A stretch of DNA of 64,000 nucleotides from Patescibacteria group bacterium (GTDB taxonomy: Bacteria > Patescibacteriota > Microgenomatia > UBA10105 > UBA927): the NCBI GenBank assembly GCA_035510735.1, contig DATKGN010000010.1, forward strand, positions 27,814-91,813, written 5' to 3'. Below, piece after piece: positions 1-64,000 of this stretch (positions are counted from its first letter, which is position 1; the number at the start of each line of letters is the position of its first letter). Under the pieces are notes generated by a model. The model had not been told where the DNA came from and did not search any database. It was given only the letters and a program-made list of their open reading frames with translations. The translations under genes and the position numbers were made by a program.

Positions 1-1709
1 ACCTCAGGAGAAGGCTTGCGCGCCTGATCCCGCCGTAAAGCAGGAATTATCGTGGCGTCAGCCACTCCTGTCCCGATATACTCGATCTCCGGTTGAATAA
101 CTTGAGCGGGTTTTTCTACTTGCTCCGGCTCTTTGCTGATTTTCACAAAGCCATCTTTATCCAATCGTTGCGTGAGATTCCTAAGACTACTGACAACTAA
201 TTCGATCGGCATGTTGTATATTTCAGCTATTTTTTGCGCATCCATGTGACGGAGGTAAAAAGAGGAATACAGATGACCGAATGTTACGACATATTCAGCT
301 GAAAATGTGTGTAACTCATTTGTTGAAATATCTGAATCCTCATCATGAGTCGGACTCGTTTCAAAATAAAAGAAGTATCCATCTTTTGCGATAACCGGAT
401 CATCGAGCGTACCGTCCTCAAAAACATACGTCCCATCGGTTAAGAATAATTTTGGATTTGGGATAATAGTTCGTTTGCTTAATCCGATGGTAGCCCATTG
501 AATTTTTGTATCATCAAATCGTTCAGACCGTACTCCTAATTCATACAGTTTCTCATCAATGTCAGGCTCATTTTCCCAATCTTCTTCTGCATCAGCGTCG
601 TGTTCTGCGTCATCATCCTCACTAAAATTACTGGAGTCAAAATCAGCATCGCGCATCTGGTGAGCGTGTTCGATGGCTATATCATCGACGGAAAAACGCT
701 CGGAAATACCATATACGGACGACAATATATCCTGGACGTCGGCATTGATGGGTTGATCAGCGCGAAGACCTAAAAATACCCGGGTTATATCAACGTTATT
801 CGACCGTAAATATTCATCAAGAGCAAATATCATCGCCTTATTTGGATTGCCCCTTGAATCTTTATCAACACGCAGCACAAAAAGTATGCAACCCATCAGA
901 TGCACCATATCGTTATGATTCAGATGCCATCGGCTTTCCATGAGGGTCTGAGCAAGACGATGTGGAAAACCCGAGTCCAAACGACCGCGCGCCATACTCA
1001 TAACTTTATTTGCTTCGTCGCTATATTCATAACCAACGCGTTTACTTATCTCCATTTGATGTACACGTCCACCAACCCAATGGGCGCGCCGCGGCGAAAG
1101 CGCAGTACCTTTATATTGTATTTCCGGAAGCGATTTCTTTTGACGTCGTTTCTGAAATAATTCATGCATCATTGCATCGTTAAGCGCCCGGTTGATATCT
1201 AAGTCTGGCACTATGCGATGGACCAGACGAATATTTTCCATCATCTCCGTAGACACTTTGATTCCCGTCTTCTTCGGCATCGCGTCTGAGAGCTTATCAA
1301 TATCAGAATCCATCGTTACGGCTAAAGGTGAAAGCGGAACAATTGTCTTTTTTGGATCGGCATATTTGCTCCACACGGATAGTGTGTATATCAAACGATT
1401 CCTGGCAATTTCATCAAGTTGCCATCTACCGGTCTCTGCTGTTTGTTGCATCTCTTGTTTAGCCTGAAGTACTACTGTATCGGCTAAATTTTTATCAAGC
1501 GCCAACAGTTGCATCCATTGAAAGTGCAGATGTTCTTTTGCAGTTTGGGTCACTTCATTATCCCCGATAAGATGGAGATTCTTCAAATCGTCATTTGTTA
1601 TCCATTGCTGCGCATTATCAGCCATTTGGCGCAACTGGCCGATTGGCGATTGGGCGAAGCTTTGTTTCGCCTGAGAGAACTCCCGATCAAAACTGACGTC
1701 TACTACCAT
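1..1709 (-). CDS. hypothetical acidic protein (start at 1709; C-terminus runs past the window start)
   Basis: Hand translation of the minus strand gives an uninterrupted ORF from ATG at 1707-1709 to position 1. It includes a long Asp/Glu-rich segment. The plus-strand track ORFs at 900-1796 overlap it and look spurious. Confidence 0.45.
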   Translation of the reverse strand, partial: MVVDVSFDREFSQAKQSFAQSPIGQLRQMADNAQQWITNDDLKNLHLIGDNEVTQTAKEHLHFQWMQLLALDKNLADTVVLQAKQEMQQTAETGRWQLDEIARNRLIYTLSVWSKYADPKKTIVPLSPLAVTMDSDIDKLSDAMPKKTGIKVSTEMMENIRLVHRIVPDLDINRALNDAMMHELFQKRRQKKSLPEIQYKGTALSPRRAHWVGGRVHQMEISKRVGYEYSDEANKVMSMARGRLDSGFPHRLAQTLMESRWHLNHNDMVHLMGCILFVLRVDKDSRGNPNKAMIFALDEYLRSNNVDITRVFLGLRADQPINADVQDILSSVYGISERFSVDDIAIEHAHQMRDADFDSSNFSEDDDAEHDADAEEDWENEPDIDEKLYELGVRSERFDDTKIQWATIGLSKRTIIPNPKLFLTDGTYVFEDGTLDDPVIAKDGYFFYFETSPTHDEDSDISTNELHTFSAEYVVTFGHLYSSFYLRHMDAQKIAEIYNMPIELVVSSLRNLTQRLDKDGFVKISKEPEQVEKPAQVIQPEIEYIGTGVADATIIPALRRDQARKPSPE

Positions 1710-1801
1710 ATATCTACATCCAGATTAACGGGAACCTGTAATAAAGTAAACATAGTCCAACATTTTCTTCTCTCCCCCGTTCGTATGGTATACTAATCCC
1801 C

Positions 1802-4087
1802 ATGAACGTTTCATCGTGGTGCACGAAAGTAATCCGTTGGTCGTTTTATCTTCTCTTCATCCTCGTGCCCTTAATTCTCACACCTGTCAATTACGAACTG
1901 TTTGAATTCAATAAGATGATGGTGACGTATGCCATAACGATCATTATCGCCTCAGCATGGCTCATCAAGATGGTGAGCGACCGGCAAGTACGCATCGTGA
2001 AAACTCCCCTTGACGTGCCGATTGCACTTTTTGTCGCATCCCAACTAGTCAGCTCCGTGTTTTCCATAGATCCCCACGTTTCGTGGCTTGGATATTACAG
2101 CAGGTTTAATGGCGGCATGTGGTCAGTGATTTCCTACGTCGTACTCTACTATGCATGCGTCACTAATTTTTCAACTTCAGGCTCCAATGAGGCACAACGC
2201 GAAGATAGAGGCTCGAAGTCTTCTATCATCTATCTTCTCCTACGAGTTATCCTGGGCACCGCCTCGGTCGTCGCTCTTTACGGCGTCGCAGAGCACTTCG
2301 GCATCGATAAACACCTCTGGGTCCAGGATGTGCAGGACCGCGTATTTTCAACACTCGGACAACCCAACTGGCTCGCTGCATATTTGATCGCACTGTTCCC
2401 CATCGCGATGGCACTCGCGTTACAAACTCAAATTACAAAACTCAAAACTCAAAATAATATAAAAGTTCCAAATTCAAAACAATTTGGTTCTTTAAATTTT
2501 GAATTTCCTTTGGATTTGGGGTTTTGGATTTGGAGCTTTATCTCTGTTCTTTTTTTCCTCGTTCTTCTGTTTACCCGTTCACGCTCAGGACTTTTAGGAA
2601 TTACTGTCGCTGACGTATTATTCTGGGTCGTCATGTATTTGAGCACAAAGGATGTCAAACGGATACTCCCAGCTGGAATTCTTCTCCATGTTCTTTTTGT
2701 CGTCATCGTGTTTTTCAACGGAACCTCGATAAGTCAGATCGATAACCATTTCACTTTAAGCGGCATACAAAATATTTTTGCTAGTCACACCGCTTCAAAA
2801 GCGCCAACTCCTGCTCCGCCCGCATCAACCGGGCCGCAACTTGAAGAAGGCGGCACGGAATCAGGCACTATAAGGAAATACGTCTGGCAGGCGGCAGTTT
2901 TTGCATGGCAGAGCTCCGTCAAAACGGTTCTCATAGGGACGGGAACGGAAACATTTACCTTTGATTTCTACCGGTTTAGGCCTGCCGGACACAACCTCAC
3001 GAGCGAGTGGGATTTTCTTTACAATAAAGCACACAATGAATATCTCAATTATTTAGCGACAACCGGTTTATTCGGTTTAGGAAGCTACCTATTTTTTATC
3101 GGAGCGTTTATCGTTTGGTTTATTAAATCCCAAATTCTAAGCACAAAATCCAAAATAAATCTAAAGACTCAAATACAAAATTCAAAACAATTCGGAAATT
3201 CTGAATTCGGATTTCCTTTGGATTTGGAATTTGGAATTTTGGAATTGGCCCTCTTCGCCGGCTGGATTTCCATCCTCATTACGAACTTTTTCGGTTTCTC
3301 CGTCGTCATCATGCAACTATTGCTTTTTCTCATACCCGCCATGGCGTTTGTTATCTCAGAGTCAGAGTCAAAAATGCTCCGGGTCTACGTGGTGAAACTC
3401 GCTGTCCCATCATGGATTTCCTGGCTCGTCGCAATATCAGGCATCCTTCTCGTCGTCCGGGTCGGATCGTATTGGTACGCCGATAAACTCTATGCGACCG
3501 CCTATCGTCTCGCGAGGAGTGGACAGTACGCTCAGGCAGAAAACTATGATCTCCAATCGATTGCAATAAATTCCAACGAGCCCGTCTACCACGACGAACT
3601 AGCTACGACGATCGCAACTATAGCCGTCTCGCTCTTTGATCAGCAAAATGCAACGCTCGGAGGCCAACTTGCTAACCGTGCACTCAAAGAAAATGACCTG
3701 ACACTTATGACCTCGCCGCAAAACGTCAATTTCTGGAAAACGAGAACGAAAATTTTCTACTCCCTGTCGGCTTATGACCCGAAACTAAACACCGACGCGA
3801 TTAATGCGCTTACACAGGCGTCTGCGCTTTCTCCTAACGACCCGAAAATTTATTACAACCTAGCGATTCTGTATGGGCGCCAGGGAGATAATCAAAAGGC
3901 AATCAGCCTCCTCCAAAAATCAATTTCCCTCAAACGAGATTACCACGATGCGTACTATGCGCTCTATATATTTTATATTGATTTGAAGCAACCGGATCTT
4001 GCAAAAGGAGTCCTCCAAGATTACGTCAGCCATATTGACGCCAAAGATCAGCAATTTACGGAATTATTAGGTAAAATGGGACAATGA
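1802..4087 (+). CDS. O-antigen ligase (Wzy_C)-like polytopic membrane protein with C-terminal TPR repeats
   Basis: Many TM helices. Motif 'YNKAHNEYLNYLATTGLFGLGSYLFF' resembles the Wzy_C/O-antigen ligase signature. The C-terminus has TPR-like 'YYNLAILYGRQGDNQKAISLLQKSI'. Two in-frame copies of a palindromic repeat are present (see findings). Confidence 0.6.
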   Translation: MNVSSWCTKVIRWSFYLLFILVPLILTPVNYELFEFNKMMVTYAITIIIASAWLIKMVSDRQVRIVKTPLDVPIALFVASQLVSSVFSIDPHVSWLGYYSRFNGGMWSVISYVVLYYACVTNFSTSGSNEAQREDRGSKSSIIYLLLRVILGTASVVALYGVAEHFGIDKHLWVQDVQDRVFSTLGQPNWLAAYLIALFPIAMALALQTQITKLKTQNNIKVPNSKQFGSLNFEFPLDLGFWIWSFISVLFFLVLLFTRSRSGLLGITVADVLFWVVMYLSTKDVKRILPAGILLHVLFVVIVFFNGTSISQIDNHFTLSGIQNIFASHTASKAPTPAPPASTGPQLEEGGTESGTIRKYVWQAAVFAWQSSVKTVLIGTGTETFTFDFYRFRPAGHNLTSEWDFLYNKAHNEYLNYLATTGLFGLGSYLFFIGAFIVWFIKSQILSTKSKINLKTQIQNSKQFGNSEFGFPLDLEFGILELALFAGWISILITNFFGFSVVIMQLLLFLIPAMAFVISESESKMLRVYVVKLAVPSWISWLVAISGILLVVRVGSYWYADKLYATAYRLARSGQYAQAENYDLQSIAINSNEPVYHDELATTIATIAVSLFDQQNATLGGQLANRALKENDLTLMTSPQNVNFWKTRTKIFYSLSAYDPKLNTDAINALTQASALSPNDPKIYYNLAILYGRQGDNQKAISLLQKSISLKRDYHDAYYALYIFYIDLKQPDLAKGVLQDYVSHIDAKDQQFTELLGKMGQ

Positions 4088-4632
4088 AGCAGCATATCGT
4101 TACCGTACCAAACGAAGTTTTGACAACCCCGTCGCGTCCCGTTAGTGCTTTTGACAAACGACTTCTCAAACTCATTGACGATCTAACAACTACTCTTATA
4201 GCAACGAGGAATCCTAAGGGCGTTGGACTCGCCGCACCGCAGATCGGTGAATCATATAGGATTTTTGTCACGCGTCCCCACGAAAAGGATACGATCCGCA
4301 TATTTATAAATCCTGAAATCATACATAAATCGGACGGAAAAACCCAAGGCGTGCCGGAGCGGGAAAATAAACTTGAGGGATGCCTGTCGATCCCCCATAT
4401 CTGGGGCAAGGTCGCGCGCAGTGCATCAATCACGCTCCGTTTTCAGGATGAAACCGGCAAACAGCACGAAGAGGATTTTAAAGGATTTTTCGCGACAATT
4501 ATCCAGCATGAAACCGACCACTTAAACGGCATCCTATTCACCCACCGCGTACTTGAGCAGCAGGGTAAATTTTATGAGTCCAGTCGCGACGAACACGGGA
4601 AAGAAATACTCGAGGAAATCGAATTAAAATAG
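4084..4632 (+). CDS. def: peptide deformylase
   Basis: All three PDF motifs are present: 'GVGLAAPQIG', 'EGCLSIP' and 'QHETDHLNG'. Start overlaps the upstream stop by 4 nt. Confidence 0.9.
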   Translation: MKQHIVTVPNEVLTTPSRPVSAFDKRLLKLIDDLTTTLIATRNPKGVGLAAPQIGESYRIFVTRPHEKDTIRIFINPEIIHKSDGKTQGVPERENKLEGCLSIPHIWGKVARSASITLRFQDETGKQHEEDFKGFFATIIQHETDHLNGILFTHRVLEQQGKFYESSRDEHGKEILEEIELK

Positions 4633-4738
4633 ACATCATTTGTCATCGCGAGTCCGTTCTTACGGCGCGGCGATCTCCAAAACCTGCATGTGTAGGACGG
4701 AAAGATTGCTTCGTCGCTCGACGACTCGCACGATCGCA

Positions 4739-5893
4739 ATGACACAGATAATAAAAATACTATTTTTCGGCTCGACGGCGGACTCGGTCATCGTCCTTTC
4801 ACGTTTAAACGGATTACGAATGACGGATTACGAATTACGTGTTGTCTGTATAGTAACCCAGCCGCCAAAACCCGTGGGACGACAACTCGTAATCACGCCG
4901 ACGCCGGTTGAAGACTGGGCGAAACAACATACCATACCGGTTGTCTCATTTGCGTCAAGTAATGAAAATCCGTCGCTCTACGAACGTGAAGAATTGGTCG
5001 CAGATACGCTCGCACCGTTTAAAGCTGACCTTCTGGTGAGCGCTTCCTACGGTCAGCGAATTCCGATGCGGACCATTAACGAAGCCCGGTTCGGCGGCCT
5101 CAATGTCCACCCGTCAATTCTCCCCCGCTGGCGGGGCGCCGACCCTGTGCCATGGGCAATTCTTGCCGGCGACCATCAAATCGGCGCAACAATAGTGACA
5201 CTCACCGAAAAATTCGATGAAGGCAAAATTATCGCGCAAAAGAAAATCTCAATTATGGATACGGATACATCCGATCCTCTTCGAACAAAACTTTTTGATC
5301 TGGGAGCCCACCTCCTCATCACGTCTCTGCCTAACTATCTTAGTCAAAATCACAAGGAATTCCCTCAACAATATAACAATAAAACAATAAAACAATCATC
5401 TTCTTATGCCCGTAAATTTGTACGGGAAGACGGCTACATTCCGTGGGAATTGATACAGGCGGTTATCCAACCGGCGACAAGGAACACGGAACAAGGGACA
5501 AGCAAATCGGCAAATGTTTCAACAATAGAACACTATAACAATATAACAATTATAAAAGACTACCTGAAGTGTAGAGGCAGTTCCGATCAGGATAAGCCTC
5601 TCGGTGTGATTCTTGAGCGTTTTTTCCGTGCGCTTTCCCCATGGCCGGGGGTTTGGACTAAAATAACAATTCAACGAGAACAACAAATTAACAAATTGAC
5701 AACACAACAAAGCGATAATACAACAAAACAACGAAATAACACGGAAGAAAAACGGTTAAAAATACTCGCTTGTCACTTACAACCTACAACCAACAACCTC
5801 ATTCTGGATTCCGTCCAACTCGAAGGCAAAAAATCGGTTTCGTGGAAGCAATTTGAGGCTGCTTATTTGTACCAATCAACCCCTCAGAAATAA
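4739..5893 (+). CDS. fmt: methionyl-tRNA formyltransferase with low-complexity in-frame insertions
   Basis: 'ILFFGS' N-terminus and 'NVHPSILPRWRGADPV' (Fmt HPSLLP..RG motif). The track ORF starts at 4640 but reads through a TGTCAT palindromic element. ATG 4739 (MTQIIKILFFGS) lies inside the element's terminal repeat. The C-terminal half carries Asn/Gln/Thr-rich inserts. Confidence 0.8.
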   Translation: MTQIIKILFFGSTADSVIVLSRLNGLRMTDYELRVVCIVTQPPKPVGRQLVITPTPVEDWAKQHTIPVVSFASSNENPSLYEREELVADTLAPFKADLLVSASYGQRIPMRTINEARFGGLNVHPSILPRWRGADPVPWAILAGDHQIGATIVTLTEKFDEGKIIAQKKISIMDTDTSDPLRTKLFDLGAHLLITSLPNYLSQNHKEFPQQYNNKTIKQSSSYARKFVREDGYIPWELIQAVIQPATRNTEQGTSKSANVSTIEHYNNITIIKDYLKCRGSSDQDKPLGVILERFFRALSPWPGVWTKITIQREQQINKLTTQQSDNTTKQRNNTEEKRLKILACHLQPTTNNLILDSVQLEGKKSVSWKQFEAAYLYQSTPQK

Positions 5894-5905
5894 CACCGTA
5901 AACGA

Positions 5906-6213
5906 TTACGTTTGCGTTTCCGGATTATCAAAATACAACTCCGCGGAATTTGCCCGTTTATCTACAATCACATAATACATGTGACCTTTTTCTAATAGTG
6001 AATTATTTTTAGGCCTATCAAACGGCCACTCAATGAGGAGCTGCATTGTATCGGGAACGCCCAAGAGAACCCGTGCATCTGTAGCCGTAAGCGCAGGATC
6101 CCCATCCATTGAAATGCAATCGGCTTTCCGTCTGACATATACACAATCGTCATCTTCGCTGGGTTAATTACATCGCCTTGTTGGGCTAAAAGTTCATTTC
6201 CCATAAAATGCAT
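5906..6213 (-). pseudogene. possible frameshifted cupin-like small gene
   Basis: Two overlapping minus-strand ORFs in different frames (5992-6213 and 5906-6109) both look like fragments of one small beta-barrel (cupin-like) protein. A single frameshift near 6110 would join them. Confidence 0.2.
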
Positions 6214-6286
6214 TATACTCTAACGTGAATAGTCGTTGAAACTTTCACACAAATATCCTATAATTTGTATTCCTAAAGAATAGCAT

Positions 6287-8038
6287 ATGGCAATAGAATC
6301 ACCTCAATGGCTCAGCGACTGGACCTCAAACAACCAGGAACAGGTCTTTGATGTATCAATCGAAGAACGGTACGACGAGAATCTCGAAGAAACCGGCCTT
6401 GTCATTCACGGTCAACTCGCAGTGTCACAGTTTGACGGCGATACAACGGTTGCAATCTCAACCCCTATTGAAGTAGTTCCAAATGAAGATGAAGACGGTT
6501 GGTTTATGGATATTGAGGCCCGGATTCTCGAGCTTGATAGCGTAGTTGCAGAAAAAATGGACAACCTCATTGATGTATTGGAATCGGAGTGGCATAGATA
6601 TGAAACTGAGGTACTGTCAAAAGACGGTATTATCCTAAATTCCGGAATCGGTGACCCGGACGCCGATGAAGAAGCGGAAATCCCTTATGTTCAGATTGAA
6701 ACGGGAGATGAAGATGAGGGAGGAGACCATCCGGGCATCTCCTTATTCTGGGAAGAAGCAAGCGGAAAAGATCCACGGGAAGTACTTAACGCTAAAACCG
6801 CTATCATCCAGACACTATTCCCCTATTTTCGCCATTTTACTCAGTGGTTTATCGAAAACCGCCTCCCGGAGATTGAAGCACACTTAGCACAAATGCATCC
6901 TGATTGGCCTAAACACGTGCTTCAAAATTATCCCAATGCTCATAATATCCACGAAGATCAAAATGAAGATACAACATATGTATATGCGGATCTCACGGTA
7001 AACAACAATGGAAGCATGTCAGAAACACCCGTCAGGATACGGTATGAAGACGCTAACAGCGTCAATAGTGACATCAGTGTGAATCTCGTTATATGGTCAG
7101 CCGCGACCGATGCTGATAATAGACTTTTGAATAGAACAAATCGTTTAGCAGGAGGACTTCGGGATGACTGGGGGAAATTTACAACATCATCGCTTCATAA
7201 GGCATATAAGCGCGCGGGCCTCACGGACGATGAGATAGACGCAATACGCCCATATTTTTTCTTATTGGATGTTTTTACCGATAAATCCTTGCCGTCAGGC
7301 ATCTCATTGAGCCCGCATCTATTCGGGCAGGGATCTGAATTCACATCCGAAGATTCTCTTGCCTCAATGCTTTCCGTTCTTCCGAAATTATACCCCGAAG
7401 TCCGTAGATTCCTTGAAAATTTTTTCAATCATAGACTTCCGGAACTTGAAAAACAACGGGAAATGAATACAAAACAGAAACCAGATGGCATTATCGGATT
7501 ATGGGCATCTACACCCCGCCAATATTTTGTCGAACCAAAACATGAGTGGATCGAACCAGAGATGGGTCTTGATCCGTATATCGAACTTATTGCCGGTAAA
7601 ATCGTGGGTGCAACGGGCACTGTCTTAGATGGATATGAAATAGCACTCACGGACTATACGAATGAATACCATGAGGAACAGATGAAAATATCTATAAAAC
7701 TTCCCCAATATGTCGTCCGAGCTATCGAAGCCAATCAAAAACAGTTTACTGAATTAATGAGGAATCTTCAGAATGATCCGCAGAGCTTACCGGTTACTCC
7801 AACCATTGGAGATATTCAACTGCCGACTGACTTAGAAATTATGAGAGAAATAAACGGCAATCACGTATTTATACTCATGCATTGGATCGTCAATCGAGAG
7901 GTTTATACGTCCTTAAAAACGGTCGGGTGGACGAAGCAAATCATATTGGGAGAGCTCTATCCGCAGTGCATGAATATGTTTTTCGCATGGCAGCCGCATT
8001 TGGAAACCTTCGCCTCGGGATTTAAGACAACCTCTTGA
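6287..8038 (+). CDS. hypothetical protein, acidic N-terminal half
   Basis: 583-aa ORF, Asp/Glu-rich, with no recognisable catalytic motif. Confidence 0.5.
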   Translation: MAIESPQWLSDWTSNNQEQVFDVSIEERYDENLEETGLVIHGQLAVSQFDGDTTVAISTPIEVVPNEDEDGWFMDIEARILELDSVVAEKMDNLIDVLESEWHRYETEVLSKDGIILNSGIGDPDADEEAEIPYVQIETGDEDEGGDHPGISLFWEEASGKDPREVLNAKTAIIQTLFPYFRHFTQWFIENRLPEIEAHLAQMHPDWPKHVLQNYPNAHNIHEDQNEDTTYVYADLTVNNNGSMSETPVRIRYEDANSVNSDISVNLVIWSAATDADNRLLNRTNRLAGGLRDDWGKFTTSSLHKAYKRAGLTDDEIDAIRPYFFLLDVFTDKSLPSGISLSPHLFGQGSEFTSEDSLASMLSVLPKLYPEVRRFLENFFNHRLPELEKQREMNTKQKPDGIIGLWASTPRQYFVEPKHEWIEPEMGLDPYIELIAGKIVGATGTVLDGYEIALTDYTNEYHEEQMKISIKLPQYVVRAIEANQKQFTELMRNLQNDPQSLPVTPTIGDIQLPTDLEIMREINGNHVFILMHWIVNREVYTSLKTVGWTKQIILGELYPQCMNMFFAWQPHLETFASGFKTTS

Positions 8039-8082
8039 CAGAAAACCAACTTCACCGTACGCTCAATATAAGGAGTAAATAT

Positions 8083-8346
8083 ATGGCAAAACGAAGAACA
8101 TCACGGTCAAATTTTAAAACAGAAGATTTCGGTTCATGGAACTTTGTTCTCTTCTTAACGCTCGCATTCATCCTCCTTGTCGTACTTCTATCAGCCATGA
8201 AGGGCGTCAGCAACGATATTAGGAGTAAAGCTGGCTTAATTTGTCCGACGGTTGCCCTCCCCAGAGCCGAAGATTGTCCGGGCGGCTGGAAATATATGCG
8301 GGACGTGACGAACGGCTGTCCAACCTTCGTGTGTGAAGCGAAATGA
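8083..8346 (+). CDS. small membrane-anchored Cys-containing protein
   Basis: SD 'aaggag' lies 8 nt upstream of ATG 8083 (MAKRRTSRS). One TM helix and a C-terminal 'CPGGWKYMRDVTNGCPTFVC'. Confidence 0.45.
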   Translation: MAKRRTSRSNFKTEDFGSWNFVLFLTLAFILLVVLLSAMKGVSNDIRSKAGLICPTVALPRAEDCPGGWKYMRDVTNGCPTFVCEAK

Positions 8347-8349
8347 ATA

Positions 8350-8386
8350 ACGTATAACCAATTGACAAATTAACCAATTAACAAAA
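8350..8386. repeat. 'aaccaattgacaaattaaccaattaacaa' block, inverted relative to the 'ttgttaat' tandem repeats downstream of the gene
   Basis: Reverse complement of the unit repeated at 8752-8830. Confidence 0.5.
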
Positions 8387-8388
8387 AT

Positions 8389-8751
8389 GTGAAAACATTT
8401 CGTTTTCTTGATTTTCCCGTTTATAAGGAATCAAAACTCTTTCATCAATACTGCATTAAAATAACCACAGCATTACCTCGAACATATTGGGAATTAGGTG
8501 ATCAATTGCGACGTGCTGCACTCTCCATTTGTTTGAATATTTCAGAGGGATCAGCTAAATATTCTGACCGAGATTTTAAGCGTTTTATTGAAAACGCATT
8601 AGGGTCCGCAAATGAGTCATTCGCATGTCTTGATATCGCGATTAACCAGAAATTAATTACCCAAAAAACATTTCTAGAAGGGCAAACGCTAATAGAGAGC
8701 ATTACTAGGCAACTTGGAGGATTATCAAAAAAGCTTCGTGCGTTTTGTTAA
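8389..8751 (+). CDS. four-helix-bundle protein (23S rRNA intervening-sequence protein family)
   Basis: Family motif 'DQLRRAALSICLNISEGSAKYSDRDFKRFIENALGSANE'. Flanked by inverted 'ttgttaat' repeat blocks. Confidence 0.8.
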   Translation: MKTFRFLDFPVYKESKLFHQYCIKITTALPRTYWELGDQLRRAALSICLNISEGSAKYSDRDFKRFIENALGSANESFACLDIAINQKLITQKTFLEGQTLIESITRQLGGLSKKLRAFC

Positions 8752-8830
8752 TTTGTTAATTTGTTAATTTGTTGTTTCCGTCAATTTGTTAATTAGTTAC
8801 TTTGTTAATTGGTAAATTTGTCACAATCGC
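8752..8830. repeat. tandem 8-nt 'ttgttaat/aatttgtt' repeats
   Basis: 'tttgttaatttgttaatttgttaatttgttg...ttgttaattagttactttgttaattggtaaatttgtc'. Confidence 0.7.
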
Positions 8831-9055
8831 GGCTTTCCTGATATCAAACTTCACCCGTTTAATGCATTTTGCACACGAACGGACTCTGGTTGAAACCCCA
8901 TGAATCGGCATCGTAATCCAGTGAAGGTTCGGGGCAAACGACCGCACGGTCTTTTGTGCACGTTTTTTCCACTGTCCACCAGCAACACCTGTGTGATGGG
9001 TGTGCTGTCTTCCTGCGTGAGTTTTTTTACTGCAAAGGTCACATTGGTACGCCAT
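8789..9055 (-). CDS. rpmB: 50S ribosomal protein L28
   Basis: 'MAYQCDLCSKKTHAGRQHTHH...FAPNLHW...VRSCAKCIK' matches the L28 pattern (MxxVCxxCGKK...NxSHx...PNLQ). Confidence 0.75.
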   Translation of the reverse strand: MAYQCDLCSKKTHAGRQHTHHTGVAGGQWKKRAQKTVRSFAPNLHWITMPIHGVSTRVRSCAKCIKRVKFDIRKAAIVTNLPINKVTN

Positions 9056-9067
9056 ATTAAAAGAAAT

Positions 9068-9155
9068 GAGAGCATTAGTGTTTAGAATTTAGCGTGAATT
9101 AATTAACTGAGCCCAAGTCTCTAATGCACTAAACTCTAATTTACTAAGCTCCTCT
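9068..9155. repeat. 'TAGAG/CTCTA'-word imperfect palindromic element (family copy 1)
   Basis: 'agcattagtgtttagaatttagcg...ctctaatgcactaaactctaatttactaagctcc'. Confidence 0.55.
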
Positions 9156-9175
9156 ATTGCCGTATACTATACCAC

Positions 9176-9823
9176 ATGATCGGCCAATTGATCAATAACC
9201 CCATCGCATTTGTCTTCTGGATCATCGCGCTCGTTGTTGCTATATCGATACACGAATTTTCCCATGCGTTTATGGCTGACTACCTCGGAGACCCCACGCC
9301 CAGGCTCCAGGGCCGGCTCACACTCAATCCACTCGCCCACCTGGATCCGATCGGTACGATACTGCTTCTCATCGCCCGGTTCGGCTGGGGAAAGCCGGTC
9401 ATCTTTGATCCGTATAATCTACGAAATCCGAAGCGTGACAGCGCGCTTATTTCTATTGCCGGCCCCATCTCAAACTTCCTCCTGGCATCAGTTTGTGCGA
9501 TTATCGTACATTTTTTAATGAATATAAATTCCACAGCCGTTGACGTACTCATTGCGCTTCTCCAATCCATCATTGTCCTCAGTGTCATGCTCGGAGTGTT
9601 TAACCTGGTCCCGATCCATCCGCTGGACGGATTTAAGATTGTTGAGGGGATATTACCCGATGAATATGCAAGACAATGGCACGAGCTTCAACCGTACGGG
9701 CTTATTTTCCTCCTGTTTCTTGCGTTTCCGATTCTCGGGAATGTCGCACCGCTAACCCGCGTGATCTCACCGGTGATTAATGGAATTCTTGGGATTTTGC
9801 TGCCAGGGACTTCGCTGTTCTAA
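9176..9823 (+). CDS. site-2 protease family (peptidase M50) membrane metalloprotease
   Basis: 'HEFSHAFMA' (HExxH) in a TM helix, and a downstream 'LVPIHPLDGFKIV' (LDG motif). Confidence 0.75.
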   Translation: MIGQLINNPIAFVFWIIALVVAISIHEFSHAFMADYLGDPTPRLQGRLTLNPLAHLDPIGTILLLIARFGWGKPVIFDPYNLRNPKRDSALISIAGPISNFLLASVCAIIVHFLMNINSTAVDVLIALLQSIIVLSVMLGVFNLVPIHPLDGFKIVEGILPDEYARQWHELQPYGLIFLLFLAFPILGNVAPLTRVISPVINGILGILLPGTSLF

Positions 9824-10011
9824 TGATGCGTAGGTGGACCACCTTCATCACCCGCGAGTGCTGCCGCCAAGTCTTGTTCCTGCATCTGTAATTCACCTTC
9901 ACCGAGAAATGGTATTGCGAATAGCCAAAGGGTTAACAGCTTCGTAATCACATTGCCGGCAAGCGCTGCTGCTTCTTTAGCTTTTTCATAGGGCGCAATC
10001 GTTTCGCTCAT
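9820..10011 (-). CDS. small hypothetical membrane protein
   Basis: 63-aa ORF filling the gap between convergent genes, with a hydrophobic core. Weak. Confidence 0.25.
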   Translation of the reverse strand: MSETIAPYEKAKEAAALAGNVITKLLTLWLFAIPFLGEGELQMQEQDLAAALAGDEGGPPTHH

Positions 10012-10082
10012 GGGGTAATTATATCATTTAGCGCTTCATATTTGGTACTTTCTTGATCCTTACAGTATAATAACCATATTGT

Positions 10083-10646
10083 ATGAATGTTTACTTCACG
10101 GCCTCCATCGTCGGCAAGAAAGACTATTTATCAAACTACAAGAAAATTATTAACCTTTTAATGGCCCGCGGCTACACCGTCCAATCAGAACACATCCTGA
10201 ACGTCACGGAACCCGAGATTCATATGAAAACCCGTGAGGAAAGGCTCAAGTTCCATAAGAAGCTCGAAAACTGGATCCAGCACTGTGATTTTATGGTCGT
10301 CGAGAGCTCCTTCCCGAGTATCAGTGTCGGGTATGAGATTTCGCTTGCGCTCCAATACCGGAAGCCCGTCCTTATCCTCTATAGTGTCGGCGACCCGCCC
10401 AGCCTCTTCGCCTCTCACGCAGATGAAAAAGTCGTATGTGAAAAATATACACTGGATACAGTAGAAGAAACCATTAATGAATTTATCAATTTTGTCCACG
10501 GGGCGGCAGACACCCGTTTTACCTTTTTTATCACTCCGCAGATTGCCGCGTACCTTGACCGTATATCGGTCGCCGAGAAGATGCCGAAATCAGTGTATCT
10601 AAGGAAACTCATCGAGCACCACATTAAAGAACATCCCGCGAAATAG
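10083..10646 (+). CDS. nucleoside 2-deoxyribosyltransferase-like domain fused to a C-terminal ribbon-helix-helix-like tail
   Basis: N-terminal 'MNVYFTASIVGKKDY...CDFMVVESSFPSISVGYEISLALQYRKPVLILY' matches the NDT-like fold pattern. The C-terminal 'RFTFFITPQIAAYLDRISVAEKMPKSVYLRKLIEHHIKEH' is RHH-like. Confidence 0.45.
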   Translation: MNVYFTASIVGKKDYLSNYKKIINLLMARGYTVQSEHILNVTEPEIHMKTREERLKFHKKLENWIQHCDFMVVESSFPSISVGYEISLALQYRKPVLILYSVGDPPSLFASHADEKVVCEKYTLDTVEETINEFINFVHGAADTRFTFFITPQIAAYLDRISVAEKMPKSVYLRKLIEHHIKEHPAK

Positions 10647-10746
10647 CCTCAAAACATCCTAAAATCCCATATGTGCATCATGGTGATGTATAGGTTGTTT
10701 GTGATATGGCACTATACAATAAGTAAGATATCTCACAGACAAAAGT

Positions 10747-10980
10747 ATGGAACTGACTTACGATGCAATTAGTTTTCCGGCACAATTTATGAAAAAAACA
10801 CGATTATCACCGATAGCGTTTTTAAGTGGAGCCCTCTACAATAATGTCGTCCTGTGGCGGTCTACATTTTGGCATGTCTGGGAACCGCTTCGGTTCGATG
10901 AGAAACTCACGTGGATCGTATTTATCGGTCAGACCGTCGCCGTCATTACGCTTCTTGAATTTATTCTCTTCAAGAGATAG
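10747..10980 (+). CDS. small hypothetical membrane protein
   Basis: 77-aa ORF with two hydrophobic segments. Weak. Confidence 0.25.
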   Translation: MELTYDAISFPAQFMKKTRLSPIAFLSGALYNNVVLWRSTFWHVWEPLRFDEKLTWIVFIGQTVAVITLLEFILFKR

Positions 10981-11409
10981 CTCCAAAATGCCATATTGAC
11001 AACCAAAGATTCAGTGTACTACGATAACTATGCTCGTGTGGAGAACTTGAAGCTTATTTTTCTCTACAAGTTCAAAACAATTGAGGTATCCTGATAATTT
11101 CTATCAGGAGACAGGACTACGTGTCTTATTACCCGAGGGTACTAAGCCAGTCCATCCGATTTACGAATCGGGAAAAATACTTCAAGCCCACACAAGCGGA
11201 ATTATTTATTTGATTGGACATTTTCCCCTCTTCTCGTTCCCTTTTCACTCTCCGTTTGATACCCGAGTAGAACACTCGCCGTTCCCGATCCGTCAGCTGA
11301 CGGATTCGCGCCCGCCCGCCAGCGAGGCAGGTCACGGTGTCGTGTCTACAGGGCCCGGCAATTTATGTTCCACTCATCGAGTAAATTTGATACAATCTAT
11401 AAAACACTC

Positions 11410-11481
11410 GCCTCTCTAGCTCAATGGCAGAGCGACGGTTTTGTAAACCGCTGATAACAGTTCGATTCTGTTGAGAGGCTC
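11410..11481 (+). tRNA. tRNA-Thr (anticodon TGT)
   Basis: Cloverleaf: acceptor gcctctc/gagaggc, D-stem gctc/gagc, anticodon loop ttTGTaa, T-arm aacag-ttcgatt-ctgtt. CCA not encoded. Confidence 0.7.
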
Positions 11482-11498
11482 ATGTTCATCAATGAGGC

Positions 11499-11822
11499 TC
11501 ACTTGAAGTATTTCGAAAGCACCTCTTTTTCAAACGGCGTATCTTCAAATAACCGGTTAAATTCAAAAAACGCCTTTTCGTTTAAACGATAGGTGATAAG
11601 TCTGCCGCGCTGAAGCTTCAACACCCACCCGCCCAGATATAGCTGCTTCAAGTGATGGGAAACAAGATTTTCCGCGAGTCCCAAATGATCCGTTATTTCA
11701 TTGACTTCCATCGGCTCATGAGCCAATAAATAGAGAATAGCCAACCGGTGTGTGTGGGCAACCCCGTGGATCCGCCTCGCAAATGGTTTCACTTTTTCAC
11801 GCAATCGTGCCCGGGTCAACAT
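11499..11822 (-). CDS. ArsR/SmtB-family transcriptional regulator
   Basis: HTH 'HRLAILYLLAHEPMEVNEITDHLGLAENLVSHHLKQL'. Confidence 0.75.
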   Translation of the reverse strand: MLTRARLREKVKPFARRIHGVAHTHRLAILYLLAHEPMEVNEITDHLGLAENLVSHHLKQLYLGGWVLKLQRGRLITYRLNEKAFFEFNRLFEDTPFEKEVLSKYFK

Positions 11823-11835
11823 ATGAAAGTGAATA

Positions 11836-12150
11836 TTATTGAACTACCTGAATCGAATCAACGTAGAGTGTCGTTCCGGAATTCTGGCCGGTAGCTGCAA
11901 CTTTTTTACCCAGATATAGGTCTAAATTGACGGAATAAGAAGCGACTCCCCACGAATTTCCGTCACCGACGATAATATGGGTGAAATCGGCTCCGGCTAC
12001 TGTTGATTTGCTTAATATCCCGGTCCGCGTAATTTTTGCAGTCTGATAGACCGTACTTGCGGCTTCTTTACTGCCGAAATACCGAATAGCGAAATACCCG
12101 CCAACTGCAACAATGACGAGAAAAAGAATACCTACTAAAAATGCTTTCAT
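11836..12150 (-). CDS. hypothetical secreted/membrane-anchored protein
   Basis: N-terminal TM/signal 'MKAFLVGILFLVIVAVGGYFAI'. Upstream of ArsR. Confidence 0.5.
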   Translation of the reverse strand: MKAFLVGILFLVIVAVGGYFAIRYFGSKEAASTVYQTAKITRTGILSKSTVAGADFTHIIVGDGNSWGVASYSVNLDLYLGKKVAATGQNSGTTLYVDSIQVVQ

Positions 12151-12234
12151 ATATAGTCACTGTATAAAGATCCGCACACCTCGTCAAGGACATCGTATTC
12201 AAAGAAGTAAAAAACAGATATAATAGGCACCATA

Positions 12235-12285
12235 GCTGGGATGGCGGTCGCCTCATCGGTGACCCGCCGATGAGGCGGGAGTGGC
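12235..12285 (+). other. tRNA-Tyr 5' fragment interrupted by a perfect 11-bp hairpin
   Basis: 'gctgggatggcgg' (identical to the first 13 nt of the tRNA-Tyr at 12547) + hairpin 'cgcctcatcgg-tgaccc-gccgatgaggcg' + 'gcgggagtggcc' (compare tRNA 'gcggagtggtc'). Confidence 0.6.
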
Positions 12286-12291
12286 CAATGT

Positions 12292-12543
12292 ATGTACTAT
12301 GTCTATATACTCAGAAGTATTAAAGACGGTAAACTATATATTGGCAAAACACGTAATCTCAGAGATAGATTTAATAAACATGAGCAAGGCCAAGTAACTG
12401 CAACAAAAAATAGATTACCCGTGCAGTTAGTCTTTTATGAGGCATTTGTCAATAAAACGGACGCGGGACGAGAAGAATTATTTTATAAAAGCGGTTTTGG
12501 ACGTGAGGCATTACAAAGCAAATTATTGAACACACTAAAATAA
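12292..12543 (+). CDS. GIY-YIG nuclease superfamily protein (small stand-alone)
   Basis: 'MYYVYILRSIKDGKLYIGKTRNLRDRFNKH' contains the GIY...YIG motif. Confidence 0.75.
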   Translation: MYYVYILRSIKDGKLYIGKTRNLRDRFNKHEQGQVTATKNRLPVQLVFYEAFVNKTDAGREELFYKSGFGREALQSKLLNTLK

Positions 12544-12546
12544 CAA

Positions 12547-12631
12547 GCTGGGATGGCGGAGTGGTCAAACGCAACAGTCTGTAAAACTGTCGCCTTAACG
12601 GGCTACCTAGGTTCGAATCCTGGTCCCAGCA
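12547..12631 (+). tRNA. tRNA-Tyr (anticodon GTA), class II with long variable arm
   Basis: Acceptor gctggga/tcccagc, 3-bp D-stem, anticodon stem acagt/actgt with loop ctGTAaa, long variable arm, T-arm ctagg-ttcgaat-cctgg. Confidence 0.8.
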
Positions 12632-12864
12632 CCCTTCGACTCGCGCGGGCTCGCTCAGGGCAAGCGTACGAGTCGATAGTAAGACCAGAATGAGAAGTTG
12701 AGTCGTAATCGACGAAATCCTGAGCGTTTACCCTGAGTACTATCGAAGGAAAGTCGAAGGGAATCCTGGTCCGGAGCACTTTTCGACTCTCCGCCAATTG
12801 GCGGATCGTTCAGGGCAGGCTCATAAATTGACGAAGGATACGAATCTATACTATAGTAAGTTTC

Positions 12865-13833
12865 ATGGATCCAACTGTCCCATCTGACCCGACAAACATC
12901 GCTCCTCCGATTGATTCCACACCGGTAAAACCATTAGATCCTGTCATACCTTCCCAAATTAAACCCTCCTTTTTCGATAAAATCATTGCGCTTTTTATGC
13001 CACCGTTTACACCACAGAAGATATTGGCAATTGTGTTATGTGTCATTGTTGTTCTAAGTATAACCGGCGGACTATTCGTATTCGGCATGAGAGCGCAGTC
13101 AAAAAACGGTACCCCATCACAGGCTCCGGTCGCATTATCATCATCGCCAACACCGACAGACATCCCAACGGATACACCAACAGATGCAGTCGTACCGACG
13201 GACACCGATACACCAACTCCAACGATCGCCGTTTCACCGACGCCAACAGTGAACCCGATGCCGACATCTACAGGAACACCTACTCCAACACCGACACCAA
13301 GTACTCAAACGCAGACGATTACATCGCAGGCATCACTGGATGGCTATGAGTCAAGCGACGGAAGCGGCAGCACGACGGGAGATATTCAGGCGGGAAGAAA
13401 TAATGCGCTGACTATGAGGGGTTTTGTCAGTTTCCCGTTAAATTCAATTCCCACAGGCGTCACCATTGATCAGGCAACGATCCGGCTATACCAAAAGAGT
13501 GTTGATGGTAATCCATACAGTGCTTTAGGCAATCTGGTATTAGACCATCTGAATTATGCAACACTTGATAATTCAGACTATGACAATAGCTCAGAGATTA
13601 TTTTATCCAACTTCGCAACACTCAGTTCTTCGGCCGCAACGGGAGAATGGCGGGAAGCCGATGTATCGGATAGGGTTAGAGATGATATAACAAACCATAG
13701 AAGTAACTCACAATACCGATTGCGCTTCTCAACGGAAACTGTCGGCGGCGGAGGAAGTGGAGACTTTGCACATTTTGAAGCAGCAGATACCGGATCAAAT
13801 ACTATTCCACAACTCTTCATCCGTTATCATTAA
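12865..13833 (+). CDS. secreted Pro/Thr-linker protein with C-terminal DNRLRE-like beta domain
   Basis: TM/signal, long 'PTPTDIPTDTPTD...TPTPTPTPS' linker, then 'LDGYESSDGSGSTTGDIQAGRNNALTMRGFVSFPLNSIPTGVTIDQATIRLYQ', which resembles the DNRLRE domain. Confidence 0.45.
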   Translation: MDPTVPSDPTNIAPPIDSTPVKPLDPVIPSQIKPSFFDKIIALFMPPFTPQKILAIVLCVIVVLSITGGLFVFGMRAQSKNGTPSQAPVALSSSPTPTDIPTDTPTDAVVPTDTDTPTPTIAVSPTPTVNPMPTSTGTPTPTPTPSTQTQTITSQASLDGYESSDGSGSTTGDIQAGRNNALTMRGFVSFPLNSIPTGVTIDQATIRLYQKSVDGNPYSALGNLVLDHLNYATLDNSDYDNSSEIILSNFATLSSSAATGEWREADVSDRVRDDITNHRSNSQYRLRFSTETVGGGGSGDFAHFEAADTGSNTIPQLFIRYH

Positions 13834-14027
13834 ATTCTCTGAACTTTCGACTTTTATTTTTCATATACACTTATGTCGAGAGTCCTCATTATTAGCCTAT
13901 ACATCAATGTAATTTACATTACAAAAACTTCGAAAAATCATCAATAAATCATAAAATATTTTCTGCCCACGACCCCCTCATTTTACCCTATTGCATTTCT
14001 ATAAAATAGTGTTTATATTATGGTTAT

Positions 14028-14531
14028 ATGGAAGAAGAAACAATGGAAAACTCAACCAGCAGCAGTAGTTCTATGTATTATGTATTGGGTGCTATCGTTC
14101 TTGTCGCAGTCATCGGGGCAGGCTATATGCTGAGACCGAAAACTGACACTTCAACATCAGCCCCTGTTGCTATGACACCGGCACCGACGCCGACACCGGG
14201 TCCGATTACACGGCTTGCATGTGATACGCAATATTACAATCCGGTTCTCGGATTTCCGAAATACTACCTCTCTGCACAGGGAGGCGATGTGACCGGTGCG
14301 ACAAAAGTTGACTGTGCGATGACAATGATACAGGAAAATAAAGTCGTAGCTACTCAGACAATCACGTCACCGTTGACGGCAAATCCGGCACGGGGCGGAA
14401 GTGAATTTAAGTGTACGACACCGGGTGTTGAGCTTAAACCGACAGTTCCTACCAAAGTTGACGTCGTATTGACGGATGACCAGGGAGCAAAAGCAACATG
14501 CAGCGCGTCATTCTCGCTGCCTAAATCATAA
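14028..14531 (+). CDS. small secreted protein with TM anchor and PT linker
   Basis: 'YYVLGAIVLVAVIGAGYML' TM helix, 'PAPTPTPGP' linker and a Cys-containing C-terminal domain. Confidence 0.5.
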   Translation: MEEETMENSTSSSSSMYYVLGAIVLVAVIGAGYMLRPKTDTSTSAPVAMTPAPTPTPGPITRLACDTQYYNPVLGFPKYYLSAQGGDVTGATKVDCAMTMIQENKVVATQTITSPLTANPARGGSEFKCTTPGVELKPTVPTKVDVVLTDDQGAKATCSASFSLPKS

Positions 14532-14546
14532 ATCTATTTGAAACTA

Positions 14547-14580
14547 TAAAAAACCGCGGGATTAGCCGCGGTTTTTTTTG
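14547..14580 (+). terminator. rho-independent terminator
   Basis: 'aaaaaccgcggg-atta-gccgcggtttttttt'. Confidence 0.65.
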
Positions 14581-14589
14581 ACATTTTGG

Positions 14590-14660
14590 ATGTCATTGCG
14601 AGACCGTTCATACGCCTGCCTGCGCAGGCAAGGAGAAGCAATCTCTCAAAGAGAATGCAC
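14590..14660. repeat. TGTCAT-element (partial copy)
   Basis: 'tgtcattgcgagaccgttcatacgcctgcctgcgcaggcaaggagaagcaatctc'. Shares the 'tgtcattgcgag' and 'gaagcaatc' blocks. Confidence 0.55.
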
Positions 14661-14705
14661 ATCAACATCGAGAAAAACGTAAGAAATCAGGAAGAATCCC
14701 GGAGT

Positions 14706-15692
14706 TTATTTTAAATACTTAGTGTAAAATGCAACATCGCGGGCGACAACCGTATTCCAGGATCCTGTCATATCATGATCAGCGCCGGAATAGGTATAAT
14801 ACGTAACATCCTTCCCCTTCCCTTTCAGTTGGCTTGCAAGCGCGTCACTCCAAGCCAAAGGAACTGCATTGTCAGCTGTCCCCTGATGAAGTTGAATAGG
14901 TCCTTGGACCCTGTCGAGGTAATTGGTTAGCGAAAATAATTCAACGTCATAGAGTTTTTCAAACGCTGCCAACTCTTTGCGTAATAATTTTCCGTGATCA
15001 TCGGCGTCATCCGTGTAATATAAAATGGAATACGGAAATGGTTTTGAAACCGGTGCCCATAGCACTAGGGGATACGGTTTAGCTACTATTTCTGAAACGG
15101 TAAGAGCGATATGACCGCCGTTACTGTGGCCCCAGACACCCACACGCGATGCGTCTACCATTGACAGTGATCCCACTGAAACCAAGAGATTGACTGCAGT
15201 CGTATACGTTTGAAACCGCTCCTCAAACACATCGCCTGATGGTTTGTCCGATCCTCCGAATCCCAAAAAATCAGGAGCCAGCGTTATAAATCCGTTTTGT
15301 GCATATACCTCTGCACTATGCGCTGTCCCATCTCCCGAAAAATAATTTGCCGGATCTATAAAACCGCGGTACTCTACGATCACCGGTTTTTTATTGACTG
15401 GGGAAGCGTCGTTCGGAATATGTGCAACACCCGTTACTTTGAGCCCGTCACTTATATAATGGAAGGCGTATACGGTATAGGCTGATGTTGTCGCGGTGGC
15501 ACCATCAAGAATAATTTGCGTCGGAACATATTGCCGCCTACTGAGATTTTCTATCGTATATTTGAGAAGCGGCTTCGGCGTTACCATCCCAAGCGGCGAG
15601 AGGATTCCTGAAGATATAGCACGATTCCCGATGTAATATCCCGCCCCGAACGCAACACAAACAGAAATGACGAGGATAACGATCCATTTCAT
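14706..15692 (-). CDS. alpha/beta hydrolase (S9/dienelactone-hydrolase-like), secreted
   Basis: N-terminal TM, nucleophile elbow 'GVWGHSNGGHIAL' (GxSxG). Confidence 0.7.
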   Translation of the reverse strand: MKWIVILVISVCVAFGAGYYIGNRAISSGILSPLGMVTPKPLLKYTIENLSRRQYVPTQIILDGATATTSAYTVYAFHYISDGLKVTGVAHIPNDASPVNKKPVIVEYRGFIDPANYFSGDGTAHSAEVYAQNGFITLAPDFLGFGGSDKPSGDVFEERFQTYTTAVNLLVSVGSLSMVDASRVGVWGHSNGGHIALTVSEIVAKPYPLVLWAPVSKPFPYSILYYTDDADDHGKLLRKELAAFEKLYDVELFSLTNYLDRVQGPIQLHQGTADNAVPLAWSDALASQLKGKGKDVTYYTYSGADHDMTGSWNTVVARDVAFYTKYLK

Positions 15693-15862
15693 GCGATTAA
15701 GTGTATCACGCTTCTGTCGTCATTGCCTCTTCTCTCTCGAATTTGATAGAATCGAAGAATCACGCCGGAGATGGCTCCCACCTTCGTGATGACTTCCGCC
15801 TTCGCTGAAGCTTCGGTGGACAAGTCGGTGGGCGGCAGTGGTAAAATGTTTCTTTATAAGCA

Positions 15863-15890
15863 CAGATAGCTCAGTGGTAGGGCGAGTTCC
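15863..15890 (+). other. truncated 5' half of a tRNA-Thr (pseudo-tRNA fragment)
   Basis: 'agatagctcagtggtagggcgagttc' closely matches 'ggatggctcagtggtagagcgagttc' of the intact tRNA-Thr 30 nt downstream. Confidence 0.45.
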
Positions 15891-15921
15891 GGTGCCGTAA
15901 TCTAAGCCGTGTAAAAAATAC

Positions 15922-15993
15922 GCCTGGATGGCTCAGTGGTAGAGCGAGTTCTTGGTAAGAACTAGGTCGGGGGTCCAATTCCCCCTCCAGGCT
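15922..15993 (+). tRNA. tRNA-Thr (anticodon GGT)
   Basis: Acceptor gcctgga/tccaggc, D-arm gctc-agtggta-gagc, anticodon stem agttc/gaact with loop ttGGTaa, T-arm ggggg-tccaatt-ccccc. Confidence 0.8.
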
Positions 15994-15995
15994 CA

Positions 15996-16110
15996 AGAGC
16001 TTACGCGGCGAGATTACGGGATAATACCTAGATCGAGGGTCCCCCGCCTGCCAATCGCCTTCGGCGATAACCGATGGCGGGCAGGGATTCCTGCCTCAAC
16101 GCTTGCCTCA
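15996..16110. repeat. tRNA-associated element (copy 1)
   Basis: 'agagcttacgc...ccccgcctgcc...ggcgggcaggga', shared with the segment downstream of tRNA-Trp. Confidence 0.5.
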
Positions 16111-16253
16111 TCGCGATCCGGTTCAAAAAAATTCTCCCAAAAACCACTCGTGTTGCCATCTAGTCCATAAATATGTAACTATGGATATATACCCTTCACA
16201 ATTCTAAATTGTTTCGGGTATAACTCCTTCTCATCCAAATCCGCAAGGAGGAT

Positions 16254-17186
16254 TTGGAAAGAAGCGTATATATGAGTTTATTCTCATTTTTTATTGGCGT
16301 GGTGTTTGCGGCAGAGATGGTGATTTCCCCGCTGGCTGACAGCGTTTCACCAATATCGACAAATACAGCGAAGCCAACAATCTCATTCGGAAACCTTCTG
16401 AGTTACAAATCATCAATATCGGAAAATGTTTTAGGAGCATCCGTCGAAGCTTCGCCAACCGCAACGCCCGCCGAAGCTTCAGCGCAGGAGGGAACGCCAA
16501 CCCCTATTTCATACCATGCACGGAAAAGCCATTATACGATTGCGCTCCTCGGCGATTCGATGATAGATACGTTAGGGCCTGACGCTCCCCAATTAAAGGA
16601 TAAATTACACGTACTTTTTCCTGTGACAACATTCAAAATACTTAATTACGGCGTCGGAGGAACCAATATCGATTACGGGCTCGAGCGTCTCACGAATGCC
16701 TACACCTATCTCGGAAACAACATCCCGTCTCTTATATCAACAAATCCCGACGTCGTCGTCGTCGAGTCATTCGGGTATAACCCATATCCGTATGATGCAG
16801 GAGCCTTAGATCACCATTGGCTGCAGCTTGCGGCGATCGTCCAAACGGTTAAGACCGATATCCCGGGCGTGAAGATAATCATAGCGGCAACTATCGCACC
16901 TAACAGCCAGGTATTCGGTGACGGAGCACCGGGGATTTCCTTTGCCCCGGATGATAAAATCAGAAGAACTTCGACCATAAAACAATATCTTGATTCAACG
17001 GTAAAGTTTGCGCTTAGCCAACATCTGCCGCTTGCGGATGTGTTTCATGCAAGTATCGACAGAAACGGAGACGGCCTTCTCATGTATATTAATCCCGGCG
17101 ATCACATTCATTATTCTGATGCCGGACGCACGCTTTTTGCCCAAATTCTTGCAGGTACCATTATCGATAACCATATACTCGAATAA
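16254..17186 (+). CDS. secreted SGNH/GDSL-family hydrolase
   Basis: Signal/TM, block I 'IALLGDSMIDT', block II 'GVGGTN', block V 'DHIHYSDAG'. Confidence 0.65.
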   Translation: MERSVYMSLFSFFIGVVFAAEMVISPLADSVSPISTNTAKPTISFGNLLSYKSSISENVLGASVEASPTATPAEASAQEGTPTPISYHARKSHYTIALLGDSMIDTLGPDAPQLKDKLHVLFPVTTFKILNYGVGGTNIDYGLERLTNAYTYLGNNIPSLISTNPDVVVVESFGYNPYPYDAGALDHHWLQLAAIVQTVKTDIPGVKIIIAATIAPNSQVFGDGAPGISFAPDDKIRRTSTIKQYLDSTVKFALSQHLPLADVFHASIDRNGDGLLMYINPGDHIHYSDAGRTLFAQILAGTIIDNHILE

Positions 17187-17230
17187 TAAACCCCTTGGCG
17201 GGAACGCTCGAATGCGATATAATTGTTTTT

Positions 17231-17302
17231 GAGAGATTAGAGCTTAGGGTTTAGAGCTTAGTAAATTTCTTACTAAACTCTAATGCGCTAAACACTATAC
17301 TC
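17231..17302. repeat. TAGAG/CTCTA palindromic element (copy 2)
   Basis: 'gagagattagagcttagggtttagagcttag...ctaaactctaatgcgctaaacactatactc'. Confidence 0.6.
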
Positions 17303-17310
17303 TATTTTAT

Positions 17311-17484
17311 ATGGCCAAGAAAGATCAACGGGAACTGCTTGCACTCATCTGCACTGTATGTAAATCCCAGAACTATATTACAAAGAGGAATAAGATCAAT
17401 ACGCCGGAAAAACTGGTGCTTCAAAAGTATTGTCCTCACTGCCGAAAACATACACAACACAAAGAGACGAGTAAGTTGGATTAA
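17311..17484 (+). CDS. rpmG: 50S ribosomal protein L33
   Basis: 57-aa ORF 'MAKKDQRELLALICTVCKSQNYITKRNKINTPEKLVLQKYCPHCRKHTQHKETSKLD', the canonical L33 CxxC...CxxC zinc ribbon. Too short to appear in the ORF track. Confidence 0.8.
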   Translation: MAKKDQRELLALICTVCKSQNYITKRNKINTPEKLVLQKYCPHCRKHTQHKETSKLD

Positions 17485-17520
17485 AAGAGCTTAGGGAATT
17501 AGGGTATTAGAGTTTAGGAA
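17485..17520. repeat. TAGAG/CTCTA palindromic element (copy 3, short)
   Basis: 'aaaagagcttagggaattagggtattagagtttaggaat'. Confidence 0.5.
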
Positions 17521-17521
17521 T

Positions 17522-17896
17522 ATGGAAAAGTCCGTATTTAACTTCGAGAGACTCACGGTATACCAACGTGCATTAGCATTCGCCTTGAACATTTATTCAC
17601 GTACACAAAAATGGCCGCGGGAACATCTTTTTGGTTTAACAGATCAACTAAGAAGAGCATCTTTATCCATTCCGTTAAATATCGCTGAGGGGTATAGTAG
17701 GTCGCGAAAAGACTTTCAGCATTTTTTGACTCTATCACGGGGATCCTGTTTTGAATGTGTTCCGATAATAAAACTAGCGGAGTCTCTCACTTTGCTTACT
17801 TCAAAAGAAGCTGATATGTTTTATAATGAATTAGAGGAAATTGCTAAGATGCTTAGTGGACTACGGAGTTCGCTATTGAAACAACCTAAACTCTAA
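17522..17896 (+). CDS. four-helix-bundle protein (23S rRNA IVS protein family)
   Basis: 'DQLRRASLSIPLNIAEGYSRSRKDFQHFLTLSRGSCFEC'. Bracketed by TAGAG-family repeats on both sides. Confidence 0.8.
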   Translation: MEKSVFNFERLTVYQRALAFALNIYSRTQKWPREHLFGLTDQLRRASLSIPLNIAEGYSRSRKDFQHFLTLSRGSCFECVPIIKLAESLTLLTSKEADMFYNELEEIAKMLSGLRSSLLKQPKL

Positions 17897-17935
17897 AACC
17901 CTAAGCTCTAATCTCTAATGCTCTAAACTCTAACT
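17897..17935. repeat. TAGAG/CTCTA palindromic element (copy 4, short)
   Basis: 'aaccctaagctctaatctctaatgctctaaactctaact'. Confidence 0.5.
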
Positions 17936-18457
17936 ATGCATCGTAATACGTATTTTGTCGTGACGTTCTTAGCGGTTTTTGCCGCACTGGTAGTCGGAGT
18001 TAACATCGGGAAGAAATTCACGGGTCAAAATGCCCCGCCAATCCAACCTTCTCCCACCGCTTCACCCACACTTGCATCTATCCCATTATCTACTTATACA
18101 AATTCTGAGTGCGGCGCTACGTTAGAATTTCCAAGCACCCTTACGAAGCTTGAAGACGGCTCAGGAAGCGCAGTCCTTGTCAACCAGACCGATACAAAAC
18201 AATCCATTCTTATCACCTGCCAGGATAGTATCCCGCGGCCGCCCTTAGATTCAAATAAAATTGTGCAGGCGTTCGTACCGTATTCAACCGGCACCGGAAG
18301 CGTCGCGGCAACGCTCTATCACGACAGTTCGGCAAAAGACGGAACACCGGTCGACGACTTTATCGTCCGGATTCCGAAAACAACATTGGATTTTTATCTC
18401 TCAGGATTCGGCACCGCCTTCGATGACGTTGTGAAATCTATTCGACTCACCCACTAA
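17936..18457 (+). CDS. hypothetical membrane-anchored secreted protein
   Basis: TM 'YFVVTFLAVFAALVVGV', Pro-rich linker, no catalytic motif. Confidence 0.5.
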   Translation: MHRNTYFVVTFLAVFAALVVGVNIGKKFTGQNAPPIQPSPTASPTLASIPLSTYTNSECGATLEFPSTLTKLEDGSGSAVLVNQTDTKQSILITCQDSIPRPPLDSNKIVQAFVPYSTGTGSVAATLYHDSSAKDGTPVDDFIVRIPKTTLDFYLSGFGTAFDDVVKSIRLTH

Positions 18458-18568
18458 CCTCTTTTTATCACCGCATTAGCATTAAAACAGACTGGAAAAC
18501 GTTAAAACAATTCGGGTGTTCGTATCACGGTTTAATTAAACAGCTGAAACTGATAAAATAGGTCCATT

Positions 18569-18638
18569 AGGGCCATGATGCAATGGTAGCATGAGGGTCT
18601 CCAAAACCCTTCATCCAGGTTCAAGTCCTGGTGGCCCT
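18569..18638 (+). tRNA. tRNA-Trp (anticodon CCA)
   Basis: Acceptor agggcca/tggccct, D-arm atgc-aatggta-gcat, anticodon stem agggt/accct with loop ctCCAaa, T-arm ccagg-ttcaagt-cctgg. Confidence 0.8.
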
Positions 18639-18717
18639 GCAAAGGGGTCGTGGTTCCCCGCCTGCCAGAGCTTACGCTCAGGCGTTAGCGGGCAGGGACT
18701 CCACGTGGCCCTGCAAA
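18639..18717. repeat. tRNA-associated element (copy 2), bounded by a direct repeat of the tRNA-Trp 3' end
   Basis: 'gtggccctgcaaa' occurs at 18631-18643 and again at 18705-18717. Between them lies 'ccccgcctgccagagcttacgctcaggcgttagcgggcaggga'. Confidence 0.6.
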
Positions 18718-18791
18718 CCAAACACGTTAGAATGACACTATTGTTCATTATTTCGTTTCATTTCGAAAATCTTCTATTATAGAATATAACT

Positions 18792-19322
18792 ATGCGTAAA
18801 CAATATTTACTTATACTCTGTGGACATCCATTTTCCGGCAAAACAACTCTCGCTCAAGCGATTGTAAATCAATATGATTTGGCATTTGTAAATCTTGACG
18901 AAATAAATCGAAGCCGAGGTGTTGGAATCAAGGGTAAGCCCATGACTCCTCGACTCTGGAAAGAAACGTACGAGTTGGGTTTTAAAGAAACAAAAAAACT
19001 ACTACAAGGTGGAAAATCAGTTGTATATGAAGGAGCCAACTTTACCGAACTACTTCGGTCAGAAATTCTAGCCATAACAAAACATACAAATATTATTCCA
19101 ATCATCATACACGTTGCCACAACCCAGAACGAATGCCATAAAAGATTACTACACAACCGGAAAACAAATAGTAGATACGACGTTAAAGACAAAGATTTTT
19201 CATTAGTATGTAATAACTTTCAGATACCGACTGAAAAAGAAGCAAAAGTACTTACGTATAATGCAGACTCTCCTCTGGGTTATTGGCTAATAGAGAATCT
19301 AGATGTTTGCTTTAAAAAATAA
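18792..19322 (+). CDS. P-loop NTPase/nucleotide kinase-like (AAA_33/zeta-toxin-like fold)
   Basis: Walker A 'LCGHPFSGKTTLA'. AT-rich by eye compared with its neighbours. Confidence 0.55.
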   Translation: MRKQYLLILCGHPFSGKTTLAQAIVNQYDLAFVNLDEINRSRGVGIKGKPMTPRLWKETYELGFKETKKLLQGGKSVVYEGANFTELLRSEILAITKHTNIIPIIIHVATTQNECHKRLLHNRKTNSRYDVKDKDFSLVCNNFQIPTEKEAKVLTYNADSPLGYWLIENLDVCFKK

Positions 19323-19365
19323 TATAATTCATCACAGTCTACCGGTGCCGGCATCTTAAAACACT

Positions 19366-20091
19366 ATGTTTACCTACGAACAAATATTTAAGGATAAACA
19401 CTCAGTTTTATTCGTAACTGCGCATCCTGACGATATTTTGGTTTATTATGCTGCTCTCGTTCATAAACTTCGAAAAGAAAATAAAAACGTATATGCCGTA
19501 ACGGTAACGAATGGCGCCCGGGGCAGTGGTGATAAAAACATATCGGAATCGGAACTTTCCCGTATGCGCATAAAAGAAGAAACTGCTGCCCTCAAGTTTT
19601 TGGGAGTCAATGCGGAAAATACGCTTTGCCTCGATTATAAAGACGGCGAGGTGGAAAGTAACTACAAGTTCATTGGTGAAATTTCAAAATATATTCGCAA
19701 ATTCAAAGCTGACATCGTCTGCACTCATGAGCCAACGGCAATCTATCAAGCGACGTATAAACGTGATGGATTTTTCGTCCAACATCGGGATCATCGAAAA
19801 GTAGCGGAAGCGGTGGTTGATGCCGTATATCCCTTCTCACGAGATCGATCATTCTTTCCCGAGCAAATAAAAGAAGGCATCGAACCGCATACGCTTTACG
19901 ACATCGTTATGACGGACGAAATCTCATGTAATTTTGAACTGGATTACACTGAAGATTTAGAGGTTAAAAAGGCAGCGATGCGTATTCATAAAAGCCAGTT
20001 TGATGAAGCATTTATCAACGATATTGTGGATACGGTACGAAATAATGATCGGTACGTGGAAAAATACTTCTATGTAAAACTATTATGGTAA
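19366..20091 (+). CDS. PIG-L/LmbE-family N-acetylglucosaminyl deacetylase
   Basis: 'LFVTAHPDDILVYY' (AHPDDE motif) and downstream His/Asp-rich motifs. Confidence 0.7.
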   Translation: MFTYEQIFKDKHSVLFVTAHPDDILVYYAALVHKLRKENKNVYAVTVTNGARGSGDKNISESELSRMRIKEETAALKFLGVNAENTLCLDYKDGEVESNYKFIGEISKYIRKFKADIVCTHEPTAIYQATYKRDGFFVQHRDHRKVAEAVVDAVYPFSRDRSFFPEQIKEGIEPHTLYDIVMTDEISCNFELDYTEDLEVKKAAMRIHKSQFDEAFINDIVDTVRNNDRYVEKYFYVKLLW

Positions 20092-20804
20092 ACAAGCTCC
20101 GACCGACTGTTATTTGCCATATGATGATGACCATCGATGGGAAAATCACGAGTGGTGAACAAACAGATATTCTCAACAACTATTTTGACCTCTATACCAA
20201 AACGGAAGATATGCTCCCCGCTCATACAGCTTGGATGTGCGGACGTGTGACGATGCAAATGTTTGCGAGTACTAAAGATGTCTCCCTACCAACGCCATCA
20301 CATGCTATTGAGCCAATAGATTATATAGCCCCGCACGAGGGCAATCTGTTCATGTTCGGTGTGGACACTAAAGGCGTACTCCGTTGGGGTAAAAACTCAA
20401 TAAAACTCTCAAATGTTGCCGAGCCGCTCCATCTGGTAGTCATAGTGACCACATCAACTCCGAAAGAGTATCTCCAATATCTGCAAAATAATGGTATCTC
20501 GTATCTCGTAGCGGGTACTAATGAAATAGATTTCCTTAAACTTTTTACAACAATGAAGGAAAAATTCGGAGTTGAAACGCTTCTTCTTGAAGGTGGCGGT
20601 CTTCTCAATGGATCAGTAATGGCAGATAACCTCGTCGATGAAATTAGTATACTCGTCACACCTACAGTGACCAATCGAAGCAAAGCTCCATCAGTATTTG
20701 AACGAAAACAAGAAGAACCCCTAAACCTGCGACCCTACTCGCTCGTGGGTGTACAAAAACTAGATAAAGACACGGTTTGGTTGAGGTATAAAAAACATGA
20801 ATGA
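20085..20804 (+). CDS. RibD C-terminal domain/dihydrofolate-reductase-like reductase
   Basis: 'VICHMMMTIDGKIT' start typical of the RibD_C/DHFR-like family, and 'LLLEGGGLLNGSV'. Confidence 0.6.
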   Translation: MVNKLRPTVICHMMMTIDGKITSGEQTDILNNYFDLYTKTEDMLPAHTAWMCGRVTMQMFASTKDVSLPTPSHAIEPIDYIAPHEGNLFMFGVDTKGVLRWGKNSIKLSNVAEPLHLVVIVTTSTPKEYLQYLQNNGISYLVAGTNEIDFLKLFTTMKEKFGVETLLLEGGGLLNGSVMADNLVDEISILVTPTVTNRSKAPSVFERKQEEPLNLRPYSLVGVQKLDKDTVWLRYKKHE

Positions 20805-21081
20805 TAGCATTTATACACAAATACAAACAATTTCTGACGGTGGATTTGGCTCATGTGATGTATACACAATGAAGTCCGGCGGGATCGAGCGGAAACACTA
20901 CCATAACGGCATCGAAATCGTATATGTCATCAAAGGAAACTGTAAAACTCACAAGCAGGGACAAGTATACGTCTATCAAAAAGGTCAAATCCACGAAGTG
21001 ATTAATGACTCGAAAAATGAACTTGTTTTTGTTTGTTTAACAATCCCTCCGGAATCAAAAGAAAATACTATGTATATATAG
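20797..21081 (+). CDS. cupin-domain protein
   Basis: 'HYHNGIEIVYVIKGNC...GQVYVYQKGQIHEV', the two cupin motifs. Confidence 0.6.
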   Translation: MNDSIYTQIQTISDGGFGSCDVYTMKSGGIERKHYHNGIEIVYVIKGNCKTHKQGQVYVYQKGQIHEVINDSKNELVFVCLTIPPESKENTMYI

Positions 21082-21118
21082 AGCAACTATTATTTAATAA
21101 AACCATAAATTATCCTCC

Positions 21119-22003
21119 ATGTTTCAAATACTAAACTTTTTTGAACGAATGTATTGGAAAATATCACGAAAAATTGTGGGATTGACGAGCTACAAAGTCT
21201 ACCATGATGACCCACTTCATGAATTTCCCATCCTGCCATTTCCTAAGTTTGTCCGGTCAGTAAAAACCAAACTGAAACGAAACAACGGCACGTGGTTTCT
21301 TGACATGAAACTCGGAAATGAAAAGCGTATGACCTACGCATTTTTGGAAAAACCATTTGACCCCAAACAACCGACAATTATTTTTCATCACGGAGCCGGA
21401 ATGATCAATTATCGAAATTTATTATGGCTCTATTTCCTCCGCGGACCATTAACCAAATACAACCTTATTTCAATTAAAGCCCAGGAGCATGAATCCACGA
21501 TGACGTTTGCGAAAACCGGATTTAATACGCTTACTCACCAGCTGGCGACATTCGCGGGATCCGTTCTCATGGTCGAAGCGCTGGTGAAATGGCTGCGGGC
21601 AGAGCGATCAATGCCTGTGGTAATCGGCGCGTCCATGGGCGGGATTGTCGCTTCTTGGCATTGGTTATTATTTAATACGGCAGCGTTTTATTTTCCCATC
21701 ACCGCATATCCAAATGTGACGGAAATATTTTTAGGTGTCGGCTATGACGGCGCGACCGACCACCGATACGAAAGGCAATTATTATCAACATATGCGAATG
21801 CATTTCTTGCGCCTTGGAAGAATCCAAAATTATATAAAGACAAGGTGTTTCCCATTCTCGGAAAAAATGACACGATTGTCCCCTATCAACACGCACGCGA
21901 ATTCTGGAAGGGATATGATGTACTCACCTTCCCGAATGGCCACATGACAACGGCGCTTCATTATAATAAGATAACCACACACATCGCATCAAAGCTGCCG
22001 TAG
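21119..22003 (+). CDS. alpha/beta-fold hydrolase
   Basis: 'IFHHGAGM' and nucleophile elbow 'VIGASMGGIVA'. Confidence 0.5.
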   Translation: MFQILNFFERMYWKISRKIVGLTSYKVYHDDPLHEFPILPFPKFVRSVKTKLKRNNGTWFLDMKLGNEKRMTYAFLEKPFDPKQPTIIFHHGAGMINYRNLLWLYFLRGPLTKYNLISIKAQEHESTMTFAKTGFNTLTHQLATFAGSVLMVEALVKWLRAERSMPVVIGASMGGIVASWHWLLFNTAAFYFPITAYPNVTEIFLGVGYDGATDHRYERQLLSTYANAFLAPWKNPKLYKDKVFPILGKNDTIVPYQHAREFWKGYDVLTFPNGHMTTALHYNKITTHIASKLP

Positions 22004-22025
22004 AATCAAAAAGTATATTATCCCG

Positions 22026-23129
22026 TTATAGAACTGATAGGAGTATGAGTTGTACCCAATGAACGACACCGAGGGGCTGGACACAGGCAAAAATAACCCA
22101 CGCAATAAACGCCGCATTGCGCCTTTGGTCGCGCTTTTTTGAAATCCCGTAAAATATGGAAAGTGTCCATCCGATGAATAGTAAAAGACCGATACTCCCC
22201 GACCAGAGTGCAACGTCAAGAAATACGTTATGCGACCGGTCGATCATGAAATTCACAAGATTCACGTGCTCTAGTTTCATCGCATTATCGTAAATCACCT
22301 CTTCTGTTTCGGCGCCGTATCCGAGTATCGGCCGCTTGAGAAATTCCCCAAGTCCGACGCGCCAATAAAGAAGACGATTCTCGTAAATAGACGGGGGGCG
22401 GGACAATGTAATGGAGCGATATTGCATTAAACCTGCGATTGCGATCGCCACAAATATCAAAATCATGCCAACAACAACGAGGGTGTGTTTCCTCTTTTCC
22501 ATAAGTGACCGGACACCGAATCCGAGCATTACGATCACGGCACAAATGAGTGCGCTCCGCGATTCCGTTGCTACAATTGCAGCTCCGCTAATGATATAAA
22601 AAATAATCCGCATCCAATTGGGTATTCGCGGCCACAGAAGTATCCACAATAATCCGACCGCTAGATAGCCGCCGAGTGCATTGGGTTCTCCGAATGTGCC
22701 AAGCGGCCGCACGGACCACGCAAGGATTTTTTGCTCTAAGGTAAGTACGCTTTCGATAAGTACCCCGAAACCGAGAAGCGACAATACATATTCACGGTGT
22801 TTCAATGAGAACTGTCGTACGGTTTCGAGAATTAACAGTAAGGTAAAGAAAAATAATATTCCCTGATGCCGGTAGCTGCCGCCGATGAACGAATCAATCG
22901 GGTGAATACCGATAAGACTTGCAATGCCCAAAATTCCAATCCACCCCAATAACCACTCACCCGTTTGGCTTAACCGGAGCGGGTGCAAACGGATGAGCCG
23001 TATGAACCAATACAGTGTCAGGAAAAATCCTCCGATCCACAGCCACACAACTTTTGTGCCCTCGAACGCGCCGTAAAGCATGACGAACGGCATACATGCA
23101 ATCCAGTAGGTAAGTAGCAGTGTAAGCAT
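22026..23129 (-). CDS. O-antigen ligase (Wzy_C)-family membrane protein
   Basis: About 10 TM helices, 'ATESRSALICAVIVMLGF', 'RSHNVFLDVALWSGSIGLLLF'. Confidence 0.55.
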   Translation of the reverse strand: MLTLLLTYWIACMPFVMLYGAFEGTKVVWLWIGGFFLTLYWFIRLIRLHPLRLSQTGEWLLGWIGILGIASLIGIHPIDSFIGGSYRHQGILFFFTLLLILETVRQFSLKHREYVLSLLGFGVLIESVLTLEQKILAWSVRPLGTFGEPNALGGYLAVGLLWILLWPRIPNWMRIIFYIISGAAIVATESRSALICAVIVMLGFGVRSLMEKRKHTLVVVGMILIFVAIAIAGLMQYRSITLSRPPSIYENRLLYWRVGLGEFLKRPILGYGAETEEVIYDNAMKLEHVNLVNFMIDRSHNVFLDVALWSGSIGLLLFIGWTLSIFYGISKKRDQRRNAAFIAWVIFACVQPLGVVHWVQLILLSVL

Positions 23130-23227
23130 CTACTAAAAGTATACGGACTTTCGGATATTCCTGCTACCCATAAATAAGTAAAGTTAAATATATATATATT
23201 TGTAATCTATATTACTTTATTAGTTAT

Positions 23228-23256
23228 TGACGACTCATACACATGACGATACGATG
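23228..23256 (+). promoter_or_regulatory. candidate sigma70-like promoter for the giant surface-protein gene
   Basis: 'TTGACG' - 17 nt - 'TACGAT' in an AT-rich leader before ATG 23262. Confidence 0.3.
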
Positions 23257-23261
23257 ATAGT

Positions 23262-26200
23262 GTGAATTTATATCAATCGAGAACGCATTTTGTCATGACT
23301 CAGCGGAATTATCTTCTGCGCGTTTTTATCGGCCTTGTTCTCCTTTTCCTCTTGCCGTTATTTATTTGGGCCGTATTGACACAGCGGATTGAGCTTCGTA
23401 AACGGGCTGCTTCTGCCGAACCGGTCACATGTTGGGGTCGGGCTTTCGAACAAAATAATACTCCTTATTGGCCTGACCGATGCGGCGCCGGCGGAGCAAA
23501 CGCAAGTTCAAGCGCCTGTGCACAAGTGACAACGCCGTTATCAATCGTTGAAATGTCCGGATACAAAAAATGGAAAACGGAAGGAAGAAAACCAATCTAC
23601 GGTTGTGTTGCCCCAATTAACTGGCAAACACAATACGCTTCCCTTCAGGCGAGTGACATATTGGTCGTAGCAAACGATAGCTCATTCACAGCAAATTACG
23701 CAACCGATCTCGTGCTACATTCAAATCCACCCGATACAGATCCCAACTACATGACGCTTGAGTCAACGTGGACGCAAAACGGGTTCAATATGGGATTGAA
23801 TATGTATTTTACGGCAGAGACGGCAACCCCAGCCGGGATACTCGGGATATTCGGAACCCCGTCCCGAAAGTGGCGCGTCACGGAAATCAGAACGTCTGAC
23901 AGCCAAGTCGGCAGCGGTTGGATTTATTATAAAAATCCGAACATCCCCGCGATGAATATAGGGAAACCATTCACAGGAACTATTGATTTGACGTCAACGG
24001 ATGGCGGCACCGGAGAGATACGATTTACGAACCTTCGTCTCCAGGCATTCTTAAACGAAACTCCTCCTAATCCAAGTCACACGCCTAAACCGATACCAGC
24101 ATCTTCAGAATGCGGCCCCTGCGGTTCTGGTTGCCCTTCGGGTCTGGTTTGCCAAACTATGCCGACGCCTACGCCGTTTTGCCCAAATGGCTCCAACGGA
24201 CCCTGTAGCACGATAGTCGTTAGCCCCTATCAGGCATGTGTGAAACCGGACGGCTCAAGCCTGTGTCCCGTACAACGTGATGCTATGTGTTTCGGGCAAC
24301 CCAACGGAAAACAATGTAACGGCGCGTGTACCGATTCGATGCCAACGCATTGTTCTACCGGCGTCTGTCAAAACAACCAGTGTGTCTTTGACTCGACCCC
24401 CACGCCGACGCCCGTAGCATGTCTTGACGTCACAAGAGCGCTCGCGAGCGTTGCTCCCCTGAAAGCTGGCTCGAGTATTGGCTTAAATTGGGGCGGCCTC
24501 AATGAAAAATGGTTCCAGGATAAAAATAATCAGTGGTATTATATTTACGCAGATCCGAGCGGCGTACCGCCGCTCTATGTTGTTTGGCTTTGGAACGGGG
24601 CCACGGGACTTCAGCAAAATGGTTATAATGTCCGAGGAGATGCCCCAATAACGCCTTCAACAAAAAGCTGTTACGACGCCATAACGCCGGACTATGTTTT
24701 CCCATCAATTGCACATAGCTCGTGTGCGGGCCCAAATGGCTCAACATGTCAATACGACGATTGCAATACATGTACTACAGTTCCTAACGGAAAAGTTCAT
24801 TGCACATTAGAGAAGGCATGCATGAAAACGGGCATCTGTACGAACAATCTCTGCCAACCACCCCCTGCCCCGACTCCAACGCCGCACAATTACTGTGCCG
24901 GTGCGAACGGCTCAACCTGCCAATACGACGCCAGCAATACGTGTACTACAGCTCCTAACGGAAAAGTTGCTTGCACATTAGTGAAGGCACGTATGAAAAC
25001 GGGCATCTGTACGAACAATCTCTGCCAATCTGCGCCAAGCCCGACTCCAACGCCGCACAATTACTGTGCGGGCGCAAACGGCACGGCTTGTCCGTATACA
25101 CCGTGTACTCCCTGTAACGGCACAAATTGTACAAACATCTGGTGCCCTGCCACTCCCGGAATGTGTACAAATAATCAATGCCAGCCACCGCCTCAAGCGG
25201 GATGTTATTATCAGACAATGGAATGTTTTGCGGCGCCGTGCCCGGTTACGCTCGTGTGTCCGACGCCTACGCCGACACCCGCCTGTGTCAGAAACAACCC
25301 GACTATAACTATTAATCCATCAAATCAATCCGGCCACCCGGGCGATAATCTATTTTATAAAATATTATTTACCGATACAGACAGCCGTGAATGTGCCCCA
25401 TCTGAATTTTCCATAACTGCACAGCCGGGCACGGGTCTGACATCCTTATTAACATTTACAACCTTACCTAATGTGTATCCCCAAAATACTCCCGGTGATG
25501 GCATGAATGTGACGTCTGCCACGTCAGGTTTTTCATCACCCACAACGGTTCCGATTATTGTCACCGTAACTAATAACAATTCAGGATTGTATACACAGCT
25601 CAATACAACAACATACACCATCGTACCAACGCCGACTCCAACGCCTACTCCGACACCCTCACCCACACCGACGCCGACAGTTACGCCGACGCCGACCAAT
25701 AGCCCGACGCCGACGCCGACGCCCACGCCGACGCCGCAGAATTTGGAATTCCTGGTGAAGCTCGCCGGCGTTACCGGTGGAGCAGCTGAAGGCGCAAAGA
25801 TAACCGTTAAATTTAATGTGCAGGGCGGATCGACGCTCCAATTATCATCACCCCTCACGCTTACTCATATCGGCAACGGTGTGTATAGAACAACAGCTAC
25901 GATCACAAATCCATTCCCAGCAGGCACAAACTATACTATTTCCATCAAAGGTGAAAAGCACGCGGCAATTGTATTCACTCATCAATCGAGCCAGACGAAT
26001 GAATGTTCCGACGGGCAATATATTACGATGCCGAACCCCGTGCCAAGCGGATTGACATTTGACTTTACCGGTGTACCACTCCCTGCGGGAGACACAAATC
26101 CTCAGGATAATCAGGTTAATCAAACTGATATCGACCGCGTCGTAGCGCTCATGGGGAAATCAAGTAGTAGTCTGACGGATAACGATAAACTCGTCGGCGA

Positions 26201-26282
26201 TCTCAATTATGACGGAGTCATTAATATCAATGATTTATTCCTGATGTATAAAACATTACAGACACGCTGCGATGCAAATTAA
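23262..26282 (+). CDS. giant secreted Cys-rich repeat protein with PT linkers and C-terminal dockerin-like module
   Basis: N-terminal TM. Three tandem Cys modules 'YCAGANGSTCQYD..NTCTT.PNGKV.CTL.KA.MKTGICTNNLCQ'. '(TPTP)n' linkers. C-terminal 'GDLNYDGVININDLFLMYKTL' plus a preceding 'DNQVNQTDIDRVVAL' (dockerin-type Ca-binding repeats). Confidence 0.6.
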   Translation: MNLYQSRTHFVMTQRNYLLRVFIGLVLLFLLPLFIWAVLTQRIELRKRAASAEPVTCWGRAFEQNNTPYWPDRCGAGGANASSSACAQVTTPLSIVEMSGYKKWKTEGRKPIYGCVAPINWQTQYASLQASDILVVANDSSFTANYATDLVLHSNPPDTDPNYMTLESTWTQNGFNMGLNMYFTAETATPAGILGIFGTPSRKWRVTEIRTSDSQVGSGWIYYKNPNIPAMNIGKPFTGTIDLTSTDGGTGEIRFTNLRLQAFLNETPPNPSHTPKPIPASSECGPCGSGCPSGLVCQTMPTPTPFCPNGSNGPCSTIVVSPYQACVKPDGSSLCPVQRDAMCFGQPNGKQCNGACTDSMPTHCSTGVCQNNQCVFDSTPTPTPVACLDVTRALASVAPLKAGSSIGLNWGGLNEKWFQDKNNQWYYIYADPSGVPPLYVVWLWNGATGLQQNGYNVRGDAPITPSTKSCYDAITPDYVFPSIAHSSCAGPNGSTCQYDDCNTCTTVPNGKVHCTLEKACMKTGICTNNLCQPPPAPTPTPHNYCAGANGSTCQYDASNTCTTAPNGKVACTLVKARMKTGICTNNLCQSAPSPTPTPHNYCAGANGTACPYTPCTPCNGTNCTNIWCPATPGMCTNNQCQPPPQAGCYYQTMECFAAPCPVTLVCPTPTPTPACVRNNPTITINPSNQSGHPGDNLFYKILFTDTDSRECAPSEFSITAQPGTGLTSLLTFTTLPNVYPQNTPGDGMNVTSATSGFSSPTTVPIIVTVTNNNSGLYTQLNTTTYTIVPTPTPTPTPTPSPTPTPTVTPTPTNSPTPTPTPTPTPQNLEFLVKLAGVTGGAAEGAKITVKFNVQGGSTLQLSSPLTLTHIGNGVYRTTATITNPFPAGTNYTISIKGEKHAAIVFTHQSSQTNECSDGQYITMPNPVPSGLTFDFTGVPLPAGDTNPQDNQVNQTDIDRVVALMGKSSSSLTDNDKLVGDLNYDGVININDLFLMYKTLQTRCDAN

Positions 26283-27468
26283 ACTGCCGACATCTGTTCT
26301 CGCATTAATCCTCGCCATCCTGGCGTTTAGTTTCCCTGTGGCGAAAGCCTATGCAGCACCGAATCTGCAATTTGATCAGACATCCGTCACTGCCGCCCAA
26401 AATGCAACGTTCCAGTTAAATATAACTATCAATGTTGATACAAATACGGTGATGGGAAGTGATGCGGTCGTCAACTACGCGGCCGCTGACTTACAGGTCA
26501 CGGATGTTTCAAGCGGGGGATTTTTTCCCCAATTTACAAAAGCAACAGATACTGCAGGTAAAATAGAAATTCACGGCTTTACCGGACAAAACGACAGCAG
26601 AACCGGCACCGGAACGTTCGCAACTATCACGTTTAAAGCGTTAAAAAACAGTGGCAGCAGTAATATCTCCTACACATGCACCGGTTCAGGAACGGACACT
26701 GATATCATTACTACAACAGGGCAAAATATCCTCGTTTGCACACAACTTAATAACGCAGGCATTAGTTACGCCTCAAGCGGAACGAGCTCGCCTACACCTA
26801 CGGCAACGACAGCGCCCGGGGTCACTGCGACGCCTACGCCAACCACCGCGCCATCAACGGGCGGCAATACGATCCCAACCTGTTCAGGACTAACGGCCAA
26901 CGTTACATCATCCGTCGGAACTCCACTGGCCGTAACGTTCACTTGCAGCGGAACTGATCCGGACGGCTATATGAACGGTGCACTCTTTACGTTCGGTGAC
27001 GGTACAAATCAGACAATAACGAAAAATGTCGGTAGTCCGGGCTCGATAGCAACCACGCACACCTATACAACCATCGGCGCACTCGGCGCCTCCTGTATCG
27101 TTCAGGATAATAATAATGCATGGTCAAACAGCGTAAGCGCGTGTACATCAGTTATTACCATTCAACCAACTCCATCGCCGACACCGCGGCAATCGATAGC
27201 CTATATCAGTGGCTACACAACTGGTCAGATAACCCCGACGCCTACTCCCGTTATCGTTTCAATTATTTCGGAGACTCCGGAGCCTACGTTTGAACTTACC
27301 CCAACGCCGACACCGGTATCTGAAGGAGAATCTAATGGCTCTGGTCGGCTGTGGTGGATAATTGGCGGAGTCATCGCAGTAGTCGTTGCGCTCATCCTCA
27401 TCCTGAGGCGCAAAAATCCCCCACCGAAAATTCCCCTAGCGAATGAAATCCCTATTGCCGAAGGATAG
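26272..27468 (+). CDS. membrane-anchored cohesin-like protein (cohesin-like + Ig/PKD-like + PT linker + C-terminal TM)
   Basis: Start overlaps the stop of the dockerin protein by 11 nt. Signal peptide. 'TAAQNATFQLNITINVDTNTVMGSDAVVNYAAADLQVTDVSSGGFF...GTFATITFKALKNSGSSNISY' is cohesin-like. C-terminal 'LWWIIGGVIAVVVALILILRRK' anchor. Confidence 0.5.
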   Translation: MQIKLPTSVLALILAILAFSFPVAKAYAAPNLQFDQTSVTAAQNATFQLNITINVDTNTVMGSDAVVNYAAADLQVTDVSSGGFFPQFTKATDTAGKIEIHGFTGQNDSRTGTGTFATITFKALKNSGSSNISYTCTGSGTDTDIITTTGQNILVCTQLNNAGISYASSGTSSPTPTATTAPGVTATPTPTTAPSTGGNTIPTCSGLTANVTSSVGTPLAVTFTCSGTDPDGYMNGALFTFGDGTNQTITKNVGSPGSIATTHTYTTIGALGASCIVQDNNNAWSNSVSACTSVITIQPTPSPTPRQSIAYISGYTTGQITPTPTPVIVSIISETPEPTFELTPTPTPVSEGESNGSGRLWWIIGGVIAVVVALILILRRKNPPPKIPLANEIPIAEG

Positions 27469-27832
27469 AACGGACACTCCTAACATCCTCTTCCATCTGA
27501 CGTGTGAGTGCGTCAACGGACGGAAATTTTATGATATCACGAAGCTTTCTCATCGGTTCGACCAATATCTGCGTCATATCGCTCATTGATAAATCCATCC
27601 CATCCAAACCTAATAAAAAAACTTCAAGATTGCGGCTGGCGTCATCAAACGTCGGTATCGGACCCCAGTGCATGGCTCCCCGAAATTTCGTACCGCTTAT
27701 CGTGACCCATGCAGCGTAGACACCTTCCGCAAGATCAAACCCCTCTGGAATTGCCATATTGACGGTAGGGTATCCCAAAAATCTTCCTCTTCCTTTTCCC
27801 TTTATTTGTTTCGTTACGAAATGCGTGGTCAC
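27452..27832 (-). CDS. riboflavin kinase (monofunctional, RibF C-terminal-type)
   Basis: 'KGKGRGRFLGYPTVNM' (GRGRxLGxPTAN flavokinase motif). Confidence 0.7.
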   Translation of the reverse strand: MTTHFVTKQIKGKGRGRFLGYPTVNMAIPEGFDLAEGVYAAWVTISGTKFRGAMHWGPIPTFDDASRNLEVFLLGLDGMDLSMSDMTQILVEPMRKLRDIIKFPSVDALTRQMEEDVRSVRSILRQ

Positions 27833-27838
27833 AGTAGG

Positions 27839-28405
27839 TTATTGGATAATTTCGTCAATAGGAGGACCGACTACCATGGATTTTTTACTTCTCCCCAACC
27901 GCTTCCAGTTCGGATTGACGTGCCCCAGAATAAGGACATCTTCAAAAATATCGTACGCATAATGCGTGAGCATCGCACCAAACAGAATGACCCAAAAACG
28001 CGAATCATACATATACGCAATCACGCACCCGGTGAATAATAATGCAACAACATAATAGTTATGAAACGTAAGATTGGTATTATATTTATGTCCCCTTGCT
28101 ATGAATTTGACAAGAATCCGCCATTCCTTATTCTTCAAAAAGGTAAATATCGCTTTTGTGTACGGATCGCGTTTGCCGTAGGTTAACCAGTATACAAAAT
28201 GGTCAGCGTCAGGAAGAAGACTGCCGAATATCGCCGTCCAAATCCATTTAACATTAAACTCCTGCCACTGTTCGCGCATCACCCACGCCCACATGAGCCC
28301 GAGAAGAACATGATAAAACTCATGTCGTGCCTGCCAGAGAATAAAACCCATTCCGCGGATGCGGGCAACACTCCGTCTGAGACGTGTCGGTTTCTTCGCT
28401 TTCAT
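27839..28405 (-). CDS. membrane-bound metal-dependent hydrolase-like (YdjM/DUF457-like)
   Basis: Several TM helices and 'GSLLPDADHFVYWL'. Confidence 0.35.
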   Translation of the reverse strand: MKAKKPTRLRRSVARIRGMGFILWQARHEFYHVLLGLMWAWVMREQWQEFNVKWIWTAIFGSLLPDADHFVYWLTYGKRDPYTKAIFTFLKNKEWRILVKFIARGHKYNTNLTFHNYYVVALLFTGCVIAYMYDSRFWVILFGAMLTHYAYDIFEDVLILGHVNPNWKRLGRSKKSMVVGPPIDEIIQ

Positions 28406-29287
28406 TTAAATCTTCAAAGTCTTCAAGTACGCACGAAATTCACCGTTTACTTCTTTATGCGTGAGAGCAAATTCAACAACGGTCTTCAAATATTCAAGTT
28501 TATTGCCGGTATCATAATACTTTGCGTCCGCCACTTCACACGCGTAAATAGGCCGTGTCTTCATAAGTTCCTTTATAGCATCCGTAAGCCATATTTCACC
28601 GCTTCTCCCCGGTCGCACCTCTTCTAATATAGGGAAAATATCAGGGGTCAACACATAGCATCCGTGCGCTGCAAGATTTGACGGCGCTTCGTCCGGAGAC
28701 GGTTTCTCCAGCAATTTTTTTATCTGCCAGATATTTTTCTCGACATTGGTCGCTTCAACAATGCCGTAGCGGGAAACGTCTTCCTTTGGCACACGGACGG
28801 CGGAGATGACGGGATCACCGTATTTCTCAAAAACCCTGATGCATTGAAGGGCTCTCGGTGGCTTCGCATAGATAAATTCATCTCCCCAGATAGCGACAAA
28901 CGGTTCGTCCCCGATAACGTTTTTCGCACATAAAACCGGCGTTCCGTTACCGTACGGGCCCTTTTGGCGGATATAGATGAAATTAGCAAGCGATGCGGTC
29001 CGCTTCACCTCATCCAACAGATCATACTTGTTTTGCTGTTCAAGCGTTTTAATAAGCTCATACGGATAGTCAAAATGATCCTCAATCGCCCGTTTATGCC
29101 AACCGGTGACGATAACAATATCGGTAATCCCCGAGGCCACAAGCTCCTCAACGACATATTGAATAACGGGTTTATCGACGATGGGGAGCATCTCCTTAGG
29201 CATCGCTTTGGTCTGAGGCAAAAATCTGGTACCAAAACCGGCCGCCGGTATGACTGCTTTTCGGACTTTAGTGGTTCGTTTTACCAT
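28406..29287 (-). CDS. galU: UTP--glucose-1-phosphate uridylyltransferase
   Basis: 'AVIPAAGFGTRFLPQTKAMPKEMLPIVDKPVIQYVVEE' is the GalU signature. Confidence 0.85.
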   Translation of the reverse strand: MVKRTTKVRKAVIPAAGFGTRFLPQTKAMPKEMLPIVDKPVIQYVVEELVASGITDIVIVTGWHKRAIEDHFDYPYELIKTLEQQNKYDLLDEVKRTASLANFIYIRQKGPYGNGTPVLCAKNVIGDEPFVAIWGDEFIYAKPPRALQCIRVFEKYGDPVISAVRVPKEDVSRYGIVEATNVEKNIWQIKKLLEKPSPDEAPSNLAAHGCYVLTPDIFPILEEVRPGRSGEIWLTDAIKELMKTRPIYACEVADAKYYDTGNKLEYLKTVVEFALTHKEVNGEFRAYLKTLKI

Positions 29288-29333
29288 ATGAATTCAAGGC
29301 AGATGTCACAATTGTATTGCGCTTCCTTCCCTT

Positions 29334-31205
29334 TTGTCAATTTGTTATCATACAAATAGCATGAAGCGTTTTATCCTGTACCTCAGTGTTATCTTCGTTT
29401 TTAGTTCAATTGTCCTAGCGTTACCCCGACAACACGTCTACGCCGCGGCCTCTTCCTCCGACTATCCGATTCTCCAGGCTATTCTTGATTTTTTAGGCAT
29501 CCACCCAATTAAAAAGGTGCCACCGCAGGTTGCGGGTGAAGGATCGTGGAATTTCAAAGTAGACTTTGGCAGAGGCTCAGGTATAAGAGACGTTCTAACC
29601 GGCCAGCTCAAGGGGCAATCAAATTCGTGGCAGCATACGCTCCCGACGCTCGATAATATCCAAGAGGGATTAGAACTCAAAAATGGCTGTATTTCTCTCT
29701 TATCAAACACACTCCAGCAAAATGCAGTCCACTGGCCACCGGATCATCTAAGTCTTTTAAATAGTTCAACATTTTATCATATTACTGCAAACCATACGCT
29801 CCAATTTTATGATGAAAACGGCGGCTCTTGTCATCACCCGGATCAGGGGCGGCCGACACAGCTTGATGATCTCGGGTGGAATAATGTGTACCCGGCCTCA
29901 GAACTTTGCTGGGCGACGCTGTCAAATGGAACACTTTCGACAGATGATTTGAACTTCCCGGTTTCACTTCCCGACGAAAAAGTATCACTCGAGAATGGGT
30001 TCTGCAACCAACAGGATAAAGGCCAACCGATCAAGGTCCTCCCATGGGGCGATACAAGTGATGAATATTATACCGGTATTGACGCGACGCAATTCACAGA
30101 CACCCATTTTTTCTCTGCTCAGGAAATAGCTGATGCGAAAGCATGTGTTTCTCATGTACGAAACCATAGAATTGACGGTAATCCCTGCCAGCCTCTTGTT
30201 GCCGGCGTCGGCGCCAATATCGTACTTTCGACGAATAATCCGGGAGCTGCAAATGTAGCGCTCTGGACGGGAAAAGGACCAAACGGCGAAAAAGAGGGTT
30301 TTACCTATACGCTCATTCCCAGCATGTTTAATCTGTCCAACGAACACGGAATTTTCGAAGGCTTTTTACAGTTAAACGCATCAGCCCTGTCGCAGGCCGG
30401 AGCAAAATTTAATGGTGAAATTGATATCCCGAAGGCAGTCTATGCATACGAATTCGGCAGAAGACAGCACATCCAGGCATTTAACTGCGCCCTCACTCCC
30501 CAGTCAGAAATCGCGAGATCCGGACAAACGTGCCAATTTCCGATAACTCCCGTAAGTACCGGAGTACCCGTGCCGTCCGGAACTATTACCAGTTCCGCCG
30601 GTCTGCCCCCGACAAGACCTCCAAATCTCTGCACAGATCCTTCGGCTTCAGGCGGGCTCATCAGCAATGATGCCATTAAAAGTGCGATAACGCAGGCTAC
30701 AGCGGGTAAAATTCCGTCCTGCGTTCTTGACGGCGTCGCGCAAAACGAGGGCGCATATGATGGAACATATTTAGTTAACGGCAAGTGCTCTCCTAATGAA
30801 TGCGGAGCGACAGGGCCCTTCCAGATCACGATTGGCCACACATATTCGACACAGCGCGTATGCGCACAGGACACTTCGTGTAATGCCTGCAGTACCCTCG
30901 CGGATAAATCTTCCTGTCCGGATGCAATAAAGGCGTACGGCTTACCGTCTAATACCAATCCGTGTGACCCGGTATCCGCGGCTAATGCTGCGGTTTCACT
31001 CCTCATTGATAAATCGTTTAATCAGTTAAATAATGGCGATTATGCAAGCCAGCAGGCTGCGATCATCACGGCCGGAAATGGGTATTACGGAACCTCAGAT
31101 CCTCAGGATCGTTTCGGCGGATGCAGCTACGGAGAACAAGTCTACAAAAACTGTGACGCGTCGTATGTGTGCCAGAGCCAGGCTCAACCGACTCCGACGC
31201 CGTAA
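29334..31205 (+). CDS. secreted Cys-rich protein with C-terminal lysozyme-like/SLT-like region
   Basis: Signal/TM, many Cys. C-terminal 'GVAQNEGAYDG...NECGATGPFQI...ITAGNGYYG' loosely matches the lytic transglycosylase 'AQQES...GAxGLMQ...AYNAG' blocks. Confidence 0.4.
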   Translation: MSICYHTNSMKRFILYLSVIFVFSSIVLALPRQHVYAAASSSDYPILQAILDFLGIHPIKKVPPQVAGEGSWNFKVDFGRGSGIRDVLTGQLKGQSNSWQHTLPTLDNIQEGLELKNGCISLLSNTLQQNAVHWPPDHLSLLNSSTFYHITANHTLQFYDENGGSCHHPDQGRPTQLDDLGWNNVYPASELCWATLSNGTLSTDDLNFPVSLPDEKVSLENGFCNQQDKGQPIKVLPWGDTSDEYYTGIDATQFTDTHFFSAQEIADAKACVSHVRNHRIDGNPCQPLVAGVGANIVLSTNNPGAANVALWTGKGPNGEKEGFTYTLIPSMFNLSNEHGIFEGFLQLNASALSQAGAKFNGEIDIPKAVYAYEFGRRQHIQAFNCALTPQSEIARSGQTCQFPITPVSTGVPVPSGTITSSAGLPPTRPPNLCTDPSASGGLISNDAIKSAITQATAGKIPSCVLDGVAQNEGAYDGTYLVNGKCSPNECGATGPFQITIGHTYSTQRVCAQDTSCNACSTLADKSSCPDAIKAYGLPSNTNPCDPVSAANAAVSLLIDKSFNQLNNGDYASQQAAIITAGNGYYGTSDPQDRFGGCSYGEQVYKNCDASYVCQSQAQPTPTP

Positions 31206-31254
31206 TAGTTCGCCCGCCCCTCTTTACAAAAGCCCCATCATGCGCTACACTATG

Positions 31255-31282
31255 CGGGAACCCCTGGGAGGGGGTTTTTGTT
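31255..31282 (+). terminator. rho-independent terminator
   Basis: 'gggaacccctgggagggggtttttgtt'. Confidence 0.5.
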
Positions 31283-31361
31283 AGCCTTTCTTTCCACTCA
31301 GGTGGATTAGAAAGACTTACATCCGCCGACTTGTCCGCCGTAGCTTTAGCGAAGGTGGAAG

Positions 31362-31394
31362 CATTGGCGAAGAAGAAGCGGTGAGATATAATGA
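31362..31394 (+). promoter_or_regulatory. candidate promoter for secE-nusG
   Basis: 'TTGGCG' - 17 nt - 'TATAAT', then a GAGG SD before ATG 31403. Confidence 0.3.
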
Positions 31395-31402
31395 GGTATT
31401 GT

Positions 31403-31618
31403 ATGGATAAACCAAATACGCCATCGATCCCAAATGTATCACCGGTCAGATTCTTAAATGAAGTAGTCGCTGAACTTAAGCGCGTCACCTGGCCGACACG
31501 CGAAGAGTTAATCAAGCTCACGACAGTCGTGATCGCGATTTCAATTCTCGTCGGTGCATTCATCGGCGGATTGGACGCACTTCTCGTTCAAGTACAAAAA
31601 ATAGTCTTTACACGATAA
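31403..31618 (+). CDS. secE: preprotein translocase subunit SecE
   Basis: 'FLNEVVAELKRVTWPTREELIKLTTVVIAISILVGAFIGGLD' is the SecE pattern. Immediately precedes nusG. Confidence 0.75.
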   Translation: MDKPNTPSIPNVSPVRFLNEVVAELKRVTWPTREELIKLTTVVIAISILVGAFIGGLDALLVQVQKIVFTR

Positions 31619-31620
31619 CT

Positions 31621-32244
31621 ATGGCAGACCAAACAACAGTTCAGGAAGAAAAGAAAACAGAAGTAGCTCACCCTGCGGCCCCACCGATTATTGAGGAAGC
31701 TAAACCGCGCGTCGCCCCCGCCAATGCAAAATGGTACGTTGTGCACACATATTCAGGCCATGAAAACAAAGTCTCCACAAATTTGAAGCAGCGCATTGAA
31801 ACGATGAAATTGGCTGATAAAATCTTTGATATCGTCGTACCAACCCGTAATATCGTGACAGTGAAGCACGGTAAAAAGGAAGAACAGAAGGAAAAGATCT
31901 TCCCGGGGTACATTCTCGTCAAAATGGTGCTTGATGACGAATCCTGGCTCGCTGTGCGGACTACACAAGGCGTAACGGCATTCGTAGGCGCCGGCAATAA
32001 ACCAACACCAATCTCAGAATCCGAGGTAGCCACAATCCTGAAGTTCATGCAGATGGAAGCGCCGAAATACAAAACGTCCTTCTCTATGGGTGAAGCGGTG
32101 AAAATTGTTGACGGGCCGTTTGCCGACTTTTTGGGTACGATTGACGCAATTGATGAAGAAAAAGGCAAAGTGAAGGTGTTGGTCTCAATATTCGGCCGCG
32201 AAACGCCGGTTGAGCTAGATTTCTTACAAGTATCAAAATTATAG
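31621..32244 (+). CDS. nusG: transcription termination/antitermination factor NusG
   Basis: NGN domain 'KWYVVHTYSGHENKV' and KOW 'GEAVKIVDGPFADFLGTIDAID'. Confidence 0.9.
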   Translation: MADQTTVQEEKKTEVAHPAAPPIIEEAKPRVAPANAKWYVVHTYSGHENKVSTNLKQRIETMKLADKIFDIVVPTRNIVTVKHGKKEEQKEKIFPGYILVKMVLDDESWLAVRTTQGVTAFVGAGNKPTPISESEVATILKFMQMEAPKYKTSFSMGEAVKIVDGPFADFLGTIDAIDEEKGKVKVLVSIFGRETPVELDFLQVSKL

Positions 32245-32264
32245 ACTTATCTAGCGAAATCCAG

Positions 32265-32391
32265 AGCGAAGCGTCGGATTGAGCTAGACTTCCTTCAAGT
32301 TAGTAAATTATAAATCTTCTCCAGCGAGATCCCGATGAGCGAAGCGATATCGGGATACGAACTCGACTTCCTCCAAGTTTCAAAACTTTAA
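32265..32391 (+). repeat. two re-coded tandem copies of the nusG 3' end (last 10 codons + stop), each with an adjacent hairpin
   Basis: 'gagctagacttccttcaagttagtaaattataa' (32281-32313) and 'gaactcgacttcctccaagtttcaaaactttaa' (32359-32391) both encode ELDFLQVSKL-stop, the same as the nusG C-terminus, with different codons. Hairpin 'atcccgat-gagcgaagcgat-atcgggat' lies at 32329-32356. Confidence 0.75.
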
Positions 32392-32457
32392 TCTTTTCTC
32401 GGTTGACCTCCACGAAAAGGAACACCCGTATAACGTTACTTCCGGAATCAGATGAAA

Positions 32458-33759
32458 CTATAGCGATTTATAGTAGACGTACGCGCCGAATCCTACGGCC
32501 ACAAGGACCATGATAAGGATGATCCATCCCCATCCGAAGCCGCCTTTGGCGGACGCGATGACAGTGAATGATTGCTTCACCTGACCCTGACCGTCCGCGA
32601 GCTTTGCGACAACAAGAAGATCTTTTTTACCTGCTGTTAATGGTTTTGTCGGCCTCCACGTCCATTTTCCTGCTGAGTCTGCGATAACCTCACCGTTCAC
32701 GCCATCCGGTAATATGGATATATCGATCGTGGCGCCGGGCTCGCTAATGCCGGAGATAGTCGGTGTATCGTTCGTCTCACCTTTACCATTCGTGAATGTC
32801 GACACAGACAACACGATCGTGCGCCCTGAGACAATGGGAGTCGGCTCAGCTACGGAGGGCACAACCGTCAAATTACCGCCGGTTGAGCTGTTGCCGCAGA
32901 TACAGGACGATTCCCCGGAACAGAATGCGCTACGGCATACTTTACCTCCGGTTAATTGAGTCACACAAACAAGTCCACCCGGACAATCCAAATTATCGAC
33001 ACACGTTTGCCCGCAGGCGCTCAATATATAGAACGTCGGCGTGGGCGTCATGGTCGGCGTATCCGTCGGCGTATTGTAGTTGTAATAATATGTGGTCGGC
33101 GTATTGTAGTAATACGTTACCGGTGTATCAGTCGGCGCACAGGAACAACTGGTGTCGCTAAGACAATTCGAATTTCTACAACTTCCTGACGATCCAACGA
33201 TTCCGCTTGAAGAATAACAGACATAGCCGTTCTGGCAATTCGTCGGCGGATTAGTTGAGGGATTGCAGGTCGAATTACATCCGACCGTTACCGGAGTCGG
33301 TGTACTCGTCGGCGTATCAGTGTTGGGTGGATTGGTAGTCGTCGGATTTGTTGTCGGGTTTGTCGTTGTTGCCGGCGCCACGCACGGACCGGAATACGTA
33401 TTTCCTGCACAAGCGCTCATGTCTGTCGTCCAGTGCGCTCCAAATCCCGGACAGCAATATTGCGCGCCACCGCAAAGCCCCACACGACCTGCTCCGTTAC
33501 ACAGTTGTATATCCCCATCCGGCTCTGCGGGACAGTTCGTGAAATTCGTAATCTGCCACATGCTGCCGTTTTGACACTGATTGCAGCTGGCGGGATTACA
33601 CTTTGAGGCTAAATCACGAATTTCAGTCGTATGGGATGAAGCAGCGACAAGTACAATAAGTCCGATTAATAATGAAAACAGAAGGAGAACAGGTCCCCAA
33701 TTAAACCAAATGCCGGTTCGGCGGATACTTCTATTATGTCGTCTTTTTGCCATAATCAC
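32458..33759 (-). CDS. Pro/Thr- and Cys-rich surface protein with N-terminal signal/TM and C-terminal TM anchor
   Basis: 'TTNPTTNPTTTNPPNTDTPTSTPTP' linkers, 'NTPTTYYYNYNTPT' repeats, C-terminal 'GWGWIILIMVLVAVGFGAYVYY'. Confidence 0.5.
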   Translation of the reverse strand: MIMAKRRHNRSIRRTGIWFNWGPVLLLFSLLIGLIVLVAASSHTTEIRDLASKCNPASCNQCQNGSMWQITNFTNCPAEPDGDIQLCNGAGRVGLCGGAQYCCPGFGAHWTTDMSACAGNTYSGPCVAPATTTNPTTNPTTTNPPNTDTPTSTPTPVTVGCNSTCNPSTNPPTNCQNGYVCYSSSGIVGSSGSCRNSNCLSDTSCSCAPTDTPVTYYYNTPTTYYYNYNTPTDTPTMTPTPTFYILSACGQTCVDNLDCPGGLVCVTQLTGGKVCRSAFCSGESSCICGNSSTGGNLTVVPSVAEPTPIVSGRTIVLSVSTFTNGKGETNDTPTISGISEPGATIDISILPDGVNGEVIADSAGKWTWRPTKPLTAGKKDLLVVAKLADGQGQVKQSFTVIASAKGGFGWGWIILIMVLVAVGFGAYVYYKSL

Positions 33760-33970
33760 CTTCTATGATCACGCATATTTCATCCTTTTGCAAGGGCGTA
33801 TTTGCCTCACTCTTGCCAATAGCGGCATTGTTATGATATAGTTCAACTTACTTCGTCCGTCGGAAGACTCATGAAGGAGAAACCGGGATTTTGTTTGGGT
33901 TTCGATCGTAAAGTAAGACTGACTTCAAAAGCATCTTCTTTCTTTCGCACCACTCCCCGATTTTTAGTCA

Positions 33971-34052
33971 AGAGCTTAGAGCATTAGAGTGTAGAGCTTA
34001 GTATTTCTAAACTCTAAACCTAAACTCTAATGCCCTAATTTACTAAACCCTA
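33971..34052. repeat. TAGAG/CTCTA palindromic element (copy 5)
   Basis: 'agagcttagagcattagagtgtagagcttag...ctaaactctaaacctaaactctaatgccctaatttactaaaccctaact'. Confidence 0.6.
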
Positions 34053-34056
34053 ACTT

Positions 34057-34485
34057 ATGGTCGCAAAAAAAATCAAAACAATTATCAAGTTAAACCTCAA
34101 AGCCGGTGAAGCGACGGCAGCCCCTCCGGTCGGACCCGCGCTGGGACAGCACGGACTTCCGATCATGGAATTCGTCAAAGCCTACAATGAAAAGACGTCA
34201 AAACTCAAGGGTCAGATTATCCCTGCCGTCATTACCGTCTTCGTGGACCGGACGTTTACCTTTATCACCAAGCTTCCGCCGGTATCCGCAATGATCAAAA
34301 AGACACTGGGAATTGACAAGGGTGGCGGTAAAGCAGGCCGCGAAATTGCCGGAAAACTCACCAAAGAACAGGTAAAGCAAATTGCAACAGATAAATTACC
34401 GGACATGAATGCAAATACCGTTGAAGCCGCTATAAAAGTGGTTATGGGGACAGCGAGAAGTATGGGGATTGAGGTTGAAAGTTGA
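34057..34485 (+). CDS. rplK: 50S ribosomal protein L11
   Basis: 'KLNLKAGEATAAPPVGPALGQHGLPIMEFVKAYNEKT'. Confidence 0.9.
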   Translation: MVAKKIKTIIKLNLKAGEATAAPPVGPALGQHGLPIMEFVKAYNEKTSKLKGQIIPAVITVFVDRTFTFITKLPPVSAMIKKTLGIDKGGGKAGREIAGKLTKEQVKQIATDKLPDMNANTVEAAIKVVMGTARSMGIEVES

Positions 34486-34487
34486 TA

Positions 34488-34560
34488 GAGCTTAGAGCAT
34501 TAGGGCATTAGAGATTAGAAAAACTAAACTCTAAGTTCTAAATACTAAACTCTAATTTAT
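34488..34560. repeat. TAGAG/CTCTA palindromic element (copy 6)
   Basis: 'gagcttagagcattagggcattagagattagaaaaactaaactctaagttctaaatactaaactctaatttatt'. Confidence 0.6.
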
Positions 34561-34561
34561 T

Positions 34562-35419
34562 ATGGGCAAAATCAGAGTCGCCAAATTAGGCGACGAATCA
34601 CAGGAAAAAGAACAAAAACGACGTGCAGACGCACGGCGCCAAACGAAGGATTCCAAAAAATCCAAAGTAGAGGGCGTCCATCTCCATGGCGGTGAACGGG
34701 TCGCAGTCGTTGAGGGAACCGAAATCAGACCGGAGTTTAAAAAGCTTATTGAAGAAGTTGAAGGCACCGATACCGCTAAAGACGGGAAAAAAGCGAAAAA
34801 AGAACATAAAGCGCGGGTTCGCTCAAAGCGGTATGTTGAAAAAGCCTCGCTCATTGAAAAAAATAAATTGTATCCCCTTGGCGACGCCGTATCACTCGTC
34901 AAACAAACAAGCCTTACGAAGTTCGACGGCACGGTAGAGATGCATATCAATTTAAATTCGCAAATGTTAGGAGAAAAGAAAGATTTCCGCGGATCAGTCT
35001 CGCTTCCTCATGGCACGGGCCGCGAGGTCCGGGTCGTCATCGCCGATGATGCAGTAATAGCCGCCGTCACGGATGGAAAAATTGATTTTGATATTCTGGT
35101 TGCCCACCCCAGCATGATGCCAAAGCTCGCTAAAATAGCTAGAGTGTTAGGGCCCAAAGGGCTTATGCCCAATCCCAAAAACGGCACGGTATCTCCTGAT
35201 CCTGAAAAACGCGCAAAAGAGCTCTCTCACGGGCAGGTGAACTTTAAAACTGAACCGGATCAGCCGCTTATTCACTTATCCGTCGGCAAAGTATCGTTTG
35301 ATGACACGAAGCTCGTCGAAAACATTGAAGCGGTTGTCCGCGCCGTCGGCGCCAATAAAATCTCGCGTGCCACCCTCACCGCCACCATGGGCCCGGGTGT
35401 TAAAATCGCACTTTCGTAA
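34562..35419 (+). CDS. rplA: 50S ribosomal protein L1 with ~85-aa Lys/Glu-rich N-terminal extension
   Basis: Core 'LYPLGDAVSLVKQTSLTKFDGTVEMHINLN...GSVSLPHGTG' is L1. It is preceded by 'MGKIRVAKLGDESQEKEQKRRADARRQTKDSKKSK...KKAKKEHKARVRSKR'. Confidence 0.85.
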   Translation: MGKIRVAKLGDESQEKEQKRRADARRQTKDSKKSKVEGVHLHGGERVAVVEGTEIRPEFKKLIEEVEGTDTAKDGKKAKKEHKARVRSKRYVEKASLIEKNKLYPLGDAVSLVKQTSLTKFDGTVEMHINLNSQMLGEKKDFRGSVSLPHGTGREVRVVIADDAVIAAVTDGKIDFDILVAHPSMMPKLAKIARVLGPKGLMPNPKNGTVSPDPEKRAKELSHGQVNFKTEPDQPLIHLSVGKVSFDDTKLVENIEAVVRAVGANKISRATLTATMGPGVKIALS

Positions 35420-35468
35420 AACTCAACTTGCTATAGCAGCCTAAACCCCGTATAGTACGCTCCTATCT

Positions 35469-35888
35469 ATGGGCAATCCGCGGACAAACGGACAATTAAA
35501 GCGTGAGGAAACCGAAAACGCACTTATGACCATCATTGAGTGGCTAGCTGACCAAAACGAAGAGAAGTTCAGACCACGGACGCTTGAGGGTATATATTTC
35601 AAAGATCTAAAAGGAAGATCTCATCTCATATCATGGGCTAGATTTTCTGTAGAAAATCTAGAACTTCTACACAAGAGGCTTACGAGTGAATTGCGTGACG
35701 AACAGACGACCGGAGAAGATCGATTTACGTTTGGCACTATACGCAACTCACATGAAGATGTCCTCGGTTTAGCCTTTGCTCGTCCAAGCATCGCCCGGGA
35801 ATACGGTGCAAACAGCAAACTTCTCGATCATATGATCGCCGCAGAGGGAAATGTCACTCTCAAAGCCAGCTGTTCTAAGGAAACATAA
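35469..35888 (+). CDS. hypothetical protein (inserted between rplA and rplJ)
   Basis: 139-aa ORF, no recognisable domain. Confidence 0.4.
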   Translation: MGNPRTNGQLKREETENALMTIIEWLADQNEEKFRPRTLEGIYFKDLKGRSHLISWARFSVENLELLHKRLTSELRDEQTTGEDRFTFGTIRNSHEDVLGLAFARPSIAREYGANSKLLDHMIAAEGNVTLKASCSKET

Positions 35889-35955
35889 CAAATTGACCTT
35901 CCCCAATCTCTCCGCACTTGTCCCCCATCTTATAATTGACTATAGTGAATATAGT

Positions 35956-36519
35956 ATGATTGATACGCGCATCGTGCAGTCCCTCAAAGACTCAGCAAGC
36001 GTATTTGTGACTGAGTGCGTCAATAACCCCCAAAAGTGCGGACTCTCGCGGAGTGAAAAGAATTGGATGGAGGAATTAAGTAAAGTCTACCTCTGTGCCG
36101 AGCTTCACGTCGACCTCCCTGCCCATCCAACCCGCGAATTCCTGGAAAAAATCAGGAAAATGACGGAATTCGGCCACGACAGCGCCGTTACGACGCGTAT
36201 GATTCTCTACAGCGCCAATATCGCCTGCGAGAAGGATTTTGCTACCAACACTCCCGCCTATTTAGCCACGCTCGAGCACCACCAGGAGCACTGGAGCCAG
36301 AAACATGTTGAATCCCAGCATGCATATATACAAAAACGGTCGATAGAGGATTTCATGCAGGCGTATTTTGATACACCGGAATCAATATCAGAGCCCGAAC
36401 TCACGTTCTACCTCACTCTCTACTTTAAGCATTTTTATCGACTCCTCTACCAGTTTATGCTATTCTATACGCAGTCGCAGTCACCTGTTTACTATGGCAG
36501 AGGAAACCCAAAATCCTGA
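35956..36519 (+). CDS. hypothetical protein
   Basis: Track ORF 35851-36519. An internal ATG at 35956 (MIDTRIVQSL) avoids overlap with the upstream gene. Confidence 0.35.
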   Translation: MIDTRIVQSLKDSASVFVTECVNNPQKCGLSRSEKNWMEELSKVYLCAELHVDLPAHPTREFLEKIRKMTEFGHDSAVTTRMILYSANIACEKDFATNTPAYLATLEHHQEHWSQKHVESQHAYIQKRSIEDFMQAYFDTPESISEPELTFYLTLYFKHFYRLLYQFMLFYTQSQSPVYYGRGNPKS

Positions 36520-36655
36520 CAACGACGAAGCAAGGTTTGATAAATCCCGCAATATGACGGCCGTGCTTGAGCGCGCTCTGGAGGGAGCTGGGAAAATCGG
36601 CGCCAAACTCATAGACGCCGCAGGCGAAATCTTCAGCATGATTTTTAAACGGTAG
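36494..36655 (+). CDS. small hypothetical protein
   Basis: 'MAEETQNPDNDEARFDKSRNMTAVLERALEGAGKIGAKLIDAAGEIFSMIFKR'. Weak. Confidence 0.25.
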   Translation: MAEETQNPDNDEARFDKSRNMTAVLERALEGAGKIGAKLIDAAGEIFSMIFKR

Positions 36656-36718
36656 AGTCCCCTTTCTTGCATTTTCCAACCCTCCTTGTTATAAAGCCAC
36701 TAACTACCCGAACGTGAT

Positions 36719-37561
36719 ATGACCATCCAAGAACAAGCTGAATTAAAACGCGGAGCCCCCTCGCATGAAACTCCAACATTTGATAAGGAATCGGTCATTG
36801 GCGCTACTCGTGTCTTAATTGGCCAACTCGACGGTTTGAGGCAGTTTGCAGATCGCGAGAACCTTGACACCTCAATGGAAATCCTCACAAATCTCTTAGT
36901 GCGCGTGCCTCCCACGGAGGAAATCAGGGAATCGCTCACTGATTTTGTTACCAATGTGCCGGATAAATCAAATGAGAAGGAAAAAAGACATTATGTCCGG
37001 ATGCTCAGATTCCTGGCTCCATTTGTCGACTCCGCAAGCGTACTTAACGGTTTAAATCATGCAAAAAGATATCCGGGATTCAACAAGTTCAAAGATGCAC
37101 TCCCGATCCTCATACAGCTAGATGATAAGTCAGAGGCAATCTCAGCGATGCAAACATTAGCAAAAAATACGAACAGGTGGTCCCGAGAATTTGTATCAGT
37201 AGCAACCGTTTTTGAAGGGTTAGCCTATATTCACAACGAAGATGCGGTCACTATGCTCCAAGAAGGACTCACGATAACAAACCAAAAAATGGAAACAATT
37301 GAACGCAAATCGGCCTACACTGCAAAAGACGGTGATGATATGCACGCGTATTCCTATATCCGTGAGTCCATAATATCCGCGCTTGCCCATAATAACGACC
37401 CTCATGCGCTGGCCGTATTAACACAAGAACTTGAAATTGTGACTAATCAGATAGTCGATTATAAGGAAGCAAATAAAAGAGTTTTCGAAGTAAATCATAC
37501 AACGAATCTGCTAGAGATAGTCAGAGCACTGATGGCGAAGGCTGATGGGCGCGCCGCTTGA
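36719..37561 (+). CDS. hypothetical alpha-helical repeat protein
   Basis: 280 aa, helical-repeat-like composition. Overlaps the next ORF by 17 nt in another frame. Confidence 0.45.
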   Translation: MTIQEQAELKRGAPSHETPTFDKESVIGATRVLIGQLDGLRQFADRENLDTSMEILTNLLVRVPPTEEIRESLTDFVTNVPDKSNEKEKRHYVRMLRFLAPFVDSASVLNGLNHAKRYPGFNKFKDALPILIQLDDKSEAISAMQTLAKNTNRWSREFVSVATVFEGLAYIHNEDAVTMLQEGLTITNQKMETIERKSAYTAKDGDDMHAYSYIRESIISALAHNNDPHALAVLTQELEIVTNQIVDYKEANKRVFEVNHTTNLLEIVRALMAKADGRAA

Positions 37562-38303
37562 TCAAAAAACGTTTGACGCGTGTATGCGGGCGTTCTCGTT
37601 GGGTAACACAGAAATAACGAATATCGTCGGGTATTCGTTGCTCCCATCCGGCCCGCTCGATCATGACGAAGCAACATTTGAACTTCGCCCATGGGACTAC
37701 CAAGAATGTGATCTGTTTATGGCGGAGTTGGCAATACTCCATAATCAGGGTTCAGAGAGCGACAAGCGTCTTGTCAAAAATAAAACGCTCTACACAAACA
37801 TGGTTGAGTTTGTCCCTTATAACCACCGCGCACACGATTTAGACGTTATAGCCCGATACATCGGGATAAATAATAAATCATTCTTACCTGAAGCGGTATT
37901 CAATACTCCAATGCCTACCCTCCAAAACATCGATAACCTTATGATGAATAAAGCTATTGTAAAACTTCCTAAAATAATCGAACCCATTTGGTATCAAAGG
38001 TTTGGTCCAATAAGCATGATAACACTGCATAACCCTCATGCATCCGTTGAGGATCGTATTGGCGCGGCGATGGCAATAAAAGATAAATATGTGCGAAAAC
38101 CCGTGGAAAGCATTGAGAGGTCACTTAGATTCGCAGAATTAGTGGGTGAGCTTTTTAAGAACAATCCTGATCTTGTAAAAACTGCTGTGGCAGCAGTCTG
38201 TGTGAGCATTGTGCCCGGACGGACCGCAGAACTGCTTAACAACTTCTCCGGTGATACGGCCATTAAGCGCGGTATTTTGTGGGCACTTGAACAATCGAAG
38301 TAA
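37545..38303 (+). CDS. hypothetical alpha-helical protein
   Basis: 252 aa. Possibly the continuation of the previous ORF after a frameshift. Confidence 0.4.
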   Translation: MGAPLDQKTFDACMRAFSLGNTEITNIVGYSLLPSGPLDHDEATFELRPWDYQECDLFMAELAILHNQGSESDKRLVKNKTLYTNMVEFVPYNHRAHDLDVIARYIGINNKSFLPEAVFNTPMPTLQNIDNLMMNKAIVKLPKIIEPIWYQRFGPISMITLHNPHASVEDRIGAAMAIKDKYVRKPVESIERSLRFAELVGELFKNNPDLVKTAVAAVCVSIVPGRTAELLNNFSGDTAIKRGILWALEQSK

Positions 38304-38380
38304 AACGAATATAATACACTAATCCTAAAGACCGTGCGCCATTCGATAAAGGATATAAGCCGCACCGAGGGAAATTAGTA

Positions 38381-38448
38381 AGAACTTAGGGCGTAGAGCA
38401 TTAGAGCTTAGAAAAACTAAACTCTAAGCACTAAACCCTAAACTCTAA
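38381..38448. repeat. TAGAG/CTCTA palindromic element (copy 7)
   Basis: 'gaacttagggcgtagagcattagagcttagaaaaactaaactctaagcactaaaccctaaactctaaca'. Confidence 0.6.
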
Positions 38449-38474
38449 CATTCCCTCATCAAGAGGGATTTTTT

Positions 38475-39020
38475 ATGGAACACCCATCGAAAGGGACGCC
38501 GAAAAAAGTAAATACCGTAACCGAACTAACGGAGAGGGTCGCAAAGGCCAAATCCATGATCGTCGTGGAATATCAGGGTGTCAAACACAAGCAATTTGAA
38601 GAGCTCCGGAAAACCCTCAGGAAGACGAATGCGGAATTTGTCGTGACGAAAAACAGACTTTTCAAACGCGCGCTCGGCGATAAATCAAAATTACTGGAAT
38701 CACTTCTCGAACAGCCGACGGCTACCCTTTTCACCTATGGTGACGAGGTTGCCCCCCTTAAAGATCTCATGAAGTTTTTCAAGACTGTGGGATTCGGCAA
38801 AGCCAAAGGCGGGCTGTTGGGCACAACCGTATTAAGTGACACGGATGTAACCCGGCTTTCCACCCTTCCCACCCGAGAACTTCTCCTCGGCAGTCTGGTA
38901 CGGCAGCTTAACGCGCCGATCCAAAGCCTGCACTACGGACTTCAATGGAATTTGAATAAGTTAGTTTGGGCGATAAATAGTATAAAAAATTCAAAATCCG
39001 AAGCACTAAATTCAAAATAA
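38475..39020 (+). CDS. rplJ: 50S ribosomal protein L10
   Basis: 'AKSMIVVEYQGVKHKQFEELRKTLRKTNAEFVVTKNRLFKRAL'. Confidence 0.85.
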   Translation: MEHPSKGTPKKVNTVTELTERVAKAKSMIVVEYQGVKHKQFEELRKTLRKTNAEFVVTKNRLFKRALGDKSKLLESLLEQPTATLFTYGDEVAPLKDLMKFFKTVGFGKAKGGLLGTTVLSDTDVTRLSTLPTRELLLGSLVRQLNAPIQSLHYGLQWNLNKLVWAINSIKNSKSEALNSK

Positions 39021-39029
39021 TATCAAAAT

Positions 39030-39115
39030 TCAAATATCGAATGTTTTGAATTTAAGATTTGTTCATTTAGATTTATTTTGGATTTAGAGTTTTGAAATTA
39101 GGATTTGTTTATTGA
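39030..39115. repeat. 'aattcaaaa/ggatttgg' low-complexity repeat, related to the in-frame repeats inside the O-antigen ligase gene
   Basis: 'aaaattcaaatatcgaatgttttgaatttaagatttgttcatttagatttattttggatttagagttttgaaattaggatttg'. Confidence 0.45.
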
Positions 39116-39134
39116 AAGGTGGTGACAACAAATT

Positions 39135-39524
39135 ATGGCAAAATTATCCAAAGATGAAATACTAGCGGCAGTAGGTGAAATGACCGTACTCGAACTGGCA
39201 GATCTCGTGAAAGCACTCGAGGAAAAATTTGGTGTCACCGCAGCTCCTGTCGCCGTTGCCGGTGCCGCACCAGCAGCCGCAGCAGATAGCGGAGAACCCA
39301 AAGAGGAACAAACAGTATTTAACGTCGTTCTGGCTGCCGCAGGCGCCAACAAAATCGGCGCTATTAAAGCGGTCCGTGAACTCGTTCCGACGCTCGGTCT
39401 TCAGGAAGCAAAGACACTCGTTGAGAGCGCTCCCAAAGAAGTCCTGACAGGCGTTAACAAAGCAGCAGCTGAGGAAGCCAAGAAAAAGCTGGAAGCCGCA
39501 GGGGCCAAGGTGGAACTAAAGTAA
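39135..39524 (+). CDS. rplL: 50S ribosomal protein L7/L12
   Basis: '[34 protein letters not shown]...[12 protein letters not shown]'. Confidence 0.9.
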
Positions 39525-39925
39525 TAACTGAAGCAAAAGGAAGTCCGTGGTCAGTTTTCGAGTTTTCGAGAAATTACTGCCACGGATCCCGCATGAGCGC
39601 TCTTTCGAGTCGAGGATGTAAACCTCGCGAGAAAGTAAGCTTCGTGCGGGACGAAAAAGAAATTAGAGGCCGCGGGCGCGAAGGTCGAGCTCAAATAAAA
39701 AATACGATAAAACCCAATTCATATTGGGTCGAGATCCCGACGAATAATATGAGTCGGGATAAGAGCTCAAATAAGAATAAAATAGAAATCCGGCGAAGCC
39801 GGATTCGAGATTCTGATGAGATTTACGAATCAGAATGTGAGCTCAAATAATTATAAAATAAAGTCCAGCTTAGCTGGACCGACATCCCGATAAGTTATAC
39901 GAATCGGGATAAGAGCTCAAGTAAT
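39525..39925 (+). repeat. array of hairpins each followed by a re-coded copy of the rplL 3' end plus stop codon
   Basis: 39669-39698 'gccgcgggcgcgaaggtcgagctcaaataa' encodes AAGAKVELK-stop, the same as the rplL C-terminus, with different codons. Then 'gagctcaaataa' at 39763 and 39839 and 'gagctcaagtaa' at 39913 (ELK-stop). Each is preceded by a hairpin such as 'atcccgac..gtcgggat', 'attctgat..atcagaat' or 'atcccgat..atcgggat'. Confidence 0.75.
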
Positions 39926-39933
39926 GACTTTCT

Positions 39934-40013
39934 TGTCATCGTGAGTCGAGTCTTCGAGACGTGGCGATCTCAAACAAGATTGCTTCGCCGTCCGAACGGT
40001 CTCGCAATGACAT
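39934..40013. repeat. TGTCAT-element (complete; TIR 'tgtcatcgtgag...ctcgcaatgaca')
   Basis: Internal 'tcgagtcttcgagacgtggcgatc...gattgcttcg' is nearly identical to the copy at 61945-62037. Confidence 0.7.
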
Positions 40014-40025
40014 TACTATAAAATC

Positions 40026-40070
40026 TAAAAATCCCCCGCAACCCTTACAGGGTAAAGGGGGATTTTTTTG
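40026..40070 (+). terminator. strong rho-independent terminator
   Basis: 'aaaaatccccc-gcaacccttacagggtaaa-gggggatttttttg'. Confidence 0.6.
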
Positions 40071-40155
40071 ATAACACGTGTAATCTACTTGACAATTAGA
40101 CCCTTTTGATCGACACTACGCACCAATAACTCCTGCCCGCCAAAAAGGAGAATAT

Positions 40156-40707
40156 ATGAAGGAATATATATTAGGTCATGTCGAGAAAGGTCCCGCTCCG
40201 GTTCAGGCGGCGGACCGGTTATTAGCCAAGCTTCTTGCAAATCATATTGTGTTACGATCATCCTACATAGCGGATAAGGATTATCCGAACCTTCGTAAGG
40301 GGGCTCCAATAGAAAACCGCGAGATACGGTTGGGTTTAGTCGATGCGCCAAAAGGTGCACCGCATGTCGTATTTGTCGGAAAGGAATCCGACCTAAAGGG
40401 GATGAAGGCAGCGTTCTTACAGGGAGAAACAACCGAGACATGGTCCCTTAAAATCCAATCCACCAACAAAGTCTCCGAGGGTGAACGAACGATTACCATC
40501 GTCAACGGCTTTGTGTGTAGCGATATAATGAAAGTCGAAGACAGGTTGGAGCCGTTAGTTATCAGCACCCGCGCGATGGGGACCGGCAATCTTATAGAGG
40601 GACATCCCTCAACACCCGCTGATGGGATTATTGTTTTTGTCGGCACACGACTGAGTGATACAGGTACAGAGATAGCCAGCATAAACGCTGTACATGTAGG
40701 AGATTAA
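40156..40707 (+). CDS. hypothetical protein
   Basis: 183-aa ORF with SD-like 'aaaaggag' upstream. No recognisable domain. Confidence 0.45.
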   Translation: MKEYILGHVEKGPAPVQAADRLLAKLLANHIVLRSSYIADKDYPNLRKGAPIENREIRLGLVDAPKGAPHVVFVGKESDLKGMKAAFLQGETTETWSLKIQSTNKVSEGERTITIVNGFVCSDIMKVEDRLEPLVISTRAMGTGNLIEGHPSTPADGIIVFVGTRLSDTGTEIASINAVHVGD

Positions 40708-41094
40708 TTTCTTATCCCTCTACGGTCACTACAGTGGCTTGTGGAAATGGCCTAAGCAATCACCGAAGATAAGTGCTACACCAAGCTAAACTGCTTTTCC
40801 CGAAGCTATCCCGAACGCCAAAAATAGCCTGAAGCACTCCCTAGGGCTCATTGCCAACAACGTGGAAAAGCATCGTTACTACAGGATAACATAGTTTGAT
40901 ATGGTTACAGCTCCCCGCCTTTCTGCGGGGATACGGAAATAATCAAAGACGAATACCCCCAGGTTACCACTATAACACCATCACCTGTATTGAACACAAT
41001 TCGTATCCTATTTTGTTCCGATTCAAATTTTTGGACACTTTTTGTTGACAACGGATATTTTAATGAACACAACATTTATAGGACATTACTTGAG

Positions 41095-41182
41095 TGTCAT
41101 TGCGAGTCCGTTCGGACGGCGAAGCAATCTCGTTCACCAAGAAAGAGATCGCCACTCCGCCAGTCGGCGGATCGCGATGACA
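41095..41182. repeat. TGTCAT-element (TIR 'gtgtcattgcgag...atcgcgatgaca')
   Basis: Contains 'ggcgaagcaatctcg'. Confidence 0.65.
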
Positions 41183-41262
41183 AAAAATGTCAATACAGTG
41201 ACGTCGCAAAATACATTATTATTACCACAAGTTATCAACAAACGTCTTATTATCCCAGACTT

Positions 41263-41339
41263 TTGTCATCCTCGGGTCAAGCCCGAGGATCTGCTTTAAA
41301 TTGAAGCCAAACCGATTCCCGCCTTCGCGGGAATGACAT
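41263..41339. repeat. TGTCAT-element variant ('ttgtcatcctcgggtcaagcccgaggat...ttcccgccttcgcgggaatgacat')
   Basis: Shares the 'cctcgggtcaagcccgaggat' arm with the in-gene copy at 50152-50179. Confidence 0.6.
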
Positions 41340-41390
41340 AAGGATATAATCAATAACAATCTATATCGTACTATCTGCATTCATTTGATA

Positions 41391-41419
41391 CCCCTTGACA
41401 ACGTTTGATGTGACGTGTA
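41391..41419 (+). promoter_or_regulatory. candidate sigma70-like promoter upstream of the excisionase-like gene
   Basis: 'TTGACA' - 17 nt - 'TATTGT'. Confidence 0.3.
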
Positions 41420-41561
41420 TTGTTGTGAATGATTAACAATCATTTATAGTTTCTCCCCTCCTTCTCCGTCAGTTGACGGATTCGGAGGGCAGGCTGCTCA
41501 AAATATAAATATACGTCTTCTTGCCCTGAGGTTTGTTATTTAACCTTAGCATTCGGTCTTC

Positions 41562-41598
41562 ACGAATTAACTAAGTAACTAAGTAACAAAGTAACTAT
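41562..41598. repeat. tandem 8-nt 'taactaag/taacaaag' repeats
   Basis: 'taactaagtaactaagtaacaaagtaac'. Confidence 0.6.
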
Positions 41599-41599
41599 T

Positions 41600-41800
41600 A
41601 TGTCATTAGGAGATGAATGGCCGGACCTGTTAACAGTCCGCGAGGTCGCAAAAATATTACGCGTCTCGCCGCTCACGATCAAACGCTGGGGCAAGCGCGG
41701 TAAGCTTCCTGCTATCCGCATCAACTCACGGGGCGACCGCAGATATAAGAAAGAGGCCGTCATGTGGCTCCTGGGACTACAGCAAAAAGGGGCTGTGTAA
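41600..41800 (+). CDS. excisionase/AlpA-family helix-turn-helix DNA-binding protein
   Basis: 'LLTVREVAKILRVSPLTIKRWGKRGKLPAIRINSRGDRRYKKE' is the Xis/MerR-type HTH of excisionase-family proteins. Confidence 0.6.
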   Translation: MSLGDEWPDLLTVREVAKILRVSPLTIKRWGKRGKLPAIRINSRGDRRYKKEAVMWLLGLQQKGAV

Positions 41801-41872
41801 TATAGCAACACGAGCAAGGCCGGTTACTTAGTTACTTGGAAAACACGAGCGTGAGCAAGACTAGTTACCTAG

Positions 41873-42226
41873 TCACTTAGAAAGACTTGAACGGAGTGCC
41901 GTAAGCATCTTCGATATCTCAAATATTTTCTGTTTTAACTCTTGAAAATCACGTTCTGCTATAAGGCGTTGATCCTTTGCAATAGTGATAATTGGTACGC
42001 ACTCATAGCAAGATCCCCTGGCAATTGAAAGAAAATGCTGAAAGTCTTTTCCTGTTCTACTGGACCCCTCGGCAATATTTAGAGATATAGATAAAGCGGC
42101 GCGATTTAGCTGATCCCCTAAACTAAATCGCAGTTGTGAGGGCCATTTGCCCGTTAAAGTGAATATTTTGTTTGATAGAACAACAGCCTCCTGATAAACC
42201 AACAGATTTTCAAATCGAAATTCCAT
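41873..42226 (-). CDS. four-helix-bundle protein (23S rRNA IVS protein family)
   Basis: 'MEFRFENLLVYQEAVVL...GDQLNRAALSISLNIAEGSSRTGKDFQHFLSIARGSCYEC'. Flanked by 'gttacttagttacttgg' / 'ccaagtaac' inverted octamer repeats (41825-41880 and 42232-42262). Confidence 0.75.
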   Translation of the reverse strand: MEFRFENLLVYQEAVVLSNKIFTLTGKWPSQLRFSLGDQLNRAALSISLNIAEGSSRTGKDFQHFLSIARGSCYECVPIITIAKDQRLIAERDFQELKQKIFEISKMLTALRSSLSK

Positions 42227-42267
42227 AGTGTTACTAAGTAACCAAGTAACTTGCGTTGCTCGCGTTG

Positions 42268-43086
42268 CTATATTGACACTTTCGCTTCCCCAAACTCCCC
42301 TATTTTTTTCATCGATCGTGCATGACCCCACACAAAATCAAACATCTGCTTCTGCATGGAGGCAAAGTCGGGATTCACAATCTCCACGCAGAATATATCG
42401 TCGTGTAAATAGTGATATTGGGCCGTCACATCGTTATAAATAACAATCTCGGAGGTAATGGCAAGTTCTTTGGGGTCCATATACCGCGGCGTCCAGAATG
42501 TAACCGCAGCTGCTTTGATTTTCGTCCACGCCTCCATATGGGCGATGTTGGTGAGCTGGAGCGTATGAATTTTATGTTCAACCAGTTCCGCTCTCACTTT
42601 TTCACTGAATTCCTGGGGAAGGAAGGCGGTCATGCTTGTGGCCACTTCATAAATCCGAAGCTCTCCCCGGGCCCTGATCGAATTCCATGTGACGTGCTTT
42701 AACCCGTCAATCCCATGATGGTAATAAACCTTTGATCCCGTCATCCCCCGCCTGTGGAGGGCCGCAAGCTCCTCAAATACAGCAGGCATGGAGGCTTTGA
42801 GGCTGTCCAGATCGCTTTGCCTCTGGGCAAGGATGAGTTCCATCTGCTCATACGGGCTGGCCGTGAACTTGAGACCAAGCGTATCGAACTTCTGGGTGAC
42901 AAGTCCGTGAGCCTCCAGCTTGTCCAAAAGCCGATACACGCGTGTTCTGGCCATATGGATCTGACGGCTGATCTCAAGCGCTGAAAGCGTGCCTTTTTCC
43001 AGTAAATACAGGTAAATCTCCACTTCGGGAGTGGCAAGGCCCAAGCGGGTCAACGTGCGGGTGAGTATGTCTGTTTGATCGGACAT
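42268..43086 (-). CDS. TrmB-family transcriptional regulator (sugar-responsive type)
   Basis: N-terminal 'LGLATPEVEIYLYLLEKGTLSALEISRQIHMARTRVYRLLDKLEAHGLV' TrmB HTH, plus a C-terminal effector domain. Confidence 0.7.
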   Translation of the reverse strand: MSDQTDILTRTLTRLGLATPEVEIYLYLLEKGTLSALEISRQIHMARTRVYRLLDKLEAHGLVTQKFDTLGLKFTASPYEQMELILAQRQSDLDSLKASMPAVFEELAALHRRGMTGSKVYYHHGIDGLKHVTWNSIRARGELRIYEVATSMTAFLPQEFSEKVRAELVEHKIHTLQLTNIAHMEAWTKIKAAAVTFWTPRYMDPKELAITSEIVIYNDVTAQYHYLHDDIFCVEIVNPDFASMQKQMFDFVWGHARSMKKIGEFGEAKVSI

Positions 43087-43140
43087 CAGCTTGGAGTATA
43101 GCGCTATCAGACCATATAATCAAATACGAAAAGGAGACAT

Positions 43141-43473
43141 ATGGAAAAACCAATTCAAACAAATATAACAGACCGTGGACTTTTATCGGTGGATCTACTT
43201 ACATATATTTTAACGCGTCGTCCCGGTAGAGGTTTACATCAGCTCTTTGCTCCCGATATTCCGATCGGCGAGCAGCTGGCCCAAAGTTATTTGCTCACAG
43301 GTCCGGAGGGATTGCCAGAGCCCATGACAACAAAAGCTGAAGAACAGCGAAAAACTCTGAATATGACTCGTGAAGAGGCTAAAAATCGATTTGACGCACA
43401 GCTTGCTAAAGTCGGAATTACTCGAGATACATTTTTGGGATGGACGGAATCAGTGGCCAATAAAATACAATAA
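43141..43473 (+). CDS. hypothetical protein
   Basis: 110 aa, no motif. Confidence 0.35.
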   Translation: MEKPIQTNITDRGLLSVDLLTYILTRRPGRGLHQLFAPDIPIGEQLAQSYLLTGPEGLPEPMTTKAEEQRKTLNMTREEAKNRFDAQLAKVGITRDTFLGWTESVANKIQ

Positions 43474-43485
43474 TCATTTGCATAT

Positions 43486-44065
43486 GAAACCGATATTTCT
43501 ATTATTAAGTATCATCCTGCCAATCTATTCTCCGATCCTCTACATCAAGTCCATCCTTAGAGGCGGAGCAAGGCCGCACCGGACAACGCGGTTTGTCATC
43601 CTCATGACAACCACGCTGACGACGCTATCGCTCCTTGCGGCTCATGATCATGTGGCTCTTTGGTTGTCAGTAATATCAACCTTGCAGGCTATCGCTATAT
43701 TTTCCCTCAGTATCAAATACGGCATGGGTGGATGGGCAAAAAGCGATATTGTGTGCATGGGATTAGCCGTTATCGGAATCGTGGTGTGGCAAGTCACGAA
43801 AAATCCGGTCTATGGTTTATATTTTGGGATATTGGCCGATTTCATGGGGATGTTGCCTACTATTCTTAAAACGTATCGGTATCCTGAAACGGAAATGTGG
43901 CAATTCTTCGGCATTGACGCCCTGGCGGGTACGTTTAATTTTCTCGCATTGAGTTCATTTGCCCCGGCAACTTTCTCCTATCCGCTCTATCTGGTGTTTA
44001 TTAACGGGGTTATTGCAATCCTTGCAATACGAAAAAAAACAGACCGTTACCTACGCTATAACTGA
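43486..44065 (+). CDS. hypothetical polytopic membrane protein
   Basis: ATG 43486 'MKPIFLLLSIILPIYSPIL', about 5 TM helices. Confidence 0.45.
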
Positions 44066-44068
44066 AAG

Positions 44069-44890
44069 TTAATGTCCGTGGTGGCCTTCGTCTTTACGTT
44101 CTTTCGCTTCTTCATTCCTAAGGTCAGCTGCCATTTGATCTAAAAGCATCAACGGAGCTAATCTTATCGCCTCTTGAACAGCCTGAGCCAGTTGACCAAG
44201 ATGTTCAAGACGTGTACGGATCGGGAAGAGAATTGATTTGACCTCTTTATATCCCCTTGGCGCAAAAGCATTTAATTCATTGTCGGTAAATAGATCAGTT
44301 ACCTTACCTGTATTATAAAACCGTAATTTGGTAAGTGCCGGTGTTTTTGGATCATTAATCGCATATAAATATTCAAGCCGCGTAGCAGTGTCACGTTGGG
44401 TTTCTTTATCAACCCGGCTATGGCTCAAGCGAGCATAAACTTCTTGAAGATCGTCTTGATTGACGGGTTCCGGTTTGCCATGCGCGTTTTTTTCAAAACG
44501 GGGCGCCCATAAAAGACCGAATTTATGAAACATACCATCCATCATCGGATTATTAAAAATTGACCCCTTCACCGTGACGTCGCCCGATGACCCTCTGGTA
44601 AGAGTGACTATGCCATCATCCCATCGATACACCGAAGCCTTACTATGCCAGGCAAGTTGGACAATTGTCCTTTGATCTGATGTTCCAGAGGCAATGATGT
44701 GAAAGTCAGTCTGCTCAAACGGATCAGTAAGAGCCGCGACATATTGATTATGAACACCGGGAAGGTGACCGGTTGGCACTTCTACCCCTTTTATCGCGCG
44801 ATCTAAGACTAAATCAAATAAATCTGAAGGAGTTACTTCTTTATCTTCTATCTTACGTGCGTTACCGGGAAAAATGTATTCTGGTTGCAT
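44069..44890 (-). CDS. hypothetical protein
   Basis: 273 aa, no recognised motif. Confidence 0.45.
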   Translation of the reverse strand: MQPEYIFPGNARKIEDKEVTPSDLFDLVLDRAIKGVEVPTGHLPGVHNQYVAALTDPFEQTDFHIIASGTSDQRTIVQLAWHSKASVYRWDDGIVTLTRGSSGDVTVKGSIFNNPMMDGMFHKFGLLWAPRFEKNAHGKPEPVNQDDLQEVYARLSHSRVDKETQRDTATRLEYLYAINDPKTPALTKLRFYNTGKVTDLFTDNELNAFAPRGYKEVKSILFPIRTRLEHLGQLAQAVQEAIRLAPLMLLDQMAADLRNEEAKERKDEGHHGH

Positions 44891-44968
44891 AATCCGTTTA
44901 TTATAGGATAATAATTACCCCGTGTCAAGCTTAGACTTTCACATTTTGAAGCTCCTCCTCAGCGGTTT

Positions 44969-45241
44969 TTATCGATATAACTGGTTATGTGTACCGAGAG
45001 CAACAAAGTATGCAAACGGACCATCGATAAGCGAATCAACTTCTCGATATATTGCCCTCCAATCGCCGGTAATATTAATGCTGCGACGCCCCATGTATTC
45101 CCCAACGAGTTTATGATTTCTTAAAAGCGGATGATAGGGGTTGGAAACAAACAAATCTAACCGGATACTAACTACCCGTTGGACATCATGGGGCGAATTC
45201 TGTAATTGTTTATCAAATTTCGGACTAAACTTAATCCTCAC
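44969..45241 (-). CDS. type II toxin, RelE/ParE family
   Basis: 'HKLVGEYMGRRSINITGDWRAIYRE' matches the RelE/ParE core. Confidence 0.65.
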   Translation of the reverse strand: MRIKFSPKFDKQLQNSPHDVQRVVSIRLDLFVSNPYHPLLRNHKLVGEYMGRRSINITGDWRAIYREVDSLIDGPFAYFVALGTHNQLYR

Positions 45242-45250
45242 CTTATCAGA

Positions 45251-45529
45251 TTATCGCTTGCGATGTAACCACGCAATGGCATCTTTCGCATTATCAAAGA
45301 CAGGCGATCCTTTATCGTCTTTCAAATCCTTGTCAGCCTTCTTGAGAATCCGCGCGAGATACGGCGTAGGTTCGTAGGATTCTGAAAACTCTATAGTCTT
45401 TGTTTTCACCAAACTGCGCAAATAGGCATTAACGAGTGAACTAAGAGTAAACCCCAAGGACTCTGCTACCTTGGCAGCTTCCCTTTTCACTTTCGGATCA
45501 GTACGGACATTCAGGATTGTGGTCCTCAT
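45251..45529 (-). CDS. type II antitoxin, RelB/DinJ (RHH) family
   Basis: 'MRTTILNVRTDPKVKREAAKVAESLGFTLSSLVNAYLRSLV'. Immediately upstream of the toxin. Confidence 0.6.
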   Translation of the reverse strand: MRTTILNVRTDPKVKREAAKVAESLGFTLSSLVNAYLRSLVKTKTIEFSESYEPTPYLARILKKADKDLKDDKGSPVFDNAKDAIAWLHRKR

Positions 45530-45569
45530 ATATACAAAGTATATACATTGTATATACACCTGTCAAGAG

Positions 45570-46430
45570 CTACAATGCAACCTTCTGGAGTTCTTCCGCC
45601 GCAGTCGCAGGGTCAACGACGTTGACGTTAAGGCCGGTGCCAAGCTCAAAGCCCGCACGATGGATGAATCGGGGTACGATCCGGATAAACCAGCTTTGCC
45701 CGTGGGAAATATAATAATTGTACATAAAGGGGTCTGTCTGACGATCCTTCGGCCGGATCACGGAATCTCGCCAGATATATTCAATCTTTTGGAGCGCGCG
45801 CTGGAGAACGCCTGCAAAATCGGTCAAGTGATTTTCCGGCAGGTCACCAAACATGTCTCCCTCCCCTTTTGGCGCAATCCATACTTCATAGGGCCATTGG
45901 GAAAAATCCGGACAATACATCACGAAATTGGTGTCTTCCTCGACCACATTATTGATGGGCTCCCTGGAGAGTGAATCGAGGTTAATCTGTTTCGGCACAA
46001 CAACAAGCTGTGAGTGGGGGTGGGCAAGACTTGCGCCTGCGTGGTAGCCGTGGTTACAAAATATAAGCACCTGGCCGTCATTCTCGTGCGCCCGAAAGCG
46101 ATCGCGGTATGCGGAGAGAATCCGCGTGACTTGATCTAGCGGCAGCTTATCCACATCATCCGTGTGACTTGTACTATGGATGAATACTTCATGCGTATCG
46201 GTGATCGGGAATTTATTGGGAACTACGCGGACTTGCCATCCCGGTCCATCCTTCTCGCCCGTGCCGATGCGGTATACCTCTGGCGGCGTTGACTTCTCAT
46301 TGCCCGCACAAAAAGGGCATCCCTTCACCGACACTACTGCGGGTTGGGCGGTTGAGTCAGGCCGTTTCGTACGCATGGGCGAGATAACCACCCACCGCTG
46401 CGTCTTCACATCAGGAACATATCTGGCCAT
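45570..46430 (-). CDS. galT: galactose-1-phosphate uridylyltransferase (HIT family)
   Basis: 'CPFCAGNE' zinc site and 'HGYHAGASLAHPHSQLVVVP' (HxHxQ). Confidence 0.8.
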   Translation of the reverse strand: MARYVPDVKTQRWVVISPMRTKRPDSTAQPAVVSVKGCPFCAGNEKSTPPEVYRIGTGEKDGPGWQVRVVPNKFPITDTHEVFIHSTSHTDDVDKLPLDQVTRILSAYRDRFRAHENDGQVLIFCNHGYHAGASLAHPHSQLVVVPKQINLDSLSREPINNVVEEDTNFVMYCPDFSQWPYEVWIAPKGEGDMFGDLPENHLTDFAGVLQRALQKIEYIWRDSVIRPKDRQTDPFMYNYYISHGQSWFIRIVPRFIHRAGFELGTGLNVNVVDPATAAEELQKVAL

Positions 46431-46470
46431 ACTTATAGAATACTACAAATCCGACAAATACTATAAATAT

Positions 46471-46848
46471 TCAAATGACAGACTTTCGTCTGGTTTTTTC
46501 TAAAATGGCACTTACAATTCGTAGGATTTCTGTACATTCACTAATATACGAATCACTTGTTGTATTTGTCAAAAGCTTTGAATCACGAACAAACGACAAC
46601 CAGTAGATTGTCTCCTTCGTTTCTTTCTTGACGATCATATATTTCGCAATAAAGTCTTTTTTTGACGAAGAAGCATCAGCCTCCTGATCGTTAGCACCCA
46701 TAGAAGTAAGTGAAGACGCTAACTGGGAAATAATAGGAGTTGCCTCAATAGATTTAGGAATTTTTTTTACTATATCTCGAAAACAATTGAGAATAAACAG
46801 ATATATTCTCCTGTGAATATCTTTATCAGTGTTGCGATATTTATTCAT
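46471..46848 (-). CDS. divergent four-helix-bundle (IVS-like) protein
   Basis: 'ISQLASSLTSMGANDQEADASSSKKDFIAKYMIVKKETKETIYWLSF' follows the family pattern (QL..A.S...N..EG...KDF......E....WL). Confidence 0.45.
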   Translation of the reverse strand: MNKYRNTDKDIHRRIYLFILNCFRDIVKKIPKSIEATPIISQLASSLTSMGANDQEADASSSKKDFIAKYMIVKKETKETIYWLSFVRDSKLLTNTTSDSYISECTEILRIVSAILEKTRRKSVI

Positions 46849-46938
46849 TAATTGATTCTATAATTGTTATAAATCATTTGTCGGATTTGCTTATTTGTAG
46901 TATTTGTAGTATTTATCGGATTTGTAATATTTATCGCA

Positions 46939-47910
46939 TTATGTGAATCGTGTAAGCAAACGAGCAACCTCGGTTTTCTTCTCTTTGGTGACCACAACCT
47001 CAACAAGTCCTTCGCGTCCTGTCGACGGCGGATGACCGTAATAGACGATACTGCCGATGGGTGCGTGAACAATAACAGGGAGGGTCAGAAGATCTTCTTC
47101 ACCGTCAATAACCAACACTATTCTTTTGCGTTCCCTAATGCCGCTCGCCCATGCTTCGACGGCTTCAATTGCCGCCTTTGCAATATAACCGGGCCCGCTT
47201 TTCACCCGGACAATGGTATATTCTTTGGGAAATTTGAACGATTCAAATGGTTGGTAGGGCTTCCGCTCGACCTGTAAATCGATAATGGCAAGCGCTGGTT
47301 TCACACCGCACAAAAACACGGTCTCCGTGGTCACGTCGCCAACCGCGATAACAACGTTATCACGATTTTTAAGAACCGCTTGTTTAATACCACTTGATTC
47401 CAATATTTTCCCCAAGGGGCGTTGTAACTCCGGTCGTAAACTATCAGGAAGAAGCAGTCTTCCTTCGCCGTCAATTTCCCCTTCGCGCATACGCGTTGAT
47501 GAGATGGTCCGCTGATCCTCGGCTGGGATAAGCTCAACCTCGACAATGGCAAGCGGCGGAAGCCCACGCTCATGCCGGAGCATATTAATCTCGTCGGCGG
47601 TAGTACGGTTATCACGGGTTACGGCGATGGCATCGATATCCTGGGCGATGATTGTCGACCCCCACCGGTTATCCAGTGGCACGATCATCGTCCGCTCGGC
47701 TACACCCTGATGCCTTAACCATGAAGTAAGTGCCTGATAGCGCTTACTGTGGGGCGTTATATCCTTACCCTTTTTAAACCGACGGATATAGGCTTCCGAT
47801 GTTAATCCGATCGTAACCCGTGCTCCTGATGCAAATGTTTTGGTAAGCAAATAGGTATGGCCCTTATGAAGCCCGTCAAATGTCCCGCCGACGACGATGT
47901 GTTTGTACAT
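46939..47910 (-). CDS. fused archaeal-type phosphopantetheine adenylyltransferase (N-terminal) and DUF359-type GTP-dependent dephospho-CoA kinase (C-terminal)
   Basis: N-terminal 'IVVGGTFDGLHKGHTYLL' (cytidylyltransferase HxGH). C-terminal 'VVIAVGDVTTETVFLCGVKPALAIIDLQVERKPY' matches the DUF359/DPCK core. Confidence 0.55.
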   Translation of the reverse strand: MYKHIVVGGTFDGLHKGHTYLLTKTFASGARVTIGLTSEAYIRRFKKGKDITPHSKRYQALTSWLRHQGVAERTMIVPLDNRWGSTIIAQDIDAIAVTRDNRTTADEINMLRHERGLPPLAIVEVELIPAEDQRTISSTRMREGEIDGEGRLLLPDSLRPELQRPLGKILESSGIKQAVLKNRDNVVIAVGDVTTETVFLCGVKPALAIIDLQVERKPYQPFESFKFPKEYTIVRVKSGPGYIAKAAIEAVEAWASGIRERKRIVLVIDGEEDLLTLPVIVHAPIGSIVYYGHPPSTGREGLVEVVVTKEKKTEVARLLTRFT

Positions 47911-47970
47911 GATACGATCATACTACGCGGCTTCGCCATGCGAGTAAAGGGAGTAGTATAATAGGTCTTC

Positions 47971-48960
47971 ATGACGGTCATAAACGAACAAACTCATGCA
48001 TTCTATCAACAGGCAAATATGTATTTTCTCAATTTACCACCTGAGTTGAAAAATGCTCCTCTTTCGATCTTAACTGTGGATCTCGGGCGAAACAATGCTA
48101 TATCCGCCAAGTACATCGAACAGGCATTAGAGTCGCAAGATTTTGATTCTGTCCCCGAACAGTACCCAATTGGTGCCCGAATACTCGCCGAAACGGCACG
48201 GTTAATGGGATCCGCCTCACTGTCGACACCCGCCCAATTTCCGATCTCATTTAATAGGGAACGTGTGAGTAATTGGTCGGAGGGGATATTTAAACTGACA
48301 CTCTCATGGCAAAAAGAGGCATGGAAGAAGAATGGGAAAATAGTGAAGTGGGATCATAAGGTTGCATCCGCACGGTTGTATGAGCTGGGAATATCAGGAG
48401 ACCAGTACGGTCATCTCGTCATTCGTGGGGTTCAAAAACATCGTCTCAACCTCGTTTACCGACAGACACAGAATGCGCAAAATGTAGGACTTTTAGAAGA
48501 AAAGCGGGCAGGTGAAAATATTTGGAAATATATTAAAAAACATTCCGGTCGTAAGCCCGAACTATTCGGATTCTTAACTGCCGCACTCATCTTTGGCCCG
48601 CATGCCCGGGACGGAAAAATTGTCTTCCCGACGCCTGATTTCCAGCCAGAAATACGAAGTAGAGCAAACGAGATTAATGCCCTAAAAAAGAGCTCAGGAG
48701 ATTACTTAGACGATCATGCAAAAGACGAGATTAAAAAACGAGAAGATACTATCGCTATGATCCGTAAACGGACGGACTTTGCCGGTATGCTCGGCTCATT
48801 GGGTGTTCCAGTTGCAGAAGGTTCGCGTGAAGGCTATATGACGACAACACTCAACGATATTCTTAAGGGGATTGAGCGTTCCTGGCTAGACGATACGGGA
48901 GCGACGGTATATCCCCTCCGCACGATTCTCAATAAGCTCTATACCATGCAGATGCAATAA
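47971..48960 (+). CDS. hypothetical protein
   Basis: 329 aa, no motif. Confidence 0.45.
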   Translation: MTVINEQTHAFYQQANMYFLNLPPELKNAPLSILTVDLGRNNAISAKYIEQALESQDFDSVPEQYPIGARILAETARLMGSASLSTPAQFPISFNRERVSNWSEGIFKLTLSWQKEAWKKNGKIVKWDHKVASARLYELGISGDQYGHLVIRGVQKHRLNLVYRQTQNAQNVGLLEEKRAGENIWKYIKKHSGRKPELFGFLTAALIFGPHARDGKIVFPTPDFQPEIRSRANEINALKKSSGDYLDDHAKDEIKKREDTIAMIRKRTDFAGMLGSLGVPVAEGSREGYMTTTLNDILKGIERSWLDDTGATVYPLRTILNKLYTMQMQ

Positions 48961-48972
48961 CGAAGCGCAAAT

Positions 48973-50463
48973 TTATTTATTGATTCTATACACCCCGACG
49001 AACTCATCATCCAGCGGTTTTTTATATTTTGCCACTAGCGTCATGTACTTTTCCAAACCCCCGTATTGATTTCCCCGTGACACAAAATACCACGGACGAT
49101 TGTTAAATACTCCAAAGCCTGCGACTTCTTTCATTTGTTCAAGGTAAAAGACCGGAATATGTTCGCGCGTCATATAGCTTAGGACCGCATCCTCAGGATT
49201 GCCGCTGTCAAGGCGCACAAAGACCACAATCGGCTGTTTTGCCGATTGGCGAGTCAGATACCCGACAGCCTCACTGACCCCCCAGCCTGACGTCCAGCCG
49301 GTCACATATTGGCTGAAATCCAACCGCGCCGCGGGAAGCGGTTTCAGAATAGAATAGAACTGTAACGGGAAAAAACTCAAAAGAACGCCCTCAAATGCAA
49401 CGGAAACGATAACAGCATACACAATAACACGCTTCTTACAATACGATAACCATAAAGCCGCCAATAATAATAAAGGAACCGAGCTCACGGCGAGATAACG
49501 GGCGGTTAAACTCGTTAACAGCATATATTCGATGAATATCGGGCCGAAAATCCACAGAGCCAATACCTGTACTTCCCGTTTTTTCCAGAATTGCCAGAGT
49601 GCGATACAAAAGACAATAACGGCAACGGGCCCTACAAATGCAAGAAGCCAACTCACAATCGCCTGTGCATTATTGAACCATTGATCGGGTGGCGTTGCTA
49701 AAATTTGCATGAGTGTTCTTGTTCGCACAATAGCCGTCATAGTTTTTGAATAATCGATATTCGGATTAAAGAGCACCGGCACCATGAGGGCAAATGCCGT
49801 CAATACTCCGCAAATAACCCAACTGACTACCACCTGCCACGTGGCGGCCCACTGTTTCCAGTTGATAAGCAGGGTGAAAAATACCAAAGGAACCGCAAGG
49901 AGCATGGTCGATTTATACCACCAGCCTGTGGCAACAACCGCGCCAAGGAGTATTCCTTTTGCGAGGGTAGGCTTCTGGGAAAACAGCAAGGAAAGATACA
50001 GAGCAAGCGTGAAGCACGCGGTAACCGGGCTTTCGGCAAGAGCCAACGTGTCAAAAAGGATGAGAAATGGACAGAGTGCGATGAGGAGTAATGTATAGTT
50101 TATGTCATTCTCGCGCAGGCGAGAATCGGTATTCATTTTCAAAGAATATATGGATCCTCGGGTCAAGCCCGAGGATGACAATATGGAAAAAACGCCCCAG
50201 AAGGTTACACAGGACCAGAGGATGCTGACAAGCCGCATGGAAATCAAGGGATCGAAGGGCAAACGTTGTATTATACCAAATGAAATGGCGACGAGCGGCT
50301 GTTTGCCGTCAAGGGTCCACGCCCACCAACGGCTGGGATCCTGTAAAAACCCAAGTCCCCAGTGCATATAAATGGCTTCATCATTAAAAATCGGTAAGCG
50401 GAAAGCCAATAGGAGCCGGAGGGTCAGGAATAATCCAAATATCACCCAAATACGACGGTTCAT
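48973..50463 (-). CDS. GT39/ArnT-like (PMT_2 family) membrane glycosyltransferase carrying an in-frame palindromic-element insertion
   Basis: Polytopic membrane protein. Nt 50100-50180 is a TGTCAT-element read in frame as 'GLTRGSIYSLKMNTDSRLRENDINY'. Confidence 0.6.
   Translation of the reverse strand: MNRRIWVIFGLFLTLRLLLAFRLPIFNDEAIYMHWGLGFLQDPSRWWAWTLDGKQPLVAISFGIIQRLPFDPLISMRLVSILWSCVTFWGVFSILSSSGLTRGSIYSLKMNTDSRLRENDINYTLLLIALCPFLILFDTLALAESPVTACFTLALYLSLLFSQKPTLAKGILLGAVVATGWWYKSTMLLAVPLVFFTLLINWKQWAATWQVVVSWVICGVLTAFALMVPVLFNPNIDYSKTMTAIVRTRTLMQILATPPDQWFNNAQAIVSWLLAFVGPVAVIVFCIALWQFWKKREVQVLALWIFGPIFIEYMLLTSLTARYLAVSSVPLLLLAALWLSYCKKRVIVYAVIVSVAFEGVLLSFFPLQFYSILKPLPAARLDFSQYVTGWTSGWGVSEAVGYLTRQSAKQPIVVFVRLDSGNPEDAVLSYMTREHIPVFYLEQMKEVAGFGVFNNRPWYFVSRGNQYGGLEKYMTLVAKYKKPLDDEFVGVYRINK
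50100..50180. repeat. TGTCAT-element inserted in frame within a coding sequence
   Basis: 'tgtcattctcgcgcaggcgagaat...atcctcgggtcaagcccgaggatgacaa'. Confidence 0.65.
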
Positions 50464-50577
50464 GAGTAAATAGTATCACGAAATTGATATATACGAGGTC
50501 AAATCGAACGTGATAGTAAGAAAATTTGCATTAATGCGATATATCAATTATAATTATAGGACATTCAGAACTCTCAT

Positions 50578-51051
50578 ATGACGGAAAAGCTCCAGCAAAT
50601 TTCAGTGAAAGATATTGACTTCGCAAGGCGTAGATTGGACCCCTTTTTAAATTACGAACTGCAGCAAAAGGATCCTGAGAGGCAAATTACTGAAACGTTA
50701 GGGTATCACTTTGAGTCGTTAGGACACAAACTAACACATGAAGGCTATCCATGTGAACTTTCAGAATACAGGGAAGGTTTTATACATGCGATTAGAAATG
50801 TATCTCAGGCAATTGAAACAGATGAAACTCAAATTCAATTTGACAGCCTCATTGCGATAAATATAGTTCAGTTTGTAAATTACAATGATAAAGCGGAGAT
50901 CGGAATAATGCACACGACAGGATATATAGATGCGTTGGCATTTCTTAAAAAGTATTATGATATATCGAAGAGAAAAGATCTAACATTTACTGAAATGACC
51001 CACGTGCTCGTACAATTTCATAATGCCGCAATGGGTTATCAATTTAGTTAA
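50578..51051 (+). CDS. hypothetical protein
   Basis: 157 aa, no motif. Confidence 0.4.
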   Translation: MTEKLQQISVKDIDFARRRLDPFLNYELQQKDPERQITETLGYHFESLGHKLTHEGYPCELSEYREGFIHAIRNVSQAIETDETQIQFDSLIAINIVQFVNYNDKAEIGIMHTTGYIDALAFLKKYYDISKRKDLTFTEMTHVLVQFHNAAMGYQFS

Positions 51052-51901
51052 CTATCCCCTTCCAATCCTCCCAAAACCGGGCAACGCCGGAATCAGTAAG
51101 ATCATGGTGAAGATCAAATACTTTCCAATCCTGATCAAGAGAAAGTTCTTTATACGGAATCGGGATTAACCCCGGCACGTCATACACAAAATCATCGGAC
51201 GGTAAAGTAAATCCCCCATCACTCCACTCTTTAAATACTTTGAAAGGGATTGTTATGACGTGACTTTTTAGCCATAATGCATACAGTAAGTGTTTGATCG
51301 TCCGAACACTTGCCGTAAGGACATTGACATGTCCGTCACCCATCTTAAGCATGGCAAGTTCGTTGACGACTACGTCCATCCCGTTTTCCCCTTTATCATC
51401 AAGCCTGCCTACAAACGGCGAGAGAAATACGTCATAATTGTGTGTTTTGGTCACCGCGTAAACCGCAGCCGCCTGTTCCTGGGAAAAGTTTAACGTGATG
51501 TTAACCGGCCCCTCTTCACAAAATTCCTCGACAGCGGAGAGTCCCGCCGTCGTACACGGAAATTTAATAACGCCGTTCTTAATCCACGTAATGCGGTCGC
51601 GGGCTTGGGAAAGCATTTCTTCACTCGTCAATATCGCAGGGTCGCCGATCACCTGGATGGAAATTTTGCCATCGGGGATGATCTTACTCATTTGTGTAAC
51701 AACCCGGCGGTACTCGCTAAATGCTTCACCCATCGAAACCTTTTTCCCGCCGTTTTTGGCGGCAAAATTCTTGGCAATGAGGGTCGGGTTTGTCGTCTGC
51801 CCATCCAGTCCGTGATGACCTGCTTTTTTAAGCAGGTCATCCGCCTGTCTGGTCTCTTCCGGATCCCCGCCGTCTATATAAATATGTGATGGTAAATTCA
51901 T
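51044..51901 (-). CDS. tal: transaldolase (short/FSA-type)
   Basis: 'DGQTTNPTLI' and 'IKFPCTTAGL...SPFVGRLDD'. Confidence 0.8.
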   Translation of the reverse strand: MNLPSHIYIDGGDPEETRQADDLLKKAGHHGLDGQTTNPTLIAKNFAAKNGGKKVSMGEAFSEYRRVVTQMSKIIPDGKISIQVIGDPAILTSEEMLSQARDRITWIKNGVIKFPCTTAGLSAVEEFCEEGPVNITLNFSQEQAAAVYAVTKTHNYDVFLSPFVGRLDDKGENGMDVVVNELAMLKMGDGHVNVLTASVRTIKHLLYALWLKSHVITIPFKVFKEWSDGGFTLPSDDFVYDVPGLIPIPYKELSLDQDWKVFDLHHDLTDSGVARFWEDWKGIVN

Positions 51902-52032
51902 AGTTCCTTTCTTTGCTTAAGGTCGGTGTGCAATTTGTGCGCAACTCTCAGGTAACATAAATTATCACCTTTCGGTATCCATAAGCTACGTGAGAGTGCT
52001 GAGCAAATTGTACACCTCCCCGCGCAGTATTA

Positions 52033-53946
52033 TTATTTACTCACTTTCACGAATGCATTAACCGATTCAATTATATCTGGCGCCGCAATCCCCTCATAGT
52101 CAAGAAGCTCTTTCGCTTTTCCCGACCTTGGCGTTTTGTTAACGGCAAGATGGATAAACGGAATCTTCGATCTTCCGACAATGGCTGATGCCACCGCTTC
52201 TCCCAATCCCCCTTCAGGATAATGGTCTTCAACAACAATGATTGCCTTCGTCTCCTTTGCAGCAGTGAGTAACGTCTTTTTGTCTATCGGTTTAACGGAA
52301 TACGCATCAATTACCCGGATGCCCACGCCGTCATTCTCTAGTTGTTCCTGCGCTTTGAGCGCTTCAAAAAGCGTGATGCCTGCGGCAACAACCGTAACAA
52401 TCTCTTTGGTATTTGCGTGATGGGTTTTACTGCCGCCAACAGGAAATTCATCGCTCTGGGTGTAGAGAATCGACGTCTCGGGACGGGTTGTTCGGATATA
52501 ACAAATGCCCTTTGTATTTAATGCATCTTCGGTAAGCCGCTCCGTGGCGTACGCATCAGCCGGGTAAAGAACGGTCGATCCGTGCACAGTGCGGAATAAG
52601 GCAAGATCTTCAAGCCCCATCTGCGATGGACCATCCTCACCAATTGAGACGCCTGCGTGCGAGCCGTTGAATATAATTGATGAACCGGAAAATGCCGCCA
52701 TCCGGATCTGATCGGCAGCACGGGTTAAAAAGCATGCAAATGATGAGACGACCGGATGAAAGCCGCGCGCGGAAAGACCGACAGCAACGCCGGTCATATT
52801 CTGTTCGGCGATAAAAAGCTCAAAAAACCGCTTCGGATACGCCACTCCGAAAAACTCGGTATAGGTTGAATTTTTCACATCCCCGTCAACAACGACAATA
52901 TGGGGGTCCGTCGCTCCGACCCGTTTCAAAGCGTTACCGAATGCTTTACGCGTTGCAACAGGTTTTGTGGGATCATAAAAAGGTGATGTCGGCTTGGTTT
53001 TATCGAGCGTGAGAGACACAGTAACGCTTGGCGCCTTATTGATGATGCCTCTCACTTTCTTATCAACAGGTGCAATTTCAGCGATCGCCTTTTCAAGCTC
53101 CTCTTTGGATAGCGGTTTCCCGTGCCACCCCGGCATATTTTCTATGAACGAGACGCCTTTGCCCTTCGTGGTTTTAGCAAGAATTACTGTTGGCCCCTTG
53201 CCGCCCAGCGCTTCCATCCACGCCGAATCAACGGATGCGACATCATTCCCGTCACTAACCGTAATGACGCGCCAACCGAATGCTTCAAAGCGCCGCTGAT
53301 ATATTTCAAGTTCATATTCGTACATCGTCGGGTCCGACTGTCCTAAACGGTTGACATCGACAACAAGGTAAAGATTGTTTATCTTTTTAAAGCTCGCGGC
53401 TGCTGCTGCCTCCCACACGGACCCTTCGGCAATTTCTCCGTCACCGGCGAGAATAAAGACACGAGGTAACGTATTAGGGGTTTCGTATTTTGTATTAGGG
53501 TTAATATTATTGTTTTCTCCGTACCCCCTAATTCCAATTCCCTGATACGACAAGCTCATCGCCAATGCTTCACCCAAACCGATGGACAATCCCTGTCCTA
53601 AGCTACCGGTTGCCGCCTCTGTATAGCGGAAACGCTCCGTCGGATGGCCCTCAAGATTGCTGTCAAACGTCCGGTACTTCATGAGCTCTTCTTCGGTAAT
53701 GGCACCCGCTGCTGCATACAAAGAATAATAAAGAGGCGATGCATGACCTTTGCTGAAAATCACGCGGTCGTTGCCTGGGTCTTTGGGATCAGCGAGGTTG
53801 TACCGCAAGTACTTAAAAAATAATACGGTCATAAGTTCCACAGCGGAAAGCGATGATGACGGGTGTCCGCTTCCGGCCTGGGTCGTTATTGTGAGGATGT
53901 AGTAGCGGATAAGATGCGTCAGTTTATCAAGTGATGTCTTATTCAT
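52033..53946 (-). CDS. tkt: transketolase
   Basis: 'GSGHPSSSLSAVELMTVLF', 'ILAGDGEIAEG', full length 637 aa. Confidence 0.9.
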   Translation of the reverse strand: MNKTSLDKLTHLIRYYILTITTQAGSGHPSSSLSAVELMTVLFFKYLRYNLADPKDPGNDRVIFSKGHASPLYYSLYAAAGAITEEELMKYRTFDSNLEGHPTERFRYTEAATGSLGQGLSIGLGEALAMSLSYQGIGIRGYGENNNINPNTKYETPNTLPRVFILAGDGEIAEGSVWEAAAAASFKKINNLYLVVDVNRLGQSDPTMYEYELEIYQRRFEAFGWRVITVSDGNDVASVDSAWMEALGGKGPTVILAKTTKGKGVSFIENMPGWHGKPLSKEELEKAIAEIAPVDKKVRGIINKAPSVTVSLTLDKTKPTSPFYDPTKPVATRKAFGNALKRVGATDPHIVVVDGDVKNSTYTEFFGVAYPKRFFELFIAEQNMTGVAVGLSARGFHPVVSSFACFLTRAADQIRMAAFSGSSIIFNGSHAGVSIGEDGPSQMGLEDLALFRTVHGSTVLYPADAYATERLTEDALNTKGICYIRTTRPETSILYTQSDEFPVGGSKTHHANTKEIVTVVAAGITLFEALKAQEQLENDGVGIRVIDAYSVKPIDKKTLLTAAKETKAIIVVEDHYPEGGLGEAVASAIVGRSKIPFIHLAVNKTPRSGKAKELLDYEGIAAPDIIESVNAFVKVSK

Positions 53947-53985
53947 GAAGCTATCATACTCTAGGGATTATTATCCGTCCAGAGA

Positions 53986-54831
53986 TTAAAATAGGATCCA
54001 GAGTACGAAGAGGTATATCGCACCCATTTGGGTTAAAAACTTAACGACCTTGACTCCCCGCTGAAGCGAGACTATCTGTTGAGCTCCGCGTCCGGAGAGT
54101 GAAATCCAAATACCGTAAAATACCAATAATATAGGAAGCTGAATGATAATCGGGATGGTAAAAGTTGCCCAGGAGTACATATTGAAAACCAGGTAAAGAA
54201 TACCTGCCGCTGCTGCCAAAACCAAACCTGAAACGAGACTCCGGTCAATTCCTAATACGACATGGGTGTTGGCCAATCCCGCCTTTTCATCAGCCTGAGT
54301 GTCCGCAATTTGATACGGGAACATACCTGCAAGAATCGCAAGACTAGATATGATGCTAAATGCGGCAATAAAATTGACATTTGCTTTTCCCCATAAAGGA
54401 GCAAAAAACGGCAGCATCCAGGTAGCCACTATCTGTGAAATCAAATCCAGACCAAATCTGCGTTTGAGACGAATAGGCTCAAGGGAGTACGAAAGAGCGA
54501 TAGCGTAAATAACTACTGCCCACCAAATAAACCCGACATACCAACTCAATGCTAATCCAACGAGGGAACAAGTAATAAACATCAAAAGTACGACACGCTT
54601 ATCCAGGATGTCATTCTTTCTTATATGAATATTATTCCAACTGAGCCTGTCCGTATCGTTCCGGTCGGTGATCTCATTCACGATAAATGCAGAGATGGAG
54701 AGGAGTACTACCCCTATCGCCCACCAAAAGATGGACCAGTTACGGATTCCGGCGAATAGTCCGGCAGCAATTACTGAACTGAATGCCAGATATTGATCCT
54801 GGAGACGGAAAAGACGGATATATTTCCCCAT
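53986..54831 (-). CDS. UbiA-family prenyltransferase (DPPR-like)
   Basis: Polytopic. 'IVNEITDRNDTDRLS' is an Asp-rich UbiA motif. Confidence 0.55.
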   Translation of the reverse strand: MGKYIRLFRLQDQYLAFSSVIAAGLFAGIRNWSIFWWAIGVVLLSISAFIVNEITDRNDTDRLSWNNIHIRKNDILDKRVVLLMFITCSLVGLALSWYVGFIWWAVVIYAIALSYSLEPIRLKRRFGLDLISQIVATWMLPFFAPLWGKANVNFIAAFSIISSLAILAGMFPYQIADTQADEKAGLANTHVVLGIDRSLVSGLVLAAAAGILYLVFNMYSWATFTIPIIIQLPILLVFYGIWISLSGRGAQQIVSLQRGVKVVKFLTQMGAIYLFVLWILF

Positions 54832-54846
54832 ACGGGAAATATCATA

Positions 54847-55518
54847 TCACGAAGACGAGACGTCCTTGAGTTGTTCGATGGCCGAGGGAATTCCGTCGGG
54901 ATTGTTGTATATAAACGAGGTAGACACCAATCTTGTGGCTCCTGCATCTACTGCAATTCTCGCTGTTTTATCATTAATCCCGCCGTCTACTTCAATAGGC
55001 AAATCCGGATAATGTTCATGGATCCGGCGTATTTTTTCCGTCGTCTCTTCAAGAAACGGCTGACCGCTGAAACCGGCCTCAATCGTCATCACGAGAACCG
55101 TATCAACCTGGTCCAAAAACGGCTCGGCCACCTCAAGCTCGGTTGCCCCGTCAATGGCTATCCCAACCTCGACGTGCTCATACTGAGCCTGGTCAAAGAA
55201 CACACGCGGATCATGTGCCTCAACGTGCGCAATAATCCGTTTGAATCCGTTATCGACAAGGGTTTTGAGATATTTTTCGGGACTGACGACCATGAGATGC
55301 GCTTCAAAAGACAAATGGGAAAGCTCGCGTTTGAGTACTGGCGTCCCAAACTTGGAAAAATCGAGGATGGTCGTATTTTGGACTAGCGTGTTATCGGCAA
55401 TATCAATTTGCACCCACTCCACATGCGGAGCTACAAGTAACAACCGTTCCTCAACGCGCGCCCACTCTTTTTCTAATATTCCCGGGATTACGTCAATCAT
55501 AGATTCGTCATCAGACAC
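54847..55518 (-). CDS. rpe: ribulose-phosphate 3-epimerase
   Basis: 'WVQIDIADNTLVQNTT', 'HLMVVSP', C-terminal 'VDGGIN'. Confidence 0.8.
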   Translation of the reverse strand: MSDDESMIDVIPGILEKEWARVEERLLLVAPHVEWVQIDIADNTLVQNTTILDFSKFGTPVLKRELSHLSFEAHLMVVSPEKYLKTLVDNGFKRIIAHVEAHDPRVFFDQAQYEHVEVGIAIDGATELEVAEPFLDQVDTVLVMTIEAGFSGQPFLEETTEKIRRIHEHYPDLPIEVDGGINDKTARIAVDAGATRLVSTSFIYNNPDGIPSAIEQLKDVSSS

Positions 55519-55519
55519 T

Positions 55520-55605
55520 CGTCATTCGTCATCCGGAGTCCGATATTCGACATTCGGGATTACATATTGCGGATCACGAATTACGGATGTCGGATTACTT
55601 TTGTA
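55520..55605. repeat. degenerate heptanucleotide tandem repeats
   Basis: 'cattcgt catccgg agtccga tattcga cattcgg gattaca tattgcg gatcacg aattacg gatgtcg gattact'. Confidence 0.6.
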
Positions 55606-56049
55606 TTATGTATCTCTTTCACTAATCTTATTTAAGCGCCGGTTATGCCGTTCGCCTGCTTCAAATTCAACAAGCAAAAAAGCCTTCACGAGCTCTTTTG
55701 CCTCGTCAAAATCGGTAAAATCTGCGGATAATGAAAGCACATTGATATCATTACTCTGACGATTGTGTTTTACATCCGCAACATGGACCGCAGTCGTGCT
55801 CCGTATACCATGAACCTTATTTGCCGCTATCGTGACGCCTCCACCTGATCCGCAAATCACAATACCGCGGCTCCCGGGGTCAGCTGCCACCTTATCTGCA
55901 ACGGCAAATGAAAAATCGGGAAAATCATCATCGGGATCATACTGTGTGTTCCCGCAATCCTGTATATCATTTCCCTGTTCACGAAGCCATAAAATCAATT
56001 TCTCCTTGAGGTGAAACCCGCGATGGTCGGCGCCTGTATAGATGGTCAT
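55606..56049 (-). CDS. rpiB: ribose-5-phosphate isomerase B
   Basis: 'GIVICGSGGGVTIAANK'. Confidence 0.85.
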   Translation of the reverse strand: MTIYTGADHRGFHLKEKLILWLREQGNDIQDCGNTQYDPDDDFPDFSFAVADKVAADPGSRGIVICGSGGGVTIAANKVHGIRSTTAVHVADVKHNRQSNDINVLSLSADFTDFDEAKELVKAFLLVEFEAGERHNRRLNKISERDT

Positions 56050-56069
56050 AAGTTAACAAATCAACAATA

Positions 56070-56112
56070 CAACAAAGTAACAAAGTAACAAAGTAACAAA
56101 GTAACAAAGTAA
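56070..56112. repeat. tandem octamer 'caaagtaa' x5
   Basis: 'caaagtaacaaagtaacaaagtaacaaagtaacaaagtaac'. Confidence 0.75.
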
Positions 56113-56113
56113 C

Positions 56114-56842
56114 TTATTTTAGAGTACCAACTGCCTGATCAGTGTACAAGAGGCAGTGTGGCATTTCATTTATTATCCGGGCCGGAGTTTTATACAGCTC
56201 ACCCGTTGGCGCGAGCGCCGCATCAAGCGCTTTCTTTTTCCCTGATCCAACCGCATACACAATAGATGTCGTCACTTTCCGCAAAAACGGCAGGCTGACT
56301 GTAACCCGAAGCGGAAAGGGGTTGCGCCAACTGGCATCGTAGCCCACGACCCAGGTATCGCTATCCTCAAAGTAAAACTCAAATGTCCGCTTATCATCGG
56401 CGTACGGCATGATACCCGCGGTGTGTCCGTCCGGCCCCACTCCCTGAAGAGCGATAATAATGCCATCCGTATGAGCCATACTCCATGCTTTGAGAAAATC
56501 TTCAAACCGTTTAGCTAATTCTCCAATCGCTTCGTTGTCTTTAGGAACGCTTTCAAACGTTGTCACCCCACGCTTCACCGCTTCTTTATAAAAGTCGGTC
56601 TGGGAAAGCCGCAGGAAATTGTTGACGCCGGGATCTTTGGAAAACCGTTCGTCAAGAACCGCAACCGCCACATGCGCATCAAAAAGATCCATGGGAATGG
56701 AATGGAGAAGATTCAGTGATGAACCGCCGGAAACCAACAGAAGAACTGGTGTATTTTTATTCTCCCCAAGAACCTGGGTAAGCGCTTCCGATGCTTCCCG
56801 TGTCACTGTTGCTGTGTCTGAATATGAATGTATGTCGACCAT
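56114..56842 (-). CDS. pgl: 6-phosphogluconolactonase
   Basis: 'VLLLVSGGSSL'. NagB/Pgl fold; located between gnd and rpiB. Confidence 0.7.
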   Translation of the reverse strand: MVDIHSYSDTATVTREASEALTQVLGENKNTPVLLLVSGGSSLNLLHSIPMDLFDAHVAVAVLDERFSKDPGVNNFLRLSQTDFYKEAVKRGVTTFESVPKDNEAIGELAKRFEDFLKAWSMAHTDGIIIALQGVGPDGHTAGIMPYADDKRTFEFYFEDSDTWVVGYDASWRNPFPLRVTVSLPFLRKVTTSIVYAVGSGKKKALDAALAPTGELYKTPARIINEMPHCLLYTDQAVGTLK

Positions 56843-56936
56843 AATTATTTCGTTAACCGTTAACCGAAAATCGTTAAACGCTTTCTATCTATTTTAAGGG
56901 TTGACGGTTCACGATTCACGCTTAACGTTTTTTCGT

Positions 56937-57932
56937 TTACCGCGGCTCCTTATGTCCGCCGTACCCGGCCCGCAGAGCCGAGACTACTTTCCCTGCAAAC
57001 GTCGGATTGGTCACTGATTTTTCCCTGGCCCGTATTGAATCCTCAATAACTTTTGCTTCAACACCAAGTTCATATGCCTCCTCAAGGGTCCATTTACCGG
57101 TCTCTCCTCCGCCGACTTTTCCCGAATACGCTGTAAGTTTCGGATCACTGTCGAAAGCATTCGCCAATAGTTCAACGAGCCAACTCCGGACGACACTTCC
57201 ATGGCTCCACGTATGGGCAACCTTGGCAAAGTCAAGATCGTATGGCCCGTCTGCAAGAATCTCAAATCCTTCGCCGATTGCTTCATTCATCCCGTATTCA
57301 ACTCCGTTGTGAACCATTTTAACGTAATGTCCGGCGCCTGACGGACCGAAGTGCGCCCATCCATCTTTCACCGCAGCTGCATTCCAGAGCCAATCGAGCT
57401 TTTGAACTTCAGAAGTCTCCCCACCGATCATGAGACATGCGCCGTGCCGGGCTCCGGAGAGTCCTCCGCTCGTGCCGCAGTCGATGTAATGAATCCCTTT
57501 CGCCGCAAGCTCCTTACTACGTCGAACCGTATCTTTGTAGTAACAATTGCCTCCATCTATAACAATATCCCCTTTTTGTATACCAGAGGACATCAATTGT
57601 TCCAATACTTCATCGACGGGTTTACCATTAGGAACCATGAGCCAGATAACTCGAGGTGGAATTAATTGTTTTATGAGATCCAGAAGATCATAGGCGGGGT
57701 TGAGAGTACCAAGCTTTATCTTCTCGTGATCCGTGATCCGTGATCCGTGATCCGTATTAGCTTTTCCAATAACCGATGTCGGATTCCGAATGTCGGATAT
57801 CGACTTTGCGAACTCTTCCGTCACTTCACGTGTCCTGTTAAAGGCGACCACGTCAATATCCTGCTCCAACAGATGAAGCACCATATTCTTTCCCATGCGA
57901 CCAAGCCCAATAAAACCGAGTTGATGGCCCAT
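56937..57932 (-). CDS. gnd: 6-phosphogluconate dehydrogenase (decarboxylating, short Gnd-like form) with in-frame repeat insertion
   Basis: 'LGFIGLGRMGKNMVLHL'. Residues ~50-73 ('SISDIRNPTSVIGKANTDHGSRITDHEKIK') are encoded by the 'gtgatcc' x4 and 'gatgtcggat' repeats. Confidence 0.8.
   Translation of the reverse strand: MGHQLGFIGLGRMGKNMVLHLLEQDIDVVAFNRTREVTEEFAKSISDIRNPTSVIGKANTDHGSRITDHEKIKLGTLNPAYDLLDLIKQLIPPRVIWLMVPNGKPVDEVLEQLMSSGIQKGDIVIDGGNCYYKDTVRRSKELAAKGIHYIDCGTSGGLSGARHGACLMIGGETSEVQKLDWLWNAAAVKDGWAHFGPSGAGHYVKMVHNGVEYGMNEAIGEGFEILADGPYDLDFAKVAHTWSHGSVVRSWLVELLANAFDSDPKLTAYSGKVGGGETGKWTLEEAYELGVEAKVIEDSIRAREKSVTNPTFAGKVVSALRAGYGGHKEPR
57713..57810. repeat. heptanucleotide tandem repeats located inside the gnd coding sequence
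   Basis: 'cgtgatccgtgatccgtgatccgtgatccgt' and 'gatgtcggattccgaatgtcggatatcgac'. Confidence 0.7.
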
Positions 57933-58496
57933 ATACCCATGGTAAATATAATTGATAAAACAATCAATAGAGAGGAATATCCCCGATCCCCACCCGCTCT
58001 ATGCCTCTCTGGCGGGCCCGCTTTCGTGCAAATCATAGCGGGTCCTGCTGGCTTCACTACTAATCGCTCGGGAACGGATTTTTAAAGACACGTTCGGTAG
58101 AGTCTTTGCGTATGAGTAATAGGTTGTTCCCACCTCACTAAGTGCGCGTTTGCACCATAGTAAGACACCTTTATTCCTGTGCAAACGCGCGAGTTGTCTT
58201 TAGAAAATCGTTCCCTTCGCGCTTTCTCTCGTTTACGGGTGGCGTGGGATAAGGGACCCCGGCAGCACGGAGCGCGACCACGAATACCACAAGAAATAAG
58301 AAAGAATACGTCCGTGGTATGAATGTGGGCAGAAGACGTGATATATCAATACCACGGTTGGTGGTGCCGGGAGTACTGACGGGAATATATCCCACGACAG
58401 GACCCGTAAGTTACGGGAGATTCTCCGCTATAGCCACAAAAAAGCCCCGCATCGCTGCAGAGCTTTTTTGTTTTTTTTGTACTTTTTTTACCGAGT

Positions 58497-58883
58497 TTAA
58501 TACCGGTTTCCGCCACCACGTCGATCGTGTCCGCCGCCGTGACCGCCACCGAATCCGCCGCCACCGCGTCGATCTCCACCACCACCGCCGCCGCGATATC
58601 CGCCGCCGCCACCACCGAACGAGTTATCTCGCGGTGCCTGGGGTTTGGCCTCATTGACGACGATTGCACGTCCGTCAAGCGTCTGGCCGTTTAATGTTTC
58701 GATTGCCTTTTTCGCTTCCTCTTCAGAGGACATTTCGACAAATCCGAATCCTCTGGATTTTCCAGAGTATTTGTCCATGATGACGGTTGCACTGACAACC
58801 GTACCTGCCTGACCAAAAAAATCATGGAGCGACGCATCGGTCGTGTCCCATGAAAGACTTCCTACAAACAATTTCGCTGCCAT
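58497..58883 (-). CDS. RRM-type glycine-rich RNA-binding protein
   Basis: RNP1/RNP2 'KLFVGSLSW' and 'RGFGFVEM', plus an RGG/Gly-rich tail. Confidence 0.8.
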   Translation of the reverse strand: MAAKLFVGSLSWDTTDASLHDFFGQAGTVVSATVIMDKYSGKSRGFGFVEMSSEEEAKKAIETLNGQTLDGRAIVVNEAKPQAPRDNSFGGGGGGYRGGGGGGDRRGGGGFGGGHGGGHDRRGGGNRY

Positions 58884-59065
58884 ACTGGCCCTCCTAATAA
58901 ACCTTCCTTCGCGTCAATAGACGTGAGAAAAACTAATACGGCCCTAATAATACCGTATTGGTGAAATAATAGCTAGTACGAAAATGAGGTTGTGGTTGAC
59001 ATGAGGGCGTGATTGCGCTATAACGCTCGTACTGTCCGCTAGTGACAGTATTTTTTTAAAAAACT

Positions 59066-59572
59066 ATGAAAGAAGATATTAAAAGCGCAATCGTCACATT
59101 AACTCAACACACAAATAATTCTGGAGTTTCCGAGGAGCAATGGAAAGAAAACAAAGAAATGGAACATGCGATCGAACAGGCCTGGATGCACGCAGATGAC
59201 ATTACGGTAAAGTACGGTCTTCCAAAAACTAACTCGCTGAAAGAAAAATCACATGCTGATACGAAACAAATACCATTATTTTCAACTGAAGATGAACAAA
59301 TTCCTCAAGAACTTTGGTTCAATTTAACCGGAATCAATCCTCCTGAATCGGGAAAATCCAATTCATTTTCACAGATAACGTGCTGGGTTCGGAACGAAAA
59401 TAACGCAGTAGATCCTTTATTTGTACTATCCCATGACTCTGCGACTTTGATGCATAACCAGAAACTAGTCAAATTAGAATTATCGCATATAGAAGCTATA
59501 GAAACGATCCTTTCATTTATAGAACAGGGTTGTGCAGAAATGGCAAACGCACCGGCTCCTACCGAAGCCTGA
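59066..59572 (+). CDS. hypothetical protein
   Basis: 168 aa, no motif. Confidence 0.4.
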   Translation: MKEDIKSAIVTLTQHTNNSGVSEEQWKENKEMEHAIEQAWMHADDITVKYGLPKTNSLKEKSHADTKQIPLFSTEDEQIPQELWFNLTGINPPESGKSNSFSQITCWVRNENNAVDPLFVLSHDSATLMHNQKLVKLELSHIEAIETILSFIEQGCAEMANAPAPTEA

Positions 59573-59608
59573 ATATCGGGCTCGCCTTCATAAACTGCAG
59601 AATTTCTT

Positions 59609-59923
59609 TTACCGGGGTAATTTATTCGACAAGGCTTCATAGGCCCCGTCGAGCTTGGCAAAAACGTCATCGGGAAGCGCATCCTGCGCCCAGGCCACGG
59701 AGAGCATGCTTCTGACGCCTGCAACAAGCCCCATGGCATCGCGGAGGATGTCATCGTGTAATCGTCGGTCGCGCCTCGAAACGCCGTCTGCGATCGTTGT
59801 AAGGGTTTTGAGACCTAATCGTTGGGCACGTTTGACTACCATATTACTGTCATCAAGCTCCAAGAGATCAAGAACCGCCGTGTAGGCTTCCTGCCAAAGT
59901 TTATCGTCGTGGAATGTAGACAT
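59609..59923 (-). CDS. hypothetical protein, possibly a divergent four-helix-bundle paralog
   Basis: 'KLWQEAY...RLGLKTLTTIADGVSRRDRRL' weakly follows the family pattern. Confidence 0.3.
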   Translation of the reverse strand: MSTFHDDKLWQEAYTAVLDLLELDDSNMVVKRAQRLGLKTLTTIADGVSRRDRRLHDDILRDAMGLVAGVRSMLSVAWAQDALPDDVFAKLDGAYEALSNKLPR

Positions 59924-59924
59924 A

Positions 59925-59962
59925 TGTTTCGTAATCCGTCATCCGTAATCCGTCATCCGAGT
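59925..59962. repeat. tandem 'cgtaatccgtcatc' repeats
   Basis: 'cgtaatccgtcatccgtaatccgtcatccgagtac'. Confidence 0.6.
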
Positions 59963-59964
59963 AC

Positions 59965-60330
59965 TTATCCGGTCGCGTGCACTCGAATCAGACCATTGAT
60001 GACTTGACCTCCTCGAATTATCAATGAATATAATGCATCAAACTCTTTTTCCTTTATCAAGCCCAGATCTTTTGCGAGTATGAGAAAATTTGCCACCTCA
60101 CTGTTCGACCCGCGTGCTTGATAGTAAAAGCGTAGCTTATCTGGATAATGGTATCGACCAAATCCTTCGGCAATATTCGCAGTTACAGAACTTGCTGCTC
60201 GCCTTAACTGATCAATGATACCAAACTTTTCCTCTTTCGGAAAGCCAACCGTCAATTTATAGATAGCGAGTACAATTTGATGGTTAATTTTCCACGCTTC
60301 CAAATCAGTAAATGAAGCAATTTTGCTCAT
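59965..60330 (-). CDS. four-helix-bundle protein (23S rRNA IVS protein family)
   Basis: 'IDQLRRAASSVTANIAEGFGRYHYPDKLRFYYQARGSNSEVANFL'. Start likely 'MSKIASFTDLEAWK' at 60330. Confidence 0.75.
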   Translation of the reverse strand: MSKIASFTDLEAWKINHQIVLAIYKLTVGFPKEEKFGIIDQLRRAASSVTANIAEGFGRYHYPDKLRFYYQARGSNSEVANFLILAKDLGLIKEKEFDALYSLIIRGGQVINGLIRVHATG

Positions 60331-60351
60331 ATTTATACTCGTCACTCGGAA

Positions 60352-60432
60352 CTCGTCATCCATCATCCGTATTGCGCTTCCCAGCTGTCAAATGTTGGAT
60401 GTCGGATGTCGAGTGTCGAATGTCGCCGCTAC
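60352..60432. repeat. degenerate heptanucleotide tandem repeats
   Basis: 'ttggatgtc ggatgtc gagtgtc gaatgtc gcc'. Confidence 0.6.
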
Positions 60433-61919
60433 GCGTCGTCCTCCAAATACCAATGCCTGCCGTCTTTTTTCATAAGTTCGTTCGATTCAGACGGGCCCCA
60501 TGTCCCCTTGGTATAGGTGATGAGCGGCGCTTTCTTGGCGTGCGTTTTCCAGCCCTCAAGAATTTTTGTTGCAAACGACCACGACGCATCAATCTCGTCG
60601 GTTCGGGAGAATAGCGTCTGATCACCGCCAATGGCATCAAGAAGAAGCCGCTCATACGCCATCGGCTGTGGTTCTTTTGTAAATGAATCTTTGTAGGCGA
60701 AGTTCATCTGAACGGGCGTTAATTTCATGCCAAATCCCGGTTTTTTGGCCATAAGCCGGAGGATAATCCCCTCTTTCGGATCAATCCGGATAGCAAGGAC
60801 GTTCCGCATCACATCGGGTTCAGGAAATAGGCACACGTCGCCAATGCACACTGCCGGTTTTTTGTAATGGATGGAAATCTCCGTCGTTTTTTTAGATAAG
60901 TGTTTGCCGGCACGAAGGTAAAATGGCACGTCGCGCCACCTCGGGGTATCAAGTGTGAGACGAAGTGCGACGAATGTTTCGGTCGTCGAGTGGGAGTCTA
61001 CATTTTTTTCCTTCGTATAGCCCTCATATTGTCCGCGGACAACATAGCGGCCGACATCTTTTGGCTCAATACAGTTAATCGCCCGCGTCACTTTCACGCG
61101 CTGGTCCCTAATGGACTCGGCATCAAACGCGCGCGGCTGGTCCATGGCGGTCGTCGCAAGCATCTCGAGCATATGGTTCTGTACAACATCCCGTAGGGTG
61201 CCGACGCCATCATAGAACTCACCACGGGTGCCGACGCCGATATCTTCAGCGAGCGTTATCTGCACGTGGTCGATAAACTTGCGGTTCCATGTCGGCTCAA
61301 AAATACCGTTGGCGAACCGGAAACTAAGCAAATTCTGCACGGTTTCTTTCCCCAGATAATGGTCAATCCGGTAAATTTGCCGCTCTTCAAAAATAGTCCC
61401 CAGCAACTGGTCGAGGTGCTGTGCTGTTGTAAGATCTTTCCCGAACGGCTTTTCAATAAGCACGCGGGTATACAAACTAGTTCCCTGTCCGCAGCCCTCT
61501 GAGAGTTTGCTTTTGTGGAGATGGTTTAATATGGTTTCATAATGCTGCGGCGGTGTGGCTAAGTAAAAAAACCGGGGAACACAAGCTTGTATCTCTGTAT
61601 CAAACCCTTCAAGAAGCTTTGTAAGATCACTGTAAAGTGCTGCGTCTTCAAATTTCCCCTTACTGTAGTGCATGTGCTCGATAATATGGCTCCAGAGAGT
61701 GAGGTCAAACTCGCTCCCAAGTGATTCACGGACGGCGGCCGCCATCATCTCGCGGAATTGATCGGTCGTGATCTCCCGCCGGCCAACGCCCACAATATAA
61801 ATATCCCGCGAAACTGCGCCGTCCCTTATAAGATGGTAGAGCGCCGGCATAAGTTTCCGGTGCATGAGATCGCCGGTCGCACCGAAGATAACCATAACAA
61901 GGAGGGATGAGGAAGTCAT
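60429..61919 (-). CDS. zwf: glucose-6-phosphate 1-dehydrogenase
   Basis: 'IFGATGDLMHRKLMPALYHL', 'RIDHYLGKE', 496 aa. Confidence 0.9.
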   Translation of the reverse strand: MTSSSLLVMVIFGATGDLMHRKLMPALYHLIRDGAVSRDIYIVGVGRREITTDQFREMMAAAVRESLGSEFDLTLWSHIIEHMHYSKGKFEDAALYSDLTKLLEGFDTEIQACVPRFFYLATPPQHYETILNHLHKSKLSEGCGQGTSLYTRVLIEKPFGKDLTTAQHLDQLLGTIFEERQIYRIDHYLGKETVQNLLSFRFANGIFEPTWNRKFIDHVQITLAEDIGVGTRGEFYDGVGTLRDVVQNHMLEMLATTAMDQPRAFDAESIRDQRVKVTRAINCIEPKDVGRYVVRGQYEGYTKEKNVDSHSTTETFVALRLTLDTPRWRDVPFYLRAGKHLSKKTTEISIHYKKPAVCIGDVCLFPEPDVMRNVLAIRIDPKEGIILRLMAKKPGFGMKLTPVQMNFAYKDSFTKEPQPMAYERLLLDAIGGDQTLFSRTDEIDASWSFATKILEGWKTHAKKAPLITYTKGTWGPSESNELMKKDGRHWYLEDDA

Positions 61920-61944
61920 AAAATATAATCTACCACGTCTCCCC

Positions 61945-62037
61945 TGTCATTGCGAGTCGAGTCCGCGAGACGTGGCAATCTTATTATTGGGATTGCTTCG
62001 TATTCGCAACGTCGCTCGGGATCCTCGCAATGACAAT
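61945..62037. repeat. TGTCAT-element (complete; 'ctgtcattgcgagtcgagtccgcgagacgtggcaatc...gattgcttcg...ctcgcaatgacaa')
   Basis: Near-identical arms to the copy at 39934-40013. Confidence 0.7.
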
Positions 62038-62044
62038 GTTGAAT

Positions 62045-62803
62045 TTATTTCTTATCCGCCCCGAGAATAACGAGGAAATCAGATGAGGGCGTCGCTTCTC
62101 CTGCCGGAAGCGGACTAACGGTAAGACCCAAGTCTTTTGCAAGCTGTTCCGCCTGCGCCTTATTTGTCCCGGTTACGTCGATAAGGAGCGACGTCGCGTA
62201 ATCCCTACTCTTTGCGTTATCGGTGTCTGTGACAACAGAGTTTGGCACCTTCGACTTGAGTTCCGTCTCATATTTCCGGGTCAACCCGATTGTGCTTGTG
62301 CCGTTTAAAATAACGAATTTAACCTGCACGGGTGTAGGCGTTGCTGCCGTTTGAGTAGCAGACGCCGTCGCCGAGTTTGTCGTTGCGGGCCCGATATTCA
62401 CCGGTGCAACGGCAATTATTTTACCGAGTGAAGGCCGATATAAAATAGCTTCTTTGGCATTCGTGTAGATGAGGACTTTATCACCGTTTTGGGCGTGAGA
62501 AAAAAATGCCTGACCTTTTAATTTATCTTTGTCCTGTACCGTTGCAATCGTCGGCGTCTCGTCGGTCGGTAAAGTCATGAGCTTTCCGACGTCGGCGACC
62601 AGACTTTTCACTTCCTGCTGTGCAAAAATTGACGGATTGGTTAATCGAAGTTGTGCCTGTTGGTATTGGTGATAAAAATAGATGGAAGGGACCAGTGCGA
62701 TAATAACAATAATTGTTCCGATAATATATTCCTTCTTTATTTTTGTTATATCGGGGAATGAAAATTTTCCGTAATCTGGAGTTTCCAAAGACATATGACC
62801 CAT
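62045..62803 (-). CDS. LytR_C-domain (LytR/CpsA/Psr C-terminal) membrane-anchored protein
   Basis: TM anchor, PT linker, 'VKFVILNGTSTIGLTRKYETELKSK...TSLLIDVTG'. Confidence 0.55.
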   Translation of the reverse strand: MGHMSLETPDYGKFSFPDITKIKKEYIIGTIIVIIALVPSIYFYHQYQQAQLRLTNPSIFAQQEVKSLVADVGKLMTLPTDETPTIATVQDKDKLKGQAFFSHAQNGDKVLIYTNAKEAILYRPSLGKIIAVAPVNIGPATTNSATASATQTAATPTPVQVKFVILNGTSTIGLTRKYETELKSKVPNSVVTDTDNAKSRDYATSLLIDVTGTNKAQAEQLAKDLGLTVSPLPAGEATPSSDFLVILGADKK

Positions 62804-62846
62804 TATAACGACTTTTTACGCTAAGGCAAGTGCTGCCTCCTGAGGA

Positions 62847-63029
62847 TTAAAATAACGTGTAGATGAACGGTGAAACCGGTGACGTTTGGGCGAGAACGAT
62901 AAGAATGCCGAACAGAACCACGACAACAACAAACGGGATAATCCACCATAGTCTGTTTTCCCATAAAAAGGCAAATAGCTCTTTAAGGGTCGCACTCCTA
63001 CTTGCAACCGATCGCAGTACTTTTTTCAT
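62847..63029 (-). CDS. small membrane protein (DUF5989-like)
   Basis: 'LKELFAFLWENRLWWIIPFVVVVVLFGILIVLAQTSPVSPFIYTLF' matches the conserved small-protein pattern. Confidence 0.45.
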   Translation of the reverse strand: MKKVLRSVASRSATLKELFAFLWENRLWWIIPFVVVVVLFGILIVLAQTSPVSPFIYTLF

Positions 63030-63041
63030 ATAATAAGTAGT

Positions 63042-63629
63042 TTACTTTACACCGACAATAAGCTCTGCCGCAGCAGTTGATCCGGTAAGGTCACCTGAAT
63101 TAGTAGCAACGCTAAATAACGCTGCAGCATCCCCAAGGATTTGCGCTTGGACTTGGGAAGAGAGCGATGAACTAAAATAGAGCTTCGTCGTTGCACTTTG
63201 TTTTGCATTGCCGACCGATACAACCACATATCCTTTCGAGGCAAGTTGTTGGGCTGCTTTTCCTGCCGCCCCCGTTACACCCGATGCGTTCAATACCGCA
63301 AATGTTACCGGAGCGAATGCTGGAGTTGGGGTGGGCGTCATAGCAGCCGAAACGACCTCTTTTTTGGCAGGCATTGTTTGGGAGCTTCTCAGATATACCA
63401 AACTGACACTCATTACGATGACTATGATTATTGCCGTAATAACAAGGCCAATACTGAACAATACGGTATTTTTTTGTTCAAGCGGAGCGACTTCGTCATT
63501 TTCTTCAAGAATCGACTCAAGATTAGGAGCTACCGGCGGGTCAGTATCATCGGGCTTAGACACCAAAGGGACAACAACTGTCGTATCATTTTGGGATAAT
63601 TCTGTAGTCTTTTTCTTTTGGGCAGGCAT
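63042..63629 (-). CDS. LytR_C-domain membrane-anchored protein
   Basis: TM anchor, 'VTFAVLNASGVTGAAGKAAQQLASKGYVVVSVGNAKQSATTKLYF'. Confidence 0.55.
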   Translation of the reverse strand: MPAQKKKTTELSQNDTTVVVPLVSKPDDTDPPVAPNLESILEENDEVAPLEQKNTVLFSIGLVITAIIIVIVMSVSLVYLRSSQTMPAKKEVVSAAMTPTPTPAFAPVTFAVLNASGVTGAAGKAAQQLASKGYVVVSVGNAKQSATTKLYFSSSLSSQVQAQILGDAAALFSVATNSGDLTGSTAAAELIVGVK

Positions 63630-63725
63630 GGGTTAGTTCATGGTGTATGGTTCATGGTGTATGGTTCATGGTCAATGGTGATTACAATGAACTATGAACA
63701 ATGAACTATGAACGAATAACCGTTC

Positions 63726-64000
63726 TTATGACCCCGGCACGTCTTCGCGGCTGTGCGCTGCAATAATTTCTTTTACCATCGCGACTACCTGCTTCGGGTC
63801 ATATTCGCTCTTCACGATATATTTAACGGCTCCCTTAAGGAGTGCGTTTTCTGCATCCTTCTCTCCGGCAAGATTCGTGAGCATGATGACCGGAATACCT
63901 TTCATCTCGGGGTCAACCTTTAACTTCTCAAGGACCTGAAGTCCGTTCATCTTGGGCATCATGACATCAAGAAGAATAAGTGTTGGCTTAATCTGACGGG
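63726..64000 (-). CDS. response-regulator receiver domain protein (N-terminus beyond the window end)
   Basis: 'LDVMMPKMNGLQVLEKLKVDPEMKGIPVIMLTNLAGEKDAENALLKGAVKYIVK' is a CheY-like receiver C-terminal half. The ORF is still open at 64000. Confidence 0.7.
   Translation of the reverse strand, partial: RQIKPTLILLDVMMPKMNGLQVLEKLKVDPEMKGIPVIMLTNLAGEKDAENALLKGAVKYIVKSEYDPKQVVAMVKEIIAAHSREDVPGS

Follow-up and report, generated by a model that had tools for sequence, protein, structure and literature searches.

The last codons of rplL, the gene for ribosomal protein L7/L12, are followed in the genome of an uncultured Gottesmanbacteria (CPR) organism by a stack of displaced copies of the same codons, set apart from the gene and from one another by short hairpin-forming elements. 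The array lies in a 64-kb stretch of DNA, the whole of which was analysed and is referred to here as the window. The explanation we lean towards, and hold to be probable by a modest measure, is that small non-coding insertion elements able to form hairpins have lodged in the terminal codons of rplL, building a stack, and have spread by recombination through the duplicated gene termini. The evidence comes from the anatomy of the array, its recurrence across genes and lineages, the structure of the elements, the synonymous-only divergence of the copies and the mosaic ancestry of the locus.

In the window rplL (39135-39524, on the + strand, as are the parts of the rplL and nusG loci placed below) encodes 129 amino acids and ends in GAKVELK-TAA, the stop codon ending at 39524; homologues were found, and Pfam Ribosomal_L12_N and Ribosomal_L12 are on record for a protein identical to the window RplL. 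The functional tail joined to the gene body comprises the 14 terminal codons and stop (39480-39524), and comparison with it identifies a first displaced copy, again of 14 codons and stop, at 39654-39698. The two differ at 13 nucleotides, 12 of them third codon positions, with 0 amino-acid changes. A preliminary description of this DNA, whose reported array features were all found in place, had recognised a synonymously recoded copy here but gave it nine codons, and it is the length alone that needs correction. Displaced copy 1 is no independent ORF, having an in-frame TAA just upstream and lacking a start codon, which disposes of translation of the copies by read-through or separately; the frame relation between stop and copy is mixed, with 5/9 in frame. 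Public gene calls put a spurious 85-aa ORF across the array. The gene rpoB, said earlier to be missing downstream, was indeed absent from the 64-kb window and from the corresponding position in relatives.

Between the functional tail and displaced copy 1 are hairpin Z (39543-39585, GTCCGTGGTCAG...CTGCCACGG), taken from the minimum-free-energy fold, and element Y (39586-39652), a full-size member of a ~70-nt structured family, here termed X/Y, which scores 68.6 bits (E = 6e-15) with covariance model R1. Hairpin Z is common to the window and the rplL spacers of two of the related loci compared (L106 and L109), and its motif CAGTTTTCGAGTYTTCGAGAAA was present in these three only.

Displaced copy 1 is followed by three units of 74-76 nt (39699-39774, 39775-39850 and 39851-39924), each made up of two perfect hairpins and a 12-mer, GAGCTCAA(A/G)TAA. 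Hairpin A, hairpin B and the 12-mer lie at 39712-39729, 39734-39760 and 39763-39774 (GAGCTCAAATAA) in unit 1, at 39787-39805, 39810-39836 and 39839-39850 in unit 2 and at 39863-39879, 39884-39910 and 39913-39924 (GAGCTCAAGTAA) in unit 3. The units are direct repeats and constitute a 56-nt repeat family with spacings of 76 and 74 nt and identities of 70-73%. Counting perfect hairpins whose stems reach 7 bp or more, there are 6 within 39712-39910, two to each unit where one or two had been reported, and 56 in the whole window against 31-46 in shuffles. The differences between the stems of one unit and the next are all compensatory, touching 5/7 pairs in hairpin A and 3/8 in hairpin B with 0 broken, as in the compensated stem ATTCTGAT/ATCAGAAT of hairpin B in unit 2, and the region 39525-40075 folds much more strongly than its shuffles (z = -10.8). 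Hairpins A and B of the window look like a miniaturised pair of Z and Y.

The 12-mer GAGCTCAARTAA has four sites (39687, 39763, 39839 and 39913) and no other in the 64 kb; if one mismatch is tolerated, 0.67 sites would be expected by chance, and four sites were reached in 1/100 shuffles. The last three of these sites had been read as further recoded ELK-stop copies. They are present, but they reproduce the end of displaced copy 1 nucleotide for nucleotide with the exception of one A-to-G change, and they are repeats of the older displaced tail, the 14-codon copy being the sole independent recoding. The 12-mer of unit 3 matches by position the displaced ELK* copy in L012 and L001.

Downstream of the units is a 79-nt palindromic element, TGTCAT...ATGACA (39934-40012), from a distinct small repeat family with further copies in the window at 41095-41182, 41264-41338 and 50103-50180. 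The intrinsic terminator of the rplJL transcription unit follows at 40027-40074 (AAAAATCCCCC...GGGGGATTTTTTT) and is conserved in L001, L012 and L091; it is the sole structure on the + strand that joins a G+C-rich hairpin to a U-tract, hairpin A of units 2 and 3 doing so on the - strand only. No Rfam covariance model matched 38900-40300, even at E up to 10, except for a chance miRNA, and at gathering or permissive thresholds none matched the hairpin elements of the window or of nine related loci. The sequence CUGAUGAG in hairpin B prompted the idea of a hammerhead ribozyme, which was given up, the only hammerhead-like matches being elsewhere in L102, and ARAGORN was negative for a tRNA-like or att-tRNA sequence at the array. 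A diversity-generating retroelement of the TR/VR type was also rejected, as no reverse transcriptase was found and the substitutions are of all types, synonymous and not adenine-specific; the 23S_rRNA_IVP gene at 41873-42331 gave a weak bAvd match only (E = 0.0027).

All of these data derive from assembled metagenomes, and an assembler may be misled by repeats, for instance into collapsing strain variants in tandem. The probability that the array arose in this way, or by chance similarity, is negligible. The 966 nt spanning the array recur with 0-2 SNPs in 10 contigs from at least nine samples, across three repositories and assemblers, and the same architecture is seen in many independent lineages, while a match of five or more residues and a stop has negligible probability by chance. 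Peat and groundwater samples, for example ERZ27248486, SRR8693975 and 3300014494, contain this species. The rplL array is real and stable and no assembly artefact.

A second locus with displaced tails is found in the same window at nusG (31621-32244; Pfam NusG and KOW), which ends in ELDFLQVSKL*. A hairpin, AATCCAGAGCGAAGCGTCGGATT (32258-32280), is followed directly by a first displaced copy of ELDFLQVSKL* (32281-32313), and a hairpin B, ATCCCGATGAGCGAAGCGATATCGGGAT (32329-32356), by a second (32359-32391), so that these two modules span 32258-32313 and 32329-32391. Both copies are recoded with the peptide unchanged, the first including a serine codon switch from TCA to AGT. The nusG hairpins are of the same type as those of the rplL array, and the 18-nt core GATGAGCGAAGCGATATC of nusG hairpin B has an exact match in the rplL spacer of L116, which carries a nusG-type hairpin B up to ...ATCGGGA.

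Recoded tail copies after rplL were found at ~20 Microgenomates loci, in both genomes and metagenomes, and at none of the non-CPR loci (L056-L080). Displaced tails also follow nusG in L125 as in the window, rplA in L127 and L137, mreB in L124 and an HTH_17 gene in L022 and L109. Gene 5' ends are duplicated in L107 (58 nt, 57/58 identical, the single mismatch synonymous) and in L135 (MISKRIGIDLG, with 7 synonymous changes). These cases, together with nusG in the window, run counter to the earlier proposal that the elements target rplL. The same hairpin does occur at loci unrelated to rplL, an outcome named beforehand as one that would refute the earlier proposal, but the tails there differ, each locus carrying the tail of its own gene, and for this reason the copies are not chance similarities. 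Displaced ends are stacked four deep at rplL and two deep at nusG in the window, with stacks also in L022 and L116.

Across ~30 instances the parts keep the same order, with the attached copy followed by a spacer of 12-20 nt, the element and then the displaced copy, which in nearly every case begins 0-2 nt past the 3' end of the element. The insertions lie at codons -14 and -3 of rplL in the window and at -7 and -20 in relatives, and at codon -10 of nusG in two lineages. The duplications are of no fixed length (12, 21-24, 33, 42-48 and 58-63 nt). Between the copies is cargo of 30-480 nt, which may be an X/Y or TGTCAT element, another hairpin family in L022 and L159 or, at mreB in L124, a 140-aa ORF belonging to no Pfam family. 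In L003 a TGTCAT...ATGACA family element sits between identical 14-nt rplL tail repeats (14/14), and from these young repeats and those of L107 it follows that duplications are created de novo, with divergence or exchange coming afterwards. The copies were found through peptide identity, and decayed copies are accordingly under-counted.

The larger integrase-bearing element that had been predicted to lie between rplL and a displaced copy was found neither in the window nor in ~1.4 Mb of related loci, and no far displaced copy bracketing a large element was found in the same material. Candidates in L037 and L160 proved to be a masked tandem repeat and a probable local duplication or misassembly, and that in L016 a coding tandem repeat on the opposite strand. 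No integrase lies in the 64-kb window or beside any of the ~30 instances, and Pfam detected no recombinase, transposase, reverse transcriptase or nuclease domain in the ~50 ORFs of the window. Pattern scans of viral contigs gave random coding matches or nothing and no phage link, and in the literature on CPR and MITEs no description of displaced recoded gene ends was found.

The X/Y elements have a structure of their own. RNAalifold revealed compensatory changes in 10/17 pairs, and model R1 gave 28 matches at E < 1 in 1.38 Mb of loci, in both orientations. Among the 23 matches at E < 0.001, 88% of cells are paired compared with 68% in shuffles, double changes are seen in 15/16 pairs, and covariation scores 0.528 as against 0.19 in shuffles, 0/500 of which reached the observed score, slid controls giving at most 0.134; the outer stem P1 is kept through covariation. 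X/Y is thus a real ~70-nt structured family absent from Rfam. Its sites are the ends of rplL, nusG, rplA and rplJ and two gene heads, and since it occupies these different genes in both orientations, movement independent of flanking homology is required. Outside the rplJ-rplL spacer, 12/14 matches (E < 0.02) lie between duplicated coding termini. Counting against the explanation we favour, the spacer between rplJ and rplL holds, in relatives, 11 X copies in reverse orientation for which no duplication can be recognised.

When 25 copy pairs were pooled, pS was ~0.9 and pN ~0.09, and functional and displaced copies differ in 0.685 of same-residue codons compared with 0.63 between the tails of random lineages. 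Taken together these values exclude neutral decay in place, and they rule out duplication in place followed by drift, in keeping with the earlier view that the copies are not simple slippage duplicates. 'Designed' maximal recoding was likewise discarded, the recoding within loci being no greater than between random lineages, and nothing indicates that the greatest possible divergence was selected for.

The clearest view of ancestry comes from the closest relative, L091, whose RplL is 98% identical to that of the window. Over the body of rplL 9/335 nt differ (97% match), over the last 55 nt 13/55 (76% match; Fisher p = 4e-7). The functional tail of L091 ends in GGCGCGAAAGTCGAGCTCAAATAA and matches the 3' half of displaced copy 1 of the window at 23/24 positions, while the first 21 nt of that copy match the L091 tail at 14/21. 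At 39470-39500 L091 has clade-typical codons like those of L001 and L003, and the window resembles L009. The contrast between body and tail and that between the two parts of the displaced copy point to a block of different ancestry from ~39470 to ~39674 (39470-39674 as placed), made up of the functional tail and spacer, hairpin Z with element Y, and the opening 21 nt of displaced copy 1, with its right breakpoint inside that copy. The notion of fossil gene ends, displaced by DNA that brought a working replacement end, is supported by the same body and tail contrast and by the 23/24 match. L091 is without this first module and without two of the three units, its single unit being nearest to unit 2 of the window (64/76 matches), and its hairpin B, ATCCTGAT/ATCGGGAT, is a G-U intermediate. 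The direction of the difference, a gain in the window or a loss in L091, is read from one short contig and outgroup codons, and at the other loci the nearest neighbours are too distant to tell which copy is native. Similarity of tails was rejected as proof of horizontal origin, because the window tail is 88% identical to that of L009 and unrelated bacteria reach 85-88% over 48 nt by chance; with tail similarity alone so weak, reliance is placed on the L091 breakpoints.

In the mechanism that we propose, each insertion is flanked by a direct duplication of the terminal codons of the gene, with the copy on the gene body keeping the gene whole and the other, untranslated, lying just 3' of the element. 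Modules of terminal copy, spacer and element would then move between diverged lineages through homologous recombination, probably preceded by DNA uptake through natural transformation, with the conserved gene body as left arm and the displaced copy as right arm. After such a transfer the functional tail would be that of the donor and the displaced tail the recipient's own, formerly functional one, and the copies would be synonymously recoded because both tails had evolved under protein-level selection in separate lineages. The stack could grow through repeated insertion or import at the same sites, to which unequal exchange between short repeats may add, and the first duplication could come from a transposase making long variable target duplications or from replicative template switching. 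At 12-45 nt the right arm of homology is very short, which counts against recombination; RecA-type recombination is implausible for the 12-nt ELK units, for which microhomology-based joining or unequal exchange must be invoked. Also counting against the explanation, no standard transposase accounts for duplications that range in length from 12 to ~63 nt, and among the ~50 ORFs of the window none was found for an enzyme able to create the insertions.

The geometry of the stack is exactly that of attL and attR sites, in which a copy borne by the element restores the gene and the native, synonymously different end is displaced. The displaced ends might accordingly be fossil attachment sites of small integrative or cis-mobilisable elements, inserted by an integrase with a replacement end in attP and reduced by accretion and internal deletion to stacks of attL and attR. 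We regard this as unlikely. Direct repeats of the end of the target gene do flank the elements, the elements use gene ends of either kind, 3' or 5', certain positions are hit repeatedly (-14, -7 and -3 in rplL and -10 of nusG in two lineages) and an excisionase-like HTH_17 gene lies 2 kb downstream. The want of an integrase in the window and beside the instances, cargo of merely 30-480 nt and the failure to find a far displaced copy bracketing a large element speak against it, as does the occurrence of a single hairpin family at different genes with different tails, which one attP cannot bring about. Moreover, the foreign block has no one fixed core, its start lying 10 nt or more ahead of the repeat and its end 21 nt inside the displaced copy, and although this is a single strain pair, breakpoints upstream of and inside the repeat are better fitted by homologous recombination than by a fixed att core.

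It is quite improbable that no mobile element is involved at all and that homology-facilitated illegitimate recombination during natural transformation carried in the 3'-flanking sequences of donors, the hairpins being their terminator-like or stabilising structures. The mosaic ancestry, the heterogeneity of the cargo (X/Y, TGTCAT, the L022 and L159 hairpins and the L124 ORF) and the many ATCCCG...CGGGAT hairpins elsewhere that are ordinary terminators would agree with this. However, the same structured family would not then be expected at non-homologous genes in both orientations, a random joint would not place the copy 0-2 nt after the 3' end of the element, and the near-identical duplications of L003 and L107 look like target duplications. 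A cis-acting RNA array in the rplL 3' UTR, stabilising or processing mRNA in the manner of REP/BIME and grown by tandem duplication that included the last codons, would account for stems strongly conserved through compensatory changes, with the L091 G-U intermediate among them, for the strength of folding, for a position after highly expressed genes and upstream of the true terminator and for fixation in the population. We nevertheless judge it very improbable, as tandem duplication and drift cannot yield saturated synonymous divergence with an almost unchanged peptide, X/Y lies both along and against the direction of transcription and is found in 5' regions as well, Rfam matches are absent and the + strand hairpins are without U-tracts, hairpin A being terminator-like on the - strand only.

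The arrangement can be compared with several known systems. The e14 element is flanked by icd on one side and by the C-terminal fragment icdC on the other (PMC13626634), and ICEs of the Tn5252/ICESa2603 family target the 3' end of rplL (PMC7168690). As with e14, phage 21 at icd and the rplL ICEs, the inserts described here lie between a functional gene end and a synonymously different displaced copy, and as with integrative elements tandem accretion can stack the sites. Unlike those elements the cargo is small and integrase-free, one family of hairpins is shared by several genes, which all keep their own tails, and the breakpoints are not at a fixed core. C-terminal displacement is known from Rhs, CdiA and T6SS effector loci with their arrays of orphan toxin tips. 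DNA arriving there recombines within the conserved portion of the gene and pushes the old 3' end downstream; ordered stacks of vestigial ends at Rhs and Cdi loci keep a piece of the conserved region, and the new tips are different toxins with immunity genes, by which the protein is diversified. The stacks of the present study resemble these in their order and in each displaced 3' end retaining part of the conserved region, but here the encoded peptide is identical from tip to tip, ORFs for toxins or immunity proteins are absent from the stacks and the thing acquired is a structured element that is non-coding.

Only IS1634 and IS1549 have documented long repeats of variable length, with target duplications of 8-514 bp (PMC2266710). 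Theirs is the only known transposition outcome that resembles the variable direct repeats of 12-63 nt seen here, and no IS1634/IS1549-like autonomous partner IS was seen in the related loci compared. Like MITEs, REP/BIME, Correia and RPE sequences, the elements are short and non-coding with a terminal stem, recur many times at unrelated loci in either orientation and are most often placed at gene ends. They are unlike MITEs in that no cognate transposase or autonomous copy was found and the duplication length is not fixed, and unlike REP/BIME, which are imperfect palindromes of ~35 nt with a conserved 5' GTAG, alternate in orientation and go with a RAYT gene in the genome, in having no GTAG head, in forming direct-repeat units and in the window encoding no Y1-transposase domain. 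We know of no MITE for which a link to recoded coding termini has been reported. In synthetic 'recoded rescue' gene drives (home-and-rescue and cleave-and-rescue), an element inserted in the end of an essential gene supplies a synonymously recoded end. The insertions in the window would likewise be rendered harmless by a recoded replacement end, though unlike these drives they come with no nuclease or guide that could be found here.

CPR bacteria combine very small genomes with dense gene packing, and how mobile DNA persists or genes are exchanged in them is poorly understood. The displaced gene ends point to an undescribed means by which small elements lodge in the ends of essential genes and are passed on through them. 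In conserved genes such as rplL, nusG, rplA and mreB, the terminal codons can host insertions and so offer a safe harbour, in which an insertion costs nothing because the insert supplies a working gene end. The duplicated ends may serve as homology arms by which inserts move between diverged lineages, and the displaced ends would be a record of past recombination in unculturable organisms. The ~70-nt element is a new structured family with strong covariation and no Rfam entry, and the array is a problem for annotation, as the spurious 85-aa ORF illustrates. A further reading, which is possible but doubtful, is that X/Y and its miniatures are a new class of non-autonomous mobile element residing in the first or last codons of essential and highly conserved genes, carrying a diverged replacement end, using the flanking copies as universal homology arms and 'homing' into related genomes, possibly aided by a putative trans-acting enzyme or nuclease. 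If that were true, insertion would be harmless and homing would be possible into any related genome by recombination.

In this Candidatus Gottesmanbacteria genome (CPR/Microgenomates), rplL lies at 39135-39524 (+ strand; 17-residue protein end not shown here), and among genomes its product is closest to the RplL of a Gottesmanbacteria MAG, with 93% identity. After a spacer of 129 nt the gene is followed by a second copy of its last 14 codons and stop (39654-39698, +), which differs from the functional tail at 13 nt, 12 of them third codon positions, with no amino-acid change. This displaced copy cannot be translated by itself, having an in-frame TAA directly upstream and no start codon. Next come three units, 76, 76 and 74 nt long, in each of which an A-rich stretch is followed by hairpin A (7 bp), a linker (T/C)CGA(G/C), a second hairpin with an 8-bp stem and 11-nt loop (hairpin B), two bases and the 12-mer GAGCTCAA(A/G)TAA, the four occurrences of which are all at the rplL array with none in the rest of the 64 kb. 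Beyond the units lie a 79-nt palindromic TGTCAT...ATGACA element (39934-40012, +) and a true intrinsic terminator (40027-40074, +).

The stacked, recoded rplL tail copies with hairpins reported in the preliminary description are thus confirmed in the window sequence, as is the absence of rpoB next to rplL, rpoB being missing from the window. Six perfect hairpins fall inside 200 nt of the array compared with 56 across the whole window, stem differences among the units are compensatory substitutions only and the region has a folding z of -10.8, such that the structure is not due to chance. Independent samples and repositories yielded ten contigs in which the same 966 nt recur with 0-2 SNPs, which rules out an assembly artefact or a rare variant. 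An 85-aa ORF in the public gene calls of all ten matching contigs (39593-39850, other frame, across the hairpin array) is almost certainly spurious. Four ORFs without a Pfam family lie between rplA and rplJ (35469-38303) and nusG and rplK are about 1.8 kb apart, with a convergent Ig-domain gene in the interval, so the classical secE-nusG-rplKAJL-rpoBC cluster is broken up.

Searching with the hairpin-B stem identified the end of nusG (31621-32244, +; Pfam NusG and KOW; tail ELDFLQVSKL-stop) as a second site in the window. Displaced copies of ten codons plus stop lie at 32281-32313 and 32359-32391 (+), each preceded by a hairpin and with codon changes including TTA to CTT and TCA to AGT. The hairpins of 32245-32391 match the rplL ones in type and have a GCGAAGC mini-hairpin motif in their loops. 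When all ORF ends of the window were scanned, tail copies turned up at rplL and nusG alone. The comparison set comprised 80 rplL loci from reference genomes, 80 from metagenomes and contigs for close RplL variants (retrieved loci carry L-numbers). Recoded rplL tail copies were present in L001, L003, L006, L009, L012, L022, L030, L091, L096, L102, L106, L109, L111, L116, L123, L129 and L159, with none after rplL in the non-CPR loci L056-L080. The same anatomy was seen at nusG (L125) and rplA (L127 and L137), and recoded tail copies also follow an HTH_17 gene (L022 and L109). The latter genes are orthologues of a 66-aa HTH_17/MerR-like (excisionase-type) gene at 41600-41800, 2 kb downstream of rplL in conserved synteny. 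In L124 (15690-16245) synonymously differing copies of the mreB tail (Q/E)VKVTGGLR-stop flank a 480-nt insert encoding a 140-aa protein without a Pfam family, so that here the same arrangement holds cargo the size of a gene. Gene 5′ ends are also duplicated around elements of the family described below, in two minus-strand genes (L107 1980-2170 and L135 4050-4210), the duplicated segments comprising the Shine-Dalgarno sequence, start codon and first 11-15 codons. In L107 the duplication is 58 nt (Shine-Dalgarno sequence, ATG and 14 codons) with one synonymous mismatch, while in L135 the gene head MISKRIGIDLG carries seven synonymous changes. As such, targeting specific to rplL, as first proposed, does not hold. 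In the short contig L160 (566-1070) the rplL head (about 100 nt) has an identical repeat 321 nt upstream fused to an rplJ 3′-end piece, probably a local duplication or misassembly.

The large hairpin in the rplL spacer (39586-39652, termed Y) has homologues in L009 and L106, with a related form, X, in L096, L102, L123, L125, L127, L135 and L137. A seven-copy alignment revealed compensatory changes in 10 of the 17 pairs of the consensus structure and conserved internal loops GCU/UAA and GAG/CGA, and a search of 1.38 Mb with the covariance model built from it returned 28 matches (E < 1), which lie on both strands. In the best 23 matches (E below 0.001) 88% of cells were paired versus 68% in shuffles, with both-sided changes in 15/16 pairs and a covariation score of 0.528 against 0.19 shuffled (0/500) and at most 0.134 for slid structures, the 23-copy alignment being model-fitted and favouring structure somewhat. 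No Rfam family matches the X/Y elements. Outside the rplJ-rplL spacer, 12 of 14 copies (E < 0.02) lie between duplicated coding termini in an invariant layout of attached copy, 12-20-nt spacer, element and a displaced copy 0-2 nt past the element 3′ end. Reverse-oriented X occurs directly after the rplJ stop in the rplJ-rplL spacers of L002, L006, L009, L012, L092-L094, L106, L107, L116, L118 and L120; eleven such copies in relatives have no recognisable duplication. In L120 the rplJ frame terminates within the element. The window has no X copy at this position, its rplJ-rplL spacer being AT-rich instead.

Hairpins B and A of the window resemble Y and the hairpin before it (hairpin Z), respectively, in reduced form, sharing the outer stem ATCCCG...CGGGAT and the start ATGAGCG. 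Within the nusG hairpin, an 18-nt core, GATGAGCGAAGCGATATC, has an exact match in the rplL spacer of L116, which carries a nusG-type hairpin up to ...ATCGGGA. The TGTCAT...ATGACA family (75-90 nt; window 39934-40012, 41095-41182, 41264-41338 and 50103-50180), in which the first hairpin often begins ATCCTCGGG or ATCCCG, occurs after nusG, rplK and rplL in relatives (L001, L003, L012, L035, L037), in L003 flanked by identical 14-nt rplL tail repeats. The cargo between tail repeats in L022 is of another hairpin family, found in the same order behind rplL and behind the HTH gene. L102 also holds two hammerhead type III-like sequences (2227-2296 and 3598-3668, both minus strand) with a complete CUGAUGAG...CGAAA core, scoring 33 and 32 bits, under the Rfam gathering score of 48.5. 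Some 1.3 kb separates the two, which fall within and at the edge of a stretch that, judged by ORF translations, appears G+C-rich and unlike the remaining contig.

Pooling 25 copy pairs gave differing fractions of about 0.9 at synonymous and 0.09 at non-synonymous sites, the latter slightly inflated by one mis-registered pair. Such a pattern cannot result from duplicating a tail and letting the untranslated copy decay neutrally, as the peptide would be unrecognisable at this divergence, and detection by peptide identity would then yield only young, nearly identical copies. Codons for the same residue differ at 0.685 within a locus compared with 0.63 for the tails of two random lineages, giving no sign of deliberate maximal recoding. 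Since the within-locus difference is at the level of random lineages, both copies must, on this codon evidence, have been shaped as translated gene ends in separate lineages.

The closest relative, L091, with an RplL 98% identical to that of the window, is nearly an empty site. The two rplL bodies differ at 9/335 positions, the last 55 nt at 13 (p = 4e-7). The L091 functional tail ends GGCGCGAAAGTCGAGCTCAAATAA, a stretch that agrees at 23/24 positions with the 3′ half of the displaced copy in the window; over the first 21 nt of that copy, agreement with the L091 tail is only 14/21. L091 has one hairpin unit, with a hairpin A identical to that of window unit 2 and a G-U intermediate in the hairpin B stem, then a decayed GAGCTCAATAA and the terminator. 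Across 39470-39500, L091 has codons typical of L001/L003, while the window is similar to the distant L009. In the simplest interpretation, the window lineage gained a foreign block of about 204 nt (~39470-39674) by double crossover, the left crossover lying in the gene and the right within the donor's displaced tail copy, the donor already carrying the duplication. Tail similarity alone is weak evidence, and part of the difference may have arisen in L091. Crossover at a fixed att core would place both boundaries at the same repeat position, whereas the observed boundaries do not coincide.

The same geometry is known from gene-end integrative elements, such as e14 with icd and icdC as flanking gene ends (PMC13626634) and ICEs inserting at the 3′ end of rplL (PMC7168690), and from Rhs and Cdi C-terminal displacement. 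Unlike these systems, the elements here lack any integrase, carry tiny non-coding cargo, serve several genes with one family and have tips that all encode the same peptide; a literature search found no description of recoded gene-end stacks around small elements. The earlier proposal that inserted DNA brought a replacement gene end and left a fossil stack was right, but its integrase-bearing source is unsupported, with no recombinase, transposase, reverse transcriptase or nuclease encoded in the window. Two free-standing 23S_rRNA_IVP four-helix-bundle family genes (17522-17896, +, and 41873-42331, -), the second with a weak bAvd-like match (E = 0.0027), have no reverse transcriptase nearby. 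New duplications do form, as the near-identical repeats in L003 and L107 show. To our knowledge, the variable repeats of IS1634 and IS1549 are the only transposition outcome of this kind. These repeats are 8-514 bp (PMC2266710). Alternatively, the first duplication could have arisen by replicative template switching at hairpins. A more radical proposition, tentative and rather unlikely, is that these are elements of a novel class, homing into the ends of essential genes and bringing a recoded rescue.

Small structured elements, and occasionally other cargo, occupy the terminal codons of conserved Microgenomates genes, lying between functional and displaced copies of those codons; the tail copies bear the marks of having evolved apart under protein selection and the surrounding ancestry is mosaic. 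The duplicated ends may act as homology arms, such that modules would spread between lineages by recombination, each transfer renewing the displaced copy with the formerly functional end of the recipient, and stacks would arise from repeated events at the same sites.

What the first reader, a model, noticed from the sequence alone, without database searches (positions are those of the whole stretch)
46939..47910. Archaeal-type CoA pathway enzymes fused: cytidylyltransferase-like PPAT + DUF359-type dephospho-CoA kinase
The N-terminus has 'GGTFDGLHKGH', the nucleotidyltransferase HxGH motif of archaeal PPAT. The C-terminal half ('VVIAVGDVTTE...PALAIIDLQVERKPY') matches the DUF359 family, shown in archaea to be the GTP-dependent dephospho-CoA kinase. 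Bacteria normally use unrelated CoaD and CoaE. A fused archaeal-type pair in a bacterial genome indicates lateral acquisition or an ancestral CPR trait, and it would complete CoA synthesis from 4'-phosphopantetheine.
Basis: partly seen in the sequence, partly recalled or inferred. Interest (0 to 1): 0.6.

Follow-up and report, generated by a model that had tools for sequence, protein, structure and literature searches.

The report
Archaeal-type fused CoA synthase in CPR bacterium
A Patescibacteria (CPR) bacterium encodes one protein joining the archaeal versions of the last two coenzyme A enzymes (PPAT and the DUF359 kinase); this fusion is already published for archaea and turns out to be common in CPR bacteria, so it is real and tidy but not new in kind.

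Summary
Window 46939-47910 (minus strand) is a 323-aa ORF. Residues 1-153 are an archaeal-type phosphopantetheine adenylyltransferase (PPAT; NCBIfam NF001985, 146 bits against a cut-off of 104). Residues 154-323 are a DUF359/arCOG04076 dephospho-CoA kinase (DPCK; Pfam 94 bits against 25; PDB 8jvc E 1e-24). All catalytic motifs are present and invariant in 62 homologs: HxGH, ISST, and the three Asp residues shown by mutagenesis in T. kodakarensis. The AlphaFold model (pLDDT 93) superposes on both archaeal crystal structures.

The host is bacterial: def-fmt, bacterial L11/L1/L10/L7-L12, NusG and SecE lie on the same contig, and NCBI labels the identical protein as Patescibacteria. The gene's composition is native to the window.

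The fusion is not new in kind. It was the published clue that identified archaeal DPCK (Shimosaka 2019), and the exact protein is already deposited, named only "PPAT". It is widespread in Microgenomates-type CPR lineages (Gottesman-, Roizman-, Levybacteria) and also occurs in DPANN Micrarchaeota.

No canonical coaD, coaE or coaBC lies in the 64-kb window. Genome-wide absence could not be tested. I found no paper discussing the CPR occurrence. A tri-domain NMNAT-PPAT-DPCK variant exists in related CPR lineages.

The parts
46939..47910 (-). Complete CDS (323 aa plus stop) of the bifunctional archaeal-type PPAT/DPCK
   Evidence: ORF list. It is identical to database protein P0001, named 'pantetheine-phosphate adenylyltransferase [Patescibacteria group bacterium]'. 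The N-terminus MYKHIVVGG matches the homolog consensus MYxHVxVGG, so the start codon is right.
47452..47910 (-). PPAT domain (residues 1-153), archaeal/eukaryal-type nucleotidyltransferase
   Evidence: NF001985 at 146.2 bits against cut-off 104 over residues 2-153. Pfam PF01467. PDB 3do8 at E 3.9e-16. Foldseek TM 0.80-0.86 to 3do8. 43% identity to a stand-alone Methanoregulaceae PPAT.
47857..47868 (-). HxGH motif (H15-K-G-H18) of the adenylyltransferase active site
   Evidence: Read directly from the sequence. H15, G17 and H18 are invariant in 62 homologs.
47494..47505 (-). ISST motif (I136-S-S-T139), second nucleotidyltransferase signature
   Evidence: I136, S137, S138 and R140 are at least 90% conserved. 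The motif aligns to ISSTR of archaeal PPATs.
47446..47463 (-). Domain junction (G150-RLLL-P155): the PPAT C-terminus abuts the DPCK N-terminus with no linker
   Evidence: Stand-alone PPAT ends ...EIDEHGRLLHP, and stand-alone DPCKs start M..LPDxLRxEL..PLG. The G150-to-P155 spacing is identical in all 62 fusion homologs.
46942..47451 (-). DPCK domain (residues 154-323), DUF359/arCOG04076 family
   Evidence: PF04019 at 94 bits against GA 25. NF041125 at 107 bits, E 7e-31. PDB 8jvc at E 1.2e-24. Foldseek TM 0.81-0.88 to 8jvc/8jvg/8jvf.
47335..47337 (-). Asp192, equivalent to catalytic Asp48 of T. kodakarensis DPCK
   Evidence: Pairwise mapping. Invariant in 62 homologs. The D48A phenotype is reported in PMC6650551.
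47278..47280 (-). Asp211, equivalent to catalytic Asp67
47092..47094 (-). Asp273 (in GEEDL), equivalent to Asp125

Best explanation
The gene encodes a single-chain, archaeal-type 'CoA synthase' in a Patescibacteria (CPR) bacterium. The N-terminal domain would adenylylate 4'-phosphopantetheine with ATP to give dephospho-CoA. The directly abutting C-terminal DUF359 domain would phosphorylate its 3'-OH to give CoA. By analogy with the T. kodakarensis enzyme the phosphate donor is probably GTP.

Shown here: family membership of both halves, intact and strongly conserved catalytic residues, correct folds, a bacterial host, native composition, and wide distribution of the same fusion in CPR and DPANN.

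Inferred: the two enzymatic activities, GTP as the donor, and that the cell obtains 4'-phosphopantetheine (or a precursor) from outside. No upstream CoA enzyme lies in the window, and small CPR genomes generally lack cofactor pathways (the latter is my own knowledge).
For: Domain assignments pass curated cut-offs. Sequence hits reach the solved archaeal PPAT and the GTP-dependent DPCK. The AF2 model has pLDDT 93.3, with TM 0.8-0.88 to 8jvc and 3do8. D192, D211 and D273 correspond to TK1697 D48, D67 and D125, which mutagenesis showed to matter. HxGH, ISST and the three Asp are invariant or near-invariant in 62 homologs of 44-68% identity, which means purifying selection on both active sites. 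The junction length is fixed.

The same PPAT + arCOG04076 fusion was the basis for the experimental discovery of DPCK. The bacterial context includes def, fmt, L11/L1/L10/L12, NusG and SecE. Synteny with a 1.22-Mb relative contig is conserved. GC, GC3 and codon usage are typical of the window. The window contains no canonical CoaD, CoaE or CoaBC.
Against: No biochemical data exist for any CPR member. The Thermococcales-specific equivalog models are far below their cut-offs (107 against 300 for DPCK; 87 against 290 for PPAT), so the assignment rests on subfamily and Pfam-level membership plus residues. GTP specificity could not be checked because the structure paper was not in the library. Only 64 kb of the genome was examined, so canonical CoaD/CoaE may exist elsewhere and the source of 4'-phosphopantetheine is unknown.
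Confidence: 0.88

Rival explanations
1. The two-domain protein is real, but it is redundant or specialised. The genome would also carry canonical bacterial CoaD and CoaE elsewhere, so the archaeal-type fusion would be an accessory salvage enzyme rather than the organism's CoA-finishing route.
For: Only 64 kb of the genome could be inspected. Whole-genome content of this MAG or of relatives was not retrievable with the tools.
Against: No CoaD, CoaE or CoaBC signal appears in the window. The only P-loop candidate, ORF 18792-19322, is AAA_33/KTI12 with no CoaE hit. Strong conservation of both active sites across hundreds of CPR clusters suggests an essential role.
Confidence: 0.15
2. The N-terminal nucleotidyltransferase domain is not PPAT but a different adenylyltransferase of the same superfamily, for example an archaeal RibL-type FMN adenylyltransferase or an NMNAT. 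The fusion would then couple another cofactor step to the kinase.
For: PF01467 is a broad superfamily. There are weak hits to FAD_syn (E 0.0012) and RibF/NMNAT models. The window has a stand-alone riboflavin kinase with no adjacent FMN adenylyltransferase.
Against: The PPAT subfamily model NF001985 scores 146 bits, above its cut-off, while FAD-synthetase and NMNAT models score 11-19 bits. The best solved relatives by sequence and fold are PPATs. In tri-domain relatives a distinct NMNAT domain sits in front of this same PPAT domain, so the two are different entities. Fusion to DPCK makes pathway sense only for PPAT.
Confidence: 0.04
3. The gene is archaeal DNA that was mis-assembled or mis-binned into a bacterial contig, or it is a very recent transfer.
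For: Both halves belong to families otherwise typical of archaea. DPANN archaea, which co-occur with CPR, carry the same fusion.
Against: The gene lies in the middle of a contig with bacterial hallmark genes on both sides. The same gene order (pentose-phosphate operon, fusion, GalT-like gene, rplL-J-A-K, nusG, secE) recurs in a 63%-identical relative on a 1.22-Mb contig and in L003. GC z-score is 1.1, GC3 z-score is 0.5, and codon usage ranks 16 of 47. The window's clade of 28 representatives, including Gottesmanbacteria, has 98% bootstrap and contains no archaeal anchor.
Confidence: 0.02

Closest known systems
PPAT-arCOG04076 (DUF359) fusion proteins of uncultured archaea (e.g. AIF21550.1; Shimosaka et al. 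2019, PMC6650551) and of DPANN Micrarchaeota (P0393, P0404, P0387)
   Same: The two domains and their order (PPAT N-terminal, DPCK C-terminal) are the same, and the size is similar (313-343 aa). Both Pfam domains are present. The archaeal fusions are 33-43% identical to CPR fusions.
   Different: The host here is a bacterium (Patescibacteria). The window protein belongs to a separate clade with 98% bootstrap that contains only CPR-labelled anchors.
Thermococcus kodakarensis GTP-dependent dephospho-CoA kinase TK1697 (PDB 8jvc/8jvf/8jvg; EC 2.7.1.237)
   Same: The C-terminal half shares 43% identity over 152 aligned residues, has the same fold (TM 0.81-0.88), and conserves all three functionally tested Asp residues.
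   Different: TK1697 is a stand-alone protein of about 177 aa. The window protein falls below the Thermococcales equivalog cut-off (107 against 300 bits). Its nucleotide donor is untested.
Archaeal PPAT (A. fulgidus 3do8; T. kodakarensis TK2128; NCBIfam NF001985)
   Same: The N-terminal half scores above the NF001985 cut-off, carries HxGH and ISSTR motifs, superposes on 3do8 at TM 0.80-0.86, and is 43% identical to a Methanoregulaceae PPAT.
   Different: Here it is fused, with no linker, to the next enzyme of the pathway.
Eukaryotic bifunctional CoA synthase (COASY)
   Same: It carries the same two activities in the same order on one chain, and its PPAT domain is of the same archaeal/eukaryal type (own knowledge; the bifunctional enzyme is also mentioned in PMC6650551).
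   Different: The COASY kinase domain is a P-loop CoaE homolog, which is unrelated to the Rossmann-like DUF359 domain used here. The two fusions are therefore analogous.
Canonical bacterial CoaD and CoaE
   Same: They catalyse the same two reactions. CoaD shares the nucleotidyltransferase fold (Foldseek TM about 0.6, E about 1e-5).
   Different: TIGR01510 (CoaD) scores only 13 bits against a cut-off of 103. There is no P-loop CoaE domain. E. coli CoaE, CoaD and Dfp find nothing else in the window.

Membership tests
Archaeal/eukaryal-type PPAT (NCBIfam NF001985 / COG1019, EC 2.7.7.3) | Whole-protein score above the curated subfamily cut-off | tested here: met
   146.2 bits against cut-off 104, residues 2-153
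Archaeal/eukaryal-type PPAT (NCBIfam NF001985 / COG1019, EC 2.7.7.3) | Nucleotidyltransferase signatures: GxFxxxHxGH near the N-terminus and ISSTxxR near the C-terminus | tested here: met
   GGTFDGLHKGH at residues 8-18 and ISSTR at 136-140, invariant or near-invariant in 62 homologs
Archaeal/eukaryal-type PPAT (NCBIfam NF001985 / COG1019, EC 2.7.7.3) | Fold of a solved archaeal PPAT | tested here: met
   Foldseek against 3do8: TM 0.80-0.86, rmsd 2.1-2.2 A, from a model with pLDDT 93
Archaeal/eukaryal-type PPAT (NCBIfam NF001985 / COG1019, EC 2.7.7.3) | Adenylyl transfer from ATP to 4'-phosphopantetheine | not testable with these tools
   Needs an enzyme assay
DUF359/arCOG04076 dephospho-CoA kinase (Pfam PF04019, EC 2.7.1.237) | Pfam PF04019 above the gathering threshold over the full model | tested here: met
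   94 bits against 25, model positions 1-125 of 126
DUF359/arCOG04076 dephospho-CoA kinase (Pfam PF04019, EC 2.7.1.237) | Three conserved acidic residues (TK1697 Asp48, Asp67, Asp125) shown by mutagenesis to matter | tested here: met
   D192, D211 and D273 align to them and are invariant in 62 homologs
DUF359/arCOG04076 dephospho-CoA kinase (Pfam PF04019, EC 2.7.1.237) | Fold of the solved T. kodakarensis DPCK | tested here: met
   Foldseek against 8jvc/8jvg/8jvf: E 1e-15 to 1e-11, TM 0.81-0.88
DUF359/arCOG04076 dephospho-CoA kinase (Pfam PF04019, EC 2.7.1.237) | NCBIfam equivalog NF041125 (Thermococcales DPCK) cut-off | tested here: not met
   107 bits against 300. The model is order-specific, so this excludes Thermococcales-level orthology, not family membership.
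DUF359/arCOG04076 dephospho-CoA kinase (Pfam PF04019, EC 2.7.1.237) | GTP as the preferred phosphate donor | not testable with these tools
   The structure paper with GTP-contact residues is not in the library. An assay is needed.
Canonical bacterial CoaD (TIGR01510) / CoaE (P-loop, PF01121) | Score above the TIGR01510 cut-off, or presence of a CoaE P-loop domain | tested here: not met
   TIGR01510 scores 13.2 bits against 103.3. No CoaE family hit appears. E. coli CoaE finds nothing in this ORF.

The most novel reading that the evidence does not exclude
Microgenomates-type CPR bacteria as a group may have replaced the bacterial CoaD/CoaE pair with an archaeal-type, probably GTP-dependent, single-chain CoA synthase exchanged with DPANN archaea. 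DUF359, described as archaea-specific and part of the pan-archaeal core, would then be a shared CPR/DPANN trait. Some CPR lineages (Roizmanbacteria and others) appear to have extended it into a trifunctional NMNAT-PPAT-DPCK protein that finishes both NAD and CoA from scavenged precursors. I found neither point in the searchable literature.
Probability: 0.4. Interest if true: 0.5.

Novelty: new member of a known kind. Interest (0 to 1): 0.3.

Why it matters
This corrects an under-annotation. Public records name these CPR proteins only as PPAT, so metabolic reconstructions would score the last CoA step as missing. It suggests that many Microgenomates-type CPR bacteria can make CoA from 4'-phosphopantetheine with one archaeal-type protein, which bears on what they must scavenge from hosts or the environment. 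It also adds a clean case of a supposedly archaea-specific core enzyme shared between CPR bacteria and DPANN archaea. The enzyme chemistry and the fusion architecture themselves are already established.

Tried and rejected
1. The genome-contig scan with the single protein reached only three close relatives plus one archaeal stand-alone PPAT. The relatives' record titles say 'uncultured Gammaproteobacteria', which conflicts with all other evidence and was treated as a placeholder label.

2. The listing of cluster members on 10 NCBI-sourced relatives returned no names.

3. Context look-ups for P0236, P0202, P0213, P0239 and P0209 hit contigs of only 1.4-3.8 kb, which gave no taxonomic information.

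4. Ten literature searches found no paper linking CPR/Patescibacteria to DUF359 or archaeal-type PPAT. The 8jvc structure paper is not in the library, so GTP-contact residues could not be mapped.

5. The DPCK-domain-only NJ tree had almost no deep support. I therefore make no claim on whether all fusions are monophyletic or on the direction of transfer between CPR and DPANN.

6. ORF 18792-19322 (P-loop) was considered as a hidden CoaE. It is AAA_33/KTI12-like with no CoaE hit, so this was rejected.

7. A tblastn hit of E. coli CoaE at 2273-2398 (E 0.001, 47 aa) lies inside an O-antigen-ligase/TPR membrane protein and was judged spurious.

8. The promoter/terminator scan gave no convincing minus-strand promoter in the 60-bp gap upstream of the gene.

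9. No gene adjacent to the fusion is CoA-related.

Full report
OBSERVATION. Window 46939-47910 holds a 323-aa ATG-initiated ORF on the minus strand. The N-terminus matches the consensus of 62 homologs (MYxHVxVGGTFDGLHKGH), so the start codon is right.

DOMAIN IDENTITY, SEQUENCE. Pfam finds CTP_transf_like over residues 6-143 (46.6 bits, GA 21) and DUF359 over residues 194-322 (94 bits, GA 25, full model length). NCBIfam places residues 2-153 in the archaeal-type PPAT subfamily NF001985 at 146.2 bits, above its cut-off of 104. Residues 153-321 hit the GTP-dependent DPCK model NF041125 at 107 bits (E 7e-31), below that Thermococcales-specific equivalog's cut-off of 300. The bacterial CoaD model TIGR01510 scores only 13 bits against 103. 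Against PDB sequences, the C-terminal half matches T. kodakarensis GTP-dependent DPCK 8jvc (E 1.2e-24) and the N-terminal half matches A. fulgidus PPAT 3do8 (E 3.9e-16).

DOMAIN IDENTITY, STRUCTURE. An AlphaFold2 model built on a 62-sequence alignment is confident (mean pLDDT 93.3, pTM 0.71). Foldseek superposes its C-terminal domain on 8jvc/8jvg/8jvf (TM 0.81-0.88) and its N-terminal domain on 3do8 (TM 0.80-0.86). Bacterial CoaD structures follow at TM about 0.6.

CATALYTIC COMPETENCE. Shimosaka et al. 2019 (PMC6650551) showed that TK1697 is a GTP-dependent DPCK. They also showed that D48A and D67A, and less so D125A, impair complementation. Pairwise mapping puts these residues on D192, D211 and D273 of the window protein. 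In an alignment of 62 fusion homologs at 44-68% identity, the invariant columns include G9-T-F-D12, H15, G17, H18, D192, D211, G270, E271 and D273. I136, S137, S138 and R140 are at least 90% conserved. Both active sites are thus under purifying selection.

THE JUNCTION. The join between the domains is seamless. A stand-alone Methanoregulaceae PPAT (L004) ends ...EIDEHGRLLHP, and stand-alone DPCKs begin M..LPDxLRxEL..PLG. The fusion reads ...GEIDGEGRLLLPDSLRPELQRPLG, and the G150-to-P155 spacing is identical in all 62 homologs.

HOST AND CONTEXT. The identical protein (P0001) is in NCBI as 'MAG TPA: pantetheine-phosphate adenylyltransferase [Patescibacteria group bacterium]'. The window carries several bacterial hallmarks:
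- Peptide deformylase and Met-tRNA formyltransferase.
- SecE, NusG, L11, L1, L10 and L7/L12 at 31-39 kb (the same block is Pfam-annotated in relative L012).
- A pentose-phosphate operon at 51-62 kb.

The order pentose-phosphate operon, fusion, GalT/HIT-like gene, rplL-J-A-K, nusG, secE recurs around a 63%-identical homolog on a 1.22-Mb contig and in L003. The gene's GC (z 1.1), GC3 (z 0.5) and codon usage (rank 16 of 47) are ordinary for the window. A chimeric contig or a very recent transfer is therefore unlikely.

NEIGHBOURS. The immediate neighbours are not CoA-related. They are a 23S_rRNA_IVP four-helix-bundle gene, a GalT/HIT-like gene, a YafQ/RelB toxin-antitoxin pair, an unknown 329-aa ORF and a PMT_2-type glycosyltransferase.

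OTHER CoA GENES. E. coli CoaE, CoaD and Dfp, searched against all six-frame ORFs with phmmer --max and tblastn, gave nothing significant except the fusion's own PPAT half (E 0.04-0.11). The one P-loop ORF (18792-19322) is AAA_33/KTI12-like. Pfam annotation of 40 window ORFs found no PanK, CoaBC, CoaD or CoaE. This covers only 64 kb, and genome-wide absence is untested.

DISTRIBUTION. The first homology search returned 503 hits, and nearly all of the best 120 carry both domains at 43-100% identity. Against 1.84 billion 50%-identity representatives, the DPCK half finds 1,971 proteins at E<=1e-3 and 855 at E<=1e-10. Of the best 150, about 100 are PPAT+DPCK fusions and about 37 are short or stand-alone forms. 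Organism names, where sources give them, are Candidatus Gottesmanbacteria, Roizmanbacteria, Levybacteria, 'Microgenomates group' and 'Patescibacteria group'. On the archaeal side the names are Candidatus Micrarchaeia and Micrarchaeota (P0393, P0404). The archaeal assignment is corroborated by context. P0387 lies near an RNA polymerase Rpb6-type subunit, Ribosomal_60s (P1) and an RL10P-insert L10, and it is syntenic with the Micrarchaeia contig.

PHYLOGENY (ROUGH). In a bootstrapped NJ tree of 103 full-length fusions (326 columns), the window protein falls in a clade of 28 representatives that includes Gottesmanbacteria. That clade is separated from all other fusions with 98% support. The other side holds Roizman-, Levy- and other Microgenomates sequences and the DPANN fusions, whose position is unresolved. 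The DPCK-only tree has no deep support. The fusion is therefore long-established and widespread in this part of the CPR and is shared with DPANN archaea. The direction of transfer is not determined.

PRIOR KNOWLEDGE. The fusion of arCOG04076/DUF359 to PPAT in uncultured archaea was the explicit clue that led to the identification of archaeal DPCK (PMC6650551; also PMC6393860). That paper reports that PSI-BLAST retrieved only archaeal members. None of ten full-text searches found a paper discussing this enzyme in CPR bacteria. NCBI names these CPR proteins only 'pantetheine-phosphate adenylyltransferase', while JGI names vary. The kinase half is thus under-annotated.

MECHANISM (INFERRED). 4'-phosphopantetheine + ATP gives dephospho-CoA + PPi on the N-terminal domain. 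Dephospho-CoA + GTP (by homology; untested) gives CoA + GDP on the C-terminal domain. The rigid, linker-free junction is compatible with hand-over between the sites, but this is speculation. No upstream enzyme was seen, so the organism probably depends on imported 4'-phosphopantetheine, pantetheine or similar. This last point is inference from the window and from general knowledge of CPR genome reduction.

VERDICT. The observation and its core interpretation are correct. The finding is a bacterial (CPR) member of a known, experimentally anchored fusion family. The exact sequence is already public. Its interest lies in the annotation gap and in the CPR/DPANN sharing of an 'archaeal' core enzyme, not in new biochemistry.

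SEEN IN PASSING. A tri-domain archaeal-type NMNAT + PPAT + DPCK protein of about 500 aa is common in Roizmanbacteria-like CPR. It accounts for 66 of 120 hits to P0225 and forms a 100%-bootstrap clade. I could not find it described.

Noticed in passing
Related proteins P0360, P0337, P0279, P0298, P0310, P0314, P0384 (not in the window); L013:1279-1758: Many CPR relatives (Roizmanbacteria, 'Patescibacteria group') encode a tri-domain protein of about 500 aa: an archaeal-type NMN adenylyltransferase (NF002243, 116-118 bits, just under cut-off 127), then PPAT, then DPCK. These make up 66 of the 120 best hits to P0225 and form a 100%-bootstrap clade. In L013 the NMNAT is instead a separate gene 3 kb from a two-domain fusion. 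The window itself has no NMNAT.
   Followed up: partly
window 45570-46430 (-); L012:10997-11893: A GalT/HIT-like gene (weak hits to DUF4921, GalP_UDP_transf and Ap4A_phos_N, with an HPHSQ motif) lies immediately downstream of the fusion in the 1.22-Mb relative. In the window it is separated from the fusion only by an inserted 23S_rRNA_IVP gene. This is a conserved neighbour of unknown relevance.
   Followed up: partly
window 27452-27832 (-): A stand-alone riboflavin kinase (Flavokinase, 87.8 bits, 126 aa) has no fused FAD-synthetase domain, unlike typical bacterial RibF. This is another sign of cofactor finishing or salvage with split or rearranged enzymes.
   Followed up: no
L001, L002, L003 (record titles): Close relatives at 59-89% identity come from MAGs titled 'uncultured Gammaproteobacteria bacterium' (binchicken co-assemblies). 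Their gene content and synteny match the Patescibacteria window, so the titles look like wrong or placeholder taxonomy.
   Followed up: partly
window 46471-46848 (-), and probably 8389-8751 (+), 17522-17896 (+), 59965-60366 (-): There are several small 'four-helix-bundle' 23S_rRNA_IVP-type genes scattered through the window. One is inserted between the fusion and its usual downstream neighbour. Only 46471-46848 was confirmed by Pfam (55 bits); the others were judged from their N-terminal sequences.
   Followed up: partly
window 44969-45559 (-): A YafQ-type toxin (34 bits) and a RelB-type antitoxin (28.8 bits) form a pair just downstream of the GalT-like gene.
   Followed up: no
window 46890-46935: A short AT-rich imperfect tandem repeat (ATTTGTAGT repeated, then ATTTGTAAT) lies in the 90-bp gap right after the fusion's stop codon. 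No terminator-like hairpin was called there.
   Followed up: no
window 47971-48960 (+), 44069-44890 (-), 43370-44065 (+), 50578-51051 (+): Several ORFs around the fusion have no Pfam match. The 329-aa ORF divergent from the fusion is conserved next to it in short contigs carrying the identical protein (L005/L006).
   Followed up: no
window 18792-19322 (+): A small P-loop protein (AAA_33, 51 bits; KTI12-like, 40 bits) of unknown substrate. It was checked as a possible CoaE and found not to be one.
   Followed up: yes

Follow-up and report, generated by a model that had tools for sequence, protein, structure and literature searches.

How does a 496-residue membrane glycosyltransferase of a Patescibacteria genome come to carry, within its reading frame, a palindromic segment that recurs between other genes of the same DNA? 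The sequence-only reading of the window (the whole 64-kb stretch analysed here) placed an element at 50100-50180, likened it to the Rickettsia palindromic elements (RPEs) and took its family to be undescribed. The reading preferred here, to which a probability of roughly 0.8 is given, is that a 78-bp segment is a head-to-head REP heterodimer of the CGTC superfamily, inserted in a loop of a GT-C glycosyltransferase and translated there with the enzyme left intact. The existence of the element was confirmed and its limits were corrected to 50103-50180 (78 nt). The gene and the parts of the element are as follows.

48973 to 50463, minus strand: host gene, 496-aa GT-C-fold membrane glycosyltransferase, PMT_2/GT39-like
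50103 to 50180, no strand assigned: intragenic REP dimer, a CGTC/TGTC-tagged heterodimer, head-to-head with tags outside, 78 nt or 26 codon-equivalents
50103 to 50129, plus strand: unit A, with tag TGTC, 8-bp stem ATTCTCGC/GCGAGAAT, 4-nt loop GCAG and tail CGG
50130 to 50150, no strand assigned: spacer, variable and not conserved between the orthologous copies (window vs L003, L001)
50151 to 50180, minus strand: unit B, with tag TGTC, 9-bp stem ATCCTCGGG/CCCGAGGAT, 5-nt loop CTTGA and tail CCA

On the plus strand, the left arm reads TGTC, ATTCTCGC-GCAG-GCGAGAAT and CGG, and after the 21-nt spacer the right arm reads TGG, ATCCTCGGG-TCAAG-CCCGAGGAT and GACA. The spacer and the two 3-nt tails together set the stems about 27 nt apart. 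Within the 496-aa ORF the dimer is translated in frame as L95-SSSGLTRGSIYSLKMNTDSRLREND-I121, which is the peptide that had been quoted earlier; unit A gives DSRLREND on the sense strand and unit B codes for (L)SSSGLTRGS. The sense strand of the dimer folds as RNA with -30.2 kcal/mol (z-score -4.8). A strict unit scan found perfect stems in four units of the window, starting at 50103 (8-bp stem, 4-nt loop), 50180 (9/5), 41264 (9/5) and 41338 (8/4). R1, a covariance model trained exclusively on units from other genomes, scores unit B at 52.3 bits (E 4.3e-12) and unit A at 22.0 bits (E 9e-4), and besides unit B it finds the three other canonical units of the window.

The family to which these units belong was described in 2013, including TGTC variants, head-to-head dimers and in-frame copies (Di Nocera, De Gregorio and Rocco 2013, BMC Genomics 14:522, PMC3733652), and the suggestion of an undescribed family is not supported. 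CGTC-tagged REPs have a terminal CGTC or TGTC tag, an 8/9-bp stem whose first pairs are A-T and T-A, a 4/5-nt loop, and an unpaired 3-nt tail with the consensus CCA (Di Nocera et al., 2013). They occur mainly as head-to-head dimers with the tags outside, often as heterodimers, with spacers of 20-100 bp, and lie between unidirectional or convergent genes near 3' ends; occasionally they are intragenic and in frame, encoding 20-30 amino acids (Di Nocera et al., 2013). The RPE-6 of R. conorii and the dRS3 of Neisseria are placed in class CGTC-1 and the RPE-4 of R. conorii in CGTC-4 (Di Nocera et al., 2013). Judged by stem and loop, unit A (8-bp/4-nt) is of the CGTC-1 type, resembling dRS3 and RPE-6, and unit B (9-bp/5-nt) is of the CGTC-3/4 type. 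The likeness to RPEs is therefore more than an analogy, since the 8-bp/4-nt unit has the features of the class that holds RPE-6 and the peptides match: SFLRKQES...DSRFRGND, DSRLRGND and VIPAKAGI are among the in-frame peptides of Additional file 3 (Di Nocera et al., 2013). A literature search for translated motifs such as PAFAGMT, SRFRGND and IPAKAGI found them in no main text and only in that supplement, and one combining CPR, palindromic elements and in-frame insertion returned nothing relevant. What is new here is modest, namely the Patescibacteria host, the target gene, the recurrence of a dimer at one loop in three orthologs, in one of them flipped, and two compensatory changes in the stems.

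The 64-kb window holds 13 such units at seven sites, arranged as six tags-outside dimers with two unlike arms each and one singleton, and all 13 arms begin with TGTC. Except for the intragenic dimer, all lie between genes (5 of 6 dimers and the singleton), at the def-fmt spacer, downstream of rplL, between convergent pairs, and between a LytR_C gene and zwf. The further copies listed by the sequence-only reading were recovered with refined limits, and one of them (14591-14645) proved to be a single arm only.

4641 to 4744, no strand assigned: type-I dimer, head-to-head, occupying the def-fmt spacer
14591 to 14645, plus strand: type-I arm standing alone between convergent genes, without a second arm and with a fold no better than shuffles
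39934 to 40012, no strand assigned: type-I dimer, intergenic, head-to-head, downstream of rplL
41095 to 41182, no strand assigned: type-I dimer, intergenic, head-to-head, scored by R1 at only 12.7 and 13.9 bits
41264 to 41338, no strand assigned: canonical dimer, intergenic, head-to-head, with the same two unit types as 50103-50180
61945 to 62035, no strand assigned: type-I dimer, intergenic, head-to-head, between the LytR_C gene and zwf (G6PD)

The motif TGTCATYGCGAG (at most one mismatch) occurs 9 times in the window against 0.67 expected from shuffles, and strict tag-plus-hairpin units number 4 against 0.26. Folding supports the dimers as well, with z-scores from -3.2 to -6.4 in all six, compared with only -1.35 for the single arm (14591-14650). 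Both canonical dimers have their stems about 24-27 nt apart. In the intergenic one, unit B has the loop TCAAG and the tail CTG, and unit A is ATTCCCGC-GAAG-GCGGGAAT. The nine type-I arms have a 5-bp outer stem (ATYGC/GCRAT) around an inner hairpin, laid out at 41095-41182 as TGTC-ATYGCGAG, inner hairpin, (C/T)G(A/T/C)(A/G)GCRAT-CTC, and R1 gives them only 11-14 bits. The tail is CCA in unit B of the intragenic dimer and CGG, CTG, CTC or CTT elsewhere in the window; other genomes often have CCA, CTC or CTA. The two nearest dimers, 41095-41182 and 41264-41338, are 81 nt apart.

The dimer at 61945-62035 begins 10 nt after the LytR_C stop and ends 26 nt before the zwf start. A second 496-aa ORF (60429-61919) was considered as a paralog of the glycosyltransferase and rejected, as it is G6PD and unrelated. 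The def stop is at 4632, and the dimer that follows supplies the start codon of fmt, as had been proposed: the ATG at 4739-4741 within the terminal ATGACA gives MTQIIKILFFGS, a normal Fmt N-terminus. The ORF itself opens at 4640, and position 2 of the Formyl_trans_N profile aligns with its residue 39, which points to this ATG as the start. A Pfam scan of about 50 ORFs of the 64-kb window gave no domain of a transposase, integrase or recombinase and no Y1_Tnp-like ORF. None of the six dimers has direct repeats at its sides that would mark a target-site duplication, and Rfam at gathering thresholds reports only four tRNAs in the window.

Outside the window, the unit is spread across phyla. The exact 27-mer of unit B, TGTCATCCTCGGG-N-CCCGAGGAT, occurs at more than 120 loci among the matches listed, in Alpha- and Gammaproteobacteria, 11 Patescibacteria, Treponema, Campylobacter, Myxococcota and Bacteroidota, and at about half of these listed loci an inverted partner lies no more than 130 nt away. 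Unit B of the intragenic dimer does not differ from this cross-phylum consensus. Pair counts on the alignment of units (A2) are descriptive only, the units having been chosen for perfect stems. Viral contigs were considered as a vector, and the unit was seen at only 8 loci among 2.9 million contigs, which is no clear signal. This distribution bears on one alternative, that the segment is a native, lineage-specific loop which is palindromic by chance and stands outside any repeat family. Three related orthologs do have a similar segment at this place, which is in its favour; however, the same units are intergenic in the window and occur in many phyla, a model trained on other genomes scores this copy with E 4e-12, and the sense strand of the ortholog L001 is like the antisense strand of the window. 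The cross-phylum units and the R1 score effectively refute the native-loop explanation, and its probability is close to nil.

The evidence supports a GT-C (ArnT/PMT-like) glycosyltransferase as the host protein, with the element between two transmembrane helices. Its score against Pfam PMT_2 is 23.7 bits, under the cut-off of 26.1, and PF13231 is recorded in many of its orthologs. A Foldseek search with its AF2 model (pLDDT 89.1) returned ArnT 5f15 (TMq 0.60), ALG12, STT3, PglB and AftB with E-values from 3e-6 to 7e-4. The first extracytoplasmic loop of GT-C enzymes is expected to hold an acidic motif, and the near-invariant D28 and E29 are present. The dimer occupies codons 95-121 and encodes residues 96-120 in the probably cytoplasmic loop that joins helix 72-96 to helix 114-130. 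The only stretch of the model with pLDDT below 50 is residues 101-111, which fall within the segment coded by the element.

It may be asked whether the ORF is a pseudogene or has been extended wrongly, with the real start at an ATG within the element. A 387-aa protein call (P0001), 100% identical, does start inside the element with MNTDSRL. The contigs that carry P0001, however, start precisely where the repeat does on its left side (GTCATCCTCGGG), and the 387-aa call is therefore cut off by an assembly break and is an artefact. Over the 94 codons upstream of the element, comparison with L001 gave dN 0.10 and dS 1.52 (dN/dS about 0.07), and these codons include the near-invariant PIFNDE motif (P24, F26, N27, D28, E29). 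Because the upstream codons are under such strong purifying selection, the gene is intact; in the AF2 model all 496 aa also form a single GT-C domain, and the frame is open across the element in three orthologs. A pseudogene with a downstream start, which would have undone the proposed insertion, is thus very improbable.

The segment is absent from at least 25 orthologs, that is from most of them, and is far from universal. The expectation of a clean insertion of about 27 aa holds as regards this absence and fails as regards cleanness: the native loop was apparently lost, with only about 3 residues left outside the element, so that the element does not appear as a simple addition. No empty site was found in a close relative, and as the nearest ortholog (70% identity) also carries a dimer, in flipped orientation, the insertion is inferred from more distant orthologs. 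In all, three orthologs hold a dimer in this same loop. The copies of the window and L003 have the same orientation and codon phase and share the loop types CTTGN and GCAG, and that of L001 is flipped. The peptides at the locus are DSRLREND in the window, DSRLRGND in P0003 and MSFPRRRES in P0002. Another in-frame dimer with the same two unit types is found in a P-type ATPase of a further member of the Patescibacteria (L006).

These three dimers may descend from one ancestral insertion followed by an inversion, or the loop may be a hot spot, in which case two or three separate insertions would account for the copies of the window, L001 and L003. The flipped dimer in the closest relative, L001, favours a hot spot, as do junctions that lie 1-3 codons apart between copies and spacers and loop details that are unlike. 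In a neighbor-joining (NJ) tree of 21 orthologs, the insert-free P0004-6 also fall between the window/P0002 pair and P0003, although the relevant nodes have only 42-53% support, and a precedent exists in Xanthomonas recB genes, which have different REPs near one site (Di Nocera et al., 2013). Common descent is suggested instead by the orientation, phase, loop types and native-loop loss that the window shares with L003. Repeated insertion is accordingly a serious possibility, at somewhat below even odds.

The comparison of the window with L003 also raises the question of whether the hairpins are kept by selection at the RNA or DNA level, beyond being tolerated. Synonymous sites are saturated between the two genes (pS about 0.8), and only 5 of 51 positions differ in the two units. 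Four of these five form two compensatory pairs, CCTCGGG/CCCGAGG to CCTCGGA/TCCGAGG and TCTCGC/GCGAGA vs TCCCGC/GCGGGA. Such conservation of the units would not be expected for a purely neutral, old passenger. The stems stayed paired while the spacer diverged, in copies of the same orientation and phase, and the fold z-scores of -4.8 and -5.6 and the annotation of dimers of such build as sRNAs in Rfam (FtrB in Francisella, WsnRNA46 in Wolbachia) also favour selection. Under this explanation, the dimer would predate the split of the window and L003 and would be a functional nucleic-acid element or a site for a conserved host factor; its hairpins might, for example, provide mRNA structure affecting translation or decay, or a binding or recombination site. 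Yet only two compensatory pairs in two sequences are involved, and independent insertions of family variants, or gene conversion by other copies, could give the same pattern. Most orthologs do well without the segment, and the flipped dimer of the nearest relative argues against a strand-specific RNA role. Selection on the hairpins is therefore regarded as rather unlikely. If it were true, a conserved host factor could explain near-identical units in Patescibacteria, Proteobacteria and Spirochaetes without a dedicated transposase.

On the preferred reading, that of a translated REP heterodimer, a copy of a multi-copy non-coding repeat would have landed in the DNA for a short loop between two transmembrane helices. 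Three features keep the frame open: a length that is a multiple of three, the phase, and the lack of an internal stop codon. The phase avoids the TGA of ATGACA by reading xTG TCA T.. at one end and ..AAT GAC A at the other. Given this length, phase and lack of stops, translation of the dimer adds about 26 residues, probably disordered, to an enzyme that stays intact. We infer that the insertion is a tolerated passenger and not a functional module. As for its spread, the repeat may have moved as hairpins of single-stranded DNA on which a transposase or recombinase acted in trans.

With this locus, an old family of tagged hairpin repeats that spans phyla gains a small, streamlined genome of the candidate phyla radiation as a host. 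CGTC-type repeats can sit in frame within essential-looking membrane enzymes and can provide start codons, as for fmt, which is of use for annotation; short-read assemblies break exactly at repeat ends and can yield truncated gene calls. The compensated orthologous copies, together with the flipped nearest copy, provide a small natural experiment on whether hairpins are selected or merely tolerated.

Several known systems resemble the element in part. Bacterial MITEs (Correia/NEMIS, RUP, Nezha) are likewise short, non-coding and multi-copy with inverted ends. They have terminal inverted repeats of 15-30 bp, whereas here only 6 nt are constant at the termini and conservation lies in a hairpin whose stems covary; the MITE reading was rejected as no target duplication is found at any dimer. 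GTAG REPs and REPINs share small hairpins, an unpaired tetranucleotide tag, inverted doublets able to form a single long hairpin, and a multi-copy, mainly intergenic distribution. Their tag is GTAG, in contrast to TGTC here, and no RAYT/Y1 transposase gene is present in the window, so that membership was rejected. Nor has the literature tied any RAYT/Y1 transposase to CGTC REPs (Di Nocera et al., 2013), whereas in the REPIN system a cognate RAYT (Y1 HUH) gene is flanked by the REPs.

Among RNA families, Francisella sRNA B (FtrB, Rfam RF02748) has the consensus GUCAUUCCCGCGUAGGCGGGAAUC ... GAUCCCCGUGUCAAGCACGAGGAU, which is the same head-to-head dimer of units A and B. The FtrB model scores 38.6 bits at 41245-41360 (minus strand) and 25.6 bits at 50084-50196 (plus strand) against a gathering threshold of 66, and RF02625 (WsnRNA46, Wolbachia) gives 18.7 bits against 65.3. 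As these scores are below gathering, the window copies belong to neither curated family, the match being confined to the REP modules.

The Neisseria dRS3 repeat has the 20-bp consensus ATTCCC-N8-GGGAAT. Unit A of the intergenic canonical dimer (41315-41334) fits this general form, the L003 ortholog has a unit A identical to the dRS3/Nf1 form ATTCCCgcCTgcgcGGGAAT, and the intragenic unit of the window, ATTCTC-N8-GAGAAT, is a compensated variant. In the NIME of Neisseria, dRS3 flanks RS elements in long intergenic arrays, whereas the window has only isolated dimers, and integration of Nf/MDA phages by an IS110-like enzyme is known from Neisseria only. The classic long RPE, RPE-1, is another kind of element, longer than the window dimer. 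RPE-6 and RPE-4 are closer: they too are inserted in frame in functional genes, and the R. conorii peptide SFLRKQES...DSRFRGND compares with MSFPRRRES (P0002) and with DSRLREND and DSRLRGND here. The host lineage and target gene are different, and here a unit of CGTC-1 type is paired with one of 9/5 type.

The closest match is with the CGTC REPs as a whole. The Patescibacteria/CPR host is not among the five phyla of the 2013 list, and the nine type-I arms fall outside the definition of an 8-9 bp stem and a 4-5 nt loop. CGTC REPs have no dedicated or associated transposase gene (Di Nocera et al., 2013), and the 64-kb window likewise has none. The tail is the consensus CCA in unit B of the intragenic dimer and varies in the other arms of the window. 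The tag, the 8/9-bp stems starting with AT and 4/5-nt loops of the four canonical units, the tags-outside dimer and the repeated, mostly intergenic occurrence are all held in common.

The element inside the glycosyltransferase gene is a 78-nt dimer (window 50103-50180, by direct reading of the sequence) of two perfect stem-loops, unit A and unit B, which are inverted, parted by a 21-nt spacer, and carry TGTC on the outside, each starting with AT. An ORF of 496 aa on the minus strand (48973-50463) encloses it.

From 50103, left unit (A), + strand: TGTC-ATTCTCGC-GCAG-GCGAGAAT-CGG
To 50180, right unit (B), read on the + strand: TGG-ATCCTCGGG-TCAAG-CCCGAGGAT-GACA

The sense reading xTG TCA TCC ... 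AAT GAC Axx gives L95-SSSGLTRGSIYSLKMNTDSRLREND-I121. The length is divisible by three, there are no internal stops, and the TGA inside ATGACA is avoided in only two of three phases, one of which the dimer occupies. The peptide and coordinates proposed for this copy (50100-50180) by the sequence-only reading agree with the sequence and ORF to within three bases, and the in-frame behaviour it likened to Rickettsia palindromic elements (RPE) is borne out by the frame, the orthologs and matching published peptides.

The match of the 496-aa protein to Pfam PMT_2 is sub-threshold (23.7 vs 26.1 bits). Among 43 homologs found, PF13231 is recorded for many, and some are named GT39, in Candidatus Shapirobacteria or Gottesmanbacteria. 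An AlphaFold2 model built on a 22-sequence alignment (mean pLDDT 89.1, pTM 0.89) matches ArnT, ALG12, STT3/PglB, AftB/AftD and Pmt4, which makes the host protein a GT-C enzyme. In this model the element-coded segment falls between helices 72-96 and 114-130, and pLDDT drops below 50 only within it, at residues 101-111. We infer a cytoplasmic loop, because the loop is positively charged in insert-free orthologs and because of the usual GT-C topology. The sequence-only reading had named, as a refuting case, a pseudogene whose real gene starts downstream of the element; the gene is instead genuine and intact. The 94 codons upstream contain a near-invariant PIFNDE motif and are under stronger purifying constraint than elsewhere in the gene (dN 0.10 and dS 1.52 against the closest ortholog, compared with 0.20 and 1.50 for the remainder). 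A start at the ATG inside the element, as in the 387-aa homolog P0001, was rejected; the P0001 contigs begin exactly at GTCATCCTCGGG, which indicates that short-read assemblies break at the repeat. Two Logan contigs from the same organism (L125 and L126) likewise start, at position 1, with the left edge of the REP dimer. REP dimers can thus break assemblies and produce truncated gene calls such as P0001.

Only three of the inspected orthologs carry the segment: the window protein, P0002 (70% identity; DNA locus L001) and P0003 (52%; locus L003). The loop varies in length across orthologs, and since about 3 loop residues lie outside the element in the window protein, compared with 10-18 in insert-free orthologs, the native loop appears to have been replaced, not simply extended. 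The L003 dimer has the orientation and codon phase of the window copy and a diverged spacer. Between these two, synonymous sites are saturated (pS 0.79-0.81), and only 5 of the 51 positions in the units differ; the differences include two-sided stem changes from CCTCGGG/CCCGAGG to CCTCGGA/TCCGAGG and between TCTCGC/GCGAGA and TCCCGC/GCGGGA (window/L003). Such compensatory changes amid saturated divergence hint at maintained pairing in this sample of two sequences, although gene conversion or separate insertions would look identical. The L001 dimer is flipped: its sense peptide MSFPRRRES...DPRVLRPEDD is what the window antisense encodes (MSFSRRRES...DPRVKPEDD). As the nearest relative's copy is flipped, the loop has been remodelled at least twice. 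One old insertion that was later inverted is possible, as are two or three independent insertions into a permissive loop; in a neighbour-joining tree, the nodes that bear on whether P0003 is sister to the window/P0002 pair have only 42-53% support.

Directly after the flipped dimer, L001 (5370-5415) has in-frame 7-nt repeats (CGATTAC/GGATTAC) that add about 14 residues to the loop; this 7-mer family is also intergenic in the window at 4811-4839, 55557-55599 and 57767-57809. A further locus on a 1.22-Mb contig (L124, 9477-10936) is syntenic with window 48973-61919. Its orthologous glycosyltransferase has a loop without a REP and is frameshifted near codon 160 beside a T-run, giving ORFs of 161 and 311 aa, through either sequencing error or pseudogene formation. 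A type-I REP dimer is also present at this locus, in the rplJ-rplL interval.

A pattern scan with TGTCATCCTCGGG-N(3-7)-CCCGAGGAT, taking one genome per species, returned at least 120 loci. Many of the matches listed are alphaproteobacterial (Inquilinus, Hyphomicrobium, Agrobacterium, Shinella, Brucella, Roseobacter), and others come from Gammaproteobacteria, eleven Patescibacteria MAGs, Treponema, a Campylobacter MAG, Myxococcota, Bacteroidota and others. Among these listed matches ATCCA typically comes next after the unit, about 90% have CTTGA or CTTGT as the inward-read loop, and about half have an inverted partner at a distance of 13-86 nt that ends in ATGAC(A/G). A covariance model, R1, trained on 42 units taken from other genomes, matched the window as follows.

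50151-50180, minus strand: 52.3 bits, E 4e-12
41264-41293: 31.9 bits
50103-50129: 22.0 bits
41312-41338: 21.5 bits

In unit B at 41264-41290 the loop has a rare orientation, TCAAG inward from the tag, seen once among about 130 matches listed in other genomes, where CTTGA/CTTGT is dominant. The other copies listed by the sequence-only reading all exist, five as dimers and one as a single arm only.

4641-4744: dimer
39934-40012: dimer
41095-41182: dimer
41264-41338: dimer
61945-62035: dimer
14591-14645: single arm, no dimer

Copy numbers are far above chance expectation (terminal 12-mer, 9 occurrences in the window vs 0.67 expected; strict tag-plus-hairpin units, 4 vs 0.26 in shuffles), and fold z-scores of the window dimers range from -3.2 to -6.4. 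Nine window arms, termed type I, read TGTC-ATYGCGAG, a variable inner hairpin and (C/T)G(A/T/C)(A/G)GCRAT-CTC. They still carry the tag, begin with AT, end in ATC and pair with their tags outside, and the third stem position shows covariation in 9/9 (T-A or C-G). Their outer stem has 5 bp only, and R1 gives 11-14 bits. Similar arms occur in Inquilinus, Treponema, a Campylobacter MAG, Parcubacteria and Kuenenbacteria, and also in L001 and L124. A stretch resembling a degenerate type-I arm, TGTCATCGCGTCCGCCAAAGGCGGCTTCGGAT, lies at 32520-32563 (minus strand), close to the 3' end of an ORF of 433 aa without Pfam match (32458-33759); R1 did not detect it.

A type-I dimer wholly occupies the def-fmt spacer, and its terminal ATGACA supplies the fmt start codon, as had been proposed. 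The fmt ORF (4739-5893) encodes about 384 aa, where about 310 is usual. It runs through three stretches of 8-nt tandem repeats (AACAATAA-like, 5359-5740), whose translation yields low-complexity segments such as QQYNNKTIKQ and QREQQINKLTTQQSDNTTKQRNN between the N-terminal and the C-terminal formyltransferase domain. Tracts of 7-8-nt tandem repeats (TTTGTTAA / AACAAAGT, CTAAACTCTAA-like), many intergenic, occur on both strands, mostly adjoining gene ends (8736-8829, 41554-41604, 56047-56122 and 5359-5740; also 9129, 17273-17932, 34501-34567 and 38394-38448). Three tandem units of about 75 nt, each with its own hairpin (ATCCCGAC...GTCGGGAT; 39729-39934), separate rplL from the REP dimer at 39934, and a second three-copy set lies downstream of nusG (32210-32390, spacing about 70-78 nt). 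A 23S rRNA intervening-sequence protein gene (59965-60366, minus strand; PF05635, 116 bits) is free-standing beside zwf, outside any rRNA gene. A 1006-aa ORF without Pfam match (23262-26282), with Pro/Thr-rich repeats (CCGACGCCGAC...), contains a 171-nt tandem duplication of 86% identity (24723-25064).

The best interpretation is that the insertion is a passenger which the enzyme tolerates. Its length of 3n, allowed phase and freedom from internal stops keep the reading frame open, and it falls in a length-variable loop. The same in-frame behaviour is seen in a Patescibacteria MAG (FK_Sedi_B_Bin.260; L006, 3-1991, minus strand), where a P-type ATPase with DKTGTLT and GDGVNDAPAL motifs contains an A+B dimer (CHSRAGGNLSKIDPRVKPEDD); this ATPase may hold a second degenerate unit (ATLGRQARMTG). 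No transposase or recombinase domains were found in about 50 window ORFs, in agreement with the literature on CGTC REPs, and viral contigs seldom carry the unit (8 loci). Units may move as hairpin single-stranded DNA via a trans-acting HUH or IS110-type enzyme, a route suggested by the GTAG REP/RAYT and dRS3/Nf-phage precedents.

The family had been taken as undescribed, a claim that does not stand. Full-text search on the stem sequences turned up the dRS3 repeat of Neisseria (ATTCCC-N8-GGGAAT; dRS3/Nf1 form ATTCCCgcCTgcgcGGGAAT), and the CGTC-tagged REP superfamily includes dRS3 as Neisseria CGTC-1 and, in R. conorii, RPE-6 as CGTC-1 and RPE-4 as CGTC-4 (Di Nocera et al., 2013; PMC3733652). 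Its members have a 3-nt tail, mostly CCA, predominantly form head-to-head dimers (tags outside) with spacers of 20-100 bp and frequent heterodimers, lie between unidirectional and convergent genes, include in-frame intragenic copies encoding 20-30 residues, and have no associated transposase (Di Nocera et al., 2013). The intragenic dimer agrees with this description, with CCA as the tail of unit B and CGG as that of unit A; the type-I arms fall outside the published lengths of stem (8 or 9 bp) and loop (4 or 5 nt). The Patescibacteria are not one of the five host phyla in the 2013 list, and a literature search of limited scope found no paper on CGTC REPs in the candidate phyla radiation. With permissive thresholds, the Rfam family FtrB, a Francisella sRNA, scored 38.6 and 25.6 bits against both canonical dimers, below its gathering score of 66; its consensus is itself an A+B dimer. 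REP termini have been remarked to supply stop codons, which the fmt start codon from a type-I dimer mirrors. The published in-frame peptides (SFLRKQES...DSRFRGND, DSRLRGND, VIPAKAGI and WIPAFTGMT; PMC3733652, Additional file 3) are the same translations as those in the window element and its orthologs.
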